The notes under the pieces: model-generated | What the model saw: only the letters and a program-made list of their open reading frames with translations | Databases searched by the model: none | What the model was told of the DNA's origin: nothing | Part shown: positions 1 to 64,000 of the stretch, in pieces | How positions within the stretch are numbered: position 1 is the first letter of the stretch | How the letters are laid out: every line of letters starts with the position of its first letter | Translations under genes and position numbers: made by a program | Assembly: GCA_963759365.1 (NCBI GenBank) | Contig: CAVWYX010000007.1 | Location: 29,422 to 93,421 of the forward strand | DNA: 64,000 bases | Reading direction: 5' to 3' | Source of the DNA: an uncultured Actinomycetes bacterium | GTDB lineage: Bacteria > Actinomycetota > Thermoleophilia > Gaiellales > Gaiellaceae

Positions 1-1
1 T

Positions 2-340
2 GCCACTCCGGCCGCGGCCGCTTCGGTCGCAAGCGTGATGCTGACGGCGCTGCGCTCCGTAGTCTGGCGCGACGGCATCAAGATGGGCACCGGAGGCTAC
101 GAGGTCGTCTTGGGCGTCACCGCGTTGGCGCTGGCGGACCTTGGCCCGGGAGACTGGTCACTCGATGCGCTGCTTGGCTCCGAACGCCGCGGCGCGGGCT
201 GGGCGGCGGCGGCCGTCGGTGCCGCAGCGGTGGGGTCGACAGTCGCCATCGAGCTTGCGAAGCGACAGGCAGAGCGCGCGGACCAGGAGGAAAAGCGCCA
301 CGAGCCGGCCGCGCCTTCGGTCACACCGGCCGACGCGTAA
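2..340 (+). CDS. DoxX-like membrane protein, C-terminal part (runs off left edge)
   Basis: Frame is open from base 2. Hydrophobic C-terminus ...GGYEVVLGVTALALADLGPGDWSLDALLG resembles the DoxX family (recalled, not searched). Confidence 0.45.
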   Translation, partial: ATPAAAASVASVMLTALRSVVWRDGIKMGTGGYEVVLGVTALALADLGPGDWSLDALLGSERRGAGWAAAAVGAAAVGSTVAIELAKRQAERADQEEKRHEPAAPSVTPADA

Positions 341-994
341 GCCAAACCTCAGGCGACGTACAGCACGACGATAATGCCGCCGTCGTCTTCGAGCGGCTCG
401 CGCCAGCAGTCGGCGACGGGTTGCAGAATCATCATCGCTGTCGCGGCGGCGGTCGGTCCTCTGGGACCTCCTCGACCGCGCGGCGGATGGTGGAAGTGAC
501 GAGGCCAGCTGTGGAAAATGGAAGGAAAAGTGGGACGCCACCCGCTGGGCGGGTGGCGTCGCTGTTCCAATACTGTTGCCCGCGAGGAGCGGACTAACTG
601 GGAGTCAGCTCATGTCACGGACGTCTTTGCGGAAGTGCTGGTGGGACGACGCCGCGTTTACCAGGCCTTAAGCTGCCCTGCGACGGCTGCCAACGAAGCA
701 ACCGTGAGCAACGCCGCGACGACACGCGGTGAGAAACGCATGGGAACTCCTCTCGTAGGGATTGCCGCAGGCCGGATTTAGGCAGACGGGCGAACGCTTT
801 GCAAGATTGAACCTAGCCACAACGTGCACGCCGCGCTTTGTTATGCGACTACGCCATCGCCTTGAACCGCTTGCTCGGGCGATGGAACGCTGGCCTCAGG
901 GGGCCATGCGCTGCCGCCGGCTACTCGCCTCTTAGGTGCTGATCCCCAACTCGACAAGCAGGGAATCACTGTTCGAGCCCACTACCGTCCATTC

Positions 995-2104
995 CTACCC
1001 TGCAGCCGGTGCGCGAGCGCGCATTCGCCCATGGGCCAGGGGTGCCAAAGAGGGCGCGAATGCGCGCATCGTGCTGTCCCAGATGCTGTACCGAAATCTC
1101 GTCAGCGCAGCCAACATCGCTCGCGTTCCGTTAGGCAATTCTTCGAGCCGTTCGCGCACGACTTCGTAGTCGGAATCTTCCGCCAGGACTCGCTCTAGGT
1201 CTTTGCGCGCCTGCGCTTTCTTCCCTTGTGCGAGGTAGTTCCTCGCGCGCTCCGACAGCCCAAAGTGTCGGATCTCTGGCGCACGTGAGCGACTCTTGAG
1301 CGCTTCCTTGAACGCTTCGTGTGCACCGTCCGGGTAACCCTGCTCGCGGAGCGCGATCGCCCGATAGACGAGGAGGTGCGCTGCGTCGTCCTCGTTCGAC
1401 GCCATTGGTCAAGTCGACCACATCGTCGTAGCGGCCGGCCTGGGCATACAGCTCCGCCAGCGAGACCGCAGCGTAGGTCGTCGGCTCGAGTAGCTCGACG
1501 ACGTTGATCGCCTGGTCAACCTCGCCGTCCTCTTGATGAAGCTCTGCCAGCGCCAACCCGATGGCGTCGCGGTTAACAGGAAGCACCGCCGAGACGCCTG
1601 AGGCAATCGATAGCTCCAACCGTGTGAACAGGTACTTCGCCGCGAAGCGATCGTCAGCTGGGTTTTGCCCGGTGGCGAAGACCTCGCCGAGCAGGCGCTT
1701 AGCCTCTGGCTCTGTCCGGTCGACGCCGAGCATCATCAGCCCCGCGAGACTGTGCGACAGGACGCGGAAGTCAGCGTGCTCGTCGCCCACTTGCTTGATC
1801 GCCTGGGCGTCCTGCGCACGAACGGCTTTGTAGAGCTGCTTCTCGCCCCTCGGCGCGAACAGGCCGGGCTTCGGCGGAGCGGGCGGCGCTGCCGAAGCTG
1901 GTTCGGAGGCGCGTGACGTGCCGCTGACGCTCTTTTGGTAGTACACGCCGGGGACGCCAGTCCCGCCGATACCGTTCGTCGGCCGGACGAGTGGACGCTG
2001 TAGCGGGCGGGACCCGCGCCAACGCTCATCCCGACACCGGTCCTCGACAGGTTCAGGCGGACGCCTGGGACGAGCCGAATCGACTTCCGAGCGCGGAACC
2101 CCAA
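995..2104 (-). pseudogene. DUF4236-type N-terminus plus helical/TPR-like repeats; frame broken near 1980 and 1400
   Basis: MGFRARKSIRLVPGVRLNLSRTGVGMSVG (1736..2104 ORF) continues as IGGTGVPGVYYQKS in the 1131..2363 frame. It then continues as NEDDAAHLLVYRAIALREQGY in the 995..1405 frame. Confidence 0.5.
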
Positions 2105-2154
2105 CGGTCATTCCTTCCCGTACTGCTCGAAGCCGCGCGTCCCGCAGCGTCGAA

Positions 2155-2397
2155 CTAGCGCCTGCAAAAGTATGTCCGGCCGAGATACTTGACCCGCCTG
2201 TTGAAGCGAGCGGTTCTCTCCTCGGCGCTCGGGGAGACGCAGAGCAATCCACGCCAGCGGTAGCTCGCGTGGTCGCTCGGGCAGGTGTGGGCGCGGTGGC
2301 AGCCGTCGTTGTGCGCGCTTGCGGACGTCGTGCCGAAAGCGGCAAGGCTGAGCAAGCCTGCAATGGCGACGACGGTGACGCAGAGAACCCGAATCAT
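2155..2397 (-). CDS. small secreted Cys/His-rich protein
   Basis: 80 aa ORF with a hydrophobic signal-like N-terminus (VVAIAGLLSLAAFGTTSASA) followed by HNDGCHRAHTCPSDHASY. Confidence 0.55.
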   Translation of the reverse strand: MIRVLCVTVVAIAGLLSLAAFGTTSASAHNDGCHRAHTCPSDHASYRWRGLLCVSPSAEERTARFNRRVKYLGRTYFCRR

Positions 2398-2629
2398 CTA
2401 CTCCTCCTGAAGTGTCTTGCCGCTGGCGCCGCCAGAAGCGGAGCCTCTAAGTCGAGTCTAGGGTCGGAGGTGGCTTCGCAGCATCGCCCGTACGGGTAGA
2501 CGCAGCAGCACGAACGGGTGGCGCATCTAGGATCGGCGTGGTCGAATAGTGCGAGCACTCCCTCGCGCTCGCGTGCGCTCAGCGCCTGTCGCGACACACG
2601 ATAGTGCAGTGCCCACAACCAAACGAGGC

Positions 2630-3658
2630 TCATGGCCCGCAGCACGGCGTCCTCTTGAGGTTAGCTCTCTTCGCGACGATGTCCGCTGCGACCTCTTCCA
2701 GAGCGTCCCGGTCGAGTTCTTCTGCAGCCGCGGGCATGACCTTGGCCGTGGTCTTGGCGCGCAGCGTCGCCGTTCGCCTCCCACCCTCGAGTTGCGCCCG
2801 CTCGCCGGCGATTGCGCCAGGCCCCAGTTCTGCGACCACTTCTCCGTCAACGACGACCTCGAGTATGCCGTCGAGGACTAGAAACACGAGGTTCGTGTCG
2901 TCGGCAGAGTCGCCCTGTTCCACTAGCCGCTCGCCGACCGCCAGCTGTTGCGGCTTCGCCTTGCGGCCCGTTCCCATGATCTCGAGCGAGAGCTCTCGCT
3001 CGAGCGCCGTCTCGACTGCCGTGACAACGGCCGGGGAGTCTTCTCTTCCCCACGGCGTGTTCTGCTCGTGCGACTCGCGGTACCACTTGTCGAAGTCGAT
3101 CGCCGCGCTCTTCTGGACGAGCTTGCCGTCCTTGTCGTAGATCCAGTGCCGCGGGAACGAGCTCGCGCCGGCGAGCTCGTGCTCGGACGAGCCGTCGGCG
3201 TTGATCGTCAGCGCCAGTGTCGTCCATGCGATCGCCGAATTGATCTGGAAATACGGCTTGCCACGCACGGTCATCGGCGCAGGCATGCCCGTTCGTCCGC
3301 CGGCTGTCCGCGTGAAGCGCACGAAGCCGTCGCCGGCCTCCAGCTTCTGCATCGTCGGGAGCGCAACAGCGGCGACAGCGATCTCCTTGGGTCCGATTTT
3401 CAGGCGCGTGAGCCCGATCCGCCCTCGGCCTGCATGCCCCTGACCGACGATCTTGCCGTCCTCGACGTCGATCCAGCCCTTCAGCTCGTTCGCCTCGCGG
3501 AACATGTCGGCGCGGTGCATCGTCTCCATCGAGACGACGCGGTCGGGCGGCGGGTCGTCGTAGTGGGCGAGGCCCATGCTGAACGGCAGCTTCGGCATCC
3601 CCTCGACTGCCTCCGACGGGATCCAGGAGATGGACGTGACGGACGACTCGATCCGCAT
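2630..3658 (-). CDS. protein with C-terminal cyclic-nucleotide-binding-like domain
   Basis: Start MRIESSVTSISWIP (ATG complement at 3656-3658). The C-terminal part LVEQGDSADDTNLVFLVLDGILEVVVDGEVVAELGPGAIAGERAQL...RTATLRA looks like a cNMP-binding beta-roll. Confidence 0.6.
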   Translation of the reverse strand: MRIESSVTSISWIPSEAVEGMPKLPFSMGLAHYDDPPPDRVVSMETMHRADMFREANELKGWIDVEDGKIVGQGHAGRGRIGLTRLKIGPKEIAVAAVALPTMQKLEAGDGFVRFTRTAGGRTGMPAPMTVRGKPYFQINSAIAWTTLALTINADGSSEHELAGASSFPRHWIYDKDGKLVQKSAAIDFDKWYRESHEQNTPWGREDSPAVVTAVETALERELSLEIMGTGRKAKPQQLAVGERLVEQGDSADDTNLVFLVLDGILEVVVDGEVVAELGPGAIAGERAQLEGGRRTATLRAKTTAKVMPAAAEELDRDALEEVAADIVAKRANLKRTPCCGP

Positions 3659-3738
3659 TGTGGGCCCCTTTCGCGACTTGACCGGTCGCGTTGAGGGTGT
3701 GCCCCTACTTCGGCGCTTACAAGAGTTGTCGGCGAGGT

Positions 3739-4757
3739 TCAGACGTCGACGGTTGTCGCCGTTCGCGCATGGCGGATGAAGCTCGCGTCGTGACCGCGTT
3801 GATTCGCGCGCGCAAGCTCGTCCTCGTCGAGCGCGTCGACGCGCCGAAGTAGATCGAGCTCGTCTCGCAGGTGCGTCCGCATCATCTCCGGGCCGTCCGT
3901 CGCGATCGTGAACTTGACGCCGGCGTCGACGAACGAACGGAACGTGTCGCGGACCGCGTCCTCGTTCGCGAGCGCCTTCGTCAGCAGATTGGAGGTCGGG
4001 CAGATCTCGAGCACGATCTCGGCGTCTCGTAGCGCCGCCATCAGCTCCGGATCGTCGGCGGCGAGAATGCCGTGGCCGATGCGGTCCGGCCGAAGAACCT
4101 CGATGACCTCGCCGATCTCCTCGCGTCCGATGTTCGCCGCCTTCCTCGCCGACGTGGATCGTGACGCCGAGGCCGGCCGCTCGCGCCTCCTCGACCATCG
4201 GCGAGACCTGGGTGTAGTCGTAGCGGTCGCCGCCGCGGGCGCGGGCCGGCGATGTCGACGCCGACGATTCCGCGCGGCGCCCAGCGGATCGCCTTCTCGA
4301 CGATGATCGAGTTCAGCTCGGCGCTGAACGTCCGGTCCATCATCAGGATCAGTCCCGCGCGCACCTGCGGGTACTCGAGGCTCGCGCGGTCGAGCCCGCG
4401 GATCGCGGCGAGGATGATGTGGTCGAGGTCGCGCTCGCCGCCACGGTTTCGCTTCATCGGGTTGAAGCGGAGCTCGAGCGTTGTGATCCGCTGCGAGCGG
4501 TAGGCGCCGCCGATGGCCGCATGCACCGAGCGCTCGACGGCGGTCGGGCTCGACTGGATCAGCTCCGTCCAGTGGTAGATTTGGTCGAGCGCGTCGAGGT
4601 TCGCGACGCCGCGCGGGTCCGAGACGGTGACGAGGCGGTCGAACTCCCAGTAGTCCTTCACCGGCAGCGCGATGCCCTGCTCGTGCGCGAGGCTCCAGAG
4701 GATGTCGGAGGCAACCGAGCCGCCGAGGTGCGTATGCAGCTCGGCGAGCCCTTCCAT
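3739..4757 (-). pseudogene. add: adenosine deaminase, reading frame broken twice (about 4240 and 4135); possibly assembly indels
   Basis: The protein is spread over three frames. First MEGLAELHTHLGGS...GVDIAGP, then MVEEARAAGLGVTIHVGEEGG, then RIGHGILAADDPELMAALRDAEIVLEICPTSNLLT...TIATDGPEMM. Confidence 0.65.
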
Positions 4758-4855
4758 GGAGGAAGTCTACGGGGCGCCGCTCGCGTGTCTGCCAAGGTCG
4801 CGCGGCCCCGTCGGCGAGCCGCAAGGCAATCCGATAGGAATCGCATAGACGTCGG

Positions 4856-5252
4856 ATGGGAGGCGCTCAATTGGACTGGATAGGCAGGTCTCTGCTGCTG
4901 ATCGCCTGCCTGGGGATCGCAGCGCCGGCCTCTGCAGCGAACGGGCCGAGGTTCAAGCCCCGGCCGGGATTGACGCAGGCTCAGGCGGTCCGAAAGCTCG
5001 AGCAGAGGTTCAACCGGACGCCTGGCTTCTCCAACGCGCACTGCAGGTTGTTGAACGGGAACGCCCGCATCGGCTGGCGTCACACCTCGTGCATCGCCAC
5101 GGTCGTCTACCAAGGGATGCGCTACGGACTGAGGACCACCTACACGCCCGGTCTCCTGTTCTCGCCAGCGCACGGTCGTCGTCGTGGCGGGTCTCAGGAG
5201 ACAAGCCGGAACCGGCCCGTGGAAGCACGACATCTTCGTCTGTGCGCAGTAG
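4856..5252 (+). pseudogene. hypothetical secreted protein, probable frame break near 5150
   Basis: Signal-like N-terminus LLLIACLGIAAPASAANG. A natural-looking C-terminus RTVVVVAGLRRQAGTGPWKHDIFVCAQ plus stop (5250-5252) lies in another frame. Confidence 0.35.
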
Positions 5253-5346
5253 GGACGACGGCCGGGATTCTTTCCGGCGCCGCGCATTTGACACATTCAG
5301 CTCGACGGCCGAGAATCGCTCGGCTCATTCCGCGAAGGGAGGTCCG

Positions 5347-5949
5347 TGTGTCCTGGAACCTGAAGGGGAGCTACGTCGAGACGTGCTCGTGCGAGCTCAT
5401 GTGTCCGTGCAACCTGTCTTGGGACCACGGCGCGACGTACGACTTCTGTCGCGTCAGCTCGTCTTCAACATTCACGAAGGGGAGATCGAGGGCACGGATG
5501 TCAGCGGTCTCAAGGTCGCTGCGATCGCGGATACCCCGAAGGTCATGACCGAGGGCAACCGGCGACTCGGCATGTTCATCGACGACCAGGCGACGGACGA
5601 GCAAGCGGACAAGCTCACGGCCGTCTTCGGAGGCCAGCTCGGAGGACCTATGGGCGCCCTGGCCCCGCTCGTAGGCGAGGTCTTGGGCGTCGGGCGCGCG
5701 TCGATCGAGGTCGTGGACGACGGGCTGCGTCACGCCGTCCGCGTCGGAGACGCGATCGACTTCGAGATCGAGGACATCGTGCCGTTCGGGGTCGAGACTG
5801 GTGAGCCCGTTCGATTCAACGGCATTGCCCACCCGGTTGGGTCTGACCTGACGATGGCAGAGGCGACCCGCTCGCGGATCAATGCCTTCGGCATCGAGTA
5901 CGAGGGCAAGACGGGTCTCTCGAAGTCCGAGTTCTCCTGGGCTGCTTGA
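5347..5949 (+). pseudogene. DUF1326 family protein, one frame break near 5457
   Basis: VSWNLKGSYVETCSCELMCPCNLSWDHGATYDFCR continues as LVFNIHEGEIEGTDVSGLKVAAIADTPKVMTEGN... in the 5089..5949 frame. Confidence 0.6.
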
Positions 5950-5953
5950 GCGC

Positions 5954-6784
5954 TTGATCGCCTCGGCACCCGACCAGGCGGCTCCCATTGGAGGTCTGAC
6001 TCCGGCGTTCGCCGCCGCGCGAACGCGGCTCGGGCTCGTCGCTTTGCTCTTCGTGCTCGCCGGTGTCGGCTGGTGGTGGACGGTCGACCAGATGCAGGGC
6101 ATGGACGGTGGGCCGTGGACCGATCTCGGGACGCTCGCCTGGTTTGTCGGCGTATGGGTCGTGATGATGGCCGCGATGATGTTTCCGTCGGTATCGCCGA
6201 CGGTTGCGCTCTACTCGCGCATGACCAGGAGTCGAGTCCCGGTCGCACCACTGCTCTTCACCTCCGGCTATCTCGTAGCGTGGGCCGGCGTCGGGGTGCT
6301 CGCATTCGTGGTCGCGACCGCCGGCGGGGGCGTCTTCGGCGACGTGCTTGCATGGGACCGGGGTGGACGCTGGGTTGCAGGCGCGACCCTCGTCGTTGGC
6401 GCCGTCTACGAGCTGACGCCGCTCAAGGACGTGTGCCTGGGGAAGTGCCGCAGCCCGCTCGGCTTCTTGCTCGGGTCCTGGCGTGACGGCGCCGCGGGTG
6501 GGCTGCACATGGGTGTGAGACACGGCGCTTGGTGCATCGGCTGTTGTTGGGCACTGATGGCGTCGCTCTTCGCGCTCGGGGTGATGAGCATCGTCTGGAT
6601 GGCGTTCGTGGCTGGGCTCATCGCTTTCGAGAAGCTGATCCCGTGGCGCCGTGCCGCGACCTATGGGACGGCGGGCGTTCTGCTCGTGCTCGGCGTGCTC
6701 CTCATCGCGGCTCCCGACACGATCCCCGCGCTCACGATTCCCGGGAACGGTTCGATGTCTCAGATGAACCAGATGGGCGGATAG
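5954..6784 (+). CDS. DUF2182 family integral membrane protein (usual partner of DUF1326)
   Basis: WVVMMAAMMFPSVSPTVALY...YELTPLKDVCLGKCRSPLGFL...CIGCCWALMASLFALGVMS. The start (TTG 5954) is uncertain. Confidence 0.6.
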   Translation: MIASAPDQAAPIGGLTPAFAAARTRLGLVALLFVLAGVGWWWTVDQMQGMDGGPWTDLGTLAWFVGVWVVMMAAMMFPSVSPTVALYSRMTRSRVPVAPLLFTSGYLVAWAGVGVLAFVVATAGGGVFGDVLAWDRGGRWVAGATLVVGAVYELTPLKDVCLGKCRSPLGFLLGSWRDGAAGGLHMGVRHGAWCIGCCWALMASLFALGVMSIVWMAFVAGLIAFEKLIPWRRAATYGTAGVLLVLGVLLIAAPDTIPALTIPGNGSMSQMNQMGG

Positions 6785-6999
6785 GGCGGCGGCACTCTAG
6801 GAGGAGGCCTTCAGCAGGACACCCACGTCCTTGCGCGCCAGAATGGCATCGAGCATCGCGTACTTGGCCTCGTCGATCGCGTTACCTGCGAAGTCGACCG
6901 CGTCGCGTGCGTCGGCCTCGGCCGACTCGGCGCGGAGCTCCGCTCCGGCCGAACGTGCCCGGTTGTAACCTGGGGCCCGTGCCCAGAGGAGGCGGATCC

Positions 7000-7179
7000 A
7001 TGCTGATCCAGCTGGCGAAGTTCGCGCTCCTGTCCGGCGTGATTCTCTTCCTGGCCTGGATGGCGGGCACCGGTCGGGTGGCGTACGTCATGGTGATGCT
7101 CTGGATCGCTGCCGCTCTTGGCTACGCCGTTCTCGACCTCGTCGACTACGAGATCGTCAAGAAAGACAGGCGGCGCTAG
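7000..7179 (+). CDS. small two-helix membrane protein
   Basis: ATG at 7000 preceded by AGAGGAGG. 59 aa, MLIQLAKFALLSGVILFLAWMAGTGRVAYVMVMLWIAAALGYAVL. Confidence 0.5.
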   Translation: MLIQLAKFALLSGVILFLAWMAGTGRVAYVMVMLWIAAALGYAVLDLVDYEIVKKDRRR

Positions 7180-7883
7180 GCGGGGGCAGGCAGCGGCCCG
7201 CTCCTGTCCTGCGGGGTAACCCGCCCCACCTTCGTCAGCAGCAGCGCGACGATGACTCCGAAGACGAAGCCGCCCACGTGGGCGAAGAAAGCGACGCCGC
7301 CCCCGTTCGCGGCCGAGCCGAAGAGCCCGAAGTTCGCCTCGATCAGCTGGTAGAGGAACCAGGCGCCGAGGAAGAACCAGGCCGACAACTGAATCGGAAA
7401 GATGACGATGAGTCCGAGCACCCTCGAATTGGGGTAGAGGACGAAGTAGGCGCCGAGCACGGCGGCGATCGCGCCGCTCGCGCCCAGGTTGGGCACGCGC
7501 GCCTCGGCCGTCGTGCCGAAGGCGAGGGTAATCAGCGTCTGCACGATCGTCGCGACGAAGCCGCCGGCGAAGTAGAAGGCGAGGTAGCGGAGCGGGCCGA
7601 AGGCGTCCTCGACGTTCTTGCCGAACACGGCCAGGAAGAGCATGTTGCCCAGGATGTGGTCCCAGCTTCCGTGCAGGAACATCGCGGTGATCCAGCTGAC
7701 CCCCCAGTTCTCAGGCCCGTGGCAAGAGCCGTTGACGGTGCAGGGATAGAAGGAGGCGTGGAAGACGGCCGAGCGCAGGTGCGGTAGCTCGTAGAAAAGC
7801 CAGACCGCGAAGTTGGCGACGATGATCGCGACGTTGACGATCGGGAAGCGTCGAGCTCGAAGTCCATCGGAGAGGGGAAGCAC
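7176..7883 (-). CDS. rhomboid family intramembrane serine protease
   Basis: 235 aa polytopic ORF with HGSWDHILGNM and GASGAIAAVLGAY motifs. Confidence 0.85.
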   Translation of the reverse strand: MLPLSDGLRARRFPIVNVAIIVANFAVWLFYELPHLRSAVFHASFYPCTVNGSCHGPENWGVSWITAMFLHGSWDHILGNMLFLAVFGKNVEDAFGPLRYLAFYFAGGFVATIVQTLITLAFGTTAEARVPNLGASGAIAAVLGAYFVLYPNSRVLGLIVIFPIQLSAWFFLGAWFLYQLIEANFGLFGSAANGGGVAFFAHVGGFVFGVIVALLLTKVGRVTPQDRSGPLPAPA

Positions 7884-7948
7884 ACGGCGAGTCTTTCACG
7901 GGGTGACGCGCAGGGAGAAGGACGTACTGTGGAGGTCGACCCCAACGG

Positions 7949-8782
7949 ATGGAGCCGCCGATGGCTGACAAACCCGACACGATCGTCCTGATCCACGGGC
8001 TCTGGATGACCCCGCGGAGCTGGGAGCACTGGAAGGAGCGTTACGAGGGGAAGGGCTACAAGGTCCTCGCTCCCGCTTGGCCAGGCATGGAGGTCGAAGT
8101 CGAGGCGCTCAACGCCGACCCGACGCCGCTCGAAACGCTCAACGTGGACACGATCGTCGACCACTACGAGGGCATCATCCGCGGCCTCGACAGCCCACCG
8201 ATCATCATGGGCCACTCGTTCGGCGGAGCCTTCACCCAGATCTTGCTCGACCGCGGAGTCGGCGCCGTCGGCGTGGGCGTGGCTCCGGCGACCGTCAAGG
8301 GCGTGCGCGACTTGCCGCTCTCGACGATCAGGTCGTCCGCTCCGCTGCTCGCGCACCCGTTCAAGAAGTACGGCGGGCTAGACGAGAAGCAGTTCCACTA
8401 CGCGTTCGCGAACACCCTGAGCCAGGAGGAATCGAACAAGATCCGCGAGCGCTATGCCGTGCCGGGGCCCGCCGAGGTCCTGAAGGAGGGTGCGTTCGCG
8501 AACTTCATGCGCCATGCGGCGATGTCCGTGAACTTCGAGAACGCGAACCGGGCGCCGATGCACTTCATTGCCTTTTCCGAGGATCACATCGTCCCGCCGA
8601 AGCCGATCCAGCACATGGCCGAGAAGTACACGGCGATACCGGTCGAGTACAAGGAGTTCCCGGACCGGCCGCACTTCCCGGGCGCGCCCGGTTGGGAAGA
8701 GGTCGCCGACTACGCCCTGACGTGGGCAGTCGACAACGCATCGACGAAGACCGCACCACCCGCAGGCGTCGCGACCGAGTGA
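7949..8782 (+). CDS. alpha/beta hydrolase
   Basis: 277 aa; IVLIHGLWMT and nucleophile elbow GHSFGG. Confidence 0.8.
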   Translation: MEPPMADKPDTIVLIHGLWMTPRSWEHWKERYEGKGYKVLAPAWPGMEVEVEALNADPTPLETLNVDTIVDHYEGIIRGLDSPPIIMGHSFGGAFTQILLDRGVGAVGVGVAPATVKGVRDLPLSTIRSSAPLLAHPFKKYGGLDEKQFHYAFANTLSQEESNKIRERYAVPGPAEVLKEGAFANFMRHAAMSVNFENANRAPMHFIAFSEDHIVPPKPIQHMAEKYTAIPVEYKEFPDRPHFPGAPGWEEVADYALTWAVDNASTKTAPPAGVATE

Positions 8783-8857
8783 CCGATCGGAACGTCGGGC
8801 GGCGGAGTCACATCCGCCGCCTGCCGGCGCGCAGGTCCCGGTGGCATCCTTTAGCGC

Positions 8858-9354
8858 GTGGGAATGGGCCGACGCGCGCTGGTGGCGATCTGCTTCCTGA
8901 CACTGCTCGCCCCGCCCGCGACCGCGGCACGACGGCCAGGCTTCTTTCCGCAGCCGCTGTTCGCGACTCCCGGGAAGGCCGCGTACTGCTACGTCGACCA
9001 GACCGGGGTGCAGGATGCGCGGCCGTCGCTGTTCTGTTGGACGCCGAACGACGGTTGGGGCGTCGAGATCCCGTGGAACGGTCGCCGTGCGCAGGCGGCG
9101 TACCGCAACCATCGTCCGCGATTCGCCGAGGACTTCGGCGACCTGCGTGGCTACGCACACGCGCACGGATCCTGAGCTACGGCGCGCGATGGTTCTACCG
9201 TTGCGCAAATCCCGCGAGGCAGGCCACCTGCCACGTCGGCGGACGAGGCGCAATCGCCTTCACGTGCGTGAGTAGCCCAGGCGGTCTGACGTGCACGAAC
9301 GCGGCGCGCCACGGCTGGTTGATCGGCCGCTACGGCGGACGCCGGCTGTTCTGA
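8858..9354 (+). pseudogene. hypothetical secreted Cys-containing protein, frame break near 9170
   Basis: Signal-like LVAICFLTLLAPPATAA. After the stop at 9175 the sequence continues plausibly in the 8077..9354 frame (SYGARWFYRCANPARQATCHVGG...). Confidence 0.35.
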
Positions 9355-9369
9355 TCGCGCGACGAGAAT

Positions 9370-9771
9370 CTATCCCGGCGCGGCGGCCTCGGTTCTTGCA
9401 GGGGTCATGGCCAGAAAATCGTCGACGTCCAACGCGGAGAGGATCCTGCGAGCCGGAGGCGGCACGGACCGGTGCCTCGTATCGGTGAACACCTCCGGAT
9501 CGGTTAGCGCCACCGTCCGCCGACGCGTCTCGATCTCGCAGCTGCCGGCCGCGAGCACGTTCCGAACCCAGTCGCTGTCCCGGCCGTAGGTCAGCGCGAA
9601 CACGTAGCGGCCGTCGCGGCGAAAGACATTGACGGGCGTGTGATACCGACGACCTGAGCGGCGGCCGACGTGGGTCACGATGGCGAAGCCGGGCAGCCAC
9701 GATGCGAAGGGGCGCGTGAGACGGTTCGTCACACGCCGGTTGAAGTGGGCTACACGCTTCGAGAGCGGCAC
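9370..9771 (-). CDS. DUF385 / nitroreductase-family deazaflavin-dependent oxidoreductase
   Basis: 133 aa; FNRRVTNRLTRPFASWLPGFAIVTHVGRRSGRRYHTPVNVF...ALTYGRDSDWVRNVLAAG is the typical DUF385 pattern. Confidence 0.75.
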   Translation of the reverse strand: MPLSKRVAHFNRRVTNRLTRPFASWLPGFAIVTHVGRRSGRRYHTPVNVFRRDGRYVFALTYGRDSDWVRNVLAAGSCEIETRRRTVALTDPEVFTDTRHRSVPPPARRILSALDVDDFLAMTPARTEAAAPG

Positions 9772-10052
9772 GGCAGACGATCGGCGGGAGCGCAGCCATT
9801 CTGCCTGATGCGTTCGGCCGCTCTGCGAAAGCCTTCGCGTATCGCCCCTGTAGTCACAGGTCGGATGCGGAGTCGACCAGCGTCCAGGAATGTCCCCTGA
9901 GCCGTCGCGTGTGGGCGGCGTGGATAGGCTGGCGATCGTGGCCGAGGCGACCGCAACATGGTCGGCGCTGCGCCAGCGTTCACGAATGACGCCCGAGCAG
10001 GTCGTTTACGAGGTGCCCGGATGGGATCGGAATCTGACGCCGTGACAGCAAC

Positions 10053-10733
10053 GTGAAGGCCCGGCAACTCGCAGAAGGTCTCTGGGCTTGGGCGGCTCCG
10101 CATCCTGAATGGACTCCGGATCGCGGCGGCGTCGGCGGATGGGAACTTGAGGTCGCTTCGTGGCTCCTGGAGAGCGACCGTTCCACGATTCTGATCGACC
10201 CGCTCTTGCCGAGCGATCCGGCGGACGCGCAGTGGATTGAGACGCGGTGCGCCGACCGCGACGTGCACGTTCTCGTCACCGTCTACTGGCACCTACGCAG
10301 CGCCGAGATCGCACAAGCACGCCTAGGCGCGACGGTCTGGGGAAACGCCAAGACCCGTGAAGACGTGGAACACATCGTGACCGGCCTGATCGAAGACCAG
10401 GTTCCGCTACCAGGTGGAGTGATTCCGTTCACGCCAATCCCGAACCACGGCGGCGAGGACGAAACAGCCTTCTGGCTTCCGCGCCAGCGCGCACTCGCAG
10501 TCGGAGACGTCCTGATCAGAACTCCAGAAGGCGTCAAGATCTGGTGGTGGGAACAAAAGACTGATCAGCCACAGCTGGACGCTCACGACCGCGTGCAGCC
10601 AAGCCTTCACCGACTCGTTGAACTGCCCATCGAACTACTGCTCCTTCCACACGGAGGGCCAATCGACGAAAACGCCCGCGAAGCCCTAGCAACCAGCCTC
10701 CGCGTCCCTACCTGGCAGCGCCCACCCCAGTAG
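10053..10733 (+). CDS. MBL-fold-like protein (degenerate metal motif); last gene before the array
   Basis: 226 aa. Overall beta-lactamase-fold-like pattern (ILIDPLLP...HVLVTVYWHLRS...LLLPHGGP). The stop at 10731-10733 abuts junction remnant J1. Confidence 0.5.
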   Translation: MKARQLAEGLWAWAAPHPEWTPDRGGVGGWELEVASWLLESDRSTILIDPLLPSDPADAQWIETRCADRDVHVLVTVYWHLRSAEIAQARLGATVWGNAKTREDVEHIVTGLIEDQVPLPGGVIPFTPIPNHGGEDETAFWLPRQRALAVGDVLIRTPEGVKIWWWEQKTDQPQLDAHDRVQPSLHRLVELPIELLLLPHGGPIDENAREALATSLRVPTWQRPPQ

Positions 10734-10768
10734 CCGTGGGCGGGAATCGCCGCGACGCCACGCGGGGG
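10734..10768 (+). repeat. J1: degenerate R remnant (left end of array)
   Basis: ccgtgggcGGGAATcgccgcGACGCCaCGCGGGGG aligns with the R tail plus first bases of the cassette at 35680-35708 (GGGAATGTCACCCGACGCCGCCGCGGGGG). Confidence 0.5.
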
Positions 10769-10875
10769 TCATTCGTCGTCGTGGTCGGTGTTCGCGGTTC
10801 GATACTGCGGCCGCCCGGTGGGCCGGTAGACCTGGATCGTCACGCCCTTCGAGTCGGCTCGCGAGTCGTCGACAT
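10769..10875 (-). pseudogene. C-terminal fragment of RibD_C/DHFR-like gene
   Basis: About 105 nt collinear with 35710-35815. It encodes ...SRADSKGVTIQVYRPTGRPQY..DDE plus stop; there is no N-terminal part. Confidence 0.7.
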
Positions 10876-10897
10876 CGCCCGCTAGATACAGATGCGC

Positions 10898-11007
10898 GGG
10901 CTGCGCGAGCGTCCTCTCCCCCAGGTCTCGGTAGTTCAGGTATTACCGCTACTCCGTAGTTGGAGAGAGAACCCTCGCCTGGGCGAGTTTTGCGGAATGA
11001 CGCCCGA
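10898..11007 (+). repeat. J2: full junction L-M(v1)-H-R
   Basis: cgggctgcgcgagcgtcctctccc...ggtattaccgctactccgtagttggagagagaaccctcgcctgggcgagttttgcggaatgacgcccga. Confidence 0.9.
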
Positions 11008-11037
11008 CGACCGACGATCGTTGGCACGATCCAGATC

Positions 11038-11457
11038 ATGGAACAGGCGAATAAGGAACTCGTCCGCGCGTACACCAGGGACGTGTTCGACAATGGGGAC
11101 ATCTCTGCCGTGGATCGCTACCTGGCGCCGGACTTCGTCAATCACGTGACCGGCCGGTCAGGAACCGAGGACTTCAGGCGTCTTGCTGCTGAACTCAGTG
11201 CCGCGCCCGAGGCGTCGAACGTCATCGAGTTCATGGTCGCCGAGGGCGATCTCGTTGTCGCCTTCATGACTGTCACTCGTACCGTTCGCTCGAACACGAC
11301 CATCTTCGGCTATGCCGTCGAGGGGCGAGGTCAGTCGTACACCGTGCATCACGTCCACATCTACCGGGTAGCGGACGGAAAGATCAGGGAACACTGGGCT
11401 CTGCGTGACGACATCAGCATGCTCCGACAGCTCGGCGTGATCCAGGCCCCGACCTAG
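11038..11457 (+). CDS. SnoaL-like / ester cyclase (NTF2 fold)
   Basis: ATG 11038; MEQANKELVRAYTRDVFDNGDISAVDRYLAPDFVNH... Confidence 0.8.
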   Translation: MEQANKELVRAYTRDVFDNGDISAVDRYLAPDFVNHVTGRSGTEDFRRLAAELSAAPEASNVIEFMVAEGDLVVAFMTVTRTVRSNTTIFGYAVEGRGQSYTVHHVHIYRVADGKIREHWALRDDISMLRQLGVIQAPT

Positions 11458-11467
11458 GGACACCGGA

Positions 11468-11502
11468 GTCGGCTGGGCCAGTGTTCGGGAATGTCACCTG
11501 AG
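11468..11502 (+). repeat. J3: R-only junction
   Basis: gtcggctgggccagtgttcgggaatgtcacctgag. Confidence 0.9.
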
Positions 11503-11503
11503 T

Positions 11504-12016
11504 TTGCGGCAGTTAGCGTTAACGGCCGTGCGGGAGGGCTCGGGACAGCTTGTCCTTCGCGAGATCGAAGATCGTGATCTCGGCGTGCTGTTCGAGCACT
11601 CGAGGGATCGCGACGCTATACGGATGGCCGCGTTCACTTCGCCGGAGGCCGATGATCGAACGAGCTTCGAGCGACGGTGGGCGCGGCTGAGGAGCGACGG
11701 CTTTACGAGGAACAGGGTCGTCGAGATCGACGGTCGAGTTGTGGGTCACATTGCGAGCTTCGACTTGGAGGGTCACCGCGAGGTCACCTATTGGATCGGC
11801 CGTGAAGATTGGGGCCGCGGCATTGCCACGCGTGCCCTGCAAGAGTTCTTGCAGCTGGAGGCAACCCGTCCGCTTTACGCTCACGCTGCGAGCGACAACG
11901 CCGCGTCGATTCGTGTGTTGACGAAGTGCGGTTTCCTTATCGTGGGCGAGGGGCGCGAGTTCGCTCATGGGCGCAACGAGGAAACGGACGAGGTCGTCCT
12001 CCGACTCGATGCATGA
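11504..12016 (+). CDS. GNAT family N-acetyltransferase (copy 1; copy 2 at 36960)
   Basis: LVLREIEDRDLGVLFEH...YWIGREDWGRGIATRALQEFL. The start may be GTG 11528. Confidence 0.8.
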   Translation: MRQLALTAVREGSGQLVLREIEDRDLGVLFEHSRDRDAIRMAAFTSPEADDRTSFERRWARLRSDGFTRNRVVEIDGRVVGHIASFDLEGHREVTYWIGREDWGRGIATRALQEFLQLEATRPLYAHAASDNAASIRVLTKCGFLIVGEGREFAHGRNEETDEVVLRLDA

Positions 12017-12025
12017 CCCCAACTG

Positions 12026-12062
12026 CCCTCGGCTGCGCCAGTGTTCGCGAATGTTCCCTGAG
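12026..12062 (+). repeat. J4: R-only junction
   Basis: ccctcggctgcgccagtgttcgcgaatgttccctgag. Confidence 0.85.
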
Positions 12063-12107
12063 CGCGGTCCGCTCCAGCAATGACGGCGTGCTGCCAGGAT
12101 TCCGGGT

Positions 12108-12800
12108 GTGGCAGACCTAGCGTCTAGGGCCGGATGGTTGCTTGACGAGCTCGCTCACGTAGGGCAGGAGCATCTCGATCCCTCCTACGTGGCCGCCTAC
12201 GACTCCAAGTCCCCAACCGATTGGAGCGACGACATCGCCAGGCTGCAAACGCTCGGGATTGGAGCGGGAAGCAGCGTCGTCGACCTCGGCGCCGGCACCG
12301 GCCAGTTTGCGGAGGCGGTCTCGCGCTACGTCCGGCGTGTCGTCGCCGTCGACATATCTGCGCCCATGTTGGCCGGGATGCGGGAACGCGGAATCGAAGC
12401 GGTTGAGGCTGGCTTTCTTTCGTACGAGCACACGGGTGAGCCTGCGGACGCCGTCGTAACCCGAAACGCGCTCCACCACCTCCCGGACTTCTGGAAGGCC
12501 GTTGCCTTGTCGCGCATGGCGTCGATGCTGCGCGAGCGGGGGATTCTGCTGCTCAAAGACCTCGTCTTCTCGTTTGACCCTCGCGACGCAGAACGCGTGC
12601 TAACAGCCTGGTTTAGATCGGCTCCCACCGATCCGACGAAAGGGTGGACGGCGGACGAGCTCGCCGAGCATGTCCGAACCGAATACTCAACCTTCACCTG
12701 GCTGCTCGAGCCGATGCTCCGACGCGCCGGCTTCGAGATTCAGGAGAAAGCCGTCAGCGACAACAAAATCTTCGCGAGCTACACCTGCATCCGCACGTAA
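12108..12800 (+). CDS. class I SAM-dependent methyltransferase
   Basis: 230 aa; VVDLGAGTGQFAEAV motif I. Confidence 0.8.
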   Translation: MADLASRAGWLLDELAHVGQEHLDPSYVAAYDSKSPTDWSDDIARLQTLGIGAGSSVVDLGAGTGQFAEAVSRYVRRVVAVDISAPMLAGMRERGIEAVEAGFLSYEHTGEPADAVVTRNALHHLPDFWKAVALSRMASMLRERGILLLKDLVFSFDPRDAERVLTAWFRSAPTDPTKGWTADELAEHVRTEYSTFTWLLEPMLRRAGFEIQEKAVSDNKIFASYTCIRT

Positions 12801-12849
12801 ACCTGGTCTGCGTCTGCGGGGAGCCCGCGCGAAGTACAAGGCCCGAGGA

Positions 12850-12951
12850 CTGAGCGAGCCTCCTCTCCCCTGAGGTAGTCGGGTATTACCGCTACTCAGT
12901 AGTTGAAGAGGGAACCCTCGCCTGGGCCAGTGTTCCGGAATGACCCCCGAG
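12850..12951 (+). repeat. J5: full junction L-M(v1)-H-R
   Basis: ctgagcgagcctcctctcccctgaggtagtcgggtattaccgctactcagtagttgaagagggaaccctcgcctgggccagtgttccggaatgacccccgag. Confidence 0.9.
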
Positions 12952-12972
12952 CGGGGACGCTTGGTGGCCCGA

Positions 12973-13497
12973 TTAGCTTCCCCGCGTTTCCGGGCGAATC
13001 GGCAGCATCAGTGAGCAATAGCCGTTGATCAGGGCGTAGCCGCTGTCGGTGTAGAGACGGAGAGCGGGGTCGTTGTCTTCCTCGGTCTGCACGACTAGGC
13101 GGAGTGCGCCCGACGCGATTGCAGCCGCTTGGACGGAGCTGAGAAGGGCACGACCGACTCCACGACGACGGTGCGTCGGCAGGACGAAAAGGTCTCTGAT
13201 CTGCCAGAAGTGGGCGAGCCGCAAGGATGCCGGTACTTCCATCGTGATCGCGAAGCCGACGAACCTCCCACTGTCTTCGGCGACGAACGCGCGTAGCTGG
13301 GTGCTGAGGTTCTGTTCCAGCCAACCTATTGCCTGGGAGGAGTAGGAAGCCTCGCCGTAGTGGGCGCGATACTTGTCGAAGAGCTCGGCGAGTGCTTCGA
13401 TTTCGGAGCGTGTCGGTGCGGTCAGAGTCCGAACTGAGACCGGCTCGCTGGTGGCCGAAGGACTGGCATGGGTGTTCTGACTCACGGCTCTCTCCAC
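12973..13497 (-). CDS. GNAT family N-acetyltransferase (copy 1; frameshifted copy at 21237)
   Basis: 174 aa; FVLPTHRRRGVGRALLSSVQAAAIASGALRLVVQTEEDNDPALRLYTDSGY. Confidence 0.8.
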   Translation of the reverse strand: MERAVSQNTHASPSATSEPVSVRTLTAPTRSEIEALAELFDKYRAHYGEASYSSQAIGWLEQNLSTQLRAFVAEDSGRFVGFAITMEVPASLRLAHFWQIRDLFVLPTHRRRGVGRALLSSVQAAAIASGALRLVVQTEEDNDPALRLYTDSGYALINGYCSLMLPIRPETRGS

Positions 13498-13524
13498 GAA
13501 AACGGTATCGCCAAGCGGCAGTAA

Positions 13525-13633
13525 CCTCGCCTGGGCCAGCGTCCTCTCACCTGAAGGCCCTTCCGGTATTACCGATACTCAGTAGTTACACGCTGGATGC
13601 GGGGTCGGCCAGGGTCCGCGATGTCACCCGACG
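13525..13633 (+). repeat. J6: L-M(v1) then variant spacer and R tail
   Basis: cctcgcctgggccagcgtcctctcacctgaaggcccttccggtattaccgatactcagtagtt|acacgctggatgcggggtcggccagggtccgcgatgtcacccgacg. Confidence 0.85.
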
Positions 13634-14437
13634 ATCGCCGTCGACAAGTGGGTTGCGTGTTCGCGTATGTGTGCCTCGGCGCTTTCCCAGCTCTCAAGGT
13701 GACCTTCGGCGAGCAGTCGGGCATACGGCGGTTTGCCAAGAAAGCCGAGGTCGTGAATGAGCTGTGCCTCGCGGCCGCAGCGTTCCACAGCGACATCCAA
13801 GATGTCGGCGGGGAAAATCGCGGCCCCGTAGCCTTCGCGGAAGACATGGATGCGACGCCTTGTCTCGACCAGGCTGAGCTGGGAAGCGGGCATCAGAGGG
13901 ACGAAGCTGAGTAACGCCCAGGCGAGATCCCACGAGCGTCGGCCCGGGCCAGCGAGGTCCCAGTCAATGAACGTCCATCCGTCGGCCCCGCGAACGAGGT
14001 TCCAGGGCGCGAGATCGTTGTGACAGAGCACCTCGCTAGGCCCGCGCGGGTCGCGACCCCCGGTCTGACCACGGCTGGCCGTCCAGCAACCGAAAGCCTG
14101 TGACAGCATCGTGGTAGCGGCGAATCAGAGCGGAGATTTCGGCAAGCGCCTGGTCGTCAGCCACAAGGTCGAAGTGGTCTGGCCACACGACCGCTCCATC
14201 GATGTAAGTGAGGATCTCGCGGCCCCGCTCGTCGATCCCTCGTACGCGAGGCGCCCCCTCGAACCCGCTCGACTCCAGGTGCCGCAGCAGTTCGTGGACA
14301 CACGGTGTCCACGGTCCGGTGGGGTGTCGCACGGTCGAACCGACCTTCACGACCTCCGCGCTCATATTCCCGCCTGAGAGCTGCTCCTCCACACAGACAT
14401 CCTGCCGCTCAAACCAGCGCCGCGCGACCACGCCCAA
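13624..14437 (-). pseudogene. aminoglycoside/choline-kinase-type phosphotransferase (APH fold), frame break about 14040-14105
   Basis: The N-part ORF is 14036..14437 and the C-part ORF is 13624..14109. The C-part carries [13 protein letters not shown] and IDWDLAG catalytic motifs. Confidence 0.7.
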
Positions 14438-14457
14438 ACGCCTCCGATGGGATCTCT

Positions 14458-14563
14458 GGGCTGCGCGAGCCTCCTCTCCCCGTTGTCAGTAGTCGGGTGT
14501 TACCGCTACTCAGTAGTTGGAAAGAGAACCCTCGGCTGGGCCAGTGACTCGGACAGGTCGACG
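14458..14563 (+). repeat. J7: L-M(v1)-H with degenerate R
   Basis: gggctgcgcgagcctcctctccccgttgtcagtagtcgggtgttaccgctactcagtagttggaaagagaaccctcggctgggccagtgactcggacaggtcgacg. Confidence 0.8.
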
Positions 14564-14688
14564 GCGGCCGGATCGCATCTTGCCGCGAATACTGGGTGCC
14601 GGAGGCCTACGAGGAACCAGTCGCTGAGCGCGCTCGCTGGTTCGAGCCGATGTAGACGAGACTGGCAGGGAACGCTTGCAGAAGGATT

Positions 14689-14730
14689 CTGGCTGCGCGA
14701 GCGTCCTCTTTAGGCCAGCGTCGTCTCTGC
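14689..14730 (+). repeat. J8: two tandem L-like half sites, no M
   Basis: ctggctgcgcgagcgtcctcttta + ggccagcgtcgtctctgc. Confidence 0.45.
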
Positions 14731-14796
14731 ATGCAGCCACGCTGCGTCGCGTCCCTCAGGATCGAGGTCGTCCACGCCATTCGATATGAAACGCAG

Positions 14797-15892
14797 ATGG
14801 CCGCGGCAGAGTCCCCCTCGGGGGCCAGGGACACCGGTCGCCGCGGGGTCGATGTCTCGATATCGATCCGGACGATCCTGCTGGTCGCCGGCGCCGTCGC
14901 CATCGCGTGGGCGCTGGCGTCCATCGCGAACGTTCTGCTCGTCATCTTCGTCTCCGTCTTCAGCGTCGCCGTCCTCGTGCCGGTCGTGACTGCGATGGAG
15001 CGGCGGTTGGGCTGGAGCCGGAGGCTGTGCACCACGGTGCTCGTGCTGGGGATCGTGATCGTCATCGGTGCGGTCGCGCTGGTGCTGGTGCAGTCGATCA
15101 GCGGCGCCGTGCACGGACTCAGCGACGACCTACCTCAGATCGTCGACAAGGTCAGGCGCAGCGATCTGGGCAACTTCATCAACGGCGGGAGCGGCTCCCT
15201 CGACACGCTGAGGAACCACGCGAGCGACATCACCCGAGGAGTGGGCAAGGTGTCGGGCGGCGTCGCCCACCTCGGAGTCTCGGCCTTCGGGGCGGTCACA
15301 CTCGCCTTGTCGGTCATCTTCCTCACGCTTTTCGGGCTGGTCGACGAACCACGCTGGCGGGACTGGATCGGGAGCCTGCTGTATCGGGACAAGCGAGAGC
15401 GCTGGCTGCGGGTCACGGATCGGATCATCCAAACGACCTCGCGCTACATGCTCGGCAACCTGGCCATCTCCGTGATCTGCGGGACCGTCTACGGCGTCAC
15501 CGCGGTGGTCCTCGGCCTTCCGTACCCTCTCGCCCTAGCGGTGATCGCGGGGATCCTCGACCTCATCCCCAGCATCGGGGCCACGCTCGCCGGCATCATC
15601 ATCGCGATCGTCGCGCTGTCGGTCAGCCTTCAGGCCTTGATCGTCTTCCTGATCGTGATCGTGGTCTACCAACAGATCGAGAACTACATCCTGCAGCCGA
15701 CGATCATCGGCAAGGCGGCCCAGGTATCCGGCTTCACCGTGCTCGCCAGCGTCCTCGCGTTCGGGGCGCTCTTCGGGTTGATCGGGGCGATCATCGGCGT
15801 GTCCGATCGCGGCCGGGCTCCAGATCGTCGCGGACGAGCTCACGGCCGGCAGAAGAGCTCGCATCGCCGCCGAGGACGCCGCGAACAAGTAG
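14797..15892 (+). pseudogene. AI-2E (PerM/UPF0118) family transporter, one-base frame break near 15801
   Basis: Polytopic ORF with ...VYQQIENYILQPTIIGKAAQVSGFTVL. After AIIGV the natural C-terminus PIAAGLQIVADELTAGRRARIAAEDAANK plus stop (15890-15892) lies in the next frame. Confidence 0.7.
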
Positions 15893-16136
15893 CCGGCCCT
15901 AACGGTCGGGGTGGGCGCACACCCCTCGCGCGCCGGACGCTGCGTACGCACGCGAGTGTCCCTCCACGACGGGAACTTCCGGGGCGGCGATGCCGCAGGT
16001 CAGCGCAGCAGACTGGCGACGGTGTTGATCAGCAGGGCGACGATGACGGACGTGAACAGGAACGCGAGCGGCGCGTGCCGCGTCGCCGTCCGCCGAGCGA
16101 AGGATGCTCGCCAAGGCGGACGGTCATCGCTCGGGC

Positions 16137-18095
16137 TCAGGCGCCCTCTCGCCCCGGCTCGGCGGCCAGTTCGGTGACGCTTTCGGCGAGGATGATGCGC
16201 GCGGCGGCCTCGACGAGCGCGAGGTGCGAGAACGCCTGGGGGAAGTTGCCGAGGTGCCGGCCGGTGTCGACGTCGAGCTCCTCCGCATAGAGGCCGAGCC
16301 CAGATGCGGCCTTGACGAGGCGCTCCATCAGGGCTCTTCCCCGCTGTGTCTCGCCGATGAGCGCCAACGCCGAGACGAGCCAGAAGGAGCAGATGAGAAA
16401 GGTGCCCTCCTTGCCGGACAGTCCATCGTCGGTTTCTTCCGTGCGGTAGCGCAGTACGAATCCACCCTCGCTCAGCTCGTCCGCGACTGCGAACACCGTC
16501 GCGCGGAGCCTTGCATCGTCGGGCGGCAGGAACCCGAAGATGGCGGCGAGGAGTGCCGAGGCGTCGAGCGCGTCGGTGTCGTAGTGCTGGCGAAGCACTC
16601 CGCGCTCGCTGACCCCATGCTCGAGGATGTCGGACTTGATCGCCGCCGCGCTCTCTGCCCAAGTCGCCACAAGCGCTGCTTCTCCGGCGATGGTTGCGAG
16701 TCGAGCTGCGCGGTCGAGGGCGAGCCAGCACATGAGCTTCGACGACACGTAGTGCCGCGGCTCGCCGCGCGCCTCCCAGATGCCCTGATCCGGTTGACGC
16801 CACACCGCTGTGGCGCACTCGGCCTGCGCCTGCACGAGCGGCCACAGGCGCCGCGGAATACGCCGGCTGCGCCGGCAGTGCAGTAGGGCCGAGTCGAGTG
16901 CGGCGCCGTAGACGTCGTTCTGCCGCTGGTTGAACGCGCCGTTGCCGATGCGGACAGGCTGCGCGCCGTCGTAGCCGGCCAGATCTTCGCGGAGCGTCTC
17001 GGTCAGATCGCGGCGACCGTCGATCCCATACATGATCTGCAGCCCGCCGTCGTCGTTGCGGTCGAGGTCGGCCATGAATTGCATGAATTCGTCGGCCTCC
17101 CAGTCGAGCAGCAGATAGTGCAACGCCCGCAGCAGGAACGTCGAGTCGCGGATCCAGGTGTAGCGGTAGTCCCAATTCCGCTCCCCGCCGGGTGTCTCGG
17201 GGAGCGAGGTCGTCAGCGCCGCCACCGTCGCCCCTGTCGGCATGTAGGTGAGGCCCTTGATCGTCAGAGCCGACCGTTCGATCAGCGGCCCGAGCTCGTG
17301 GTCGGGGATCGCCGCCTGCGCAATCCAGTTGCGCCAGAACGTCGTCGTCGCGTCGAGCTGCTCGAATGCCTCGTCGACCGTCGTCGGTAGATGCGCTTGC
17401 TCGCCCCAGCCGAGCGCGCAGTAGGCCGTCTCGCCGGCGCGCAGGACGTGCCGGGCGCGAGCACGGCCACCCTCGATCCCGAGGAGCATGTCGGTTTGCA
17501 GCTCGACCGCCTGGTCGGCGCCGCTCACCCGCGCCTGGTGGCGATCTGCGGCGAGCGTCCACTCGCCCACAACGCGGCCGTAGTCGAATGCGGGCTCACA
17601 CACGAGCTCGATCTCCACCCTGCCGTCGATGCACGTGGCCGTGCGCACGAGCGCGTGGTCGGCATCCTCGTCCGCGGGCGGACGCGTGTGGGGTGTGACC
17701 GTATCTTCCGCACGGCGTGGTCCCATCGTGAGCGCCTCGCGCACGACCACCCAGCCCGTGGCTGTCTTCCACGAAGTGACGAGCACGTTCGTCCCCGGCT
17801 CGTAGATCCGGGCACGCGGAACGCTGATCCCGAATGGTCCGAAGCGGAAGCCGCCCGCGCCGCGGTCGAGCAACGCTCCGAATACGCTCGGCGAGTCGAA
17901 GCGCGGAACACACAGCCAGTCAACCGTGCCGTCCGGGGCCACGAGCGCGCCCGTGTGGCAGTTGGAAAGGAAGCCGTAGTCGGCGATGGGCGTGAACGGC
18001 GACGGTGCCGCTCCACTCTGCGCGAACGCCACGTTCTGCCGCACGACAGCTTCGCGCGCACCGTCAGACGATGTCGTCGAGCTCACCCACATCAT
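16137..18095 (-). CDS. glycoside hydrolase family 15 (glucoamylase/trehalase-like)
   Basis: 652 aa; IADYGFLSNCHTGALVAPDGTVDWLCVPRFDSPSVFGALLD...ERNWDYRYTWIRDS. Confidence 0.85.
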   Translation of the reverse strand: MMWVSSTTSSDGAREAVVRQNVAFAQSGAAPSPFTPIADYGFLSNCHTGALVAPDGTVDWLCVPRFDSPSVFGALLDRGAGGFRFGPFGISVPRARIYEPGTNVLVTSWKTATGWVVVREALTMGPRRAEDTVTPHTRPPADEDADHALVRTATCIDGRVEIELVCEPAFDYGRVVGEWTLAADRHQARVSGADQAVELQTDMLLGIEGGRARARHVLRAGETAYCALGWGEQAHLPTTVDEAFEQLDATTTFWRNWIAQAAIPDHELGPLIERSALTIKGLTYMPTGATVAALTTSLPETPGGERNWDYRYTWIRDSTFLLRALHYLLLDWEADEFMQFMADLDRNDDGGLQIMYGIDGRRDLTETLREDLAGYDGAQPVRIGNGAFNQRQNDVYGAALDSALLHCRRSRRIPRRLWPLVQAQAECATAVWRQPDQGIWEARGEPRHYVSSKLMCWLALDRAARLATIAGEAALVATWAESAAAIKSDILEHGVSERGVLRQHYDTDALDASALLAAIFGFLPPDDARLRATVFAVADELSEGGFVLRYRTEETDDGLSGKEGTFLICSFWLVSALALIGETQRGRALMERLVKAASGLGLYAEELDVDTGRHLGNFPQAFSHLALVEAAARIILAESVTELAAEPGREGA

Positions 18096-18160
18096 CTCCT
18101 CGTCGGGACACGTCGAGCCGGCGAGCTCACCGCGAGCGTCGGTCGCGGTAATCCGGCGGT

Positions 18161-18589
18161 CTAGGAGGAGCTCGCCGCAAGCTGCGCGGCGTTCTCGCGT
18201 GCCAGCATCGCGTCGAGCGTCGCGTACTCGGCCTCGACGATCGCTGACATCGCAAAGGCGATCGCGTCCGTCGCGTCGGCCTCAGCCCAGTCGGCGTCAC
18301 TCTCGGCCACGTTGGCGTCGACTGCCGCCTTCTTGGCATCCATGCGCTGCCGAACACGCTCGATGTGGCGGTTCAAGTCGGCCTGCATCTCCCGCCACTG
18401 GCTCTCTCCCTCCTTAGCGGCCTGGTCAGTCTTGGCCCGCAGCTCGGCCGCACGTTCATCAGCGTCCCGCCTCGCCTCGTCCACCTTCGCCTTGATCTCT
18501 GCTTGATTCTGCTCGGCCGCAGCCTTGACGCTGCGATCCGCCTTTTCGACCTGCTCCTTGAGCTGCGCGAAGTTGTCCGTCACCGACAT
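18161..18589 (-). CDS. hypothetical coiled-coil protein
   Basis: 142 aa, charged helical repeats. A C-terminal paralog fragment lies at 6797-6960. Confidence 0.55.
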   Translation of the reverse strand: MSVTDNFAQLKEQVEKADRSVKAAAEQNQAEIKAKVDEARRDADERAAELRAKTDQAAKEGESQWREMQADLNRHIERVRQRMDAKKAAVDANVAESDADWAEADATDAIAFAMSAIVEAEYATLDAMLARENAAQLAASSS

Positions 18590-18974
18590 CCCACTCCTCC
18601 TTTCGGTACGTACCGTTGAAGCTACGCCTCCACACCGGGGCGGTCAACCGGATCTGGGTGGGGCAGCCCACTCGGGCGGCGGCGGCGGCTCGCTCGCGGG
18701 GCTTCAACTCAGCTGGTTCGATCCCCGTCCTCGCGGGCGATCGGCAAGGCTGGGGGCCATTGATATCCCCCTAACACCTCACCCCTGTCGGGCGATGGCG
18801 TTCGTCAAGGCTGGCAATGCGTACTCGACAGCGGCGACGGGCAAGGCATCTTCCGGGGGCAAACGTGAACTGAGCGCAACCCGCATGGCTAGTGGGCTAG
18901 CGCCGATAGGACGCTGCGGCCGACCGAGGCGCCGGCGAGAGCGGTTCGGGCATATCGTCGCCCGGTAGAACGAC

Positions 18975-19009
18975 GCTTCCCTGGGCCAGCGTTCCGGAAT
19001 GACGCCTGA
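18975..19009 (+). repeat. J9: R-only junction
   Basis: gcttccctgggccagcgttccggaatgacgcctga. Confidence 0.9.
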
Positions 19010-19039
19010 TCCTTGGGCTCCCAACCTTAGGATTGTGAC

Positions 19040-19444
19040 GTGCCGTTCACGCTCAGGAACATCAAGGAGGATCTGGAGGACATCGGCTCGAGGTTCGACG
19101 GCGCGCCAGACCTGGAGTTCCGCTTGGCGACCAAGGCGCTCGAGCTCGAGAAATCCGGCCTGAGCTACCAGCGCGTCCCGCCCGGCTATCGCTTTCCGTA
19201 CGGCCACACGCACAAGAAGCAAGAGGAGGTGTACGTGGTCCTGCGCGGGAGCGGGCGGATGAAGCTCGACGACGAGATCGTCGAGCTGAAGGAATGGGAC
19301 GCGGTGCGCGTCCCGCCCGGTACGTGGCGAGGCTACGAGGCCGGGCCGGAGGGCCTCGAGATCCTCGTCATCGGCGCGCCCAATCTCGGCGAGGCTCCGC
19401 GCGAAGACGTCGATGGCCAGCGCGACTGGTGGGCTGACGAGTAG
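19040..19444 (+). CDS. cupin domain protein
   Basis: GTG 19040; YGHTHKKQEEVYVVLRGSGRMKLDDEIVELKEWDAVRVPPGTWRGYEAG. Confidence 0.8.
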   Translation: MPFTLRNIKEDLEDIGSRFDGAPDLEFRLATKALELEKSGLSYQRVPPGYRFPYGHTHKKQEEVYVVLRGSGRMKLDDEIVELKEWDAVRVPPGTWRGYEAGPEGLEILVIGAPNLGEAPREDVDGQRDWWADE

Positions 19445-19462
19445 ACCGGTCCGTAAGCCCTT

Positions 19463-19520
19463 CGTCTGAGCGAGCGTCTTCTCACCTGAGGTAGTCGGGT
19501 ATTACCGCTACTCAGTAGTC
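19463..19520 (+). repeat. J10: L-M(v1), no H; only a weak R-like stretch about 19596-19635
   Basis: cgtctgagcgagcgtcttctcacctgaggtagtcgggtattaccgctactcagtagtc|acgtgg. Confidence 0.8.
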
Positions 19521-19638
19521 ACGTGGCGAACGCCGCAACGGTCTCCGCCTGCCGGAGACCCATTCAGTCGGCGACGTTCGAACCAAGCGCCTTCACCGCC
19601 TGGCTGGGGGCAGTCTGCCGACGAGATAATGCGGAGCA

Positions 19639-20019
19639 GTGTACGTCGAGGAGCTCGAGGGAAACGTTCTTGGCTCGTCGGGAGATGACTTCGTCATCGT
19701 CCAGTGGAAGGCGGACGTCGGCGAGCATTGGATCGCGCCGCTTCACATTCATCACCATGACGATGAGGCGTGGTATGTGCTCTCCGGGACGCTCGGCTTC
19801 CGCCTCGGTGACGCTGAGATCCAGGCCCACAGTGGGGGCGCTGTTCTGGCTCGGCACGGCACCCCGCATACCTTCTGGAACGCTGGCGAGACCGAGGCTC
19901 AGTACCTACTCGTGATGACGCCGCGAATCGCTGAACTGGTCGAACAGATCCACCAACCCGGTGCCGACGTTGGCGCGATCTTCGCGTCGCACGCGTCAGA
20001 GATCCTCGCGCGTGAGTAG
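19639..20019 (+). CDS. cupin domain protein
   Basis: 126 aa; HIHHHDDEAWYVLSGTLGFRLGDAEIQAHSGGAVLARHGTPHTFWN. Confidence 0.75.
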   Translation: MYVEELEGNVLGSSGDDFVIVQWKADVGEHWIAPLHIHHHDDEAWYVLSGTLGFRLGDAEIQAHSGGAVLARHGTPHTFWNAGETEAQYLLVMTPRIAELVEQIHQPGADVGAIFASHASEILARE

Positions 20020-20023
20020 TCCA

Positions 20024-20128
20024 CTTCTCGCCTGAGCGAGGTCATCCGCCGCTTCAGCACAGTCCGGTAATCACAACTCTGTAGTCGCTGGCTCAACTCC
20101 GGCCCGTTTGAGGGACGTCTCGGCGGAG
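20024..20128 (+). repeat. J11: L-M(v2) with degenerate R
   Basis: cttctcgcctgagcgaggtcatccgccgcttcagcacagtccggtaatcacaactctgtagtc|gctggctcaactccggcccgtttgagggacgtctcggcgga. Confidence 0.7.
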
Positions 20129-20177
20129 GATCGGCTACCTCTGGGCAGAAACTCGCCGTGTGCTCTCCGCATGGCTC

Positions 20178-20536
20178 ATGTTCGACCGGTTCGCGAAGGC
20201 ACTGAGGGTCGCTGTCCGCGACGAGGGCTTGGTACAGATCCTCGGGCGGGATTCCTCCTCGTCGCCGTTGGCACCATCACCTACACCACGAGCCAGGACT
20301 GGAGTCTTGTTGACGGCTTCTACTTCGCCGTCGCGACGCTGACGACATCGAGCATCGCCGACCCGGAGCTCACGATCACGGGCGCGCCGATCAAGATCTT
20401 CACCGTCTTCTACATCTTGGTCGGCATCGGCATCCTGGTCGAACTCGCTCGACAACTCGGCTTCGCCTACGTCCAGGTACGGCGCGAAGAGAAAGAGGCG
20501 AAAGCCGCCAAAGCAGAACACACAGCCGAGACGTAG
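20178..20536 (+). pseudogene. two-TM ion-channel (Ion_trans_2-like) protein, probable frame break about 20245-20252, degenerate filter
   Basis: MFDRFAKALRVAVRDEGLVQILG (frame of 20160 ORF) continues as GFLLVAVGTITYTTSQDWSLVDGFYFAVATLTTSSIAD... (20108 frame). The filter reads TTSSIAD instead of TTVGYGD. Confidence 0.5.
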
Positions 20537-20566
20537 CCGAGTTTCCTGCCGCAGCACTGCGGGCTT

Positions 20567-20650
20567 TCGGGGATAAACGCAACTCTGTAGTCACGCCGAG
20601 GACCCTCGCCTGGAAAAATTCTCTTGGCAGAGTGTCGAATCCGGGGGCAG
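20567..20650 (+). repeat. J12: M(v2)-H-like with interrupted, degenerate R
   Basis: tcggggataaacgcaactctgtagtc|acgccgaggaccctcgcctgg aaaaattctctt ggcagagtgtcgaatccggggg. Confidence 0.65.
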
Positions 20651-20712
20651 CCGTTCGTCTAAGAGGTGAAGAGGCGGCCGGAGGAGGCCGCCGGGAGACA
20701 AGGGAGGCACGG

Positions 20713-21105
20713 ATGACGCGGTACCTGATCTCGTTCGATGACGGCTGGATGACCTTCCCCGAGGAGGAGTTGCCCGACGTGGCCAAGGCAGGGATCGAGG
20801 TGGTCAAGGAGGCCCAAGACGCCGGAGTGTGGGTTTACGGCGCCGGACTGGAAAGCCAGAGGGCGAGCATCGTGGCCACCGACGGGATCGTCACCGACGG
20901 CCCCTTCCCGGAGACAAAGGAGGTCATCGGCGGGTTCTCGATAGTCGATGTGCCCTCACGCGAGGAGGCGCTGGAGTGGGCTGCCAAGATCGCCGTCGCC
21001 TGCCGCTGCGCGCAAGAGGTACGGATGATCCTGCCCGACCCGCCAGGGCTAGAGCAAGATGTCCCTCGGGCGCGCTCGGCGCATCAACCTGAACCTGCCC
21101 GCTAA
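20713..21105 (+). CDS. YciI-like (YCII/DGPF domain) protein
   Basis: ATG 20713 after AGGGAGG; MTRYLISFDDGWMTFPEEELPDVAKAG...TDGPFPETKEVIGGFSIVDVPSREEALEWA. Confidence 0.8.
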   Translation: MTRYLISFDDGWMTFPEEELPDVAKAGIEVVKEAQDAGVWVYGAGLESQRASIVATDGIVTDGPFPETKEVIGGFSIVDVPSREEALEWAAKIAVACRCAQEVRMILPDPPGLEQDVPRARSAHQPEPAR

Positions 21106-21137
21106 GGCGGATCGTAGTCGCGGTTTCGGCAGAACCT

Positions 21138-21215
21138 GGGTAGTCCGGTATCACCGCTACTCAGTAGTTGGAGAGGGAACCCTCGCCTGGGCCAGGTTCC
21201 GGAATGACCCCCGAG
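21138..21215 (+). repeat. J13: M(v1)-H-R
   Basis: gggtagtccggtatcaccgctactcagtagttggagagggaaccctcgcctgggccaggttccggaatgacccccgag. Confidence 0.85.
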
Positions 21216-21236
21216 CGGGGACGCTCGGTGGCCCGA

Positions 21237-21760
21237 TTAGCTTCCCCGCGTTTCCGGGCGAATCGGCAGCATCAGTGAGCAATAGCCGTTGATCAGGGCG
21301 TAGCCGCTGTCGGTGTAGAGACGGAGAGCGGGGTCGTTGTCTTCCTCGGTCTGCACGACTAGGCGGAGTGCGCCCGACGCGATTGCAGCCGATCGGACGG
21401 AGCTGAGAAGGGCACGACCGACTCCACGACGACGGTGCGTCGGCAGGACGAAAAGGTCTCTGATCTCCCAGAAGTGCGCGAGCCGCAAGGATGCCGGTAC
21501 TTCCATCGCGATCGCGAAGCCGACGAACCTCCCACTGCTTCGGCGACGAACGCGCGTAGGTGCGTGCTGAGGTTCTGTTCCAGCCAACCTATCGCCTGGG
21601 AGGAGTAGGAAGCCTCGCCGTAGTGGGCGCGATACTTGTCGAAGAGCTCGGCGAGTGCTTCGATTTCGCTGCGTGTCGGTGCGGTCAGAGTCCGAACTGA
21701 GACCGGCTCGCCGGTGGCTGAAGGACTGGGATGGGTCTTCTGACTCACGGCTCTCTCCAC
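21237..21760 (-). pseudogene. GNAT acetyltransferase, near-identical copy of 12973..13497 with a 1-nt deletion
   Basis: Collinear with 12973-13497. ctgtcttcggcg in copy 1 reads ctgcttcggcg here (about 21535), which splits the ORF into 21237..21587 and 21359..21838. Confidence 0.75.
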
Positions 21761-21787
21761 GAAAACGGTATCGCCAAGCGGCAGTAA

Positions 21788-21913
21788 CCTCGCCTGGGCC
21801 AGCGTTCTCTCACCTGAAGGCCCTTCCGGTATTACCACTACTCAGTAGTTGGAGAAAGAACCCTCGCTGCAGAGAACCCTCGCCTGCGCCAGCGTTCGGG
21901 AATGTCACTCGGG
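21788..21913 (+). repeat. J14: full L-M(v1)-H-R with internal H duplication
   Basis: cctcgcctgggccagcgttctctcacctgaaggcccttccggtattaccactactcagtagttggagaaagaaccctcgc tgc agagaaccctcgcctgcgccagcgttcgggaatgtcactcggg. Confidence 0.9.
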
Positions 21914-21918
21914 CTCTG

Positions 21919-22521
21919 CTAGAAGTCGATGCGCATGACGGCGCGGCGGAGGGTTGGGCGGCTGACCTCTGCGAAGCCGGCGGCGGTGAAGATGCTGACG
22001 TGGCCGACGTTTAGCTCGCCCCATGGAACGTCCTTCCCACGCTCGGGGTTCATCGGATAGCCCTCCAGGGCACGGGCTCCACGCTCGCGCGCGAAGTCCA
22101 CGGCGGCGCGTGCAAGCGCGTAGCTGAGGCCGCGGCGACGGAACCCTGAGCGGGTGATAAAGCACGGCACGGCCCAGACGCTGGCGTCGGTTCTGTCCTC
22201 TTTTCGCTTCCGCCAAGGCACGCTACGGAGATACGGGTAAGCGGTGCGCGGCTCCACGTTGCACCACCCGGCCGGCTCACCATCGAGATAGGCGACAAGG
22301 CCGCTTGTCGTGGCCGATCTTGGATGCCCGCAATCGGTCTGCTCGCGCAGCATGTGCGCGCGATCGAGCGCGTCGCCGGGCCATGCGGTCCCATGGAGCT
22401 TGAAGCGCTGGCAGTAGCAGCGTCCCCCGTGACAGCTGGCGCCCGCGAGGATTGCCTCTAGGTCATCCCAGGATGCCTTGTTCGCCGGGACGATCCTCGC
22501 CCCCAACGCCGAACCCCTCAC
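21919..22521 (-). CDS. GNAT family N-acetyltransferase
   Basis: ...CHGGRCYCQRFKL...WAVPCFITRSGFRRRGLSYALARAAVDFARERGARALEGYP. The start is assumed to be GTG (complement 22519-22521) and is uncertain. Confidence 0.7.
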   Translation of the reverse strand: MRGSALGARIVPANKASWDDLEAILAGASCHGGRCYCQRFKLHGTAWPGDALDRAHMLREQTDCGHPRSATTSGLVAYLDGEPAGWCNVEPRTAYPYLRSVPWRKRKEDRTDASVWAVPCFITRSGFRRRGLSYALARAAVDFARERGARALEGYPMNPERGKDVPWGELNVGHVSIFTAAGFAEVSRPTLRRAVMRIDF

Positions 22522-22570
22522 GCCGATATCCTGCCGCAGGCAGGTGGCGAGACCAAAGTCGATCCCGACG

Positions 22571-22679
22571 CTCGGCCTGGGCCAGCGTCCTCTCACCTGA
22601 AGGCTTCCGGTATTACCGCTACTCAGTAGTTGGAGAGAGAACCCTCGCCTGGGCCAGTGTTCGGGAATGTCCCCTGACG
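22571..22679 (+). repeat. J15: full junction, best consensus copy L-M(v1)-H-R
   Basis: ctcggcctgggccagcgtcctctcacctgaaggcttccggtattaccgctactcagtagttggagagagaaccctcgcctgggccagtgttcgggaatgtcccctgacg. Confidence 0.95.
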
Positions 22680-22854
22680 ACAACCCGTCAGATCAACCTG
22701 ACGATCAAAAACGACTACGGGAAGAGCGCCGATTGAGCGCAAGCTCATCCTCGGACACCTCGCCGAGGTCGAGCCGCTCCTGCGCGCGACGTGCACGCAC
22801 GAGACAACCCCTCGCAGCCGATCGACGCGGTCGTGGCGGAGCTCGGCTCGACGG

Positions 22855-24033
22855 CTAGTCGCCTCGGCGAAGCACGCCCGCGGCCAACGCGATGATTCCC
22901 ACCAGGGCGGCGACGAGGCAGAACGACGTCGTAAGCGACGACGCCGAGGCGATGCCGCCGATCACTCCGGGGACGACGAGGCCGCTCGCGTAGGCGACGA
23001 CGGCGACGCCGGCGATGCTGCGCGCGGGATGGGCGCCTACGCGCCCGGCCGCGGCGAACACGAGCGGGACGACGACTGCGAGGCCGATCCCGAGCAGCGC
23101 GAAGCCCAGGAGGCCGACCGCAAGGCCGGGCGCCAGTACGACCGCGACGGCGCCGACGAAGGCGCACGCCCCTGAGATGCGGACGGTACGGACAGGCCCC
23201 AGCCTGCGGATCACACGGTCGCCCATGAGCCTGACCGTCGCCATCGCGACAGCGAACGCCGAGACAGCCAGCGCTGCGACGCTCGCCGACCCGCCGAGCT
23301 CGTTGCGAATGTAGAACGCCGACCAGTCGGTTCCGGCCTGCTCGCCGAAGACGGCGCAGAGGCCGACGAGCCCGATCAGGAGAACGGGCCGGGTCGGAAG
23401 CGCGAAGTGCGGCGGCGCAGGTGCGTCGGTCGTCGTCGGGTCCTCGATCAGAAGCTGCGCGACGGCCGCGCCGACCGTGGCGAGGACGAGCGCCTCGACC
23501 GCGAACTGGACCCGCGTGTCGATGCCGACGTGGGCCGCGAGGGCCGAGACGGCCGACCCGAACAGGACGCCCACGCTCCAGAAGCCGTGCAGGCTCGACA
23601 TCACCGACCGGCCGAACAACTTCTCCACCAGGACGCCCTCCGCATTCATCGCCATGTCCGCGAGCCCCGCGACCGCGCCGAAGACGAGCAGGACGGCGCA
23701 GAGCGCCACGAGCGACGTCGGCAGCGCCGGCAGGACGAGGCACGCGCACAACGCGACGACCGTGGCCGTGACGAACGGGCGGAGCGCGAAGCGGTGAGCG
23801 AGACGGCCCGAGAACGGCATGGCGAGCAGGGCGCCGATCCCCGGCATGAGCAGCGCAATCCCGAGATGGCCGACGCCGACGCCGACGTGTGACGCGATCC
23901 ACGGAATGCGGGCCGCGAAGCTGCCGGTGACGCATCCGTGCACCGCGAACACCGCCGCCGTCCCGCGTCGCGCACGCTGGACGTCGAGAGCGGGCGCGAC
24001 CTGATCCGGTGCGGACGTCGCGGCCGCGGTCAC
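22855..24033 (-). CDS. MFS transporter
   Basis: 392 aa, about 12 hydrophobic segments, MFS-like loop GRLAHRF. Confidence 0.85.
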   Translation of the reverse strand: MTAAATSAPDQVAPALDVQRARRGTAAVFAVHGCVTGSFAARIPWIASHVGVGVGHLGIALLMPGIGALLAMPFSGRLAHRFALRPFVTATVVALCACLVLPALPTSLVALCAVLLVFGAVAGLADMAMNAEGVLVEKLFGRSVMSSLHGFWSVGVLFGSAVSALAAHVGIDTRVQFAVEALVLATVGAAVAQLLIEDPTTTDAPAPPHFALPTRPVLLIGLVGLCAVFGEQAGTDWSAFYIRNELGGSASVAALAVSAFAVAMATVRLMGDRVIRRLGPVRTVRISGACAFVGAVAVVLAPGLAVGLLGFALLGIGLAVVVPLVFAAAGRVGAHPARSIAGVAVVAYASGLVVPGVIGGIASASSLTTSFCLVAALVGIIALAAGVLRRGD

Positions 24034-24197
24034 CGTGCGAGACTATCCAGCGCCGGCCGAGAACAACCTGTTCGCATCGTCGACCGACCTGCAGGCCGGA
24101 GCCGCCGCGGCGATCCGCACACTCGCCACGAATGGCAACGTCACCGCGACCGAGCAGCTGCCCTAGGCGACGCAGCCGACGAACAAGTGCGCCCGTT

Positions 24198-24346
24198 GGC
24201 TCGCCTGCGCGAGCGTCCTCTCCCCGGGTTCGGTTAGTCGGGTATTACCGCTACTCCGTAGTGACAGAGGCGACATCCGCGGTGACAGAGGCGACATCCG
24301 GAGAGTCGTCGCTTGGGTGCCCGAGTGTGCGGGAATGTCTCTTGAG
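24198..24346 (+). repeat. J16: L-M(v1), 2 x ~21-nt tandem insert, R
   Basis: ggctcgcctgcgcgagcgtcctctccccgggttcggttagtcgggtattaccgctactccgtagt|gacagaggcgacatccgcg gtgacagaggcgacatccgga gagtcgtcgcttgggtgcccgagtgtgcgggaatgtctcttgag. Confidence 0.85.
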
Positions 24347-24359
24347 CAGTCTGTCGTAG

Positions 24360-25208
24360 CTAGGCCGCGACGCGCCGATATCCGCCGCTGACCCAGTCGA
24401 CGACAAGGCGGCCGTATTCGTCCGCTGCTTGCTCCCACGCGAAGTGACCGGCGTCGAGAGGATGGATCTTGCTGTTTGGGAGGAGGTCGTCGAGGTACTG
24501 GTTGTTCGACCACGGCACGAGGTCATCGTCGCGCCCCGCCACGATCTGGGTCGGCGTCGTGATCGACGGCAGCAGATCGCGTAACACCGGGTTCTGCTCG
24601 GGGTAATGCCGCACGAACCGGGCTGACTCCGCGAACCGACCGAGGTCGTAGGCGCTGACATAGTCCTCGTGGACCTCAGGCTCGCTCTCGCTCCCGGCAG
24701 CGGCCTCTACGGCGTAGCCGATGTTGGTCCTGGCGTCCAGTCCGCGCACGACGTCCAGGCTCGGCGCTTCGATGATGTCCTTGAGCGCGCCGCCTGCTTC
24801 GATCGGGAAGCGGACTGCGCCGCCGCCGACGGTCAAGCTCGTTACGCGTTCCGGAGCCTTCGCGGCAAGGAAGAGCGCTGCGGCCGTGCCGACGTCCGGG
24901 CCGACAACGTGCGGAGCCCCCAGGCCCCACTCGTCGATCAGGCCAGCCAGGAACGCTCCCGAGGCATCGGGGGCGATCAGTTCCGGGCGACCATCGGAGT
25001 GCCCGAACCCCGGCATGTCGATGGCGACCGCCCGCCCGACTGCCGAGACGCGGTGCCAGATGTGACGGAAGGCCCAAAGGCTTTCGGGCCAAGGCGCCAG
25101 CAGCAGCACCGTGACGACGGAGTCCGCCCCGTTGTCGGCAAACCTCACTCGCACCCCGTCGCAGACTCGGAAGTAGGTGGTGATCGGCGCAATCGCTTCG
25201 GCGCTCAT
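24360..25208 (-). CDS. alpha/beta hydrolase
   Basis: Start MSAEAIAP after AAGGAGGAG. MPGFGHSD; C-terminal AGHFAWEQAADEY. Confidence 0.8.
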   Translation of the reverse strand: MSAEAIAPITTYFRVCDGVRVRFADNGADSVVTVLLLAPWPESLWAFRHIWHRVSAVGRAVAIDMPGFGHSDGRPELIAPDASGAFLAGLIDEWGLGAPHVVGPDVGTAAALFLAAKAPERVTSLTVGGGAVRFPIEAGGALKDIIEAPSLDVVRGLDARTNIGYAVEAAAGSESEPEVHEDYVSAYDLGRFAESARFVRHYPEQNPVLRDLLPSITTPTQIVAGRDDDLVPWSNNQYLDDLLPNSKIHPLDAGHFAWEQAADEYGRLVVDWVSGGYRRVAA

Positions 25209-25247
25209 GTGACTGTCTCCTCCTTCACTTCTGTCCGTTCGGCATTC

Positions 25248-25263
25248 GATGACAGTCGTCATC
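25248..25263. promoter_or_regulatory. candidate TetR operator O1 (palindrome GATGAC-AGTC-GTCATC)
   Basis: Perfect 6-bp inverted arms in the divergent hydrolase/TetR intergenic region. A second copy lies at 25286-25301. Confidence 0.55.
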
Positions 25264-25285
25264 GGAGTCAGACGCTAGCAGAAGC

Positions 25286-25301
25286 GATGACGGTCGTCAT
25301 C
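25286..25301. promoter_or_regulatory. candidate TetR operator O2 (GATGAC-GGTC-GTCATC)
   Basis: Same palindrome as O1, 3 nt upstream of the TetR start codon. Confidence 0.55.
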
Positions 25302-25304
25302 TAA

Positions 25305-25937
25305 ATGCCCTACCCTGCCGCTATGGCTGCAAGGAACGAAACGAAGGACCCGGCCGCCGATCGCTGGCGCTCTCCGGCGCGAGCGCGCATGGTGCAGAGC
25401 GCCGCGACGCTCATCCGCGAGCGTGGCATCCACGGCACCGGACTCCGCGAGGTCGTCGCCCACTCCGGCGGTCCCCGCGGCTCGCTCGGCCGCTTCTTCC
25501 CGGGCGGCAAGACGCAACTCGTGACCGAAGCGATCGACGTCGCGCTCGTCGACCTCTTCGGTGATCTCGAGCGTACGCTCAGCGAAGCCGAGACGTTCCC
25601 CGAAGCAATCAGCGTGATCGTGGCCCCATGGCGGCGCCTGCTCGTCGATTACGACTTCGCCCTGGGCTGCCCACTGGCCGCGACCATTTGCGACGCGGCC
25701 GACAACGACAGCCTCCGCACCCATGTCCGCGACGCGTTCGCAGGGTGGCGAGCGCCAGTCGTCGACGCCTACGCCAGGTTTGGGGCGTCGCCGGCGGAAG
25801 CCGAAGCGCACGCGACGGTGCTCATGGCTGCGCTCGAAGGTGCCCTCATACTCGCTCGCGCTCAACGAAGCATCGAGCCGCTCGACACAGTCGAGCGGTT
25901 TTTCGCGTCACGCGCTCCAGACCCACGACGAAGATAG
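25305..25937 (+). CDS. TetR/AcrR family transcriptional regulator
   Basis: 210 aa; HTH region MVQSAATLIRERGIHGTGLREVVAHSGGPRGSLGRFFPGGKTQLV. Confidence 0.85.
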   Translation: MPYPAAMAARNETKDPAADRWRSPARARMVQSAATLIRERGIHGTGLREVVAHSGGPRGSLGRFFPGGKTQLVTEAIDVALVDLFGDLERTLSEAETFPEAISVIVAPWRRLLVDYDFALGCPLAATICDAADNDSLRTHVRDAFAGWRAPVVDAYARFGASPAEAEAHATVLMAALEGALILARAQRSIEPLDTVERFFASRAPDPRRR

Positions 25938-25995
25938 AAGGCGCAAGAACGGCGGGCGCAGTGGCTCCCGTGGGGAGGCACGCCTGGTGACGGAT

Positions 25996-26107
25996 CCCTC
26001 GCGTGTGCGAGCGTACTATCGCTTGGGAGCTAGTCGGGGATAAAGACAACTCTGTAGTTGGAGAGAGAACCCTCGCCTGCGCCAGCGTTCAGGAATGTTC
26101 CCCGGAG
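25996..26107 (+). repeat. J17: full L-M(v2)-H-R
   Basis: ccctcgcgtgtgcgagcgtactatcgcttgggagctagtcggggataaagacaactctgtagttggagagagaaccctcgcctgcgccagcgttcaggaatgttccccggag. Confidence 0.9.
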
Positions 26108-26130
26108 ATCGCGCTCCTAAGATAGAGGGG

Positions 26131-26532
26131 GTGTCGCTGCCCGTGACGCTTCCCCTCATCGACCACTTGGCCTTGCGGGTACGTGACGTCAGACGCAGCC
26201 GCACCTTCTACGAGCGGGCCCTCGAGCCGTTCGGAGTGAAGGTGGTGGAGAGCTCGCAGGGGCCTGGGTTTGCCATCGAGGGCGGTGGAGACTTCTGGAT
26301 CGGAGAAGGAGAACCCCCGGCCGCGCCCGTTCATGTGGCCTTCGCCGCAGCAGACCGAGCCACCGTTGACAGGTTCCACCGCGCCGCTGTCGAAGCCGGC
26401 GGCCGCGACAACGGCGCGCCGGGCCTTCGCCCGCATTACCACGCCGGGTATTACGCAGCGTTCGTCATTGACCCGGACGGGAACAACGTCGAAGCGGTCT
26501 TCCACGGAGACCGCCAGATGCCGGCCGCGTGA
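26131..26532 (+). CDS. VOC/glyoxalase family protein
   Basis: GTG 26131 after GAGGGG; IDHLALRVRDVRRSRTFYERALEPFG...YAAFVIDPDGNNVEAVFH. Confidence 0.8.
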   Translation: MSLPVTLPLIDHLALRVRDVRRSRTFYERALEPFGVKVVESSQGPGFAIEGGGDFWIGEGEPPAAPVHVAFAAADRATVDRFHRAAVEAGGRDNGAPGLRPHYHAGYYAAFVIDPDGNNVEAVFHGDRQMPAA

Positions 26533-26646
26533 CGCTCGCTTGGGCGAGCGTACTGTCGCCAGAGAGAGCAGTCGGGGATAAAGACAACTCTGTAGTTGGG
26601 CGGAGGACTCTCGCCTGCGCGAGTGTCCCGGAATGTCGCCGTGAGG
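26533..26646 (+). repeat. J18: full L-M(v2)-H-R with covarying stem
   Basis: cgctcgcttgggcgagcgtactgtcgccagagagagcagtcggggataaagacaactctgtagttgggcggaggactctcgcctgcgcgagtgtcccggaatgtcgccgtgagg. Confidence 0.85.
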
Positions 26647-26928
26647 ATCTGGCGGGCTCGCCTGGCGCGCCACTTGCGGAATATTGGACTCGACGGCAAC
26701 TGCTCAAGGCACAAGCATCCGGGTGAGGAGATCATCTACGTCCTCGAGGGGTCGCTCGAGTATCAGATCGACGGCATGCCCGCGAAGACATTCAACGCCG
26801 GCGAGGCTTTGATCGTCCCGGCTGAGACGGTTCACGCAGTCAGGAACGTGGGCGAGGGCAACGGGGCCGAGCTTGCGACGTACGTCATCGAGAAGGGCAA
26901 GCCCTTCATCGTTTTGGCCGAGGACTGA
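26641..26928 (+). CDS. short (probably N-terminally truncated) cupin
   Basis: About 95 aa from GTG 26641, which lies inside the R tail; SRHKHPGEEIIYVLEGSLEYQIDGMPAKTFNAGEALIVPAETVHAVRNVG. Confidence 0.55.
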   Translation: MRIWRARLARHLRNIGLDGNCSRHKHPGEEIIYVLEGSLEYQIDGMPAKTFNAGEALIVPAETVHAVRNVGEGNGAELATYVIEKGKPFIVLAED

Positions 26929-27046
26929 GCGGCACATCACAAGAGGTAGAGAGACGTGCAGACCGTGCGCGCGGCTCGCGGCTTGTTCGCGAAGCGTCTT
27001 GCGCTCTCTCGCGACCCGCTGCTTGCGGGCGGTCTACACCGCAACC

Positions 27047-27162
27047 GTTCGCCTGCGCGGAGCGTTCCTCTCCCCAGGTCTCGGTAGTCGGGTATTACCA
27101 CTACTCCATAGTTGAAGAGGGAACCCTCGCCTTGGCCGAGTGTTCGGGAATGTCACCCGACC
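27047..27162 (+). repeat. J19: full L-M(v1)-H-R
   Basis: gttcgcctgcgcggagcgttcctctccccaggtctcggtagtcgggtattaccactactccatagttgaagagggaaccctcgccttggccgagtgttcgggaatgtcacccgacc. Confidence 0.9.
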
Positions 27163-27187
27163 GCAAGGGGGCTGTAGCTTCTCGCGC

Positions 27188-27472
27188 ATGGATAAGGAGT
27201 TGAGCGCGAGGCTCGCCCGCTCCGGCTATGACCGTCCGGGGTTCGCGGCCGACTACGACCTGTACCGCCCAAGACCGCCATCGCTCTTGCTGGAACTCCT
27301 TCCGCGTTTTCCCCAAATCACTCGGCCTCGACCCGCCCGCGTCTCCGCGACCGAGCCTCGCGTGGCTCGAAGAGAGCGGAGCCTTCCGCGAAGTGCGCGA
27401 GATGTTCCTGCACAGCATCGAAGAGGGAAACGCCACTTCCCGCGTCAGGCTTCAGCGGGCATGCGCAGATGA
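27188..27472 (+). pseudogene. methyltransferase remnant (N-terminal and C-terminal pieces, SAM-binding core missing)
   Basis: MDKELSARLARSGYDRPGFAADYDLYRPRPPSLLLELL resembles the N-terminus of the 42406 methyltransferase. WLEESGAFREVREMFLHSIEEG lies in another frame. Confidence 0.4.
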
Positions 27473-27906
27473 TTCGGATCGAGCGCGAGCATCACTTTGC
27501 GATACCCGTCGAAACCGGCTTCGCGTTCATCACCGACATGGCGAACTGGCCCCGGTACTGGCCCGGGTTCGTCCGGATAGAGTCCGGTTCGCGCTGGAAC
27601 GCCCCGGGCGACGAGGCCCGCATCGCCGTTCGACTTCTTGGGCGGGAAGTCGAGCTTCGGATGACTCTGCGCAACTTCGAGCAGAACCAACTGGTCGAGT
27701 ACGAGAGCACCCAGACCGGGATGCCCGATGCGCATCACGAGCGACACTTCGTACCGGCCAACGGCGGGTTCTTCTACCGCCTCGTGGTCGAGTACGAGCC
27801 GAGGGCTGGGGTCCGAGGCCTCTACGACCGGCTTTTGCTTCGGCGCGGCGTCGAGCGCGCGCTCTGTCAGACGGTCGCAAACCTCGACACCAGGTTGGCA
27901 GCGTGA
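27469..27906 (+). CDS. SRPBCC (polyketide cyclase/dehydrase-like) family protein
   Basis: 145 aa; MIRIEREHHFAIPVETGFAFITDMANWPRYWPGF. Confidence 0.75.
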   Translation: MIRIEREHHFAIPVETGFAFITDMANWPRYWPGFVRIESGSRWNAPGDEARIAVRLLGREVELRMTLRNFEQNQLVEYESTQTGMPDAHHERHFVPANGGFFYRLVVEYEPRAGVRGLYDRLLLRRGVERALCQTVANLDTRLAA

Positions 27907-27907
27907 C

Positions 27908-28026
27908 GGTCGGGTATTAGCGCTACTCAGTAGTTACACGCCGTATGCGGAGTCGGCCGGCGCTGCCTACTGGGGCTCGGCGTTGGGTCCGAGACCTGCG
28001 GCGGTGTTCTGGAATGTCGCTCGAGG
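27908..28026 (+). repeat. J20: M(v1), variant spacer, R tail (no L)
   Basis: ggtcgggtattagcgctactcagtagtt|acacgccgtatgcggagtcggccgg...gcggtgttctggaatgtcgctcgagg. Confidence 0.75.
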
Positions 28027-28071
28027 CTTGATGCCCCGCTTCCGCTGAATGCGCGGTCATAGACTCGCCCG

Positions 28072-29175
28072 ATGCTGTTCACGCCGGCGGCGCATGAGGC
28101 CCTCGTCGACGAGTCGTGGAATGCTGAGAGGGTTCGGAGGGTGATTGCTGGGACCGTCGCCGATGTCGAGCGCGAATTCGATGAAGGTTGGCCAGCGCAT
28201 CCGCGGGACTTGCTCGACCATGAGGATCCGAGTGCGCGGTTCCGGACGGTGTATGCGGGCGGCGCGGGGGTCGTGGACGCCCTCTACCGCCTTGCACGAC
28301 GCGGCTTCGTGGAGCTGCGAGGGGACTACGTCCCGTATCTGGAACGTTCGCTCGAGGCGGAGCCGGACTTTCCGGAGGAGGATTCCCAGCGAAGCCTCTG
28401 GATGGGCGAGACGGGAATCCGGCTCGTCCTGCAGAGACTCGCACCGTCGCCGGCGAATCTCGAGCGGCTGGCGGAGCTGATCGCGGCGAACGCGCGGGAC
28501 GAGCGGTGCGAGCTGATGTGGGGCAGTCCCGGAACGATCCTCGCGGGACGCGAGCTCGGGCTGGACGTTACGGCGAGCATCGAGTGGTTACGGGGGCGCC
28601 GCGACGCGGACGGCTTGTGGACGCAGCAGCTCGGCGGGCGAAGCAGCCGCTTCCTCGGCCCAGCGCACGGATTCGCGGGCTGCGCGCTCGCGCTCGGCGA
28701 TGCCGTCCGCGTCTCGGAGACGCTCCAGCGCTTCGCCGTCGAGGAGGACGGGCTCGTCAACTGGCTGCCGTACGCCGCGATGCAGCGACTGGATGCACAC
28801 CGCGACGGTCAGATCCGGACGCAGTGGTGCCACGGCGCGCCGGGGATCGTCGCGACGCTCGCGGACACGATGGACGAAGAGCTCGCGCTCGGAGGCGGCG
28901 AGTTGACGTGGCGTGCCGGCCCGTTGACGAAGGGCGCGGGCCTCTGCCACGGGACAGCCGGAAACGGGTACTCGTTCCTGGCGTTGCTCGAGCGCACCGG
29001 CGACGAAATGTGGCTCGCCCGAGCGCGCGCGTTCGCGATGCACGCCGCGAGCCAGGTAGAGCGGAGCCGCACCGACGACGGGCGCGGGCGCTACACGCTC
29101 TGGACAGGCGACCTCGGCGCGGCCCTCTATCTCGCCGACTGCCTCGACGGAGGAGGGAAACCACCCCTCCCATAG
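28072..29175 (+). CDS. LanC-like (lanthionine synthetase C-like) protein, stand-alone
   Basis: 367 aa; MWGSPGTILAG, GPAHGFAGCALAL, WCHGAPGIVATL, GLCHGTAGNGYSFLAL. Confidence 0.8.
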   Translation: MLFTPAAHEALVDESWNAERVRRVIAGTVADVEREFDEGWPAHPRDLLDHEDPSARFRTVYAGGAGVVDALYRLARRGFVELRGDYVPYLERSLEAEPDFPEEDSQRSLWMGETGIRLVLQRLAPSPANLERLAELIAANARDERCELMWGSPGTILAGRELGLDVTASIEWLRGRRDADGLWTQQLGGRSSRFLGPAHGFAGCALALGDAVRVSETLQRFAVEEDGLVNWLPYAAMQRLDAHRDGQIRTQWCHGAPGIVATLADTMDEELALGGGELTWRAGPLTKGAGLCHGTAGNGYSFLALLERTGDEMWLARARAFAMHAASQVERSRTDDGRGRYTLWTGDLGAALYLADCLDGGGKPPLP

Positions 29176-29192
29176 ACGCTCATTCCGATCGT

Positions 29193-29225
29193 CTGGTCAG
29201 CTGTTCGGGAACGTCTCCCCTGACG
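29193..29225 (+). repeat. J21: R-only junction
   Basis: ctggtcagctgttcgggaacgtctcccctgacg. Confidence 0.8.
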
Positions 29226-29260
29226 AGGCGACATGGACTCACCACAAGTGACCGTCGCAT

Positions 29261-29360
29261 GGCGAGCATCCTCTCGCCTGAAGACTGTTCCGGTATAGAC
29301 GCTACTCAGTAGTTGGAGAGAGAACCCTCGCCTGCGCGAGTGTGCGGGAAGTATCTCGAG
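29261..29360 (+). repeat. J22: full L-M(v1)-H-R, 35 nt after J21 (empty cassette between)
   Basis: ggcgagcatcctctcgcctgaagactgttccggtatagacgctactcagtagttggagagagaaccctcgcctgcgcgagtgtgcgggaagtatctcgag. Confidence 0.85.
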
Positions 29361-29451
29361 CTTCTAGCGCCGGGCTAGGCGCCGGCGCCGCGCTTACTGG
29401 CCGGATCGCCGGGTGTCCAGTCTAGGTCTGCGTAGGGGAGGGATCTCTAGG

Positions 29452-29668
29452 GAGGCGCCCCCTCGAACCCGCTCGACTCCAGGTGCCGCAGCAGTTCGTG
29501 GACACACGGTGTCCACGGTCCGGTGGGGCGTCGCACGGTCGAACCGACCTTCACGACCTCCGCGCTCATATTCCCGCCTGAGAGTTGCTCCTCCACACAG
29601 ACATCCTGACGCTCAAACCAGCGCGGCGCGAACACGCCCAAACGCCTCCGATGGGATCTCTGGGCGCG
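29452..29668 (-). pseudogene. N-terminal fragment of the APH-like phosphotransferase (duplicate of 14236-14460)
   Basis: About 215 nt nearly identical to 14236-14460. It encodes MSAEVVKVGSTVRRPTGPWTPCVHELLRHLESSGFEGAP and then stops being homologous. Confidence 0.7.
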
Positions 29669-29669
29669 A

Positions 29670-29705
29670 CCCAGCACCGTTCCCAGCGTTCCGGTGCGGG
29701 CGCGT
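29670..29705 (+). repeat. J23: degenerate R-like site
   Basis: cccagcaccgttcccagcgttccggtgcggg compared with tgggccagcgttccggaatg. Confidence 0.4.
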
Positions 29706-29748
29706 GGCCGGAGCCGCGAACGGCGTGCCCCAATTACCATCGCCACCC

Positions 29749-30294
29749 GTGGCCGAGGGCGTCGTCATCCGTCCCGAGCGCGACGCGGACCATCCCGTGA
29801 TCGCAGAGGTGGTCCGCGCGGCATTCGTCGGACACCCCGACGAGGTCGCGTCGTTCGTCGAGCGCATTCGGGCGTCGGAACAGTTCATTTCGGAGCTGGC
29901 GTTGGTCGCCGAGGACTCCTCCGGTGTGATTGCTCACGTGATGCTGAGCTGGGTCGGCGTTGAAGGCGGATCCCGGACAAGGATCCTCAATCTCACGCCG
30001 ATGTCGGTTCGGCCTGACCGCCAGCGCATCGGTGTGGGGGCACGGCTGATCCGGGACGCGCTCGGCCGCGCCGAAGAAGCAGGCGAGCCTGCCGTCATGG
30101 TCGAGGGCATTCCCGCCTACTATCCTCGCTTCGGCTTCGAGCAGGCGAGCGCGCTCGGCTTCATCTCCCCGCATCCGAAGATCCCCGACGACGCTTTCAT
30201 GGTCAAGCGGCTCCAGGGATACAGCCCCGACCTCGCCGGTCGGATCGTCTATCCGGCCGCGTTCGACGCTCTCGGTTACCAACGACCGGTCTGA
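29749..30294 (+). CDS. GNAT family N-acetyltransferase (YhbS-like)
   Basis: GTG 29749; VVIRPERDADHPVIAEVVRAAF...MSVRPDRQRIGVGARLIRDALGRAEEAGEPAVMVEG. Confidence 0.75.
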   Translation: MAEGVVIRPERDADHPVIAEVVRAAFVGHPDEVASFVERIRASEQFISELALVAEDSSGVIAHVMLSWVGVEGGSRTRILNLTPMSVRPDRQRIGVGARLIRDALGRAEEAGEPAVMVEGIPAYYPRFGFEQASALGFISPHPKIPDDAFMVKRLQGYSPDLAGRIVYPAAFDALGYQRPV

Positions 30295-30353
30295 GAAGAG
30301 CGGCGCACTCGGCGGGTCGCAACGTGCCTAACGAGGTCCCGGGCGTCGGCTAC

Positions 30354-30396
30354 GAAACCCTCGGCTGGGCCAGTGTTCAGGAATGTCCCCCGAACG
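30354..30396 (+). repeat. J24: (H tail)-R junction
   Basis: gaaaccctcggctgggccagtgttcaggaatgtcccccgaacg. Confidence 0.9.
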
Positions 30397-30455
30397 ACGT
30401 TTACGCTGGACGGGCGACCGATGAGTCTTCGCCTTGAAGGCGGTCTAGAGGAAGC

Positions 30456-31004
30456 GTGATCCTCGTACACGTAGCGATGTCTCTCGACGGCTTTATCGCC
30501 GGCCCGGGGCACGACATGTCCTGGACAGGCGGGGCCGAGTTCGACACCTCCAGCCAGCTCGCAGACGACGTCGCGCGTTCAACCAGCGTCGTGCTGGCCG
30601 GCCGTGGCTGGTACGAGGTTGCGAGCGCAGACGAGGGCGGCGCTGTCGCTGGAATCTACGGCGGGGCTTGGTCGGGACCGGTCCTCGTCTTGACGCATCA
30701 TCCGGAGCGGCTCGCGTCCGACGCAACGGTGGAAGCGGTCTCGGACCTAGGGACTGCTTTGGCGCGCGCCGAGGAACTCGCCGACGGTCGAGCGGTGAGC
30801 ATCTTCGGTGCCGATGTTGCTCGGCAGGTGCTGGCGCTTGGTCGGCTAGACGAGATCGTCGTGCAGATCGTCCCTCTCATACTTGGCGATGGGGTGCGGC
30901 TGTTCGGCGAGGCGCCGGCTCCCCAAGTCAGGCTGGAGCGCACGTACGTCGGTACGAGCGGGACGCTGACGGACATCCGCTTTCGAGTCTCCGGCCGTCG
31001 ATGA
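30456..31004 (+). CDS. RibD_C / dihydrofolate-reductase-like family protein
   Basis: 182 aa; MILVHVAMSLDGFIAGPGHDMSW...IVVQIVPLILGDGVRLF. Confidence 0.8.
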   Translation: MILVHVAMSLDGFIAGPGHDMSWTGGAEFDTSSQLADDVARSTSVVLAGRGWYEVASADEGGAVAGIYGGAWSGPVLVLTHHPERLASDATVEAVSDLGTALARAEELADGRAVSIFGADVARQVLALGRLDEIVVQIVPLILGDGVRLFGEAPAPQVRLERTYVGTSGTLTDIRFRVSGRR

Positions 31005-31125
31005 GCGGGTTCTGGCTTGATGTCATCAGTGACGGCCTCGACAGGTATCGCGGCACTCCCCAAACCGTGAGGAGGTCGAACTACGCCCGGCTGCTCGACT
31101 TCAGTACGTGCTAGCGCCAGCACAG

Positions 31126-31159
31126 CGGCATGGGCCAGTGTTCGGGAATGACGCCTGAG
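31126..31159 (+). repeat. J25: R-only junction
   Basis: cggcatgggccagtgttcgggaatgacgcctgag. Confidence 0.9.
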
Positions 31160-31191
31160 CCGCGTCGAGCTGAACGGCTGCTTGGAGACGC

Positions 31192-31641
31192 CTAAGCTCG
31201 CCGCGCGTACTCGACGGTGGCGAATGGCCAGTCTGATTCGAGCCACTCGGTCACGGCGCGCCAGAGCGGGGTGTCCAGGTGCGCGTGGCTCTTCCGCACC
31301 CAGGAGAGGACGGAGGCGGCGTAGTCGTTGTCAGGGAGCGGGTAGATGTAGACGCACCCGATCACGTCACGGCCGCCTGGATCGAGCACCGTGTACGTGA
31401 ACCCCTTCCGGTTGCGGAAGTCGTCGGCGTGGCGCTGCAGGTCGGCGCGATTCTCGTCCCGCGTCATCTCTCTTGGCCAGGAGCCGTCGGGGAACCCAGG
31501 CGTCGCCGCGATGTGCTCCATCGACGACGTCCAGGCGTCGTAATCCTGCTCGTTGTGCTCGGGCCCAAGCGGTTCGACGACGAACTCAGAAGTCTCGAGA
31601 CCGAGCGAGACTTCGAAGTCGGGCGGGACGAACTCGGCCAT
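31192..31641 (-). CDS. GNAT-like acetyltransferase family protein
   Basis: 149 aa; FVVEPLGPEHNEQDYDAWTSSMEHIAATPGFPDGSWP...FTYTVLDPGGRDVIGCVYIYP (family recalled, moderate certainty). Confidence 0.6.
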   Translation of the reverse strand: MAEFVPPDFEVSLGLETSEFVVEPLGPEHNEQDYDAWTSSMEHIAATPGFPDGSWPREMTRDENRADLQRHADDFRNRKGFTYTVLDPGGRDVIGCVYIYPLPDNDYAASVLSWVRKSHAHLDTPLWRAVTEWLESDWPFATVEYARRA

Positions 31642-31687
31642 GAACCGATCCTAGGGCGCTGGCTCAGGTGAAGCCAAAGAAGCATCG

Positions 31688-31722
31688 TCACCTGCGCCGG
31701 CGTGCGGGAATGTCCCGCCGGC
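31688..31722 (+). repeat. J26: R-only junction (diverged)
   Basis: tcacctgcgccggcgtgcgggaatgtcccgccggc. Confidence 0.75.
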
Positions 31723-31898
31723 GGGGAGGCTGCAAGTAGCCGGACGGTGCGTTAGGTTCCGCCAGCGCCGTTCCCGTCGCTTGGAGCGCCACCGGCGCAG
31801 TCGCATCGAAGAGCTAGCTGGTCGAGAGACCTCGGCATCGATTGATGCGAAGCGATGACTTCGCCTCGCGGCGGGAGTCGTACGTCGGTAGGAGGTTG

Positions 31899-32519
31899 AT
31901 GCTGATAACGCCGCCCACGATCACGCCAGTCCGCGTTGCCGACCTGCTCGCCGAGGGCGAGCGGGTGCCGGTCTACGTGCACGTCATCGACCATCCCGAT
32001 GCGCGCGTGCTGGTCGACACCGGCATCACGGAGCTGCACCCGGCGGTAGCCGACCTCGATCCCCGCCTCCGTCCACTGAGCAAGCAGGACTTCGACCTCG
32101 CGGGCATCGACATCGTCGTCAACACACACCTGCACTTCGACCACTGCGGCGGCAACCACCTGTTCGCCGGACGGCCGATCTACGTTCAGCGGCAGGAGCT
32201 CGAGGACGCGCGCACGGAGGACGACTACACCATTCGCGAGTGGGTCGAGGCGCCCGGCGTGCGTTACGAGCCGGTCGACGGCGAGCTCGAGCTGCTTCCG
32301 GGGCTCCGGCTCGTCCCAGCGCCGGGCCACACACGCGGCATGCAGGTGGTCGTCGTCGAGACTGGCGGGCGTCCGGTCGTCGTCGGCGGTGACGTGGCGG
32401 TTTGGTTCGGCGAGCTCGACGAGCCGCACACTGAAGGCCAGCTGCGGGTGCGCGCGCTCGAGCCCGAGCTCGTCTGGCTCGCGCACGAGCACGAGCCCTG
32501 GCGGCCGCGCACCACGTAA
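31899..32519 (+). CDS. MBL-fold metallo-hydrolase (lactonase-like)
   Basis: ATG 31899 after GGTAGGAGG; VVNTHLHFDHCGGN and PAPGHTRG motifs. Confidence 0.8.
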   Translation: MLITPPTITPVRVADLLAEGERVPVYVHVIDHPDARVLVDTGITELHPAVADLDPRLRPLSKQDFDLAGIDIVVNTHLHFDHCGGNHLFAGRPIYVQRQELEDARTEDDYTIREWVEAPGVRYEPVDGELELLPGLRLVPAPGHTRGMQVVVVETGGRPVVVGGDVAVWFGELDEPHTEGQLRVRALEPELVWLAHEHEPWRPRTT

Positions 32520-32646
32520 GGCGCGGCACAGTGCATACGGCCCACGATGACCTCGAACACAACGATCGGGACGGCTGATCGCTGACAGAAGCGAACGGGC
32601 AACGAAATCGAGCCTCCGTCGCACTAGGTTCGCCCGCGGGCATTGT

Positions 32647-32685
32647 GCGTTGCGGTGCGCCAGCGTTCGGGAATGTCACCTGAGG
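32647..32685 (+). repeat. J27: R-only junction
   Basis: gcgttgcggtgcgccagcgttcgggaatgtcacctgagg. Confidence 0.9.
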
Positions 32686-32744
32686 CAACTGACCGACCAC
32701 GCACGACTTAGACTCCTTGGGCGCAGATTGGATATGTTCGCCGA

Positions 32745-33209
32745 ATGAAGACGTTCAACCTCAACAGCGACGAGTGGGATGGGACGAGGGATCGCGACGG
32801 CTGGCGCGTCAAGGGCGCGCTTGTCGGCCAACGCGTCGGCGGTGAGCTAATAGGCGCGACCATGTCCGAAGTCGGGCCTGGCGACAGGCTCTGGCCCTAC
32901 CACACGCACTACCTGAACGAGGAATGGGTGATCGTGCTCGGCGGCGAGCCGACGCTGCGCACGCCCGAAGGTGAGCGTGTGTTGAAGGAGGGTGACGTCG
33001 TCTGCTTTCCGCGAGGCAAGGACGGTGCGCATCAGATCATCAACCGAACAGACTCGCCCATTCGGGTACTCATGCTCTCCTCGATGATCCGCGGCGAGAT
33101 CATTGAGTACCTCGACGCCGGGAAGGTTCTCGCCAAGGGCGTCGAGGACGAAGACATCATGTTCGCGAGGCCCGGACCCACGGTCGAGTTCTGGGAGGGC
33201 GAGGACTAG
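32745..33209 (+). CDS. cupin domain protein
   Basis: 154 aa; LWPYHTHYLNEEWVIVLGGEPTLRTPEGERVLKEGDVVCFPRGKDGAHQIIN. Confidence 0.8.
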   Translation: MKTFNLNSDEWDGTRDRDGWRVKGALVGQRVGGELIGATMSEVGPGDRLWPYHTHYLNEEWVIVLGGEPTLRTPEGERVLKEGDVVCFPRGKDGAHQIINRTDSPIRVLMLSSMIRGEIIEYLDAGKVLAKGVEDEDIMFARPGPTVEFWEGED

Positions 33210-33268
33210 CTCCGGGCCACGCTCTCGATTAACCGGGCAGCAGAGACTCCGCCGACCCAAGGTCATCC

Positions 33269-33373
33269 GAGTGCACGAGCGTCCTGTCCCTTGAGTGCAG
33301 TCGGGTGTAAGCGCAACTCTGTAGTTGGGTGAAGGACCCTCGCCTGGCCCAGTGTTCGGAGTGTCACCCGGAG
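33269..33373 (+). repeat. J28: full L-M(v2)-H-R
   Basis: gagtgcacgagcgtcctgtcccttgagtgcagtcgggtgtaagcgcaactctgtagttgggtgaaggaccctcgcctggcccagtgttcggagtgtcacccggag. Confidence 0.85.
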
Positions 33374-33388
33374 CCGCGGGCCGTGCCA

Positions 33389-34090
33389 CTACCCTTGCAC
33401 GGCGGCAGCGTTCGCCGCGGTCACTATCCGCTCATGCGTCTCCTCCGGGTGGGAGACCATCGCGCAGTGTCCGCTCGTGACCTCGATCGTGTCTGCGCCC
33501 ATCCGCTGTGCGAACTGCCTCTCGGCATCGGGTGGAATTGCCTCGTCGTTCTCGGCGACCAGATACCACGAGGGCAGCGACTTCCACGCGGGGGTGCCCA
33601 TCACGTCGTCGAACGTGGACAAGGGCAGAGGCTGCTGCACGGCGTACATGACCTTCGCCTTGACCTGGTCGATATCGGCGGCGAAGTGACGGAGGAAATC
33701 GTCCTCGGGGAGCCAGGCGAAGCCCTCCGAGTCGACATCGATATTCGCCAGCGCCGGGGTCGGAGGACCCCCCTGTAGCAGCGCGCCGATCGACTCACCC
33801 TCGTCGAGCCCGAAGGCGGCGATGTAGACGAGACCGACGACGTTCGGTGCGTCCGTGCCGAGCGAGGTGATGACCTGACCTCCGTAGGAGTGGCCCGCGA
33901 GAATCGTCGGGCCGCTCTGCCGTGTGAGCACGTGACGGACCCTCGCGACGTCATCCGCAAGCGAGGTCTCCGGAAGCTGAGGGGCGGTGACGTTGTAGCC
34001 GTCGGCCTGTAGGCGCTCGATCACGTTGCTCCAGCAAGAGCCGTCTGCCCAGGCTCCATGGACAAGGACGATATTCGGTAGTGCAGCCAT
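33389..34090 (-). CDS. alpha/beta hydrolase
   Basis: 233 aa; IVLVHGAWADGSCW, GHSYGG. Confidence 0.85.
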   Translation of the reverse strand: MAALPNIVLVHGAWADGSCWSNVIERLQADGYNVTAPQLPETSLADDVARVRHVLTRQSGPTILAGHSYGGQVITSLGTDAPNVVGLVYIAAFGLDEGESIGALLQGGPPTPALANIDVDSEGFAWLPEDDFLRHFAADIDQVKAKVMYAVQQPLPLSTFDDVMGTPAWKSLPSWYLVAENDEAIPPDAERQFAQRMGADTIEVTSGHCAMVSHPEETHERIVTAANAAAVQG

Positions 34091-34242
34091 GAGTCACGTC
34101 CTTTCGTGGGGACATCGACCCTATAGACCACGCCAGCAGCCGACAACGGAAGGGAGTACCGAATGGCGGGACTCTGTTCGAGCTCTAATGTGACAGTTCG
34201 GCTCGACGTGCCGTACGCTCGCTGCTAACTGAACGGGAGGCT

Positions 34243-34548
34243 GTGATGGTTCGCTTGTTTGTGCGCATCAACGTCGCCGATTACGAGACTTGGAGGAAGG
34301 TGTACGACGAGTTCTATGGGGAGCGCGTCGCCATGGGTGTCATGGGCGCCGCCGCGTTTCAGTTAGTCGACGACCCGAACGACGTCACCGTATGGCACGA
34401 CTTCGAGACTGCCGAAGTGGCCAGAGCTTTCGTCTCGTCGGACGCTCTACGGAACGTCATGCAGCGTGCCGGCGTCCAAGGCGAGCCCCAGATCTGGTTC
34501 ACCACTGAGAGCTGGCGGCCGGCACCGAGTTTCGCATCAAGCCTCTGA
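34243..34548 (+). CDS. small ferredoxin-like (ABM/cyclase-type) protein
   Basis: 101 aa after GGGAGG; MVRLFVRINVADYETWRKVYDEF...DPNDVTVWHDFETAEVARAFVSSDALRNVMQRAGV. Confidence 0.55.
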   Translation: MMVRLFVRINVADYETWRKVYDEFYGERVAMGVMGAAAFQLVDDPNDVTVWHDFETAEVARAFVSSDALRNVMQRAGVQGEPQIWFTTESWRPAPSFASSL

Positions 34549-34549
34549 C

Positions 34550-34972
34550 ATGGAGATGGACGCAACGGCTGCGGCCGCAGGAGAAGCTCGCGAAATCGTA
34601 GCCGGTCTTTTGGTGCGCGACAGCCGTGTGTTGTTGTGTCACCGCTCTGCTGGTCGTCAATGGTTTCCAGACGTGTGGGATCTCCCCGGTGGGCATGTGG
34701 AACGTGGGGAACCGCCCATAGAAGCGCTCGCCCGTGAGTTGGATGAGGAGTTGGGAATACGCATCCAACAACCTGGGCCCGAGCTACGCCGAGTTGTCGA
34801 GCCCGAATTCGCTTTGCGGATCTGGCTGGTCGAGAGGTGGGTTGGCGATCCCGTAAATGCTTCGCCTGCAGAGCACGACGATCTCCGATGGTTCGACCTA
34901 AATGAAGCATCAAGTCTGCCGCTCGCACACACCGGCTACCTCTCTTTGATACGCGACACGATCGCCGGTTAG
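34550..34972 (+). CDS. NUDIX hydrolase
   Basis: ATG 34550, 1 nt after the upstream stop. Nudix box GGHVERGEPPIEALARELDEELGI. Confidence 0.8.
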   Translation: MEMDATAAAAGEAREIVAGLLVRDSRVLLCHRSAGRQWFPDVWDLPGGHVERGEPPIEALARELDEELGIRIQQPGPELRRVVEPEFALRIWLVERWVGDPVNASPAEHDDLRWFDLNEASSLPLAHTGYLSLIRDTIAG

Positions 34973-34989
34973 GAGCGTCGCGCCGCGGC

Positions 34990-35025
34990 GGTCGCCTGCG
35001 CCAGTGTTCAGGAATGTCCCCGAGC
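34990..35025 (+). repeat. J29: R-only junction
   Basis: ggtcgcctgcgccagtgttcaggaatgtccccgagc. Confidence 0.85.
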
Positions 35026-35094
35026 TGGGGCCGGTACCGGAGCTGCTCGTACCTAGGGTCCCACGCTCCGAGGCGGACTTCTTATGCTGGCGCC

Positions 35095-35577
35095 GTGCGG
35101 ACGGTTTTGGTGACGGGGATGTCGGGTGTCGGAAAGTCGACCGCGCTCGCAGAGCTGGCGCGACACGGCTTCGACGTCGTCGAGACCGATGTTCCTCCTT
35201 GGAGCGAGTGGTCTCGGGCGGCAGGCGGTTATGTTTGGCGCGAGGAGCTCGTGAGCGAGCTCCTCGCAGGTGAGCGCCGAACGACGCTGTACGTGTCGGG
35301 AGCAGTCTCGAATCAGGGACGCTTCTACTCGCAGTTCGACGCGGTCGTGCTTTTAAGCGCGCCGCAGGATGTCCTTCTGCGCCGGATCGAGTCGCGGACG
35401 ACAAACGAATACGGCAAGAGGGCCGAGCAGCTCGAGCGGATCATCCGCGACATGGTCGAAGTCGAACCGTTGCTGCGTGCAACGAGCACACACGAGATCG
35501 TCACAACGAAGCCGATCGCGGACGTGGTTGCCGAGCTCGTCGCCATCGGGCGCTCGAAGCCCCCTGAGGAGTCCTGA
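35095..35577 (+). CDS. P-loop NTPase / small-molecule-kinase-like protein
   Basis: GTG 35095; Walker A VLVTGMSGVGKST. Confidence 0.7.
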   Translation: MRTVLVTGMSGVGKSTALAELARHGFDVVETDVPPWSEWSRAAGGYVWREELVSELLAGERRTTLYVSGAVSNQGRFYSQFDAVVLLSAPQDVLLRRIESRTTNEYGKRAEQLERIIRDMVEVEPLLRATSTHEIVTTKPIADVVAELVAIGRSKPPEES

Positions 35578-35589
35578 GGACGGCGCCTT

Positions 35590-35697
35590 CCCTTTGGGTG
35601 AGCGTGCTGTCACTAGAGCGCAGTCCGTGGTAATGGCGACTCTGTAGTTGGAGAGAGAACCCTCGCCTGCGCCGGCGTTCGGGAATGTCACCCGACG
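35590..35697 (+). repeat. J30: full L-M(v2)-H-R
   Basis: ccctttgggtgagcgtgctgtcactagagcgcagtccgtggtaatggcgactctgtagttggagagagaaccctcgcctgcgccggcgttcgggaatgtcacccgacg. Confidence 0.9.
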
Positions 35698-35709
35698 CCG
35701 CCGCGGGGG

Positions 35710-36363
35710 TCATTCGTCGTCCTGCTCGGTGGTGGCGGTTGCATACTGCGGGCGTCCGGTGGGCCGATAGACCTGGATCGTTACGCCCTTCGAGTCGGCT
35801 CTCGAGTCGACCAGGTCAAGCGCAATGTCCGGGCCGGCCTCGGGGAACAGCCGCGTGCCCTGGCCGACGACCACGGGGACGATGAGCAGGTTGATCTCGT
35901 CGACCAGGTCGTTTTCGAGCAGCCATCGGATCAGGGCACCGCTGCCGTGCACCTGCAGCTCACCCGCCGGCTTGGCTTTCAGCTCGCCGATTGCCGCCGC
36001 GAGGTCACCGGAGAGGAGGGTCGTGTTCGCCCAGCGCGGTTCGGTGAGCGTGGTCGATGCGAGGTACTTGGGCTTCGTGTTCAAGGCAGCTGCGATCTGG
36101 TGGTTGCCCGGATCTTCCAGCGCGGCGCGAGCCCGCTCCTCTGCGCCCCAGTAGCCGGCGAAGAGCTCGTAGGTCCGCCGGCCGAACAGGAACGCGTCGG
36201 CGCGCTGGTAGGTCTGGTTGATGAACGTCATGGTCTCGTTGTCGAACACCCCCATGGCCCATCCGCCGCGCTCGAATCCGTTCCTGCGGTCCTCATCCGA
36301 CGCGCCGCCGTTTCCCTGCATCACTCCATCGACGGTGACTTGCGTCATGGTGGTCAGTTTCAT
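35710..36363 (-). CDS. RibD_C / dihydrofolate-reductase-like family protein
   Basis: 217 aa; MKLTTMTQVTVDGVMQG...FGRRTYELFAGYWG...LQVHGSGALIRWLLENDLVDEINLLIVPVVVGQGTRLF. Confidence 0.85.
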   Translation of the reverse strand: MKLTTMTQVTVDGVMQGNGGASDEDRRNGFERGGWAMGVFDNETMTFINQTYQRADAFLFGRRTYELFAGYWGAEERARAALEDPGNHQIAAALNTKPKYLASTTLTEPRWANTTLLSGDLAAAIGELKAKPAGELQVHGSGALIRWLLENDLVDEINLLIVPVVVGQGTRLFPEAGPDIALDLVDSRADSKGVTIQVYRPTGRPQYATATTEQDDE

Positions 36364-36516
36364 GGGTTCGTCCTTTCTCTCGTGCTGGTCTTTCTCGTTA
36401 TGACCGCACCGAGGCGCGGAGCTCATCGGTCGCAGCAGAGTCTTCCGTCCGGCCGAATCGAGCCTGAGGATCTGGAAGACGGAGCTGGCAGAGTCGTGGT
36501 CAACAAAGGAGGCGTC

Positions 36517-36921
36517 GTGTCGGGCCCGTTCATCTTCATCGCCACCAACCGTCTTAAGCCCGGGAAGCTCGCCGACGAAAGGAGGCGAGTGCCAGGCCTC
36601 GTCGACTTCATCGAAGCGAACGAGCCGCGGCTGATCGCGTTCAACGAGTACGTCAACGAGGATGGCACCGAAGTCGGGGTTGTCCAAGTTCACGCGGACG
36701 CCGACTCGATGCGGTTACACATGGAGATCATTGCCGAGCGTGCCGCCGCCGCGTACGCCGAAACGGTCGAGGCGACCACGAGCATCCAGGTTTTCGGCAC
36801 GCCGAGTGACGCCGTCCTCAGAATGCTCGAGCGTCAGGCTGGCGCCGGTGTCCCGCTGTTGGTCAAGCCCCACCACCTCGGTGGGTTCACACGCCCACAC
36901 CGTTGGGAACCGGTGACGTAA
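36517..36921 (+). CDS. ferredoxin-like (ABM-type) protein of unknown function
   Basis: GTG 36517 after AAAGGAGG; SGPFIFIATNRLKPGKLADERRRVPGLVDFIEANEPRLIAFNEYVNEDGTEVGVVQVHADADSM. Confidence 0.6.
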   Translation: MSGPFIFIATNRLKPGKLADERRRVPGLVDFIEANEPRLIAFNEYVNEDGTEVGVVQVHADADSMRLHMEIIAERAAAAYAETVEATTSIQVFGTPSDAVLRMLERQAGAGVPLLVKPHHLGGFTRPHRWEPVT

Positions 36922-36958
36922 TCGTCGGCTGGGCCAGTGTTCGGGAATGTCACCTGAG
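36922..36958 (+). repeat. J31: R-only junction (consensus-like)
   Basis: tcgtcggctgggccagtgttcgggaatgtcacctgag. Confidence 0.95.
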
Positions 36959-36959
36959 T

Positions 36960-37472
36960 TTGCGGCAGTTAGCGTTAACGGCCGTGCGGGAGGGTTCGGG
37001 ACAGCTTGTCCTTCGCGAGATCGAAGATCGTGATCTCGGCGTGCTGTTCGAGCACTCGAGGGATCGCGACGCTATACGGATGGCCGCGTTCACTTCGCCG
37101 GAGGCCGATGATCGAGCGAGCTTCGAGCGACGGTGGGCGCGGCTGAGGAGCGACGGCTCTACGACGAACAGGGTCGTCGAGATCGACGGTCGAGTTGTGG
37201 GTCACATTGCGAGCTTCGACTTGGAGGGTCACCGCGAGGTCACCTATTGGATCGGCCGTGAAGATTGGGGCCGCGGCATTGCCACGCGTGCCCTACAAGA
37301 GTTCTTGCAGCTGGAGGCAACCCGTCCGCTTTACGCTCATGCTGCGAGCGACAACGCCGCGTCGATTCGTGTGTTGACGAAGTGCGGTTTCCTTATCGTG
37401 GGCGAGGGCCGCGAGTTCGCTCATGGGCGCAACGAGGAAACGGACGAGGTCGTGCTCCGACTCGATGCATGA
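36960..37472 (+). CDS. GNAT family N-acetyltransferase (copy 2 of 11504..12016)
   Basis: Collinear with 11504-12016 at a constant offset of 25456, with roughly ten substitutions by eye. Confidence 0.8.
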   Translation: MRQLALTAVREGSGQLVLREIEDRDLGVLFEHSRDRDAIRMAAFTSPEADDRASFERRWARLRSDGSTTNRVVEIDGRVVGHIASFDLEGHREVTYWIGREDWGRGIATRALQEFLQLEATRPLYAHAASDNAASIRVLTKCGFLIVGEGREFAHGRNEETDEVVLRLDA

Positions 37473-37482
37473 CCCCAACTGT

Positions 37483-37607
37483 CCTCGGCTGGACGAGCGT
37501 GCCGTCTCTCGAGCGCAGTCGGGGGTAAACGCAACTCTGTAGTCACTGGCGCGACTATCGGCAGCGACCCCGTCGCTTGGGCCAGCGTTCGGGAATGACG
37601 CCTGAGG
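37483..37607 (+). repeat. J32: L-M(v2), spacer, R
   Basis: cctcggctg|gacgagcgtgccgtctctcgagcgcagtcgggggtaaacgcaactctgtagtc|actggcgcgactatcggcagcgaccccgtcgcttgggccagcgttcgggaatgacgcctgagg. Confidence 0.85.
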
Positions 37608-37636
37608 GGGCTCTCCCGTCGCGAAAGTTCAACCCG

Positions 37637-38083
37637 CTAGCCGATCTGCTCGGCCAGCCCGATGAGGATCCCCTCAGGGCCTCGGACGTAACAGAGCCGA
37701 TACTGATCCTCGTACTGCGCCAGTTCACCAACCAACTCGGCTCCGTGCGAGCGGAGCCGGGCGAGCGTATCGTCGATGTCCTCGACGGCGAACATGATGC
37801 GTAGGTAGCCGAGAGCGTTCACGGGGGCGTTCCGGTGATCGGCGACCGCAGGCGGCGTGAGAAATCGCGAGATCTCGAGCCGGCTGTGGCCGTCCGGCGT
37901 GCGCATCATGGCGATCTCGACGCGCATGTGGCGCAGTCCAGTGACGCGCTCTGCCCAGTCTCCTTCGATCGTGGCTCGCCCTTCGAGCTCGAGGCCGAGC
38001 TCGGCGAAAAAAGAGATAGCGGCATCGAGGGATTCCACCACGATGCCGACGTTGTCCATCCGTTGAAGCGTCACGCGGCCCAC
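37637..38083 (-). CDS. VOC/glyoxalase family protein
   Basis: 148 aa; MDNVGIVVESLDAAISFFAELGLELEG...CYVRGPEGILIGLAEQ. Confidence 0.8.
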   Translation of the reverse strand: MGRVTLQRMDNVGIVVESLDAAISFFAELGLELEGRATIEGDWAERVTGLRHMRVEIAMMRTPDGHSRLEISRFLTPPAVADHRNAPVNALGYLRIMFAVEDIDDTLARLRSHGAELVGELAQYEDQYRLCYVRGPEGILIGLAEQIG

Positions 38084-38158
38084 ACTAGTCCTGTTGTCGC
38101 TTCGACACGCCCACCGGACGAGCGCACAATTGGTGCGGCGAGGTCTTGGACCATCACC

Positions 38159-39172
38159 ATGGCCAAACGTAACTATTTAGTGGAGGGCTTATCTGGTGCC
38201 GGTAAATCCTCGGTCTACGAGGAGCTGATCCGACGCGGCTACAAGGCCATCAGTACCGACCGTGCTTGGAAGTACCATGCCGACCCTGACACCGGTCTCC
38301 GAGGTGGGCCCACTCATCACGACAACGCTATGTGGGACCAGCAAAAAGCTGTCAGCGAACTCGAAAGCCCGGAACCAGAAGTGTTATTCGTCTGTGGAAG
38401 CAGCCGCAATCGCGACCGCTTTCTGCCCTATTTCACCAAGATATTCAACCTCCGCATCGACGACGACACCATGCGTCGCCGCCTCCAAGAGCGCACCAAT
38501 AATGAATTTGGCAAGCAGTCCGAGGAACTCGAACTCATGCTCAGGCTAAATCGGAGCGACGAGAAACCGGCCGGAGCTATAGATGTGGACGGTACCCAGC
38601 CTCTTAACCAGGTAGTCGACGAATTGCTTCGCTTAGCAAACTGCAGAACCGTGATGAGCGACTCGAGGCTGACACCATGGTCTAAACGCGGGTCCGCGAT
38701 CGGCCAGTCATTCGTGATCTCTGAGTCCGCACTGCCGATCGTGCAGGCTGCTGCTAGTTCGCGGAAACGCATCCTCCGTGGAACGTCGGATGAATTCTGG
38801 GTTGTCCTAGGCCGCGAGACCATCACTCGCATCGAATACGGCTGGTCTGGCTACGTTCTTGCGACGCTGTTGCCGTACCTCGACGAGCAGGGCATCGACC
38901 TTATGCACTCTGACCACGATGAGGTGGCCTCGACCATCTCGCAGACCCGAGAGGGCTCGGTCTTTGTCCTCACGTCAGATCACCGTGAGCGTTACCTGAC
39001 ACGCCTCGATCCAATTGAGTTCGACGGGGCAGTGCTTCGCCGCTACTACGAGGAGTTCAACGAGACGGCAGCAGAGGGCGTCGATGCCGCAATGCTGGAC
39101 GGGATTGCTTTCTTTCGTGACACGCTCGCGCCTCTCGAATCCGCGATCGTTGCCGTGTTCATCATCGGATAG
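38159..39172 (+). CDS. P-loop kinase-like N-domain fused to ~170 aa domain of unknown function; visibly lower GC
   Basis: ATG 38159; Walker A LVEGLSGAGKSS. The N-domain resembles the 35095 gene. A/T-rich codons are unlike the neighbours. Confidence 0.7.
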   Translation: MAKRNYLVEGLSGAGKSSVYEELIRRGYKAISTDRAWKYHADPDTGLRGGPTHHDNAMWDQQKAVSELESPEPEVLFVCGSSRNRDRFLPYFTKIFNLRIDDDTMRRRLQERTNNEFGKQSEELELMLRLNRSDEKPAGAIDVDGTQPLNQVVDELLRLANCRTVMSDSRLTPWSKRGSAIGQSFVISESALPIVQAAASSRKRILRGTSDEFWVVLGRETITRIEYGWSGYVLATLLPYLDEQGIDLMHSDHDEVASTISQTREGSVFVLTSDHRERYLTRLDPIEFDGAVLRRYYEEFNETAAEGVDAAMLDGIAFFRDTLAPLESAIVAVFIIG

Positions 39173-39190
39173 TCCCTGCTCAGGCCGCGT

Positions 39191-39229
39191 GCGCTCGCCT
39201 GGACCAGCGTGCCGGAATGTCACCCGACC
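39191..39229 (+). repeat. J33: R-only junction
   Basis: gcgctcgcctggaccagcgtgccggaatgtcacccgacc. Confidence 0.85.
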
Positions 39230-39327
39230 GCCGTGGGCGATTGTGTCGCGGCGTGGTGACAGACTGTTGCTTATCCAGACTGGCACGCGTAGTCTCGCGC
39301 CCAAGTCCTCTACCCAGGGAGGTCCTC

Positions 39328-40218
39328 ATGACCACCACCAGCCTGCTCCCTGACGTCGGGATCGAGCTTCGGGAGGGTTATGCCAAGGTCGGCGATCAGA
39401 CCTTGCATTACGTCGAGGCCGGTGACGGGCCGCTGATCGTTCTGTTGCACGGCTTTCCCGAGTTCTGGTTCGGTTGGCGGCTACAGATCGAGCCGCTCAC
39501 GGCGGCGGGTTTTCGGGTAGTCGCCCCCGACACGCGTGGCTACAACCTGTCATCGAAGCCAGAGGGCTTCGAGTCCTACGGCGTCGACCTGCTCGCCGCC
39601 GACATCCGCGGCCTCATCGGAGAACTCGGTGCCGAGTCTGCGCTGTTGGTCGGTCACGACTGGGGCGGAAGCATCGCCTGGACCATCGCGATGAACCACC
39701 CCGAGGTGGTCGACCGACTCGCCATCCTCAACGCGGCCCATCCGCGGCGGCTCTCGGAGGGACTGCACCACCCGAGCCAGCTTCGGAAGTCCTGGTACTT
39801 CTTCTTCTTCGCAACACCCGGACTGCCCGAGGAGATCGTGCCCGCCAGAGACTGGCACTTCTTCCGACACTTCCTGCATGACGCGAACCCGCCTTACACG
39901 CCGCAGGAGATCGAACGCTACATCGAGGCGTGGTCACAGCCGGGGGCAGCGGCCGGGATGATCAACTACTACCGAGCCTCGGTACGACAGTCCCAGAAGG
40001 AAGCCGCAGCAAAGCTTCGCCCGATCTCGGCGCCGACACTGGTCATCTGGGGGGAGCGCGATTCCTACCTCGGCTCCGACCTCGCCGAGCCCGACCGCGA
40101 CGACGTGCCCAACCTCGACCGCGTGGAGCGCCTGGCCGACGCGTCCCACTGGGTGCATCACGACGAGGCTGAACGCGTCAACCAACTGCTCATCGACTTC
40201 TTCGCCGCCGCCGGGTAA
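39328..40218 (+). CDS. epoxide-hydrolase-like alpha/beta hydrolase
   Basis: ATG 39328 after AGGGAGG; LLHGFPEFWFGWR, GHDWGG, HWVHHDEAERVNQLL. Confidence 0.85.
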   Translation: MTTTSLLPDVGIELREGYAKVGDQTLHYVEAGDGPLIVLLHGFPEFWFGWRLQIEPLTAAGFRVVAPDTRGYNLSSKPEGFESYGVDLLAADIRGLIGELGAESALLVGHDWGGSIAWTIAMNHPEVVDRLAILNAAHPRRLSEGLHHPSQLRKSWYFFFFATPGLPEEIVPARDWHFFRHFLHDANPPYTPQEIERYIEAWSQPGAAAGMINYYRASVRQSQKEAAAKLRPISAPTLVIWGERDSYLGSDLAEPDRDDVPNLDRVERLADASHWVHHDEAERVNQLLIDFFAAAG

Positions 40219-40249
40219 ACGCAACTCTGTAGTTACACGCTGGGTTGCG
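40212..40249 (+). repeat. J34: M(v2) only, overlaps the hydrolase stop codon
   Basis: cgggtaaacgcaactctgtagtt|acacgctgggttgcg (the same post-M sequence type as J6 and J20). Confidence 0.65.
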
Positions 40250-40256
40250 AGCAGGT

Positions 40257-40856
40257 CTACGACGTGTGGACGGGATAGCGCAGATGCGTGACACCCACAC
40301 CGGTGACGACTGTCGGATTCCCGAGGACTGCCGGTGTGTTCGCGAGGTGGTCGAACAGCCGCACTCCTGCGCCTAGCAACACGGCAGCCAGATCGATGTG
40401 GATCTCGTCGAGCAGTCCGGCGTCCAGGCACTGCTGGATCGTTTGGGCGCCGTGCACTCCCACGGACTTCGGGCCGGCAGCCGATTTCGCTCGAGCAACG
40501 GCGCTTTCGATGCCGTCGGTGACGAACTGGACTGTCGAGCCGGGCCGTGGCCAGCCGTCCGGCACGTTGTGGGTGGCGACGAAAGCGGGGACATCCCACG
40601 GGTGCCGGCCGCCCCAGCCGTCGGCGCGCTCGAACGTGCGCCGACCGGTGAGCATGGCGCCGACCTCAGCCTGCAAGCCTCTCAGGTGGTCGGCGCTCGG
40701 CGCCGAGACGTGGAACGTCATGCCGGATGTCGTGCTCGCTGTGGGGACCTCGACGTCGCCCGAGAAGTACCAGTCGAAAACCTCGGCGACCCCGTCGTTC
40801 GCGTCGGCGACGTACCCGTCGAGAGACATCGACATGATTGCGACCACCTTGGTCAT
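40257..40856 (-). CDS. RibD_C / dihydrofolate-reductase-like family protein
   Basis: 199 aa; MTKVVAIMSMSLDGYVADANDG...GRRTFE...VGVHGAQTIQQCLDAGLLDEIHIDLAAVLLGAGVRLF. Confidence 0.8.
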   Translation of the reverse strand: MTKVVAIMSMSLDGYVADANDGVAEVFDWYFSGDVEVPTASTTSGMTFHVSAPSADHLRGLQAEVGAMLTGRRTFERADGWGGRHPWDVPAFVATHNVPDGWPRPGSTVQFVTDGIESAVARAKSAAGPKSVGVHGAQTIQQCLDAGLLDEIHIDLAAVLLGAGVRLFDHLANTPAVLGNPTVVTGVGVTHLRYPVHTS

Positions 40857-40903
40857 GGTGCAGCTCCATCGACGGAGACGAGCGTCGTGGTCGTCAGTTT
40901 CAT
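40853..40903 (-). pseudogene. 16-codon N-terminal remnant of a 35710-type DHFR-like gene, now a uORF overlapping the 40856 start (ATGA)
   Basis: MKLTTTTLVSVDGAAP plus stop. The first ~50 nt plus ~110 nt of leader are collinear with 36312-36475. Confidence 0.5.
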
Positions 40904-41012
40904 GGGTTCGTCCTTTCTCTCGTGGTGGTCTTTCTCGTTTACGACCGCACCGAGGCGCGGATCTCATCGGTCCCAGCAGAGGCCGTCCCGGCCGAATCGA
41001 GCCTGAGGATCT

Positions 41013-41026
41013 GATACTCAGTAGTT
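41013..41026 (+). repeat. J35: M-core remnant
   Basis: gatactcagtagtt, directly abutting the conserved DHFR leader. Confidence 0.45.
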
Positions 41027-41039
41027 GCTGCCGCGATAC

Positions 41040-42251
41040 CTACGCGCGAGCGGGGAAGAGTCGTTTCTCCGTTCCGAGGTGTGAAGCCCATTCGAGCTTG
41101 GTCGCGCGCGCGAAGAGCATGTAGGCGCGAAGCGCGTCCCGCATCGCGTCGACGAAGCCGTCGGCGCGGCGCGGGTCGAAGCCGTCCTCCCACCAGACGT
41201 CGAGCACCTCCACGCGGGCTTGGTCCCGGTCGATCCGCGGTTCGATCCGGCCGACGAAGCGGTCGCCGAAGGAGATCGGGAGCACGTAATAGCCCCAACG
41301 GCGCTTTGCCGGCGGGAAGAAGCCCTCCCACACGTAGGCGAAGTCGAACATGCTCGCAAGGAGGGCTGTGTCCCACAGCAGCGAGTCGAACGGGGCGATG
41401 AACGCGACGGAAGACGTCGGCTCCGGCGGCGCCTGCAGCAGGGCGAGCTCTTCGGCGAGGACGAGGCGCTTGCCGCGCACGCCCTCGACCTCGACGGGCA
41501 CGAGTGCGCCGAGCTCGACCAGTTCGTTGCGCAGATCGGTGCGCACCGGCGGATCGGCGATGCGGGCGAACGTACCGCCGGCGCCGCCGGGCCCGAGGAG
41601 GCCGTGGGCTCGGTACCGGGACAGGAGCTTGTGCCGGAGCTGTTCTCGCTCCGACACCTCGTGCGCGAGCACCTCGGCCGGAAGCAGCCGTTCGAGAAGG
41701 TCGTAGTACCGGATGTTGCCGTCGCGGCGGGCGAGGCCGATCGCGCCCATGACGGTGTACGCCTCGAGCACGGCACGCACGGCGTTCTCCGGCATCCCGA
41801 ACCAGTTCTTCGTCGGGCCGCTCTCCCGCTCGAAGTCGGCCGAAGACAGCGGCCCGTCCGCCCGGATGCCTTCGAGGACGCGCTCGGCCACCGCCGTGTT
41901 GTCGGCGAGTGCCTGGGAGTGGAACTTGGGCCCCTTGCGGCCCATGGCATGACGGAACCAAGGGAACTCGGTCGTCGGGACGAATGACAGCGCCTTGTTG
42001 GTCGCCTCGAAGATCTCACGGCGCTCGTAGAGCAAGTCGCACCAGGCGGGCTCGTAGCCGGCGACGCGTGCGTGCAGCACGAGATCGTGGTTCCGGCCGG
42101 CGACCGCGATCGGGTCGAACTGGATCGACCCGAGCGTGCGGAAGACCTCGAGCACCGCGTCGGGCCCACCCTCGAGGGATCGCGCCGGCGCAAGGCGGTG
42201 GCGGGCTACGAGGAAGCGCCGCGCGGCGTCGGCCGTAACCTTCACCGACAT
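41040..42251 (-). CDS. winged-helix YcaQ/AlkZ-like (DUF1006) putative DNA glycosylase
   Basis: 403 aa from MSVKVTADAARRFLVARHRL...GSIQFDPIAVAGRNHDLVLHARV...WGYYVLPISFGDRFVGRIEPRIDR. Confidence 0.75.
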   Translation of the reverse strand: MSVKVTADAARRFLVARHRLAPARSLEGGPDAVLEVFRTLGSIQFDPIAVAGRNHDLVLHARVAGYEPAWCDLLYERREIFEATNKALSFVPTTEFPWFRHAMGRKGPKFHSQALADNTAVAERVLEGIRADGPLSSADFERESGPTKNWFGMPENAVRAVLEAYTVMGAIGLARRDGNIRYYDLLERLLPAEVLAHEVSEREQLRHKLLSRYRAHGLLGPGGAGGTFARIADPPVRTDLRNELVELGALVPVEVEGVRGKRLVLAEELALLQAPPEPTSSVAFIAPFDSLLWDTALLASMFDFAYVWEGFFPPAKRRWGYYVLPISFGDRFVGRIEPRIDRDQARVEVLDVWWEDGFDPRRADGFVDAMRDALRAYMLFARATKLEWASHLGTEKRLFPARA

Positions 42252-42292
42252 GACGCTACCCCTTGGGCCGTTGGCGGCCCAAGCGCAGGCCG

Positions 42293-42372
42293 ACTCGCCT
42301 GAGCGAGCGTAACTGGCAGCCGAGCACAGTCTGTCGTCCGGCGGAGCGATCTGCTCGGGAATGTTCCCTGGG
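42293..42372 (+). repeat. J36: L, M remnant, R
   Basis: actcgcctgagcgagcgtaactggcagccgagcacagtctgtcgtccggcggagcgatctgctcgggaatgttccctggg. Confidence 0.65.
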
Positions 42373-42405
42373 CGATGAGAGGCCATCTGGAGGAGGATCG
42401 ACTGC

Positions 42406-43221
42406 GTGGGCGAGATGCGGCCGGGCTTGCGCGAAACGTTCGAGTCTGCTGCGGATGGTTATGACGCCGCGCGACCGAGCTACCCCGAGCAGCTTTTCGA
42501 TGACCTCGTCGAGCTCGCCGAGCTACCCCCGCGCGCCCGGCTCCTGGAGATCGGCTGCGCGACTGGAAAGGCGACGCGTCCACTGCTCGAACGTGGTTTC
42601 TCGGTCGTATGCGTCGAGTTGGGTGAGCGCCTCGCCGAGCGCGCGCGCGCCAACTTGGCCGGCATGCCCGCCGAAATCCATGTTGCCCCGTTCGAGGTCT
42701 GGGAGAACGAGCGCGAACAGTTCGACCTTGTCTACGCGGCGACCGCATGGCACTGGATCGACCCTGCGATCCGCTACCGCAAGGCGTACGAGTTGTTGCG
42801 ACCGACGGGTCATCTCGCCTTCTGGAGCGCGCAGCACGCCTTCCCCGTCGACTACGACCCCTTCTTCGCCGAGATCCAGGAGGTCTACGACGCCATCGGC
42901 GAAAGCCGCCCCGGAGAATGGCCGCCTACTCCACCCGATCGTGTCCCCGACGATGTAGCGGAGATCGAAGCGACCGGCCTGTTCGAGGGGATCCACGTTC
43001 GCCGGTACGTCTGGGAGACGGAGTATTCGGCCGACGAGTACATCGCCCTCCTCGACACCTTCTCCGGGCATATCGCGATGGAGAGATCTAGGCGAGCTCG
43101 CCTCTACGGCGAGATCCGACGCCGGATCGGGCGTCGCACACCGTCATCGGTGCGGCGGCACTGGATCGCGATCCTCCATGTGGCACGCCGCAAGCACGCC
43201 GCCGGTCACGCCAGGGCTTGA
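42406..43221 (+). CDS. class I SAM-dependent methyltransferase
   Basis: 271 aa; RLLEIGCATGKATRPLLERG motif I. Confidence 0.8.
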   Translation: MGEMRPGLRETFESAADGYDAARPSYPEQLFDDLVELAELPPRARLLEIGCATGKATRPLLERGFSVVCVELGERLAERARANLAGMPAEIHVAPFEVWENEREQFDLVYAATAWHWIDPAIRYRKAYELLRPTGHLAFWSAQHAFPVDYDPFFAEIQEVYDAIGESRPGEWPPTPPDRVPDDVAEIEATGLFEGIHVRRYVWETEYSADEYIALLDTFSGHIAMERSRRARLYGEIRRRIGRRTPSSVRRHWIAILHVARRKHAAGHARA

Positions 43222-43237
43222 GGCGGCAGCGGCTTCG

Positions 43238-43287
43238 GGAGGGAGCGAACCCTCGCGTGGGCCAGCGTTCGCGAATGTCACCCGACG
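43238..43287 (+). repeat. J37: H-R junction
   Basis: gggagggagcgaaccctcgcgtgggccagcgttcgcgaatgtcacccgacg. Confidence 0.85.
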
Positions 43288-43673
43288 CGAGCTCGTCGAG
43301 ACGCCTTGACGGGTGCAACCGTCCTGCGCATCACGCAATTCTTCTTTCCCTTGGGCCGCTCGTAGCTGAAGCCGACCTCCTCGAACATGCTGCGCGTGGC
43401 GCTATAGAGGAACTGGGACCGCATCTTCTCGCCCTGCAGGTCGTGCGGATAGCCCTCCACCACGCCGCCGCCCGCCTTCGCGATCAGATCGAGGGCTCCA
43501 CGGACCGCCACGGCTGCGAAGCCTTTCCGCCGATAGTCCCTGTCGACGAAGATGCAGGTGATGCGATAGGCAGGCGGCTTCCCCAACCAGCAGCCGCCGA
43601 ACCCACACCCATTGTGCTTCTCGACGAGCCGCGCGAAGGCATCCCACGTCGTGGCGCGCATCCTGCCTGGCAT
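43278..43673 (-). CDS. GNAT family N-acetyltransferase (short form)
   Basis: 131 aa; WRITC-type core YRITCIFVDRDYRRKGFAAVAVRGALDLIAKAGGGVVEGYP. It looks shorter than usual for this subfamily, and its 3' end overlaps J37. Confidence 0.7.
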   Translation of the reverse strand: MPGRMRATTWDAFARLVEKHNGCGFGGCWLGKPPAYRITCIFVDRDYRRKGFAAVAVRGALDLIAKAGGGVVEGYPHDLQGEKMRSQFLYSATRSMFEEVGFSYERPKGKKNCVMRRTVAPVKASRRARVG

Positions 43674-43701
43674 AGTCGGGTATTACCGCTGCTCCGTAGT
43701 C
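43673..43701 (+). repeat. J38: terminal M(v1) copy (right end of array)
   Basis: tagtcgggtattaccgctgctccgtagtc|accgag. It starts at the GNAT start codon. Confidence 0.7.
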
Positions 43702-43857
43702 ACCGAGTAGAAGACCTTAGACCGGCGGTCCCGACGTCAGGCAAATGGGTGGCGCGCGCTTACATCTACTGCAGCCGGAACGGGAGAATCCGATGAATCA
43801 GATCGTCCAAGACGAGCAAGGCTCAGCCGATGTCCGGGGCGCCACGGGACCCACGCG

Positions 43858-44544
43858 ATGAGGGTCTGCATCGTCGGAGCCTCCGGGAAGCTCGGGCGGT
43901 ACATGGTCCAGCACGCACTGGATCGCGGCTACGAGGTGGTGTGCGTGTGCCGCGAGCGCAGCGTCGAGAAGCTCGATGCGTTCGAGGGGCGCATCACAGT
44001 CATTCCGGGAGCGACGGACGACCGCGAGGTCATCAAGCACGCAGTAGCGGGGTGCGACGGGGTGCTCGTCGTGCTGGTCCCGCGAGGCGTCCACGAGTAC
44101 TCGACGGGAACGGCCCAGGCTGTGCTCGACTACGCGCCTCCGGGCGCGCGGCTCGTGTTCTCGTGCGGGTGGCACATCACGCGCGACGGCCAGGACGTGT
44201 ACTCGTGGAAGCTGAAGGCGATCGTGAAGGTCTTCGGCCCACTCGCACGCCTCGCCCGCTTCGCCGACCTCGACGACCAGGTGGAGGCGTGCCGGCGGGT
44301 GTTCGCCAGCGACACGCGATGGACCGTCGTACGTGGGAGCGACCTCGAGGAGGGCGAGAGCCAGGGTCTGCCCGTGTGGAGCCGGCACGTGGGCGACCCC
44401 ATTCTCGAGAGCAACATCACGCGCCGCGTGGACTTTGCCCTGTTCATGGTGGAGGCCCTCGAGAACGACGAGCTCGTCCACGAGGCTCCGGCGATCGTCG
44501 GCCGCCAGACCCCCTCGGCGCTCGCACACGCGGCCGGCGAGTGA
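43858..44544 (+). CDS. NAD(P)H-binding (NmrA/BVR-B-like) oxidoreductase
   Basis: 228 aa; MRVCIVGASGKLGRYMV Rossmann motif. Confidence 0.8.
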   Translation: MRVCIVGASGKLGRYMVQHALDRGYEVVCVCRERSVEKLDAFEGRITVIPGATDDREVIKHAVAGCDGVLVVLVPRGVHEYSTGTAQAVLDYAPPGARLVFSCGWHITRDGQDVYSWKLKAIVKVFGPLARLARFADLDDQVEACRRVFASDTRWTVVRGSDLEEGESQGLPVWSRHVGDPILESNITRRVDFALFMVEALENDELVHEAPAIVGRQTPSALAHAAGE

Positions 44545-44632
44545 GCTCTCGCAACCCAACCGATTCCGATGTGGTCGCTCAGCTCGTCGACATTGGCCGA
44601 GACCTGAACGCCTGAGCGCTTAGGGCCGAGAG

Positions 44633-44857
44633 TCAGCGTGCGGAGTCTCCGAGCAACTCCCTTGCGGCCTCGACATCAGAGGCGCGCACCAGGATCTCGC
44701 GCGGGCCTGCCGCAATGAAGTCCTCGAGCGGCGAATCGATGACCTCCGTATCGCGATAGGCGCAATCGATGCCGTTGGACTGGAGCAGACCGCAGACCAC
44801 GTCGGCTTCCTGCTCGCTGGCCACAACCGTCACGACGACACCCTCCTCGGGTTGCAT
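44633..44857 (-). CDS. DUF2007-like small protein
   Basis: 74 aa; VVTVVASEQEADVVCGLLQSNGIDC...ILVRASDVEAARELL. Confidence 0.55.
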   Translation of the reverse strand: MQPEEGVVVTVVASEQEADVVCGLLQSNGIDCAYRDTEVIDSPLEDFIAAGPREILVRASDVEAARELLGDSAR

Positions 44858-44976
44858 GATCGGAGGCTACTCAATGTCCGGGCGGTGCACGCACCCAGCG
44901 TGGCCGTCCGACCACGCTGCGAAAGGTCTTCGCCAGGAAGATCCGTTAGCCCGTTCGAGCCGTATCCTGCGCCGCG

Positions 44977-46122
44977 ATGAAGGTCGGGATCGTCGTCCCG
45001 TACTCGTGGTCCTTCTGGGGCGCGGTGGTCGAGCACGCCGAGCTGCAGGCAGAGGCGCTGCAGCGACTCGGCGTCGAGACGCGCACGATCATGGGGAACG
45101 ACCCCGAGGGCAGCTTCACGCGCGTGCTGCACCCGCGGCTCGGGCGGCATGGCAATCCGCCGCCGGACGTCATTCCCGTGGGACGGTCAGTGATCGTGCC
45201 GGCGAACGGCTCGTTGCCGAACATCGTCCTCTCGCCGCGGTCGGTTTCTGCGATTCGGCGCGCATTCGAGCGCGAGCGGTTCGACGTCGTGCACGTACAC
45301 GAGCCGATGACCCCTGCGATCTCCGTCGCGGCGCTCGCGCTGGCGCGCGTTCCGTGCGTCGCGACGTTTCACGCGCACGGGTCGCTTGGGTGGATGAAGT
45401 TCGGCAAGTGGTTGTGGGGTTTCCTCGCCGACCGTCTGGACTACCGGATCGCAGTCTCGCCCTACGCGCGCGATTCGGCGGCCGCCTGGCTTCCGGGTGA
45501 GTACGAGGTCGTGCCGAACGGCGTCTTGATCCCGCCGGACGCCGATCCGAGTGGACGAGAGCATCAGGTGGTCTTCGCGGGACGCCAGGAGCCCCGGAAG
45601 GGACTGCACGTATTGCTGCGCGCCTGGCCCGAGGTGCGGCGGCGGACCGGCGCGCGGCTCCGGATTGCCGGTGCCGATCCGCTCGCCGTGCGGCTCTTGC
45701 TCAGCCGCGAGCGTGTGTCCGACGAGGGGATCGACGTGCTCGGCCTCCTGTCGCAGGACGACCTCACCGCCGAGCTTCTCCGCGCCAAGGCGCTCGTCGC
45801 CCCGTCGCTCGGCGGCGAGAGCTTCGGGATGGTGCTGACCCGTGCGTTCGCCTGCGCCACGCCGGTGCTTGCCTCCGACATCGACGGGTACCGTGAGGTC
45901 ATGACCGACGAGGTCGGGGTCACCTTTCCTGCGGGTGACGAGCGTGCGCTCGCCGACGCGCTCGTGCGTCTGCTGGAGGACGAGCCCCGTCGCGCCGCGC
46001 TCGGCGCCGGCGCCCGCGAGCTGGCGACTCGCCGCTACTCCTGGGGCGACATCGCGCGCCGCCTGCTCGAGATCTACGAGCTCGTCACCGGCCGTTCGCG
46101 CGAGGTGGCGGCCGCGTCGTGA
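44977..46122 (+). CDS. GT4 family glycosyltransferase (PimA-like)
   Basis: 381 aa; MKVGIVVPYSW...C-terminal LVAPSLGGESFGMVLTRAFACATPVLASDIDGYREV. Confidence 0.85.
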   Translation: MKVGIVVPYSWSFWGAVVEHAELQAEALQRLGVETRTIMGNDPEGSFTRVLHPRLGRHGNPPPDVIPVGRSVIVPANGSLPNIVLSPRSVSAIRRAFERERFDVVHVHEPMTPAISVAALALARVPCVATFHAHGSLGWMKFGKWLWGFLADRLDYRIAVSPYARDSAAAWLPGEYEVVPNGVLIPPDADPSGREHQVVFAGRQEPRKGLHVLLRAWPEVRRRTGARLRIAGADPLAVRLLLSRERVSDEGIDVLGLLSQDDLTAELLRAKALVAPSLGGESFGMVLTRAFACATPVLASDIDGYREVMTDEVGVTFPAGDERALADALVRLLEDEPRRAALGAGARELATRRYSWGDIARRLLEIYELVTGRSREVAAAS

Positions 46123-47190
46123 AGCTCCTTCGCAGCACTGACGTGCGCGTCGCGCTGACCTTGCCGCCGCTACAGGTGTCGCTGCGCTGCTGTGGTGGCG
46201 CGGGCCGGCGTGGAGCGCCGTCGGGGACGCGTTCAAGGCCGTCGAGTGGCGGTGGGTGGTGGTCGCGATCGTGTTCAACCTCTTGTCCGTGGTGGCTCGC
46301 GCGGACTCGCTTGGCGCACCATCATCAATCAGGCGTTCGAGCAGCCTCATCCCTCGTTCATGCTCGTGTTCTCTGCCTTCTCGGTGGGACTGTTCGCGAA
46401 CGCGATCCTGCCGGGGCGGATCGGCGAGATCGCACGCGTCGCGGTGCTCGACCGGCACATGCCTCAGCCCAGGGCCTGGGCAAGACTGCTCGGCACGGTG
46501 TTCGCGCACCGTGTCTTCGACCTCGTCGCGGTGATCGCTCTGATCATCTATGTGATGCTGACCGCGCCCATTCCCGACTGGGCGGTCACGAGCCTGATCG
46601 TCGTCGTTGCCGTCGGCGTCATCCTCCTCACGGTTGCCGTGATGGGCGCACGGAACGATCGCTTCGCCGGATACGAGGAAGGGCTCGGTGCGATCCGGAA
46701 GGTGATCAGGCTCATTCGTTACGGCCTCGGCGTGATGCGCGAGCCGGCGGCGGCAGCGCTTGCCATGTTCTTCCAGATGCTCGGCTGGACGTTTCAGCTC
46801 TTCGCCGTCTGGACGTCGATGCGCGCGTTCGGGATCCACGAGGGGCTGCCGGCGGCCGGGCTCGTGCTCGTGCTGATGAACGTGGCGACGATCTTCCCGC
46901 TCTGGCCGGGCAACGTCGGGCTCGTCCAGGCGGCGGTCGCCCTGCCGCTGTTCACGTACTACGGCGTCGCGAAGGCGAGGGGAATCGCGTTCGGATTCGG
47001 CCTGCAGGCGATCGAAGCGTCGGTCGGCGTCGGCATCGGCCTGATCTTCCTCGCGCGCGAGGGGCTGTCGGTTGCAATGCTGAAGGTGATGCCCGACGCT
47101 TCACACGCCGAGGCGCCTGCGGACGAGCCACCGGCCGAGCCGGAGCCGGAGGTGGATGTCGAGCGCCCGCGCGCTCGCGTGTCCGGCTAG
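46119..47190 (+). pseudogene. flippase-like (UPF0104 / lysyl-PG-synthase TM region) membrane protein, two frame breaks near 46160 and 46300
   Basis: The protein is spread over three frames. First MKLLRSTDVRVALTL, then WRWVVVAIVFNLLSVVARA, then AWRTIINQAFEQPHPSFMLVFSAFSVGLFANAILPGRIGEIARV... Confidence 0.6.
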
Positions 47191-48094
47191 CCTCAAAGGC
47201 GTCCTCACGGCGCGCGAGGCTGCGGCGGCCCTCGCGGAAGGTCTGCGAACCTGGGCGGACGACGTCCGGGAGCTGCCGGTCGCCGACGGCGGCGAAGGCA
47301 CGCTCGACGTGCTGCACGCGACGCTCGGCGGCGAGCTCCATCCGGCGCAGGTGCACGACGCCTTCGGCCGGCCGCGCGAGGCTCGCTGGCTCGAATTGCC
47401 CGGCGGCGTTGCGGCCGTGGAGTCGGCGGAGGCGATCCCGCTCGATCCGGAGCGGCTCGATCCGTTTGCCGCCTCGAGCCGCGGGGTCGGCGAGCTGATC
47501 CAGGCCGTCGGGAGGCCGCGCGAGCTGCTCGTGTGCCTCGGTGGAACGGCGAACGTCGACGGCGGAGCGGGTCTGCTGGAGGTCGTGCACGAGCTGCCGG
47601 CGTTCACGCGCGTGGCGTGCGACGTCGACGTGCCGCTCGTGGACGCCGCGCGAGTCTTCTCGCTGCAGAAGGGCGCCACGGCAGAGGACGCCGTCGAGCT
47701 GGAGCGACGGCTGATGTCGATGCCGGCGCTGGCGCCGTACGCCGATCTTCCGGGCGCCGGCGCGGCCGGCGGTCTCGGGGCGGCGCTGGCCTCCCTCGGC
47801 GCGGAGCTCGTCCCGGGCGCACAGCTCGTGCTCGACGCGATCGGGTTCGATCCTTCGGGCTACGACCTCGTCGTGACCGGCGAGGGGACAGTCGACGTCA
47901 CGACGATGCGCGGCAAAGCGCCGGGTTACATTGCGCGGCGCTGCGCACGCCGCGGCGTCCGCTGCATCGTCTTCGGCGGCCGCGTCGTCGAGCCGCTTCG
48001 CCGTGCCGAGACGGTTGCGCTCTCGGGAGATCCCGCGCGTGCGCGCGAGGATCTCGTAGCGCTCGGTAAGGGACTCGCACCGGCCGCCGGCTAG
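47156..48094 (+). CDS. glycerate kinase
   Basis: 312 aa; SLKGVLTAREAAAALAEG...PVADGGEGTLDVL...VVTGEGTVDVTTMRGKAPG. Confidence 0.8.
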   Translation: MSSARALACPASLKGVLTAREAAAALAEGLRTWADDVRELPVADGGEGTLDVLHATLGGELHPAQVHDAFGRPREARWLELPGGVAAVESAEAIPLDPERLDPFAASSRGVGELIQAVGRPRELLVCLGGTANVDGGAGLLEVVHELPAFTRVACDVDVPLVDAARVFSLQKGATAEDAVELERRLMSMPALAPYADLPGAGAAGGLGAALASLGAELVPGAQLVLDAIGFDPSGYDLVVTGEGTVDVTTMRGKAPGYIARRCARRGVRCIVFGGRVVEPLRRAETVALSGDPARAREDLVALGKGLAPAAG

Positions 48095-48114
48095 GGTCGG
48101 CCAGAGGCGCCGCG

Positions 48115-48912
48115 CTACTCGATCAGCCCGAGGTGGCGTTCGAGGGTGCCGTCGGCGAGGTAGCGGCTTAGCTCCGGCTGGTCGTCCACGTCCGGCGCCC
48201 GCTCACGGAGAAGGGCAAGCAGCTCGCTGCCGAGCCGGGCGACAGCGGCCCGCACCTCGCCGCCGGACGCAGAGGTAACTCCGAGACAAACGGCAAGGTC
48301 GGTGGCGTAGTTGGCCGGTGCCACGGCGAGCTTCAGGGCAGCATCGAGCGCGTCGCGGCGGTCCACGACGATCCGCTCGTCGTTGAGGGAAATAAGCAGT
48401 GTTGGTGCGAGCGCAGCGGCGCCCTGCGCGAACCAGCGCAGTCCTAGCTCGTCGCCGCCGTGGGCCGCTCGCTTCGCCTTCAGCACGAAGTCGAGGAAGT
48501 CCTCGAGCTCCGGCGCCGCCCCCGGATGGCGCAGTGACGGATCGTTGCCCAGGTGTGCCCGCGTCTCTTCGTCCGTGCAGAGGTAGGAGGCGGCGTTGAT
48601 TGCCGGGAAGCCGAGCGACCAACGCGCCGGGGTCGTCGCCTTTGCCAGCCAGGCGTCCGCGGTTGTCGCTCCTGCGGAGATTCGCAACGGCGCTTCGCCG
48701 ATTTGCTCCTCGAACCACGTGCGGTAGCCGACACGCGGCGAGGGCGTGATCGCCATCAGGTCGAGGTCGCTCGCTTCCGCAGCCGTCCCCTTCGCGTAGC
48801 TGCCGGTGAGAAGCACCGCGGTCGCCTCCGGCTCCTTCGTGTCGAGCCGTTCGACCACTCGCCGGACGAGCGCGCCGTCGAGACCTTCGATCCCTCGTTC
48901 GAGACGGGGCAC
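48115..48912 (-). CDS. nucleotidyltransferase domain protein
   Basis: 265 aa; AVLLTGSYAKGTAAEASDLDLMAIT (GS-X-DxD type motif). Confidence 0.7.
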   Translation of the reverse strand: MPRLERGIEGLDGALVRRVVERLDTKEPEATAVLLTGSYAKGTAAEASDLDLMAITPSPRVGYRTWFEEQIGEAPLRISAGATTADAWLAKATTPARWSLGFPAINAASYLCTDEETRAHLGNDPSLRHPGAAPELEDFLDFVLKAKRAAHGGDELGLRWFAQGAAALAPTLLISLNDERIVVDRRDALDAALKLAVAPANYATDLAVCLGVTSASGGEVRAAVARLGSELLALLRERAPDVDDQPELSRYLADGTLERHLGLIE

Positions 48913-49080
48913 GCAGCGACCTTACGCTCGTCCCTTCGTCGAAGGAGTCGCGAAAGCAACGTCGACGGCGGTTCGACGACGGGGTCGCCTGCACATGCGC
49001 CGTTCAAGCGGGTTGCGAACGATCTGTCTGGCGATGAGGACGTGTGGCGCGAACACCCTCCGACTATGCCCGGCGTGTCG

Positions 49081-49095
49081 ATTATCAGCAATAAT
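49081..49095. promoter_or_regulatory. LysR-type T-N11-A box (ATTAT-CAGCA-ATAAT)
   Basis: Perfect inverted repeat in an unusually AT-rich stretch, 29 nt upstream of the LysR start and between divergent genes. Confidence 0.5.
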
Positions 49096-49123
49096 GGTTT
49101 GTTCAGTATCATCAGCACCGCTT

Positions 49124-50026
49124 ATGCTGGACCCTCGCCGAGTCCTGACCTTTCGTGAGGTTGCGCGGCTGAGGTCGTTCTCCGAGGCGGCCGCAGCTCT
49201 GTCGCTGACGCAACCGGCGGTCTCGCAACAGATTCGTGCGCTCGAGTCGCAACTCGGCGAGCGCCTCATCGACCGCCGGCCCGGTCTCTTCAGGCTCACG
49301 GAAGCGGGTCAGCTGCTGCTCGAGCACGCCGAGTTTCTGGCAGAGCGCTTGCAGCTGGCGGAGACGCAGCTTGCCGAGACCCTCGCACGTCTGAGCACGG
49401 CCCTTCGGCTCGGGGCATTCCCCAGCGCGCTTGCGACGCTGGTCCCGAGGGCGGTGCAACGAGCCCGGTCCTCAGGGCGCGAGCTCGAGCTGAGCGTGAC
49501 CGAAGGCGGCACCGACGAGCTCGTCGCCCAGGTGCGCGCAGGCGAGCTGCACGTCGCGCTCTGCTTTCAGAGCGCCGCCGATGAGCCACGCGAGGACATC
49601 GGGACGCGCCGATACGACCTGTTCGAGGAGCCCATGGTCGCGGTCCTGCCGCCGTCGCACCGACTGGCGGCACGCACCCGGATCCGGCTGAGCGACTTGA
49701 GCAAGGAGACGTGGCTTGCCGCCACACGCGACGGCCTGATCTATCGGGCCTGCGCTGCGGCCGGCTTCGAGCCGCGAATCGCCTACCTCACAGCCGACCC
49801 GCTGGGGAGTCGCGGCCTTGTCGCGGCCGGGCTCGCCGTCACGCTGACATCGAAGCTTCTGGCCGCGGACCTGCACGGCGTCGCAACTCCCAGCCTCGAT
49901 CGGCCGCCGCATCGCACGGTCTACGCCGTCGTGCCGAGTGCGGGCACGGGCCCGATCGTGGATTCGTTCCTCGCGATGATCCGCAGTGAGGCTCGTCAGC
50001 TCGGATTGAGACCGAAAGCCGCTTAA
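49124..50026 (+). CDS. LysR family transcriptional regulator
   Basis: ATG 49124; MLDPRRVLTFREVARLRSFSEAAAALSLTQPAVSQQIRALESQLG. Confidence 0.85.
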   Translation: MLDPRRVLTFREVARLRSFSEAAAALSLTQPAVSQQIRALESQLGERLIDRRPGLFRLTEAGQLLLEHAEFLAERLQLAETQLAETLARLSTALRLGAFPSALATLVPRAVQRARSSGRELELSVTEGGTDELVAQVRAGELHVALCFQSAADEPREDIGTRRYDLFEEPMVAVLPPSHRLAARTRIRLSDLSKETWLAATRDGLIYRACAAAGFEPRIAYLTADPLGSRGLVAAGLAVTLTSKLLAADLHGVATPSLDRPPHRTVYAVVPSAGTGPIVDSFLAMIRSEARQLGLRPKAA

Positions 50027-50232
50027 GACGAGCGTGCCGACTCGGCGCGGCGGGCCAGCTCTTCGATCTTCCCCTGCGCTGCGTCGAGCTTGCCGACGCA
50101 GATCTTGTAGAGCTCTTCTCCGCGCTCCCAGAGCTGGATCGCCTCGTCGAGATTCGCTTCACCCCGCTCGAGCCGCTCGACGATCTGCTCCAGCTCGCGC
50201 TGTGCCTCTTCGAAGGTCAGCGTGGTGCTCAC
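50023..50232 (-). CDS. xseB: exodeoxyribonuclease VII small subunit
   Basis: 69 aa; LTFEEAQRELEQIVERLERGEANLDEAIQLWERGEELYKIC. 4-nt overlap with xseA. Confidence 0.85.
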   Translation of the reverse strand: MSTTLTFEEAQRELEQIVERLERGEANLDEAIQLWERGEELYKICVGKLDAAQGKIEELARRAESARSS

Positions 50233-51368
50233 TCGACGCGTGCTCCGAAGCGGCCCTCGGCGACCTCCACCTGGAGTGGGTCTCCGCGGGAGACGTCCTC
50301 CGGAGAGCGGACGATGCCCTGCTCCGCGCGAACGATCGCGTAGCCGCGCTCGAGCGTCGCGCGGGGCGAGAGCGCGCGCAGCCGTCCGGCGGCGTGCTCG
50401 AGCCGTGCGCGCTTCCGCTCGACGGCCAGCATCGGAGCGTGGCGCAGGCGCTGGTGCGCATGTGTGATGCGTTGGCGCCGTTGTTCGAGGACGCCCTGAG
50501 CACCGCGTGCGAGCGCCGCGCGTGAACGGCCGAGGCGCTCGGCCAGCGCGGCGGCGTCCGGCACGACGAGTCGCGCCGCTGCGGTCGGTGTCGACGCGCG
50601 GGCATCCGCGGCAAGATCGCACAGCGGAGTGTCCTGCTCGTGCCCGACGGCGGACACCACCGGTACGGGACACGCCGCGACTGCGCGGACGAGTCGCTCG
50701 TCGCTGAACGGAAGCAGGTCCTCGAAGCTGCCCCCGCCGCGCGCGAGCACGATCACGTCCACCTCGCCGGCCGCGCAGATCTGGCCGAGTGCATCGACCA
50801 TCGCGTTCGCGGCGAGCGGTCCCTGGACGTACGTCTCGGCGACCACGATCCGCGCCGCGGGGAAGCGCGACGTCATCGTCGTCAGGACGTCGCGCTTCGC
50901 GGCAGCGTCGTTTCCGGTCACGAGCCCGATCCGGCGCGGCATGAACGGGAGCGGACGCTTGCGCTCGAAGACACCTTCGGCGGCGAGCTTCTTCTTCAGC
51001 CGCTCGAGCGCGGCGAGGTGATCGCCGAGCCCGAAGCGCTCGATCGAGAGCGCGCGCATCCGGAAGTCGCCGCGCGCTTCGAAGAGCTCCGGGCGCCCGA
51101 AGACGTGGACGCGCTCGCCGTTCGCGAGGTCGAGCCGCAGCGCGTCGAAGCGACTACGTGCGATCGTGACGCCGAGGCACGCTCCGTCGCTCGGATCCTT
51201 CAGCGTGAAGAACACGGACTGCCAGCGCGCGTTCCGCCGCAGCTCGGTGACCTCGCCCTCGACCCAGATCGTCGGCAGGCGCTGTAGCCAGTCGGCGACG
51301 CCGCGGTTGAACGCGGCGACGGTGTAGACCTTGCGGTCGCCGTACTGGAGTGCCTCGACCTTCGCCAC
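50229..51368 (-). CDS. xseA: exodeoxyribonuclease VII large subunit
   Basis: 379 aa; VYTVAAFNRGVADWLQRLPTIWVEGEVTELR...GLVTGNDAAAKRDVL...VIVLARGGGSFEDLLPF. Confidence 0.9.
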   Translation of the reverse strand: MAKVEALQYGDRKVYTVAAFNRGVADWLQRLPTIWVEGEVTELRRNARWQSVFFTLKDPSDGACLGVTIARSRFDALRLDLANGERVHVFGRPELFEARGDFRMRALSIERFGLGDHLAALERLKKKLAAEGVFERKRPLPFMPRRIGLVTGNDAAAKRDVLTTMTSRFPAARIVVAETYVQGPLAANAMVDALGQICAAGEVDVIVLARGGGSFEDLLPFSDERLVRAVAACPVPVVSAVGHEQDTPLCDLAADARASTPTAAARLVVPDAAALAERLGRSRAALARGAQGVLEQRRQRITHAHQRLRHAPMLAVERKRARLEHAAGRLRALSPRATLERGYAIVRAEQGIVRSPEDVSRGDPLQVEVAEGRFGARVE

Positions 51369-51411
51369 GCGGCTCAGGATGCCACGCGCCGCTCGGCGAA
51401 TGTGCGCCGGC

Positions 51412-51639
51412 TTAGATCAGGATCTCGGCGGCGGTCTCGGGCGCGCAGCCCTGACCGACGAGCTCGACGGCGCGGTGCAGGTCGGCTTCGCTACCCGCGA
51501 GGCGCTCGGCCAGTGGCAGGGGATACCCGGCTTCCATCAACACGTGCAGTCGCCAGCTCTCGACCTTGGAGCGCTCGCCACCGTCCGGCTCGATGATCTC
51601 GGTCGTCTCTCCCACGGTGTGCCTCGTTCGCCGTCTCAT
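51412..51639 (-). CDS. hypothetical small protein
   Basis: 75 aa ORF with plausible composition; no motif recognised. Confidence 0.4.
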   Translation of the reverse strand: MRRRTRHTVGETTEIIEPDGGERSKVESWRLHVLMEAGYPLPLAERLAGSEADLHRAVELVGQGCAPETAAEILI

Positions 51640-51702
51640 AGACGAACCCTGCCGTCGTTTGTTGGTTGCGAGACTCTTTCTTAAAGATCTAGATTCGCAG
51701 AT

Positions 51703-53029
51703 TTAGGTTCGCGCGAAGGTCTCGTCGATCCGGCGCGCCAGCTCGCGCAGGCGACCGTCGAGGACGGCACGCTCCGCCTCCAGGTCGGCGGCGAGACCGT
51801 CGAGGCGCCGGCGCAGCTCCTGCTCGGAATGGCTCAGGCGCGACTCGAGCTCGGCGACGGCCTCACCGTGCTGGCGCTCGAGACTGTTCGACGCATCCGC
51901 CATCCGCTTCTCGAGACGCTGCGCTCCGGCGTCGCCCACCTGAGCGAGCCGCTCGCCGAGCACTTTCTGCGCCTCTCGTGCGTACGCCTGCACCGCGCGG
52001 TCGAGCTCCCGCGCCAGCCGGGTGCCTGCGTTGTCCCGGGCCGTCTTCAGCGCGTCGGCGAACTGCTGGCCGGCGGCGTCGGAGTAGCTCGCCGTCGCGC
52101 GCTGGAGGATCCGTTCGAGGTTCTCGATCTGTCGGCGCTCGACGTCGGCGAAGCTCGACTGGATCCGGCGCATCGCTTCCGTTTCCTCGCGCTCGATCTG
52201 CTGGGACAGCTGCCGCTCGCGCTGCCGCATCCGGTCGTTGAGCTCGTGCAGTGCGCGCCTGCGCTCCGACGCGTAGCCCTCGAGCTCGCCGCTTCCCGCC
52301 TGCACCGCCTCGTGTGTGGCACGCGTCACGTCCTCGCGGAGGCGCACCAGCGCCGCGCGCTGCTGCTCGCTCTCGCCCTCGAGGCGCTCGGCGTCCGCGG
52401 CCACGCGCGCCTCGGCCTCGGAGATCAACTGCTTCTGGCGCTGTGCGAGCCGCGTGATCTGCTCGGTGACGCCTTGCTGGACTCGGTCGAGGTCGCCTTG
52501 CCACGCCTGCAGCCGCGCCTCCACCTGTCGCTGCGCGATGACGAGTGCGTGGCCCAGCTCGTCGCCCGCGACGCGTGAGCGTTCGGCCGCTTCGGCTCGG
52601 TGTGTCTCGGCGATCCGGCGTTCCTGCTCCTCCAGCAGCGAGGTCGAGTCCGCCCGCGCCCGCAGGAGGATTCGCTCGAGCTCGGCGCTGAGCTCGTCCG
52701 CCTCCTGCGCCACGAGCGCGCTGAGCCGTGCCTGGGCGCGCGCCAGCTGGTCGTCGATGCGCCTGATCGCCCGGACGAGATCGCGCATGCGGAGCGCTCC
52801 GAGCTCGGCGAGAAAGGCGAGCGTGATGCCACCTGCGACGACCGCCAGCTCCGCTTGGGGCCGGAGGCCGAAGGCGATCCACGCTGCGACGGCCGTGGCG
52901 CCGAGGGCTGCGGCGAGGGAGCGCAGCAAGGAATGCGACAGCGCGATCGAGCGCGGCTCCGAGGAGGGAAAGCGCCGCGACCACCACCGCGACGGCGAAG
53001 ACGATCTGTGCGACTCCGACGAGCGACAC
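51703..53029 (-). pseudogene. membrane-anchored long coiled-coil protein, frame break near 52920
   Basis: TM start MSLVGVAQIVFAVAVVVAALSLLGAAL (51863..53029 frame) joins LLRSLAAALGATAVAAWIAFG... and about 380 aa of E/R/A/L/Q-rich coiled coil (51703 frame). Confidence 0.5.
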
Positions 53030-53033
53030 GGCG

Positions 53034-53765
53034 TCAGGTTACGCGGAGGAGGACGAGGGCGACCGCGAGAGCGACGACGGCCGCGGTGAGCATCCGGAGG
53101 GCGCGCTCGGCGTCGGCGGTGAGGCTCGCGCGGGTGATCGGGATGGTCGTGCCGTCGACGAGATCGATCCTGCCGGAGACGTTTCGTGCCTGCCGGCGGA
53201 GGCGTCGCACCGGAGTCGAGAGGAGCCGTTGGGCGTAGCTGTAGAGGGCCGCGAAGGCCGCCGCGAGGATCGCCTCGACGCGGACCGTCTCGGCCATCGC
53301 GAAGTACGTTGCCAGGACGGGAAACGCTCCCCAGGCGAGCGCGAACCACAGGTCTCCGTGGAAGCGGCCGCCGAAGAGCTCGAGGTTGTACGCGACGGCG
53401 ATGAACGTCCCGGCGGCGACGAAGGCGAGGAGCCACAGGTTGGTGTACAGCGCCGTAACTACGCCGATGGCGGCGGCTCCGGCGAGCGAGACGACGGCCA
53501 GCGCGATCAGCCCGCGGCGCGGGATCCTCGTCTCGAGCGGCCGCCCGTGCAGCTCGTCGAGGGCGTGGGCGGCGATGCCCATCCCGAGGAAGAAGGCGGC
53601 CAGGGCGAGCCCGAGCACCCAGGCTCGGAAGTGCGGGGCGATGGCGGCGCCGATCGCCACGTACGACAGATGCCACGCGGTGTACGGCGGGTGGAGGAGC
53701 GTCACGTAGTCGCGCCAGCCGCCGGGCGCGAGCGCGTAGAAGGCGGGCCGCGCCGTCTCGCTCAT
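53034..53765 (-). CDS. polytopic integral membrane protein
   Basis: 243 aa from MSETARPAFYALAPGGWRDYVTLLHPPY. The ATGA overlaps the upstream methyltransferase. Confidence 0.6.
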   Translation of the reverse strand: MSETARPAFYALAPGGWRDYVTLLHPPYTAWHLSYVAIGAAIAPHFRAWVLGLALAAFFLGMGIAAHALDELHGRPLETRIPRRGLIALAVVSLAGAAAIGVVTALYTNLWLLAFVAAGTFIAVAYNLELFGGRFHGDLWFALAWGAFPVLATYFAMAETVRVEAILAAAFAALYSYAQRLLSTPVRRLRRQARNVSGRIDLVDGTTIPITRASLTADAERALRMLTAAVVALAVALVLLRVT

Positions 53766-54451
53766 GTGCGGTGTCCCCAGGTGACGATCCCGCCGCCGAG
53801 GCTGAGCCGCTCCGCACGGACGTCGCCGACCCCGGCCTGTCTCCACAGGTCCAGCAGCTTCGCCTCGGGCCAGCGCGCGTAGAACGCGCGGATGCTCGGG
53901 CCGAGAAAGCTTCCGACCGTTCCCCAGGCCGGCGAGATCACGCGGCCCGCGAGCGGCAGCCCGACGCGGACGTAGAGCTCCCACCACGGACGCCAGAACC
54001 CCTTTGGGATCCCGAACTCGAGCCCGGCGAGCGTGCCGCCGGGACGGATGACCCGCGCGAGCTCCCGAAGGGCCGCGCCCGGATCGGCGACGTAGCGCAG
54101 GGGGTACGCGAATGTGACGGCGTCGAAGGCGCCGTCGGGGAACGGCACCGACTCCGCATCCCCTTCGACGAGGCGAACCTCCGGAGGCAGGCGGCGCCGG
54201 GCCTCGGCCAGCATCTCCGGGCTCGGGTCGAGGCCGACAACAGTGCACCCCTTCTGCCTGAGCAGCTCGAGCGCGACCGCGCCGGTGCCGGTCGCGACGT
54301 CGAGGACGGTGTCGCGGGGGCCGACGTCGACGCGGGAGACGAGCGTTCGTCGCCAGCGCGGATCCTGGCCCAGGGAAAGGAGCGCGGCGTACCGGTCGTA
54401 CGTCGGCCCGAGCGGTGCGAAGAGCGTCCGCGCGACGGCGGTCTCTGACAC
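53762..54451 (-). CDS. UbiE/MenG-like class I SAM-dependent methyltransferase
   Basis: 229 aa; VLDVATGTGAVALELL, RPGGTLAGLEF. Confidence 0.8.
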   Translation of the reverse strand: MSETAVARTLFAPLGPTYDRYAALLSLGQDPRWRRTLVSRVDVGPRDTVLDVATGTGAVALELLRQKGCTVVGLDPSPEMLAEARRRLPPEVRLVEGDAESVPFPDGAFDAVTFAYPLRYVADPGAALRELARVIRPGGTLAGLEFGIPKGFWRPWWELYVRVGLPLAGRVISPAWGTVGSFLGPSIRAFYARWPEAKLLDLWRQAGVGDVRAERLSLGGGIVTWGHRT

Positions 54452-54473
54452 GGCGCGAGTTTATTCTTGGTCC

Positions 54474-54896
54474 GTGGCGTTGGCGGACGACGTCCAGCGG
54501 ATCGCCTTGGCGGCGGCAGATTACGCCGGGGACGGCGAGCGAGTGGCCGCAGTGCTCGCGACGGAGCCTGTGTCCGGCAAACGCGTGTATCTCGCGGCGT
54601 TCGAGGGCGAGGACGAGGCGCAGAGCTGGCTCGCGCTCGACGACGAGGGCGCTGCCGTCACCGACCGTAAGCTCGTGCGCGATGCCGCGGCGATTGCGGC
54701 GCTCTGCGAGATCGCCGAGGAGAGCGAGGACGTCGCGGCCGGCGAGGGTCCGCGCCTGGCGTCGCCGTCCTACCTCGACCGGCTCGGCGCCGCGAAGCAG
54801 AACGGGGACGTCGTCGGCGCGCTCCAGGGCGCTCTTCCCGCGGTCGAGGAGTTGACGCGCGACGTCGAGGGCAACTACAAGCTCGAGCTCAGCTGA
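54474..54896 (+). CDS. hypothetical acidic protein
   Basis: GTG 54474, 140 aa; no motif recognised. Confidence 0.45.
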   Translation: MALADDVQRIALAAADYAGDGERVAAVLATEPVSGKRVYLAAFEGEDEAQSWLALDDEGAAVTDRKLVRDAAAIAALCEIAEESEDVAAGEGPRLASPSYLDRLGAAKQNGDVVGALQGALPAVEELTRDVEGNYKLELS

Positions 54897-55516
54897 TGGA
54901 CGAGACGCCGGCCATCCGCGCCTCCGATCCCGAGCGGGAGCAGACGGTCACGCGCCTGCGAGAGGCGGCCGCCGAGGGACGCTTGACGCTCGAAGAGTTC
55001 GCGCAGCGCGCCGATCGCGCGTACGCGGCGAAGACGAACGAGGACCTCGCGGAGCTGACGAGCGACCTTCCGGTAACAGCCGCCGGCGCCGAGCCGCCCG
55101 CGCCGACGCGCAGGGCGCGGCGACTCACGCTGTCGATCTTCGGCGGCATCGATCGCAAGGGACGCTGGCGGTCCGCGAAGACGCACTGGGTGATCTCGAT
55201 CTTCGGCGGGTCGGACCTCGACTTCCGCGACGCGTCGATCGACGGCGCGAAGGCGAGTGTCTTCGTCTTCGACATGTTCGGCGGGGCGGATCTGTACGTC
55301 CCCGAGGGCGTCGACGTCGATTTCAGCGGCTTCGGGATCTTCGGCGGCTCGGATGACCACGGGCGGGATCTGCCGCCGCGGCCGGGGGCGCCGTCCCTCC
55401 GCGTCCGGGCCTTCTCACTCTTCGGCGGGACGGACGTCTGGCGAATTCCGCTGGACGCGAAGGGAAAGCGGAAGGAGCTCCGCCAGGCGGCACGCGACGC
55501 CGAGTACGGGCGCTAG
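54896..55516 (+). CDS. DUF1707 domain protein with LiaF-like C-terminal repeats
   Basis: IRASDPEREQTVTRLREAAAEGRLTLEEFAQRADRAYAAKTNEDLAELTSDLP; repeated IFGG.D segments. Confidence 0.7.
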   Translation: MDETPAIRASDPEREQTVTRLREAAAEGRLTLEEFAQRADRAYAAKTNEDLAELTSDLPVTAAGAEPPAPTRRARRLTLSIFGGIDRKGRWRSAKTHWVISIFGGSDLDFRDASIDGAKASVFVFDMFGGADLYVPEGVDVDFSGFGIFGGSDDHGRDLPPRPGAPSLRVRAFSLFGGTDVWRIPLDAKGKRKELRQAARDAEYGR

Positions 55517-55603
55517 AGACTCCCTCGCGCGCGTTGGTCCGAGGCTGAGTCGAACTCCATCAGCAGCCAACGGTGCGGGTGCTCGTCGTCAGCCTCTCGC
55601 TCC

Positions 55604-56063
55604 TCACCGGACGAAAGCCGGCGCGCCTCCAACTGCGTACGGCGCTCTCGTTCCGGAGTTCGGGATCGACGGTGACACGTGTCCGTCCTGCCTCGCGCAG
55701 CAGATTTCGAGCGAGAGTCCGAGCAGCGTCGGGCACCTAACCCTCGACCGCGGGCTGTTGCGGATCAAGAACATGTCGAGGCCGGTCACGTCCGCCGTTT
55801 CGGCCAAACCACGCTTGTAGGTAGCCGACGGGCTCGCCGTCTGCCTCGACGATGTAGGCGTCGACCTGCGGGCGCGCGAGCCGGGCGACTATCTGCTCCC
55901 GCGAGTAGGTCTTCCCGCCCCAGTAGCGCGCAACCTCCGGATGGGCGTGCCAGCGAACGAGGAGGTCGACATCGGCTCCGGTGGCGGGGCGCACGACAGT
56001 GATTCGTCCCTGAAGCGGAGCACCAGGCACGCGGGAGCTGAGTCGCTTGACTCCCTGACTCAT
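55604..56063 (-). pseudogene. GNAT (AAC(6')-like) acetyltransferase spread over several frames
   Basis: ITVVRPATGADVDLLVRWHAHPEVARYWGGKTYS...IVEADGEPVGYLQAWF, then GLDMFLI and C-terminal pieces in other frames. Confidence 0.45.
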
Positions 56064-56074
56064 TCCAGTGCTCT

Positions 56075-56760
56075 GGCTTGAGCGCGCGCAGGTGCAGGAA
56101 CTCGGCAGGCGCTGCCAGCGGCGGCTTCGGGGGCGGGTGATCGCATGCTCCGGCGCTGCGGGCTCGCGCAAGCGTTCGATCAGCAGGCCGGCGTCGTTGA
56201 TCGCGTCCGTGTACGCGTGCAGCGGCCGATGGGCGCTGACGAAGGTCATTTCGAGTCCGTCACGGACAGGATTGTCTTCATAGAACGACTCGTCAAGGTA
56301 TGAGCCAGTGATGACGAAGGGCTGTCGGCTTCGATCCCCTTGAACTCGCCCGCGGAGTTGAGTGGTGCACGACCGCTACACAGAAGCGGCCGCCGGGCTC
56401 GAGGACGCGGCCGGCGCTGGCGAACCGCTCCGTCGAGATCCTGTACGTCCTGAAGCGACATGAAGGCGACGACGCAGTCGAAGGCAGAATCCGAAAACGG
56501 TAGTGCTGCTGCGTCTGCGAGCTGCACGTCGATCTGCGGGTCGGCTTCTCGTGCAGCGGCGATCATGGTCGGCGAGGCGTCCACTCCGACAATGTCGTGA
56601 CCGAGCGCCTTCAGGTCGCGCGATAGGCGGCCCTCCCCGCAGCCCAAGTCGAGTGTCCTTCGACCTGGCGCTGGTGCAAGCCCGAGGAAGCAGATCGCGA
56701 TCGGAACTGCCAGTAGCTGTCGTCGCTACGGCATTTCGGCGACGATCAGGCAACGATTGC
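56075..56760 (-). pseudogene. type-11 SAM methyltransferase spread over several frames
   Basis: GCGEGRLSRDLKALGHDIVGVDASPTMIAAAREADPQIDVQLADAAALPFSDSAFDCVVAFMSLQDV, with the C-terminal HRPLHAYTDAINDAGLLIERLREP in another frame. Confidence 0.4.
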
Positions 56761-56872
56761 TGTCATGTGCTAGCCACCCAAAAAGTGCACGCCACGGTCA
56801 GCGGAGCATCGGTCGGTCCCGTGGTCCCGGTTAGCCGGGACAATACCGTGGCAATAGCCGACCAGATAGAGG

Positions 56873-57256
56873 ATGGCTAGTCCGGAGATTATTCTCCGTC
56901 CTAGGGCCTCAGATCGCACACTCGACCACGACCCTCGCCTCTTCCCTATGCTTGATCACATGGAAGGCGGTGGATTCGGCTTTCCCCTCGGCGGAGATCC
57001 GGAGGATCTTCTCCGCGGCCTGCGCGAGTTTGCGGAGCAACAGGCGGAGTCGGTGCAGGAGGCACAGCGCGAGCAGTTCGCGACGCTGACGCTCAACACG
57101 GCGGTCGAGCTCACTGGCGCCGCCCTGTCCCAGCTGCAGCCGACCGGTAGCCCGGACGAGCAGGCGCTGGCGCTCCGCGATTCGATGCGGGTGCTGTTCC
57201 CTGAGGCGGTGGCGCTCGTCAGCGCCGCGCGTCAGGGCTTCATGCGCGAGGGGTAG
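56873..57256 (+). CDS. hypothetical protein
   Basis: 127 aa ORF; start uncertain (an internal ATG is possible). Confidence 0.35.
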   Translation: MASPEIILRPRASDRTLDHDPRLFPMLDHMEGGGFGFPLGGDPEDLLRGLREFAEQQAESVQEAQREQFATLTLNTAVELTGAALSQLQPTGSPDEQALALRDSMRVLFPEAVALVSAARQGFMREG

Positions 57257-57303
57257 TTCGGTGGAGCTGACGCGGTCGGATCCGCGAGTGGCGGATCGAC
57301 CGC

Positions 57304-57888
57304 ATGACCGACCGCATCGCCCGCCGGCCGCACGGGCGTAAGGCGCGTGCCGTTTACGGCGCGGACGACGCTCACTCGTTTGCGTGGGAGCCGGTGCTCG
57401 GTGCGTTGCAGCTCACGCCCGACGATGTACTGCTCGACGTCGGTTGTGGCGGCGGGGTGTTTCTTCGGCGGGCGCTCGACACTGGTTGCCGTGCCATGGG
57501 TGTCGATCACAGCGGGGAGATGGTGCGGCTGGCGAGGAGCACGATCGCCGGTCGTGCGCAGATCGTGCAGGGCGATGCTGCTCAACTGCCGTTTGGCGTC
57601 GGTGAGTTCACTGCGATCTCGTCGATCGTCGCGTTCTTCTTCTTTCCGGATCCCGTTGGGGCGTTGCGCGAGTTCCGGCGGGTGCTCGACCGCGAGAGCG
57701 GGCGCATTGCGGTGTACACCACGGCGCCGGAGATGAAGGGGACGCCGGCTGCGCCGTATCCGCTCGCGACGCGTGGGCACTTCTACGAGGACACGGAGCT
57801 CGAAAGCTCGCAGCGCGATGCGGGCTTTGCGTCGTCGAGCGTCACGCGCCCAGACGAGGGAGCGCAGCTGCTCGTCGCGCGCGGCTGA
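57304..57888 (+). CDS. class I SAM-dependent methyltransferase
   Basis: 194 aa; VLLDVGCGGGVFLRRAL. Confidence 0.8.
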   Translation: MTDRIARRPHGRKARAVYGADDAHSFAWEPVLGALQLTPDDVLLDVGCGGGVFLRRALDTGCRAMGVDHSGEMVRLARSTIAGRAQIVQGDAAQLPFGVGEFTAISSIVAFFFFPDPVGALREFRRVLDRESGRIAVYTTAPEMKGTPAAPYPLATRGHFYEDTELESSQRDAGFASSSVTRPDEGAQLLVARG

Positions 57889-57918
57889 CTCGTGGGCACG
57901 ACGTAGAATCGCGGCCCC

Positions 57919-58848
57919 TTGGCGATCTTCGACCGCGCGATCGTCCGTTTGCTGCCTGCCGTGCCGCGGCCGGTGGTGCACAAGCTGTCGGAGCGCTACA
58001 TCGCCGGGCCGGAGTTGAAGGACGCGCGCGAGACCGTCCGGCGCGTCAATGCCGACGGGAAGATGGCGACGATCGACGTCCTCGGCGAGGAGATCACAGA
58101 CGAGGAAGACGCGGCGGCGATCGTCGACGCCTACGAGGACGTCTTCGCGGACATCGGGCGCGCCGGCCTCGACTCGAACGTGAGCGTGAAGCTGACGGCG
58201 CTCGGGCTGAAGCTGGGTCACGACATCTGCGCTGCGAATCTCCGGAGCGTGGTCGAGGACGCGGCGTCGCGCGGCAACTTCGTGCGCATCGACATGGAGG
58301 ACTCGTCGACGACGGACGAGACGCTCCGGCTCTACCGCGAGCTGCGCGAAGAGGGGCACGACAACGTCGGCATCGTCCTGCAGGCGACGCTGCGTCGGAC
58401 GCTCGGTGATGTCCGCGCACTTGCCGACCTGAAGCCGAGCGTCCGCTTGTGCAAGGGGATCTATCTCGAGCCGCCGGCGATCGCGTATCAGGACTTCGAG
58501 GCGGTGCGGGCGTCGTACGTGACGGCGTTGCAGGCGTTGCTCGACGCGGGTTGTTACGTCGGGATCGCGACGCACGACGAGTGGCTGTTGCAGGAGGGAA
58601 GGCGCCTTGTCGCCGAGCACGGCCTCGGTCGCGACGAGTACGAGTTCCAGATGCTGCTCGGCGTGACGCCGGGGCTCGGAGACGAGCTCGTGCGCGAAGG
58701 ACGCCGTCTGCGGATCTACGTCCCGTTCGGCCGGCGCTGGTACGAGTACTCGCTGCGGCGGCTGCAGGAGAACCCGAAGATCGCCGGCTACATCGCGGGG
58801 GACACGCTCGGCCGGCTCGTCGGCCGCCGCAACGGTGCTGTGGTCTAG
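57919..58848 (+). CDS. proline dehydrogenase
   Basis: 309 aa; ATIDVLGEEITDEE...NVSVKLTALGL...FVRIDMEDS...RLCKGIY...FQMLLGV...YVPFG. Confidence 0.85.
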   Translation: MAIFDRAIVRLLPAVPRPVVHKLSERYIAGPELKDARETVRRVNADGKMATIDVLGEEITDEEDAAAIVDAYEDVFADIGRAGLDSNVSVKLTALGLKLGHDICAANLRSVVEDAASRGNFVRIDMEDSSTTDETLRLYRELREEGHDNVGIVLQATLRRTLGDVRALADLKPSVRLCKGIYLEPPAIAYQDFEAVRASYVTALQALLDAGCYVGIATHDEWLLQEGRRLVAEHGLGRDEYEFQMLLGVTPGLGDELVREGRRLRIYVPFGRRWYEYSLRRLQENPKIAGYIAGDTLGRLVGRRNGAVV

Positions 58849-59857
58849 GGCCGAGGGCTGTCGCGTCTGGGACGCGGAGGGGCGCGAGTACATCGACCTG
58901 ACCGGCGGCTTCGGCGTCGCCGTCCTCGGTCATCGGAGCCCGGCGATCGTGGAGGCGATCGCGACGGCGCCGGTCGTGCATGCGCTCGGAGACCTCGCCG
59001 AGGCGGAGGTGACGCAGCGGCTACGAGAGGCCTTGCCGTGGCCCGCGAAGCTCGGCGTTACCGGCGAGGACGCAGTGGAGATCGCGCTGCGGACCGGGCT
59101 GCTCGCTACGGGCCGGAGCGGCATCGTTGCCTTCGACGGTGCGTACCACGGGACCGGGTTGCTCGCTCTGGCCGCTACGGGGCTCGAGCGGTTTCGCGAG
59201 CCGTTCGCTGCGTGGTTGCCCGGGCCCGTGCACCGGCGCGCGTACGGTGAGGATCCCGGACCGCTGCCCGAGGACGCGGGTGTCGTCATCGTCGAGCCGG
59301 TGCAGGGACGCGTCGGCGCGCGTGTTCCTCCGGATGACTTTCTGCCGACGTTGCGGCGGCGGTGTGACGAGGTGGGGGCCGTGCTCGTGGTGGATGCGGT
59401 GTTCACCGGCATCGGCCGGATCGGGGAGCTGTGGCCGGGGTCTGACGTCGCGGACGTCCTCTGCGTCGGCAAGGCGCTCGGCGGCGGGTTGCCGCTGTCT
59501 GCGGCGCTCTTCGTACGGCGGGAGCTGGAGGACGTTTGGGATCTGGGTCTGGAGGACGTCTACACGCACACGCATTCGGGCAACCCGCTCGCGTGTGCGG
59601 CGGCGCTCGTCGTGCTCGACGAGGTGCCGCGGCTGCTGCCACGCGTCGGCGAGCTGTCGGACCGCTTCGAAGCGGCCGGCTGGCGTGGGCGGGGGCTGCT
59701 GCGTGTGCGGTCGGGGGACCCGGCGCGTGCAGAGGAGAACGGCGTGCTGGTGATTCCGATCCCGGCGGCCGAGGGTCGCGAGGCGTTGATCCAGGCGGCG
59801 CCGCCGCTCACGATCTCCGACGCGGAGCTCGACGAGGCCCTCGAGCGGTTGGCCTAG
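58835..59857 (+). CDS. class III (acetylornithine/GABA-type) aminotransferase
   Basis: 340 aa; VWDAEGREYIDLTGGFGVAVLGHRSP...VIVEPVQGRVG...LVVDAVFTGIGRIGELW...VGKALGGGLP. Confidence 0.8.
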   Translation: MLWSRAEGCRVWDAEGREYIDLTGGFGVAVLGHRSPAIVEAIATAPVVHALGDLAEAEVTQRLREALPWPAKLGVTGEDAVEIALRTGLLATGRSGIVAFDGAYHGTGLLALAATGLERFREPFAAWLPGPVHRRAYGEDPGPLPEDAGVVIVEPVQGRVGARVPPDDFLPTLRRRCDEVGAVLVVDAVFTGIGRIGELWPGSDVADVLCVGKALGGGLPLSAALFVRRELEDVWDLGLEDVYTHTHSGNPLACAAALVVLDEVPRLLPRVGELSDRFEAAGWRGRGLLRVRSGDPARAEENGVLVIPIPAAEGREALIQAAPPLTISDAELDEALERLA

Positions 59858-59872
59858 AGCCGCACCGACGCT

Positions 59873-60511
59873 TCAGGCTTTGCGTGCGTAGAGCAGGAAG
59901 GTGCCCGGAACACGCTCGTCGTGATGGCGGAAGCCTCCGTGGCGCGCCGGATATTCCTCGAGGGCGCGCAGCCCGAGGCCTGCTCGCGTGGCGGCGTTGA
60001 CGATCTGACCGAGGCGCTTCAAGCCGACGTCGAAGTAGCTCTCCCGCCAGTGCATGAGGCCGTCCACGCACAACGCGACGGGGTGCTCTTCGAAGAGAAG
60101 GAGCTCTCCCGACGACCGCAGGGCGGCGACGACCTCGCGCATCCACGTGTCCAGGTCGTTGATCTGCAGGATCGAGCCGGGGCCGGCGTAGACGAGGTCG
60201 AAGCGTGCGCGGCGCAGCTCTGCGGGCAGCTGCTCCGGGTCGGCCTGGACCCAGAGGATCGACGGCCAGCGCTCGCGTGCGGCCTCGAGCGCCCCTCCCG
60301 AAGAGTCGACGCCGGTAACGACGGCGCCGAGCTCCGCGAGCTCGGCGGCCGACTCTCCAGTGCCGCAGTGGACGTTGAGGACGCGTTTCTTACTGAGGTC
60401 TGCGAGGGCATGCCGCACCGGCGACGGAAGGCCGCGCTGGCCGGCGAGCGCCTCGGCCCGCTGCCGGTGGATCTCGTCCCAGGCGCGGCGGTTGTGCTCG
60501 GTGGGCTCCAT
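59873..60511 (-). CDS. class I SAM-dependent methyltransferase
   Basis: 212 aa from MEPTEHNRRAWDE; VLNVHCGTGESAAELAELG. Confidence 0.75.
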   Translation of the reverse strand: MEPTEHNRRAWDEIHRQRAEALAGQRGLPSPVRHALADLSKKRVLNVHCGTGESAAELAELGAVVTGVDSSGGALEAARERWPSILWVQADPEQLPAELRRARFDLVYAGPGSILQINDLDTWMREVVAALRSSGELLLFEEHPVALCVDGLMHWRESYFDVGLKRLGQIVNAATRAGLGLRALEEYPARHGGFRHHDERVPGTFLLYARKA

Positions 60512-61248
60512 CAGGCGAGGAGCGAGTAGCCGCCGTCGACGACGAGCGTGTGTCCGCAGACCATGTCGGCGTCGGGCGAGCACAGGTATGCGACGGCTCC
60601 GGCGACGTCGTCGGGCTCGACCATGCGCCCGGCGGGGGTGCGTGTGTTGGCGGCGCGGAGCATGTCCTCGCGGTTCGGGAAGTGCTCGAGGGCTTCGGTC
60701 TCGACGACACCGGCCGAGACGGCGTTGACGCGGATCCCGCGTGGCGCGAGCTCGACGGCGAGGTAGCGCACGACGGACTCGAGTGCCGCCTTCGAGGTGC
60801 CGACGAGCACGTAGTTGTCGAGGACGCGCGCCGAGCCGAGTGAGGACAGGGCGACGATCGAAGAGCCGCTCTCCATTGTCGGCGTGCATGCGCGCGCGAG
60901 TGACAGAAGGGAGCGCGCGTTCGCGTTCAGCGTCCAGTCCCAGTGCTTGTCCTCGGTCTCGAGCGTCGGCCTGATCACGCCGGTGGCGGCGTTGTGGACG
61001 ATCGCGGCGTACGGACCGTGCGACGCCATCTCTTCGACCACTCGATCGGAGGCGATGTTGCCGCGTACGAGCGTCGGCTCGGTGCCGGCGCTGCGCAGCT
61101 CGTCAGCCGCGGCTTCGGCGGCGGAGTCGTTCCGGAGGTACCCGACCGTGACGTGCTTCGCGCCGTCGGCGGCGAAGCGGAGCGCAATCGCCTTGCCGAT
61201 GCCGCGCGTCCCGCCCGTCACGAGGACCGAGCGGCCCTCGACGCTCAT
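60511..61248 (-). CDS. SDR family oxidoreductase (FabL/FabG-like)
   Basis: 245 aa; VLVTGGTRGIGKAIAL, YVLVGTSKAALES. Confidence 0.85.
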   Translation of the reverse strand: MSVEGRSVLVTGGTRGIGKAIALRFAADGAKHVTVGYLRNDSAAEAAADELRSAGTEPTLVRGNIASDRVVEEMASHGPYAAIVHNAATGVIRPTLETEDKHWDWTLNANARSLLSLARACTPTMESGSSIVALSSLGSARVLDNYVLVGTSKAALESVVRYLAVELAPRGIRVNAVSAGVVETEALEHFPNREDMLRAANTRTPAGRMVEPDDVAGAVAYLCSPDADMVCGHTLVVDGGYSLLA

Positions 61249-61544
61249 CGCGCGCGGGGGAGCGGGTCGTACGCGGGGGCGGAGCTCGGGATCTCGTCCC
61301 AGCCGGGCCGTGACTTCGGCTCGCGGTCGCCCTCCTCCGCTTTCGAGGATGCGTACCCGAGCCGGTCGAGCAGATCCATCTGCTCGTTGGCGTACTCCTT
61401 GACCGGGTGGCCGGCCGGGAGGTTCATGACGAGCTCCTCGACGCGTGCGCGCAGCTGGTAGGCGAAGTGGGGCGTCGCCGGCCCGACGAGCGCGTCGATG
61501 TGTTCCCTGGTCGGCTCCGGCATCGGCGAAAGCCTAACCCCCAA
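61245..61544 (-). CDS. hypothetical protein
   Basis: 99 aa ORF overlapping the SDR start by 4 nt. Confidence 0.4.
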   Translation of the reverse strand: MGVRLSPMPEPTREHIDALVGPATPHFAYQLRARVEELVMNLPAGHPVKEYANEQMDLLDRLGYASSKAEEGDREPKSRPGWDEIPSSAPAYDPLPRAR

Positions 61545-61718
61545 CCGGTGAGTGGTTGCCGAACCATGTCACGTCGAACCACGTCGCGTTGCGACACGTG
61601 CGTTCCAGACCGTCGGGGTCTGACCCGCGGACACGGCCCCGCCGGACACGAAAACCGTGACGAGTTCGCAACGGTTTTTCCACGGCTGCGGGATCCTGAC
61701 CGATTTACTTCCGCGTTC

Positions 61719-62611
61719 GTGCGCCGTCCGACTGCCGATCTGATGCTGCTCGCGACGGTCAGCCTCTGGGCCTTCAACTTCACCGTCTCGAAGTACATCC
61801 TGGACGAAGGCTTCCATCCGCTGGCGTACTCCTCGATTCGTTACGGGTGTGCGGCCGTGGTCTTCGCGGCGATCACGCTCGCCATTGGAGGGCTCGCTCG
61901 CGATCGGCCGGCGGGAGCTGCCGCTGATCCTCTTCTGCACGACCGTGCTCTTTCTGAACCAGCTGGGCTTCGTCTACGCGCTCAAGTTCACAACCGCGAC
62001 GACGGTGGCGCTGCTGTTCGGGACGCTCCCGATCTTCACCGCGTTGTTCGCCCGCGGCAGCGGCGTCGAGCATCTCAGCCGACGCTTCTGGCTCGCCGCC
62101 GTGGTCTCCTTCGCGGGCGTCGCGCTCGTGGCGCTCGGTTCGGGAGGAGACCTCTCAGCCGACCTCAAGGGCGACGGCCTCGCCATTCTCGGCTCCGTCA
62201 CCTGGGCTGCCTACTCCGTGGCGATCGCCCCCTTGATGCGGCAATACTCGCCGTTCCGGCTCAGCGCTGTGCTCCTACTGGCCGTGACGGTCCCGCTGCT
62301 AGCGGTCGGCTCCCATCAAATCGCAGACCAGAGCTTCGACTTCGGCGCACTCGTCTGGATCGGATTCGCTTTCGCGGTGCTCGGGCCGCTCGTCCTGACG
62401 AACCTCCTTTGGTTCACGGCGATCGACCGAGTCGGGCCGTCGCGCGCCTCGCTGTTCGCGAACCTGCAGCCGTTCCTCGCCGCGATCGTCGCGCTGCTCC
62501 TGCTTTCGGAGAGCATCGGCGCGGTCCAGGCCATCGGTGGTTTCGCGATCGCCGGCGGGATCGTCCTCGCCCCGCCGACGCGAGTCCCCGCCCGAGCCGC
62601 CGGCGGACTAA
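61719..62611 (+). pseudogene. EamA/DMT family transporter, frame breaks near 61890 and 62565
   Basis: LMLLATVSLWAFNFTVSKYIL (61407 frame) continues as LFLNQLGFVYALKFTTATTVALLFGTLPIF...ANLQPFLAAIVALLLLSE (61849 frame). The natural end RRRESPPEPPAD plus stop lies in the third frame. Confidence 0.6.
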
Positions 62612-62623
62612 GCTTCGTTTTCG

Positions 62624-63730
62624 ATGGGGCAGAACGCCGACTTCATGCCGATCGACGGGTGGGATCACCTCGAGCTGTACGTCGGCAACGCGAAGCAGGC
62701 TGCCTTCTTCTACGAGCAGGCGCTCGGCTTTACGCGAACCGCGTACGCCGGCCCAGAGACGGGTGTGCGCGACCGGGCGTCGTATCTCGTCGAGCAGGCT
62801 GACATCCGGCTAGCGCTCACGAGCGGCATTCGTCCGGACAGCGAGATAACGCGGTTCGCGTGCATGCACGGCGACGGTGTCAAGGACACCGCGCTCACCG
62901 TCCCCGACGCGACTGAGGCTTACCGGCAGGCCGTGCAGCGCGGCGCGCGCGGAATCGTCGAGCCCCAGTGGCTCGAGGACGACTTCGGCCGCGTCGAGCG
63001 CGCGACGATCGGCACCTACGGCGAGAACGTCCACACCTTCGTGAACCGGAGCGAGTACGCCGGGCCGTTCCTTCCCGGCTACCAGGCGGTCGTCACGACG
63101 AACGGTCAGCCCGCAACCGGCGTCGGGCTCAAGGCGATCGACCATGTCGTCGGCAACGTCGAGCTCGGCCGGATGAACTACTGGGTCGAGTTCTACGAGC
63201 GCACGATGGGCTTCACGAACATCATCCACTTCGGCGACGAGCAGATCCACACGGAGTACTCGGCGCTGATGTCGAAGGTGATGGCGGACGGCGAGGGGAA
63301 GATCAAGTTCCCGATCAACGAGCCCGCCGAAGGGAAGCGGAAGAGTCAGATCGAGGAGTACCTCGAGTTCTTCGGCGGTCCCGGCGTGCAACACGTCGCA
63401 CTGCAGTCGGAGGACATCGTCCGGACGGTCGAAGCGCTGCAGGAACGCGGCATCGTCTTCCTCTCTACTCCGGATGGCTACTACGAGGACGCGATCGACC
63501 GCGTGGGCGAGATCGGCGAGGACTGGGAGGATCTTCGGAGACTGCGGATCCTCGTCGACCGCGACGAGGACGGATACCTGCTCCAGATCTTCACGAAGAC
63601 CGTCCAGGACCGGCCGACGCTCTTCTTCGAGGTGATCGAGCGCCACGGCGCCCGCGGCTTCGGCGAGGGCAACTTCAAGGCACTCTTCGAGGCGATCGAG
63701 CGCGAGCAGGCGCTTCGCGGCAACCTCTAG
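62624..63730 (+). CDS. hppD: 4-hydroxyphenylpyruvate dioxygenase
   Basis: 368 aa; IDHVVGNVELGRMNYWVEFYERTMGF...GPGVQHVALQSEDI...LLQIFTK...FFEVIERHGARGFGEGNFKALFEAIEREQ. Confidence 0.9.
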   Translation: MGQNADFMPIDGWDHLELYVGNAKQAAFFYEQALGFTRTAYAGPETGVRDRASYLVEQADIRLALTSGIRPDSEITRFACMHGDGVKDTALTVPDATEAYRQAVQRGARGIVEPQWLEDDFGRVERATIGTYGENVHTFVNRSEYAGPFLPGYQAVVTTNGQPATGVGLKAIDHVVGNVELGRMNYWVEFYERTMGFTNIIHFGDEQIHTEYSALMSKVMADGEGKIKFPINEPAEGKRKSQIEEYLEFFGGPGVQHVALQSEDIVRTVEALQERGIVFLSTPDGYYEDAIDRVGEIGEDWEDLRRLRILVDRDEDGYLLQIFTKTVQDRPTLFFEVIERHGARGFGEGNFKALFEAIEREQALRGNL

Positions 63731-63735
63731 CGGGT

Positions 63736-64000
63736 ATGCGAATGCTCGTGGGCGCACGCGATCTCCTGCAGTCGGCCCGGCGTCAGGGCACAACGCTGTC
63801 GGAGGTGTCGCAGAGGCCCTGGTCTCTGCCCGAATCGCCGTGGTTGATCGGGCAGACGCTGGTCGACCAGCTCTTCGTTCACTACCGCTTCCCGGTCGAG
63901 CAGTTGCGTGGGCTCGTGCCCGACGGCGTCGAGGTGCAGGAACACTCGGGCAGCGCCTGGCTCGGCGTGACGCCGTACGCGGTCACAGGTCTTCGCGCGC
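63736..64000 (+). CDS. DUF2071 (YqjF-like) protein, N-terminal part (runs off right edge)
   Basis: ATG 63736; RPWSLPESPWLIGQTLVDQLFVHYRFPVEQLRGLVPDGVEVQEHSGSAWLGVTPY. Confidence 0.55.
   Translation, partial: MRMLVGARDLLQSARRQGTTLSEVSQRPWSLPESPWLIGQTLVDQLFVHYRFPVEQLRGLVPDGVEVQEHSGSAWLGVTPYAVTGLRA

Follow-up and report, generated by a model that had tools for sequence, protein, structure and literature searches.

Swappable single-gene cassettes of a soil actinobacterium in a 34-kb array with an integron-like layout, without integron-type sites or a nearby integrase

Among the systems that accumulate single-gene cassettes and reorder them, only integrons are well understood. Actinobacteria essentially lack them; no complete integron is found there, and the record consists of one In0 and a few CALINs (PMC9024848). 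Here we describe an array in a soil actinobacterium that spans 34 kb and is made up of swappable single-gene cassettes. It has an integron-like layout without integron-type sites or a nearby integrase. Like sedentary integrons and CALINs, the array is a long series of mostly single-gene accessory cassettes with co-oriented sites and with duplicates in varied contexts, and it holds the same cargo families (GNAT, glyoxalase, cupin and others). In contrast to integrons, its sites are defined by sequence, either as sites of ~35 nt or as a module (M) of ~30 nt, and are not structured imperfect palindromes. It has two types of breakpoint, no R''/R' boxes and no IntI, and its host phylum is essentially without integrons.

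Several other systems share part of this layout. In IS200/IS605 elements and PATEs, as in the array, the ends are asymmetric, a palindrome lies 10–13 nt from the cut, the layout is mirror-imaged and strand-specific, and classical terminal inverted repeats and target duplications are not needed. The cut and the palindrome of IS608 are mirror-imaged between its left and right ends. The array differs from IS200/IS605 in that TnpA/TnpB were not found, its palindromes show no covariation, its cargo consists of ordinary genes, its units stand in arrays, and mostly the core occurs alone. REPs, which with RAYT form the REP/BIME type of system, carry a GTAG head next to a short palindrome, and M likewise has GTAG beside a short palindrome. 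However, REPs are dispersed genome-wide, often as inverted pairs, and do not bound swappable cassettes, whereas the sites of the array are clustered, co-oriented and bound mobile units, and RAYT was not detected.

The sfx sites of the shufflon, recombined by Rci, are asymmetric, with one arm conserved, the other barely so, and the crossover at the edge; the sites of the array are alike in these respects. The sfx sites are inverted and drive inversions inside one gene, whereas those of the array are in direct orientation and lie between whole genes. Xer-dependent modules (pdif modules, IMEX) and SCC are recombinase-less cassettes with short flanking sites and an enzyme encoded elsewhere, as would be the case for the array. 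The array sites, however, have no 11-6-11 dif-like layout, and pdif sites alternate in orientation. Reading the consensus of the core against the 28-nt dif, we find ATGTCA as the sole common feature; the arms of the core are not inverted repeats and the crossover lies outside the would-be centre. SCC units are much larger than the cassettes of the array and use a single target gene.

Organization and content of the array

The window, which is the whole 64-kb stretch of DNA analysed here, has a G+C content of 66% and contains genes typical of Actinobacteria, e.g. an F420H2-dependent quinone reductase and AlkZ (Pfam). The array occupies positions 9842–43700 on the plus strand, as read directly from the repeat families D1–D4, the core listing, the module and gene map and the array ends. 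The core (C) site is present in ~27 copies and the M module in ~21, every one of them on the plus strand, and the ~33 units mostly contain one gene each. The sequence of the core is ctcGccTGgGCCAG-Y-GTTCGGGAATGTC-a-CCtGAg. That of M is GGTAGTCGGGTATTACCGCTACTCMGTAGT, and M often has the module L (TGCGCGAGCGTCCTCTCC...) before it and the module H (TGGAGAGAGAACCCTCGCC) and a core after it. The core and M copies of the window form one bounded block between housekeeping genes, and no copy of either lies in the 30 kb of chromosome flanking the array. The flanks encode a rhomboid protease, a copper chaperone, exonuclease VII, glycerate kinase, a ubiE-type methyltransferase and proline dehydrogenase.

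At the left end of the array (9842–9894, plus strand), a degenerate M (gcgtatcgcccctGTAGTC) is followed by a variant of H (H2) and then by the first core. At the right end (43674–43700, plus strand), the last M reads ATAGTCGGGTATTACCGCTGCTCCGTAGT^CACCGAG, and ordinary chromosomal genes lie beyond. We notice that two cores near the left end are only 96 bp apart (9880–9976), which looks like an empty, ORF-less cassette.

The cargo genes, located on both strands, encode GNATs, cupins, glyoxalases, SnoaL, SRPBCC, methyltransferases, alpha/beta hydrolases and RibD_C, together with YCII, metallo-beta-lactamase-fold, LanC-like and TetR proteins. This is typical accessory-cassette content. In the region 13624–14461, an APH-like phosphotransferase fragment of 161 aa matches the C-terminal part of the Pfam model alone, and the 214-nt segment adjoining it has a 97.7% identical duplicate inside another unit (29452–29665), which suggests remnants of decayed cassettes. 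Two distinct RibD_C genes of the minus strand (35710–36693 and 40257–40967) have a block of 150 nt in common in their upstream regions (36324–36474 and 40864–41013, 90% identity). This block may be a common promoter or leader carried by the cassettes.

Breakpoints at the core and M sites

A duplicated GNAT cassette had been singled out in the initial annotation as the marker of a boundary at the end of M, and the duplication is real: positions 12869–13587 and 21135–21850 share 96.7% identity over 719 nt with 3 gaps (self-BLAST). The MAFFT alignment of the pair shows near-identity through GNAT, L and M to ...ACTCAGTAGTT (13587 and 21850) and random-level identity directly beyond, where copy 1 continues with ACACGCTGGATGCGG and copy 2 with GGAGAAAGAACCCTCGC. 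The abrupt stop at GTAGT and the divergent continuations are exactly those that the annotation had described, and because the break is sharp, a gradual decay of identity does not describe it. The left starts given there for the duplicate, 12951 and 21215, were placed ~47 nt too far right. The true left edge is the previous GTAGTT (12904 and 21169), and the duplicated unit consists of H-core-GNAT-L-M, from GTAGT^ to GTAGT^. The M upstream of the unit is also ~90% identical between the copies, and with such similarity ordinary homologous recombination that crosses over within M would mimic a cut at GTAGT^.

Copy 1 (12904–13587, plus strand) comprises H (12904–12922), a first core-type junction (12922^12923), the core, the GNAT gene and a second core-type junction (13531^13532), followed by L-M (13532–13586, plus strand), which ends in GTAGT^T. 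Its GNAT gene (12973–13497, minus strand) is intact and encodes 174 aa (Pfam Acetyltransf_1, 1.4e-16). Copy 2 (21169–21850, plus strand) has the same architecture with a broken GNAT ORF. The frame-breaking 1-nt deletion, previously noticed near 21535, is present in the assembled sequence at 21537/21538 and splits the ORF into 21237–21587 and 21359–21838. A second 1-nt deletion is located in the core of copy 2 (21195/21196), and each of the two may be true or a sequencing error.

Behind copy 1 (13588–13640, plus strand), an H2 variant (ACACGCTGGATGCGGGGTCGGCC), found also at 9856 and 27936, precedes a degenerate core (CAGGGTCCGCGATGTCACCCGA). Behind copy 2 (21851–21906, plus strand), the standard H (GGAGAAAGAACCCTCGC) comes first, its tail is in part repeated in tandem (TGCAGAGAACCCTCGCC), and a perfect core stands next. 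The motif ACTCAGTAGT, with at most one mismatch, has 23 matches against 1.0 expected, and none of 100 shuffles reaches 23. We also observed short tandem duplications right after M junctions, namely two copies of GACAGAGGCGACATCCG after 24262 (24263–24300) and two copies of the H tail (AGAGAACCCTCGC) after 21850 (21851–21887). These duplications may be recombination scars.

By scanning one genome per GTDB species with the exact core pattern, we obtained at least 119 loci, mostly from Gaiellaceae, Thermoleophilia and unclassified Actinomycetota soil MAGs; single exact matches in unrelated phyla may be due to chance. Dozens of loci have 3–8 co-oriented cores inside 8 kb, and core arrays occur in many MAGs of Thermoleophilia, Gaiellaceae and other Actinomycetota. 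OY970171.1 and CAVYYY010000001.1 are examples of MAGs with arrays. Most arrays of other genomes contain cores alone, without M. A scan of metagenomes for M yielded 70 soil contigs. Across 340 core sites from the window and the at least 119 genome loci, ~35 nt are conserved, and nothing outside them.

Pooled from all loci, 89 non-redundant M copies were compared together with their downstream sequences. The downstream DNA is diverse, and the conserved block ends exactly at GTAGT, after which T follows in 44 copies, C in 35, G in 7 and A in 3. Among these copies, L upstream and a core downstream are present or absent in all four possible combinations, and near-identical L-M modules of 57 nt are joined to many different downstream sequences. 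In the window, about 15 units span from core to M. The comparison of duplicates and of M copies indicates that the GTAGT stop is a genuine, recurrent recombination breakpoint and no peculiarity of one duplicate.

The sequences after M had been sorted into two classes, H on the one hand and (T/C)AC followed by unrelated sequence on the other. The second class is heterogeneous and consists in part of diverged H. The sequences at 13588, 27936 and 9856 have YACACGCYGGATGCGGRGTCGRCC in common, followed by a core or a degenerate core, and align with H variants elsewhere, e.g. CAGCGGCAGGACGCCCGGCTGGGCCAG; the sequence after M at 20592 is H-like as well. Among the 89 M copies, a weak H-box-like motif (yac.g....GA..c) follows the junction even where no core lies downstream.

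On the basis of these comparisons, we distinguish two breakpoints. J_C is located at CTCGCC^TGSGCCAG, with the conserved core YGTTCGGGAATGTCaCCYGAG downstream of it, and J_M is located directly 3' of the M module (...GGTATTACCGCTACTCMGTAGT^). Two junction points per full element, at the TG of the core and at the 3' end of M, had been suspected from the window, and they are supported by the duplicate pairs and by the linkage of site polymorphisms. In order to map J_C, homologous cassettes with unrelated far flanks were compared, and the linkage of polymorphic site positions was determined in small sets of 23 and 9 pairs. From position -9 (TG) rightwards, the site agrees with the downstream cassette. 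At the polymorphic position -7, the agreement in these 23 and 9 pairs is 0.78 with the downstream cassette and 0.33 with the upstream one, against 0.39 at random. The linkage pattern therefore places the crossover at CTCGCC^TG, at a fixed left edge and not spread along the homology, so that a cassette would read 5'-TGSGCSAG YGTTCGGGAATGTCaCCYGAG ... gene ... CTCGCC-3'. A second duplicated GNAT cassette of the window, which extends from core to core (11468–12035 and 36924–37491, both plus strand, 98.4% identity), agrees with this position of J_C. Its right break directly follows CTCGGCTG, and the next sequence is a core in copy 1 and L-M in copy 2.

J_M is seen in other genomes as well. The loci L139 and L180 share 97% identity as far as GTAGT^ and have nothing in common beyond. 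In the window, three consecutive cassettes (19520–21168, plus strand) are bounded by M junctions alone, namely a cupin cassette (19520–20085), an ion-channel-like cassette (20086–20591) and a YCII cassette (20592–21168). The YCII cassette recurs in L158 and L176, with an M type upstream that differs from that in the window, and the cassette with its M is joined to different downstream DNA in the window and in L158. In L127, the GNAT cassette comes directly after an M, without H or core. Taken together, these comparisons show that the breakpoints are fixed and that the two sites are directional and sequence-defined, with the conserved block downstream of J_C and upstream of J_M and with a short palindrome 10–13 nt away from each breakpoint.

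The ATG of the core shows no clear enrichment as a common start codon (23% versus 17% and 15% in the other frames), and the sites are not enriched as terminators or promoters. Intrinsic-terminator-like flags were raised at two sites only, with no overall enrichment. At these two sites, on the minus strand (10974–10987 and 29327–29340), the small J_C inverted repeat CTCGC-N4-GCGAG, with the H complement (GGTTCTCTCT) next to it on its 3' side, gives a weak terminator-like score. Rfam returned no family either with the gathering thresholds or with E<=5, and tRNAs were not found.

Possible mechanism and the search for a recombinase

The best explanation, to which we give an even chance, is that the units belong to a chromosomal cassette array on which an enzyme encoded elsewhere acts in a site-specific manner, breaking and joining the DNA at two short, sequence-defined sites and so assembling the array and reordering its cassettes. 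From the sites, breakpoints, linkage, cargo and spread documented here, we infer excision and integration as the process, together with a dedicated recombinase. At J_C, ~28 conserved bases (TGSGCCAG YGTTCGGGAATGTC aCCYGAG) would travel with the downstream cassette, and the upstream cassette would keep CTCGCC only. At J_M, the conserved block M, often with L before it, would travel with the upstream cassette. A cassette cut out from between a pair of like sites would take one reconstituted site with it and could be inserted again at any site of that type. Such excision and re-entry would result in a uniform orientation of the sites, in duplicates in new contexts and in the same cassettes beside different neighbours in other species. 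The mirror-image layouts of J_C and J_M are unusual for a single simple recombinase, and the failure to find a recombinase of any kind in the window or beside arrays speaks against this explanation, as does the fact that neither circular nor empty-site products were seen.

The array flanks contain housekeeping genes alone (Pfam), and no recombinase was detected in Pfam scans of 60 ORFs of the window and 10 cluster representatives, or by flank clustering of the array loci. A search for tyrosine recombinases in ~1.25 Mb of array loci, by tblastn with IntI1 and XerD and with a tyrosine-recombinase profile, returned L122 alone. In this soil contig of 1.3 kb, an L-M junction lies ~100 nt from a tyrosine recombinase gene. 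The protein has 261 aa compared with 341 aa in its relatives, its N-terminal domain is seemingly missing, and the gene abuts a tmRNA-like gene. We rejected it as the enzyme of the array. It is a member of a conserved Xis+Int family in islands adjacent to tmRNA/smpB, and because five loci of this family carry no arrays, its association with the array is incidental. L122 appears to hold a decayed tmRNA-island integrase into which array material was inserted, or up to which it was deleted.

An alternative, which we think rather unlikely, is that the units are single-strand cargo elements of the HUH type, IS200/IS605-like or PATE-like. The core would be the left end (cut, ~10 nt, palindrome) and M the right end (palindrome, ~12 nt, cut after GTAGT), and each unit would insert 3' of a short target sequence with which the preceding unit ends, so that head-to-tail arrays on one strand would result. 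The palindrome TTCGGG-N7-CCYGAG begins 10 nt after J_C, and CGGTA-T-TACCG lies 12–13 nt before J_M, so that cut and palindrome stand in mirror-image order at J_C and J_M, as they do at the ends of IS608. The strictly uniform strand orientation of the sites, the ~15 window units from core to M and the near-identical 57-nt L-M modules on many downstream sequences also fit such elements, which do not require a terminal duplication. However, neither palindrome shows compensatory changes, as judged from 479 core sites for TTCGGG-N7-CCYGAG and from the L-M-H alignment, and most arrays elsewhere have cores and no M. GC skew and replication-strand bias give no signal linked to site orientation. A tblastn search for Y1 transposases, with IS200 TnpA and RAYT queries against the window and 189 loci, gave no match, which is a weak test.

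We regard it as unlikely that there is no dedicated enzyme, and that the core and L-M-H are dispersed REP- or MITE-like repeats at which homologous recombination after DNA uptake shuffles the cassettes. Here L-M-H would be a small inverted-repeat element between repeated CTCGCCTGSGCC. L139 has a perfect 13-bp inverted repeat (AGCGTCCTCTCCC and GGGAGAGGACGCT) around M, with degraded versions elsewhere, and L-M-H lies between direct repeats of the left half of the core; both fit this explanation, as do the failed search for a recombinase and M copies whose similarity would suffice for recombination. The break falls after GTAGTT, just where the conserved block ends, as would be seen at the edge of any repeat. 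Nevertheless, the crossover falls at the extreme left edge of the 35-nt core and not along it, and for RecA-dependent exchange a homology of 30–35 nt is short. The repeats stand in a cluster and in one orientation, not dispersed, and the conservation of the site sequence over many lineages at the species and order levels implies a binding protein. Read in terms of J_C, L-M-H would be an ORF-less mini-unit of ~85 nt between two J_C-type junctions. The direct repeats of CTCGCCTGSGCC that flank it are equally explained by the target duplication of a MITE or by a small ORF-less cassette.

The array is not an integron, even though it has the integron-like trait of co-oriented sites between short, mostly single-gene cassettes in varying contexts. 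The initial annotation had compared GTAG/TTGGAG with the integron R' box and doubted the match; the doubt was justified, with no RYYYAAC partner and no integrase nearby. No pair RYYYAAC...GTTRRRY at a distance of 40–140 nt exists in the array on either strand (one outside it, versus 1.4 by chance), no CTCCAAC partner lies upstream of GTTGGAG, and no distal inverted partner of the core was found among 335 sites. Since most arrays contain the 35-nt core alone, often ~25 nt from the preceding stop codon, there is no room for an attC.

RNAalifold found no consensus fold in 27 copies of L-M-H. In a hairpin model of L-M-H, 70% of the cells are paired compared with ~42% in slid controls, a level reached by 61 of 500 shuffles, and compensatory changes are not enriched, so that the hairpin look of L-M-H has no covariation support. 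Among 253 non-redundant cassettes, 99 ORFs are on the strand of the sites and 115 on the opposite strand. Because gene orientation is random, the array follows no shared-promoter logic.

A highly diverged integron array without integrase, i.e. a CALIN with L-M-H as attC and GTAG/TTGGAG as R' box, is therefore very improbable in a phylum without complete integrons (PMC9024848), despite its resemblance to sedentary integrons in layout and cargo, the fit of GTTGGAG to 6 of the 7 positions of GTTRRRY, the partial complementarity of L and H in the window copies, and the fact that CALINs lack IntI by definition, so that the lack of IntI or another tyrosine recombinase near the arrays does not by itself exclude one.

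Shared cassettes and the accessory-gene pool

Site-specific breakage and joining at J_C and J_M would move cassettes between genomes as well as within them. Many cassettes of the window occur with 88–98% nucleotide identity in arrays of other species-level MAGs, beside different neighbours, and the similarity ends at the sites. Examples are a RibD_C cassette (40243–41013), two glyoxalase cassettes (26070–26551 and 37578–38127), a cupin cassette (32656–33256) and a metallo-beta-lactamase-fold cassette (31803–32687). These matches, along with the duplicates, show that cassettes are reused within the window and between genomes. Non-redundant cassettes have a median length of 690 bp and are 84% covered by ORFs. 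The core pattern is absent from IMG/VR, and the 13 matches of the M pattern there are unrelated low-GC phage coding DNA, which gives no case of phage carriage. No plasmid match was found.

In the literature that we searched by site sequence and by topic, we found no description of this system. The layout of the array is of a known kind, and its sites, the two breakpoints, the free orientation of the genes and the host group are new. The chances are balanced that it represents an undescribed cassette platform, independent of integrons, in Thermoleophilia and related soil Actinomycetota, with asymmetric two-breakpoint sites, no rule for gene orientation, movement between species, and a recombinase or transposase encoded elsewhere, whose family has so far had no known connection with cassette capture. 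The chance that the enzyme behind the array makes it a new class is substantial. An array system of this kind, analogous to integrons and with other sites, would mean that cassette platforms have evolved more than once and that abundant, mostly uncultured soil bacteria hold a large mobile pool of accessory genes, in which we find acetyltransferases, glyoxalase/bleomycin-resistance-type proteins, a phosphotransferase fragment and metallo-beta-lactamase-fold proteins. Such a system would also point to a new recombinase with a short, well-defined target, which could be hunted by phylogenetic profiling.

The commonest recurring family of the array loci consists of large proteins with adenylate-cyclase, AAA_16 and TPR domains, which we observed in 31 loci, including L127 (2025–5471). 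In the window, a DUF1326 + PpoB2 copper-chaperone pair (5089–6784) is located outside the array and has no flanking cores. An 80% identical copy of this pair lies between two cores in L061 (958–2461) as a two-gene cassette. The two locations of the pair, outside and inside an array, may be a snapshot of cassette recruitment. In L032, an Acidimicrobiia MAG, a variant core (GTTCGTAAATGTCATCYGAGG) forms its own co-oriented array (1590–3827), which suggests that lineage-specific versions of the site exist outside Thermoleophilia.

Follow-up and report, generated by a model that had tools for sequence, protein, structure and literature searches.

Introduction

[quoted passage not shown] In Streptomyces venezuelae the ECF56 promoter motif, CGATGAGTT-N14-GGTC, was defined from the genes whose transcripts rose strongly in RNA-seq under constitutive expression of a truncated SVEN_4562 (bioRxiv 10.1101/2020.01.30.927608, preprint). 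In E. coli hybrid assays the promoters Rv0887cp and SVEN_3513p were switched on by the ECF56 sigma factors of S. venezuelae, M. tuberculosis and C. woesei (gene Cwoe_2709), and the motif is also conserved in C. woesei (bioRxiv 10.1101/2020.01.30.927608). For M. tuberculosis, the consensus CGATGA(N18)GTCNNTA was derived from Rv0887c and Rv0911, with the transcription start mapped by 5′ RACE (PMC3776920). The published ECF56/SigG regulon comprises DHFR-like (RibD_C) reductases, glyoxalase/VOC proteins and (alpha/beta) hydrolases. We take C. woesei to be Conexibacter woesei, of the class Thermoleophilia, and as such a relative of the Gaiellaceae-type organism from which the present DNA comes.

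A second point of comparison is provided by integrons. Their cassettes may carry their own promoter, as is the case for reverse-oriented cassettes in chromosomal integrons, and their attC sites are imperfect palindromes with RYYYAAC/GTTRRRY cores. Actinobacteria have been reported to be devoid of complete integrons (PMC9024848).

RibD_C Genes and the Shared Leader

The DNA analysed is a stretch of 64 kb, called here the window; loci of other origin are referred to by their L numbers. Three RibD_C genes and one gene remnant were observed in the window:

35710..36363, minus strand: gene 1, RibD_C / DHFR-family, 217 aa, MKLTT... type (Pfam PF01872, E 6.7e-21)
40257..40856, minus strand: gene 2, RibD_C / DHFR-family, 199 aa, MTKVVAIMSMSLDG... 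(Pfam E 7.1e-11)
30456-31004, plus strand: third RibD_C gene, GTG start (Pfam RibD_C E 4.1e-13)
~10752..10868, minus strand: remnant, last ~33 codons of a gene-1-type ORF, 87–90% identical to 35701-35809

Homologues of gene 1 with 85–94% identity are present by the thousands in soil metagenomes; the search for contigs encoding the window's own gene-1 protein had no match on record. Among the 120 best homologues listed for gene 2 (87–94% identical), almost every one measured 199–200 aa, which confirms the start codon of this gene. The C-terminal remnant, previously placed at 10769-10875 in a preliminary description of this DNA, was recovered at approximately 10752-10868, after which the sequence runs into a repeat element.

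The proteins encoded by genes 1 and 2 are dissimilar (30% identity over 121 aa, E 2e-6), yet the two genes have a leader in common, as the preliminary description had stated. The segments 36364-36475 and 40904-41011, both on the minus strand, were identical at 101 of 114 alignment columns (88.6%). Between the promoter core and the ATG the identity rose to 93.9%, whereas the distal part had 81%. In a self-BLAST of the window, 36324-36474 corresponded to 40864-41013 (90.2% over 153 nt), so that the repeat takes in the first 13–14 codons or so. On either side of this 153-nt block, the flanks of the two copies were unrelated.

Match to the ECF56/SigG Promoter

The leader could be divided into a predicted promoter, a predicted 5′ untranslated region (5′ UTR) and a distal segment:

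36402..36428, minus strand: ECF56/SigG-type promoter, copy 1; -35 box CGATGAGCT (36428-36420), N14, -10 box GGTC (36405-36402); exact match to the published consensus
36364..36401, minus strand: predicted 5′ UTR of gene 1, from a presumed transcription start; Shine-Dalgarno sequence AAAGGA at 36376-36371, 7 nt before the ATG
36429..36475, minus strand: distal shared segment of copy 1, upstream of the -35 box, 81% identical to copy 2
40943..40969, minus strand: ECF56/SigG-type promoter, copy 2; -35 box CGATGAGAT (40969-40961), N14, -10 box GGTC (40946-40943)
40904..40942, minus strand: predicted 5′ UTR of copy 2, Shine-Dalgarno sequence as in copy 1
40970..41025, minus strand: distal shared segment of copy 2, extending to 41013, next to the A-repeat core ACTCAGTAGT (41016-41025, plus strand)
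30419..30445, plus strand: third ECF56/SigG-type promoter; -35 box CGATGAGTC (30419-30427), N14, GGTC; the GTG start of the third RibD_C gene follows after 10 nt

The conserved core CGATGAG-N-T-N14-GGTC was found at 36428-36402 and 40969-40943, with a single difference between the two copies within 27 nt. The third copy had only the two boxes and their spacing in common with the others, its spacer being unrelated. The 27-nt core pattern occurred twice in the window for an expectation of 0.02. The looser published consensus, CGATGAG-N17-GTC, gave three exact matches against 0.42 expected, a number reached by none of 100 shuffled sequences. Each of these three matches immediately preceded a different one of the three RibD_C genes, in the same orientation, and the box spacing (N14 after a 9-nt box, equivalent to CGATGA-N18-GTC) was the same in all three copies. 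In the shared leader we recognise the known promoter of the actinobacterial stress sigma factor SigG (ECF56), followed by a short untranslated region; the finding is real and largely ordinary.

Boxes, spacing and downstream gene families (DHFR-like/RibD_C and glyoxalase) are those of the known ECF56/SigG promoters, namely the SVEN_4562 regulon, Rv0887c and Rv0911. Small differences were nevertheless visible. In the -35 box, position 8 is occupied by A or C in the window and by T in Streptomyces, with position 8 or 9 departing from TT, and the TA that follows the -10 box is nearer to it by one base than the M. tuberculosis consensus has it. The promoters of the window also differ from the known ones in being carried by cassette-shuffled genes, one of them preceding a fossil upstream ORF (uORF), and in that their sigma dependence is read here from the sequence. 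The spacer was more conserved than a promoter would predict, and one pair of spacer positions covaried (C-G in 42 sequences, G-C in 41), which could correspond to two lineages or to a small hairpin.

We infer that an ECF56/SigG-type sigma factor reads the RibD_C promoters in this organism. No ECF sigma gene was detected in the 64-kb window by tblastn and an ECF HMM. An ECF sigma gene whose product has a weak, sub-threshold SnoaL_2 match was located 0.6 kb upstream of a motif copy in L053 and 5 kb from one in L047. Scans for sigma70 promoters and intrinsic terminators around both leader copies found nothing. In the mechanism that we propose, RNA polymerase with an ECF56 sigma (sigma2–sigma4 plus a SnoaL-like C-terminal extension) would start transcription a few bases past GGTC, and the 5′ UTR of approximately 30 nt would supply the AAAGGA ribosome-binding site. 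The promoter would place each RibD_C gene in the conserved SigG regulon, so that three genes of a Gaiellaceae-like soil bacterium could be assigned to this functionally unexplained regulon. The gene-1 and gene-2 units are reverse-oriented in a cassette array and therefore need a promoter of their own. It is highly probable that the leader as a whole constitutes a portable expression module, made of an ECF56 promoter, a 5′ UTR and, upstream, the start of a cassette-end repeat.

Origin of the uORF in Copy 2

One additional feature separates the leader from gene 2:

40853..40903, minus strand: 16-codon uORF, MKLTTTTLVSVDGAAP and stop; fossil made of 13 codons of a gene-1-type N-terminus and, after them, native upstream sequence of gene 2, GGAGCTGCACC

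Translation of 40903-40853 bore out an earlier claim that 16 gene-1-type codons survive in copy 2 and end in an ATGA overlap. The layout is AAAGGA-N7-ATG, 16 codons, then a TGA (40855-40853) overlapping the gene-2 ATG (40856-40854). The same 16-codon uORF fused to gene 2, with the ATGA overlap kept, was present in nine other species-level genomes, and variant forms were seen in L016, L070, L005, L007 and L078. The L016 form is an intermediate of 29 codons, from which the window form differs by the absence of 39 nt between two GGAG repeats. In L004, gene 1 and gene 2 are in tandem and the -35 box before gene 2 is deleted. The other gene-2 lineages are devoid of the uORF, and in L078 the fusion is in frame. 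The peptide itself drifts, with L, P or V at position 3, and T/I and D/A exchanges elsewhere.

Judged from these comparisons, the uORF fusion is old and the replacement would predate this genome. The cassette-internal replacement and recombination among paralogues proposed in the preliminary description holds in that paralogues have recombined; the replacement that created the uORF did not take place in this genome, the fusion being found in nine others. In a first step, 24 codons of gene 1 became fused at GATGAG to the native upstream region of gene 2, giving the L016 form. In a second step, the loss of the 39 nt between the two GGAG repeats produced a 16-codon ORF with a strong ribosome-binding site and a stop over the gene-2 ATG. 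The promoter module has been joined to a different paralogue by illegitimate deletion, for which the forms described above provide the deletion intermediates. This dated series, documenting the transplant of a promoter onto a paralogue, adds to the published record.

Because the uORF has a strong ribosome-binding site and a stop overlapping the gene-2 start, termination-reinitiation could serve to translate gene 2, or else ribosomes could use the gene's own GGAG site within the uORF. Translation of the uORF and gene 2 may be coupled. As in known coupled overlapping ORFs of the ATGA type, the uORF possesses a strong Shine-Dalgarno sequence and a stop over the main start; it differs from them in being a decayed gene fragment and not a dedicated leader peptide.

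Recombination and the Distal Part of the Leader

If the two cassettes were recently duplicated or underwent gene conversion, the similarity of their leaders might be a by-product devoid of function of its own, the distal part being a recombination or terminal repeat of the cassettes. As an explanation of the whole leader this is unlikely, although several observations agree with it. Among close homologues, leader identity was 0.80 compared to 0.89 at four-fold degenerate codon positions; within close relatives the leader does not exceed synonymous sites in conservation, and local conservation alone is consequently no proof of selection. The distal segment of approximately 45 nt leads into an A-like cassette-end element, with the break at the same point in both copies. 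Whole cassettes elsewhere in the window are duplicated at 97–98% identity. The proximal 65 nt do not fit this explanation: the same core precedes divergent gene families and occurs in Streptomyces, and the spacer of the third copy is unrelated. For the distal part, the by-product explanation is probably correct, and it is compatible with the promoter explanation. A diverged A-like cassette-end repeat begins at the outer end of copy 1, with CCTGAGGATCTG (plus strand, 36463-36474). The distal block was seen with an identical break point in L001, L004, L016, L017, L072 and others; in these loci it goes on with GAATACGAAGCGAACTAGGACCGCAAC, after which comes the next B repeat. In L072, L041 and L017 the gene-2 unit, 40243-41013, is encountered again as a single block, and the match of L078 extends to 41005.

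It is possible, if still doubtful, that the gene-1 and gene-2 units are self-promoted, reverse-oriented cassettes of an undescribed array delimited by A and B repeats (approximately 9.85-43.7 kb) in a Gaiellaceae-type host of the Actinomycetota, the distal leader (CCTGAGGATCTG...) acting as a recombination element. Since the promoter travels with the gene, the shuffling of cassettes would in that case also spread membership of the ECF56/SigG stress regulon. The A and B repeats have a common, directly repeated core, CTGGGCCAG(C/T)GT. Gene-sized units lie between the repeats, many of them in mixed orientation, and the order in which the same unit occurs varies between related genomes. In contigs of lower GC content, the same RibD_C gene forms a high-GC island after the A-like core AACTGTAGTGAC; if true, this implies that the system would move genes across phyla.

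The resemblance to integrons lies in the gene-sized units bounded by repeats and in the reverse-oriented units that bring their own promoter. By contrast, the repeats are direct and not imperfect palindromes of the attC type, the orientation of the units is mixed, and a Pfam search of the larger ORFs, covering 1-10 kb and the surroundings of the DHFR-like genes, detected no integrase or IntI. The A+B junction was considered as an attC site and rejected, with direct cores, no inverted RYYYAAC/GTTRRRY cores and no AAC...GTT pair. The DNA folds of the A and B repeats were weak or inconsistent (z -2.6 to 0), and there was no consensus fold for A. The B repeat was also inspected by eye as a promoter of the SigR/SigH type (GGAAT-N18-GTT) or of the ECF41 type (TGTCACA-N16-CGTC), and no consistent -10 box was seen. 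The cassette array is the more novel, unexplained feature of the window and could matter more than the leader.

Operator and RNA Hypotheses

It is very improbable that the block serves as an operator, or that it is a bidirectional promoter from which the divergent gene at 36517 is read as well, with GACCG...CGGTC as the palindromic site of a factor. GACCG-N20-CGGTC is an inverted repeat, the core lies between divergent RibD_C-type genes in L047, L058 and L110, and the divergent neighbour of copy 1 is 41 nt past the shared block. However, no gene diverges from copies 2 and 3, GAC on the upstream side is variable whereas CGATGAG and GGTC are nearly invariant and asymmetric, and 94 of the 124 sites among the matches listed have a fixed orientation to the gene downstream. 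The published data, furthermore, demonstrated direct sigma-factor dependence (bioRxiv 10.1101/2020.01.30.927608; PMC3776920). The preliminary description had suggested a conserved promoter shared with the 36517 gene; a promoter it is, but that of the DHFR-like gene itself, copies 2 and 3 being without partner and the block ending 41 nt before 36517. An invertible switch was also considered, as the core faces away from the MKLTT-type gene in L047, L058 and L110, and was rejected: these are divergent pairs in which the core drives the other RibD_C-like gene.

Scarcely credible is the suggestion, also made earlier, of a structured cis-regulatory RNA (riboswitch-like or protein-binding) controlling the DHFR-like genes: approximately 110 nt are conserved before several RibD_C subfamilies, RNAalifold produced a small hairpin (ACCG/CGGU plus 3 bp) containing the covarying pair, and a CCGAU-GAG-AUCGG stem-loop is possible in some variants, but the RNAalifold consensus on 93 leaders amounted to just 7 pairs (-3.3 kcal/mol), six representative leaders folded no better than shuffled sequences (z -1.2 to +0.7) and into different predicted structures, no compensation was seen for base changes in the 5′ half of the supposed stem, the third copy of the window retains two boxes only and, the core being the published promoter, most of it would not be transcribed. 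Rfam 15 gave no match in the whole window at the gathering threshold, and scans at E<=10 around both copies returned only noise. The 7-bp stem mentioned in the preliminary description does exist in copy 1 only, between GTCTTCC (36441-36447) and GGAAGAC (36474-36480); it is not conserved, it is upstream of the -35 box, and one arm is mostly beyond the shared block. The RNA hypothesis is already largely refuted, and the outcome is mostly a correct annotation, from which a candidate riboswitch is removed. A leader peptide starting at the ATG inside CGATGAG was rejected as well; the frame is open, the distance to the main ATG varies from 61 to 68 nt over all three frames, and no Shine-Dalgarno sequence precedes it.

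Distribution of the Promoter and Exchange of Modules

The preliminary description had allowed for a leader confined to the two duplicates of the window; its core is in fact very widespread. A genome scan found it in at least 119 loci / species genomes, mostly MAGs of Gaiellaceae, Thermoleophilia and Solirubrobacterales, with some Streptomyces. At 94 of the 124 unique sites among the matches listed, the start of an MKLTT-type RibD_C gene was 60–70 nt downstream, and other sites preceded different RibD_C subfamilies or glyoxalase genes. Among soil-metagenome homologues, the motif was present in approximately 30% of the upstream regions (32 of 111, in a sample picked by coding sequence alone). 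GATGAG and GGT were the most conserved positions in this sample, and the spacing was fixed except in a few variants with a 1-nt indel (for example L176, L193 and L228). The extreme frequency of this promoter in uncultured Thermoleophilia, before several RibD_C subfamilies, adds to the published record.

Another two-box module, TGTCGGA-N16-CGT, was found before proteins 88–89% identical to gene 1 (L002 and L003) and in 34 of the 111 metagenome upstream regions. Its context is an operon RibD_C-YCII-ECF sigma (DUF6596), and this gene adjacency suggests that it belongs to the ECF42 sigma factors. The geometry is similar to that of the ECF56-type promoter and the RibD_C family is the same, whereas the boxes differ and the sigma gene is encoded beside its target. 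Nearly identical proteins are wired to the ECF56-type promoter, to the ECF42-linked module or to a sigma70-like module, which is likewise an addition to what has been published and indicates that regulon membership is exchanged by module swapping. Regardless of the promoter module found upstream, the approximately 25 nt proximal to the Shine-Dalgarno sequence stay with the gene lineage.

Shared leader of the two RibD_C genes

Two minus-strand RibD_C (DHFR-like) genes of the window (G+C content 66.8%) were each preceded by a copy of the same leader.

35710-36363, minus strand: gene 1, RibD_C, 217 aa (Pfam E 6.7e-21)
36475-36429, minus strand: leader copy 1, part (a), distal segment upstream of the -35 box
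36428-36402, minus strand: part (b), SigG-type promoter, CGATGAGCT-N14-GGTC, boxes and spacing exact against the consensus
36401-36364, minus strand: part (c), short predicted 5' UTR, AAAGGA 7 nt before the ATG
40257-40856, minus strand: gene 2, RibD_C, 199 aa (Pfam E 7.1e-11)
40969-40943, minus strand: SigG-type promoter of copy 2, CGATGAGAT-N14-GGTC, boxes and spacing exact against the consensus
40903-40853, minus strand: 16-codon uORF MKLTTTTLVSVDGAAP*, its TGA overlapping the gene-2 ATG as ATGA
30419-30445, plus strand: third SigG-type promoter, CGATGAGTC-TTCGCCTTGAAGGC-GGTC

The leaders, at 36364-36475 and 40904-41011, were 88.6% identical (93.9% over the conserved core and onward to the ATG, 81% in the distal segment), against just 30% identity over 121 residues between the two proteins. 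The repeat extended into the first 13-14 codons or so, 36324-36474 matching 40864-41013 at 90.2% over 153 nt, and the flanking DNA was unrelated on both sides. This bears out the near-identity of leaders before dissimilar genes noticed in the preliminary description, and the 16-codon ORF with its ATGA overlap and the C-terminal remnant of gene-1 type (approximately 10752-10868, 87-90% identical to 35701-35809) were also found as it had described them.

Among 20 gene-1 loci, identity was 0.89 at four-fold degenerate sites, 0.80 in the proximal leader and 0.58 in the distal leader. Since the leader is less conserved than four-fold sites, the similarity of the two copies alone is no proof of function. 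The case for function comes from the different gene families and taxa in which the leader occurs, from the third copy, whose spacer is unrelated, and from published experiments.

Identification of the predicted promoter

In upstream regions from a metagenome scan, picked solely by a coding-sequence pattern, the most conserved positions were the blocks GATGAG and GGT(C), at fixed spacing. Such a pair of unvarying boxes, always the same distance apart, pointed to an ECF-type promoter. The published ECF56 motif comes from Streptomyces venezuelae genes whose RNA-seq levels rose strongly under constitutive expression of a truncated SVEN_4562. The motif is also present at Rv0887c, a target of the ECF56-family sigma factor SigG in M. 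tuberculosis, and in C. woesei (gene Cwoe_2709; taken as Conexibacter woesei); in E. coli hybrid assays, the ECF56 promoters Rv0887cp and SVEN_3513p were activated by ECF56 sigmas of all three organisms, and the predicted ECF56 regulons across Actinobacteria include glyoxalase, DHFR and alpha/beta-hydrolase genes (bioRxiv 10.1101/2020.01.30.927608). The M. tuberculosis SigG consensus of Gaudion et al. (2013), CGATGA(N18)GTCNNTA, was derived from Rv0887c and Rv0911 with a start site mapped by 5' RACE (PMC3776920).

The looser published consensus, CGATGAG-N17-GTC, had three exact matches in the window for 0.42 expected, a number reached in 0 of 100 shuffles. The third promoter, with a spacer completely different from that of copies 1 and 2, lay 10 nt upstream of the GTG of a third RibD_C gene, at 30456-31004 (Pfam E 4e-13). 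All three RibD_C genes of the window are therefore preceded by a predicted SigG-type promoter. Judged from its sequence, the shared leader is a new instance of the known ECF56/SigG promoter class, joined to a cassette-end repeat and, in copy 2, followed by a fossil uORF.

No ECF sigma gene was found within the 64-kb window. Elsewhere, such genes lay 0.6 kb upstream of a SigG-type motif copy in a Thermoleophilaceae MAG (L053, 5699-6610, plus strand; L numbers denote loci fetched for comparison) and 5 kb from a SigG-type promoter copy in a Solirubrobacteraceae MAG (L047, 5258-6199, plus strand). Both encoded Sigma70_r2/r4_2 domains, and a sub-threshold C-terminal match to SnoaL_2 suggests that they are ECF41/ECF56-like.

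The preliminary description had also suggested a cis-regulatory RNA. An RNAalifold consensus of 93 distinct leaders did contain one covarying pair (C-G in 42 sequences, G-C in 41), within 7 pairs at -3.3 kcal/mol. The 7-bp stem GTCTTCC/GGAAGAC was, as claimed, restricted to copy 1; one arm lay mostly beyond the shared block, and the stem falls, non-conserved, in the distal part of the leader, which is predicted to be untranscribed. Rfam 15 gave no match over the whole window at the gathering threshold, and only noise around both leader copies at E<=10. Folding of six representative leaders was not above that of dinucleotide shuffles (z -1.2 to +0.7) and their predicted structures differed, while in the coding-selected sample substitutions on the 5' side of the putative closing stem went without compensation on the 3' side. 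On these grounds a structured RNA leader was rejected. What the three copies have in common is the boxes and their spacing alone, a pattern expected of a promoter but not of an RNA fold. Scans around both leader copies found neither a sigma70-type promoter nor an intrinsic terminator, and the ATG within the core opened no consistent reading frame.

Distribution beyond the window

Soil metagenomes contained thousands of homologues of the gene-1 and gene-2 proteins at 85-94% identity; the sole named homologue of gene 1 came from a Gaiellaceae MAG, and that of gene 2 bore the label Gemmatimonadaceae. A 94% gene-1 homologue had the same leader as the window (L001), and homologues at 88-89% had a different one (L002, L003). 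L004 had the two genes in tandem: gene 1, carrying a full leader, and after it gene 2, preceded by a truncated leader and the same uORF. The proximal leader abutted the gene-2 ATG directly in L007-L009, and in L005 a diverged leader was followed by AAAGGAGCTGCACCATG.

The leader was not confined to the two duplicates: the pattern CGATGAGNTCNGNGCNNCGGTNCGGTC, made of its invariant columns and searched in one genome per species, occurred at no fewer than 119 loci. Among the matches listed, most were MAGs carrying the label Gaiellaceae, Thermoleophilia, Solirubrobacterales or unclassified Actinomycetes/Actinomycetota; some came from Streptomyces, and a few were MAGs from other phyla. The sequence ATGAAACTGACGACC (the MKLTT-type RibD_C start) followed the core by 60-70 nt in 94 of 124 unique sites. 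At other sites the core stood before glyoxalase/VOC genes (L050, E 2e-12), before RibD_C genes of different subfamilies (L040, Pfam E 4e-16) or before a RibD_C-like gene of a third type (MTATYTFDVFSSLDG...).

History of the uORF

The cassette-internal replacement proposed earlier holds as a fusion of paralogues, but not as an event in this genome, since nine other loci carried the 16-codon uORF on gene 2 (L004, L017, L035, L041, L072, L073, L115, L116 and L119). It ended in ATGA, or GTGA in L119, and its peptide had drifted (MKP..., MKV..., VKLM..., ...VAG...); in L078, a 2-nt deletion fused it in frame to gene 2. In L016 the uORF had 29 codons, namely 24 gene-1 codons through GATGAG followed by GCGAAAGGAGCTGCACC, the native gene-2 upstream sequence as seen in L005 and L070. 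This form has two GGAG repeats, and removing the 39 nt that separate them gives the window sequence exactly. The intermediate and its repeats therefore indicate that the module was transferred through illegitimate deletions at short repeats. Translational coupling of the uORF to gene 2 is plausible because of its strong ribosome-binding site and stop-start overlap; it would not be required, because gene 2 retains a GGAG of its own and the uORF is missing from other lineages.

The cassette array

From approximately 9.85 to 43.7 kb, the window held an array of about 30 gene-sized units separated by repeats A and B, all on the plus strand. Repeat B (CTCGCCTGGGCCAG[TC]GTTCGGGAATGTCACCCGAG, 24 copies) stood on the 5' side of units and repeat A (…AGCGTCCTCTC.CCTGAGGTAGTCGGGTATTACCGCTACTCAGTAGT, 21 copies) on the 3' side. 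Three examples of full A+B junctions follow.

12847-12953, plus strand: full A+B junction
22574-22680, plus strand: full A+B junction
35600-35698, plus strand: full A+B junction

The units encoded GNATs, glyoxalases, hydrolases, RibD_C proteins, methyltransferases and AlkZ. Those of gene 1 and gene 2 are reverse-oriented, which would explain why they have their own promoter. Three pairs of units were duplicates: 11468-12035 and 36924-37491 (98.4%), 12869-13587 and 21135-21850 (96.7%), and 14248-14465 and 29452-29668 (97%). Their break points lay inside A or B repeats (between GTCGGCTG and GGCCAG, at CCTGAGG and at GTAGTT). Units recurred in related MAGs at 91-97% identity in a different order (L004, L016, L041, L072, L116), among them GNAT, alpha/beta hydrolase, VOC, gene 1 and gene 2.

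The ORFs scanned included no integrase and no attC-type cores were seen, the core common to A and B being direct, not inverted; neither Rfam nor RNAalifold recognised the repeats. Actinobacteria have been reported without complete integrons (PMC9024848), and for Actinomycetota an integron-like array would be an unusual feature.

The unit of gene 1, with B repeats at 35664-35698 and 36926-36958 as its borders, also contained the gene 36517-36915 (plus strand), divergent from copy 1, with AAAGGAGG 6 nt before its GTG; its 133-aa product had no Pfam match. Directly upstream of the gene-2 unit was an AlkZ-like DNA glycosylase gene (41040-42386, minus strand, PF06224, E 2.9e-47), and AlkZ-like genes or fragments recurred near gene-1 and gene-2 units elsewhere (L004 3175-4110; L007-L009). 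This proximity would fit the reported connection of SigG with DNA damage in M. tuberculosis. The G+C content dipped to 0.605 at 38000-40000, where the 5' part of a long ORF (37835-39172, plus strand; AAA_18 kinase-like domain) overlapped the opposite-strand glyoxalase gene 37637-38083.

Exchange of upstream modules

The distal leader segment is the start of a cassette-end repeat. On the plus strand both copies read ...GAATCGAGCCTGAGGATCTG and diverged at the same base. The gene unit continued as GAATACGAAGCGAACTAGGACCGCAAC and then the next B repeat in L072 and L017, and as the diverged form GAACGAAGCGAACTAGGACCGCAAC in L001; in copy 2, the distal segment was joined to the A-repeat core ACTCAGTAGT at 41016.

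The 5' UTR part went with the gene lineage regardless of the upstream DNA. In an unbiased sample of 111 upstream regions, one Shine-Dalgarno-proximal sequence was joined to several modules.

Modules in the metagenome upstream regions
SigG-type promoter module: 32/111
TGTCGGA-N16-CGT module adjoining YCII and ECF (DUF6596) sigma genes: 34/111
Lower-GC module with TTGTGT-N17-TAAGAT: 7-10 of 111
Upstream gene: 7/111

The TGTCGGA-N16-CGT module, GGCGGTGTCGGAT-N-CGTAGCAGGGGTGAG, stood before proteins 88-89% identical to gene 1 (L002 7737-8000, L003 7800-8000; L133, L137 and L155 among the 34 regions). The adjacent sigma factor had Sigma70_r2/r4_2 and DUF6596 domains, and we take the module with its YCII and sigma genes to be probably an ECF42-type autoregulated operon. 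One RibD_C family would therefore be placed under either of two ECF regulons, depending on the module upstream.

A B-like motif, GGCC(C/A)GTGTTCGGGA(A/G), was present in 101 of the 248 fetched loci, in several taxa (for example L113 473-500, L031, L055 from Streptomyces, and L089). Its position, at the 5' edge of the conserved module, was approximately 45-60 nt before the SigG -35 box, and it might act as an operator, as a site of recombination or in some other way.

On contigs of 45-55% GC, the MKLTT-type RibD_C gene formed an island of 65-68% GC (L148 1540-2250, L164, L190, L242, L183 7640-7760, L231, L241, L200). The island started directly after ...GATACCAGCATCGAAGAACTGTAGTGAC, which resembles the A-repeat core, with a sigma70-like TTGTGT-N17-TAAGAT. 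These islands suggest cassette transfer across phyla. In L148 the island adjoined a candidate IS701/IS4-type transposase gene (515-1522, recognised by eye), and in L183 a group II intron (7577-7651, RF00029, 43.6 bits).
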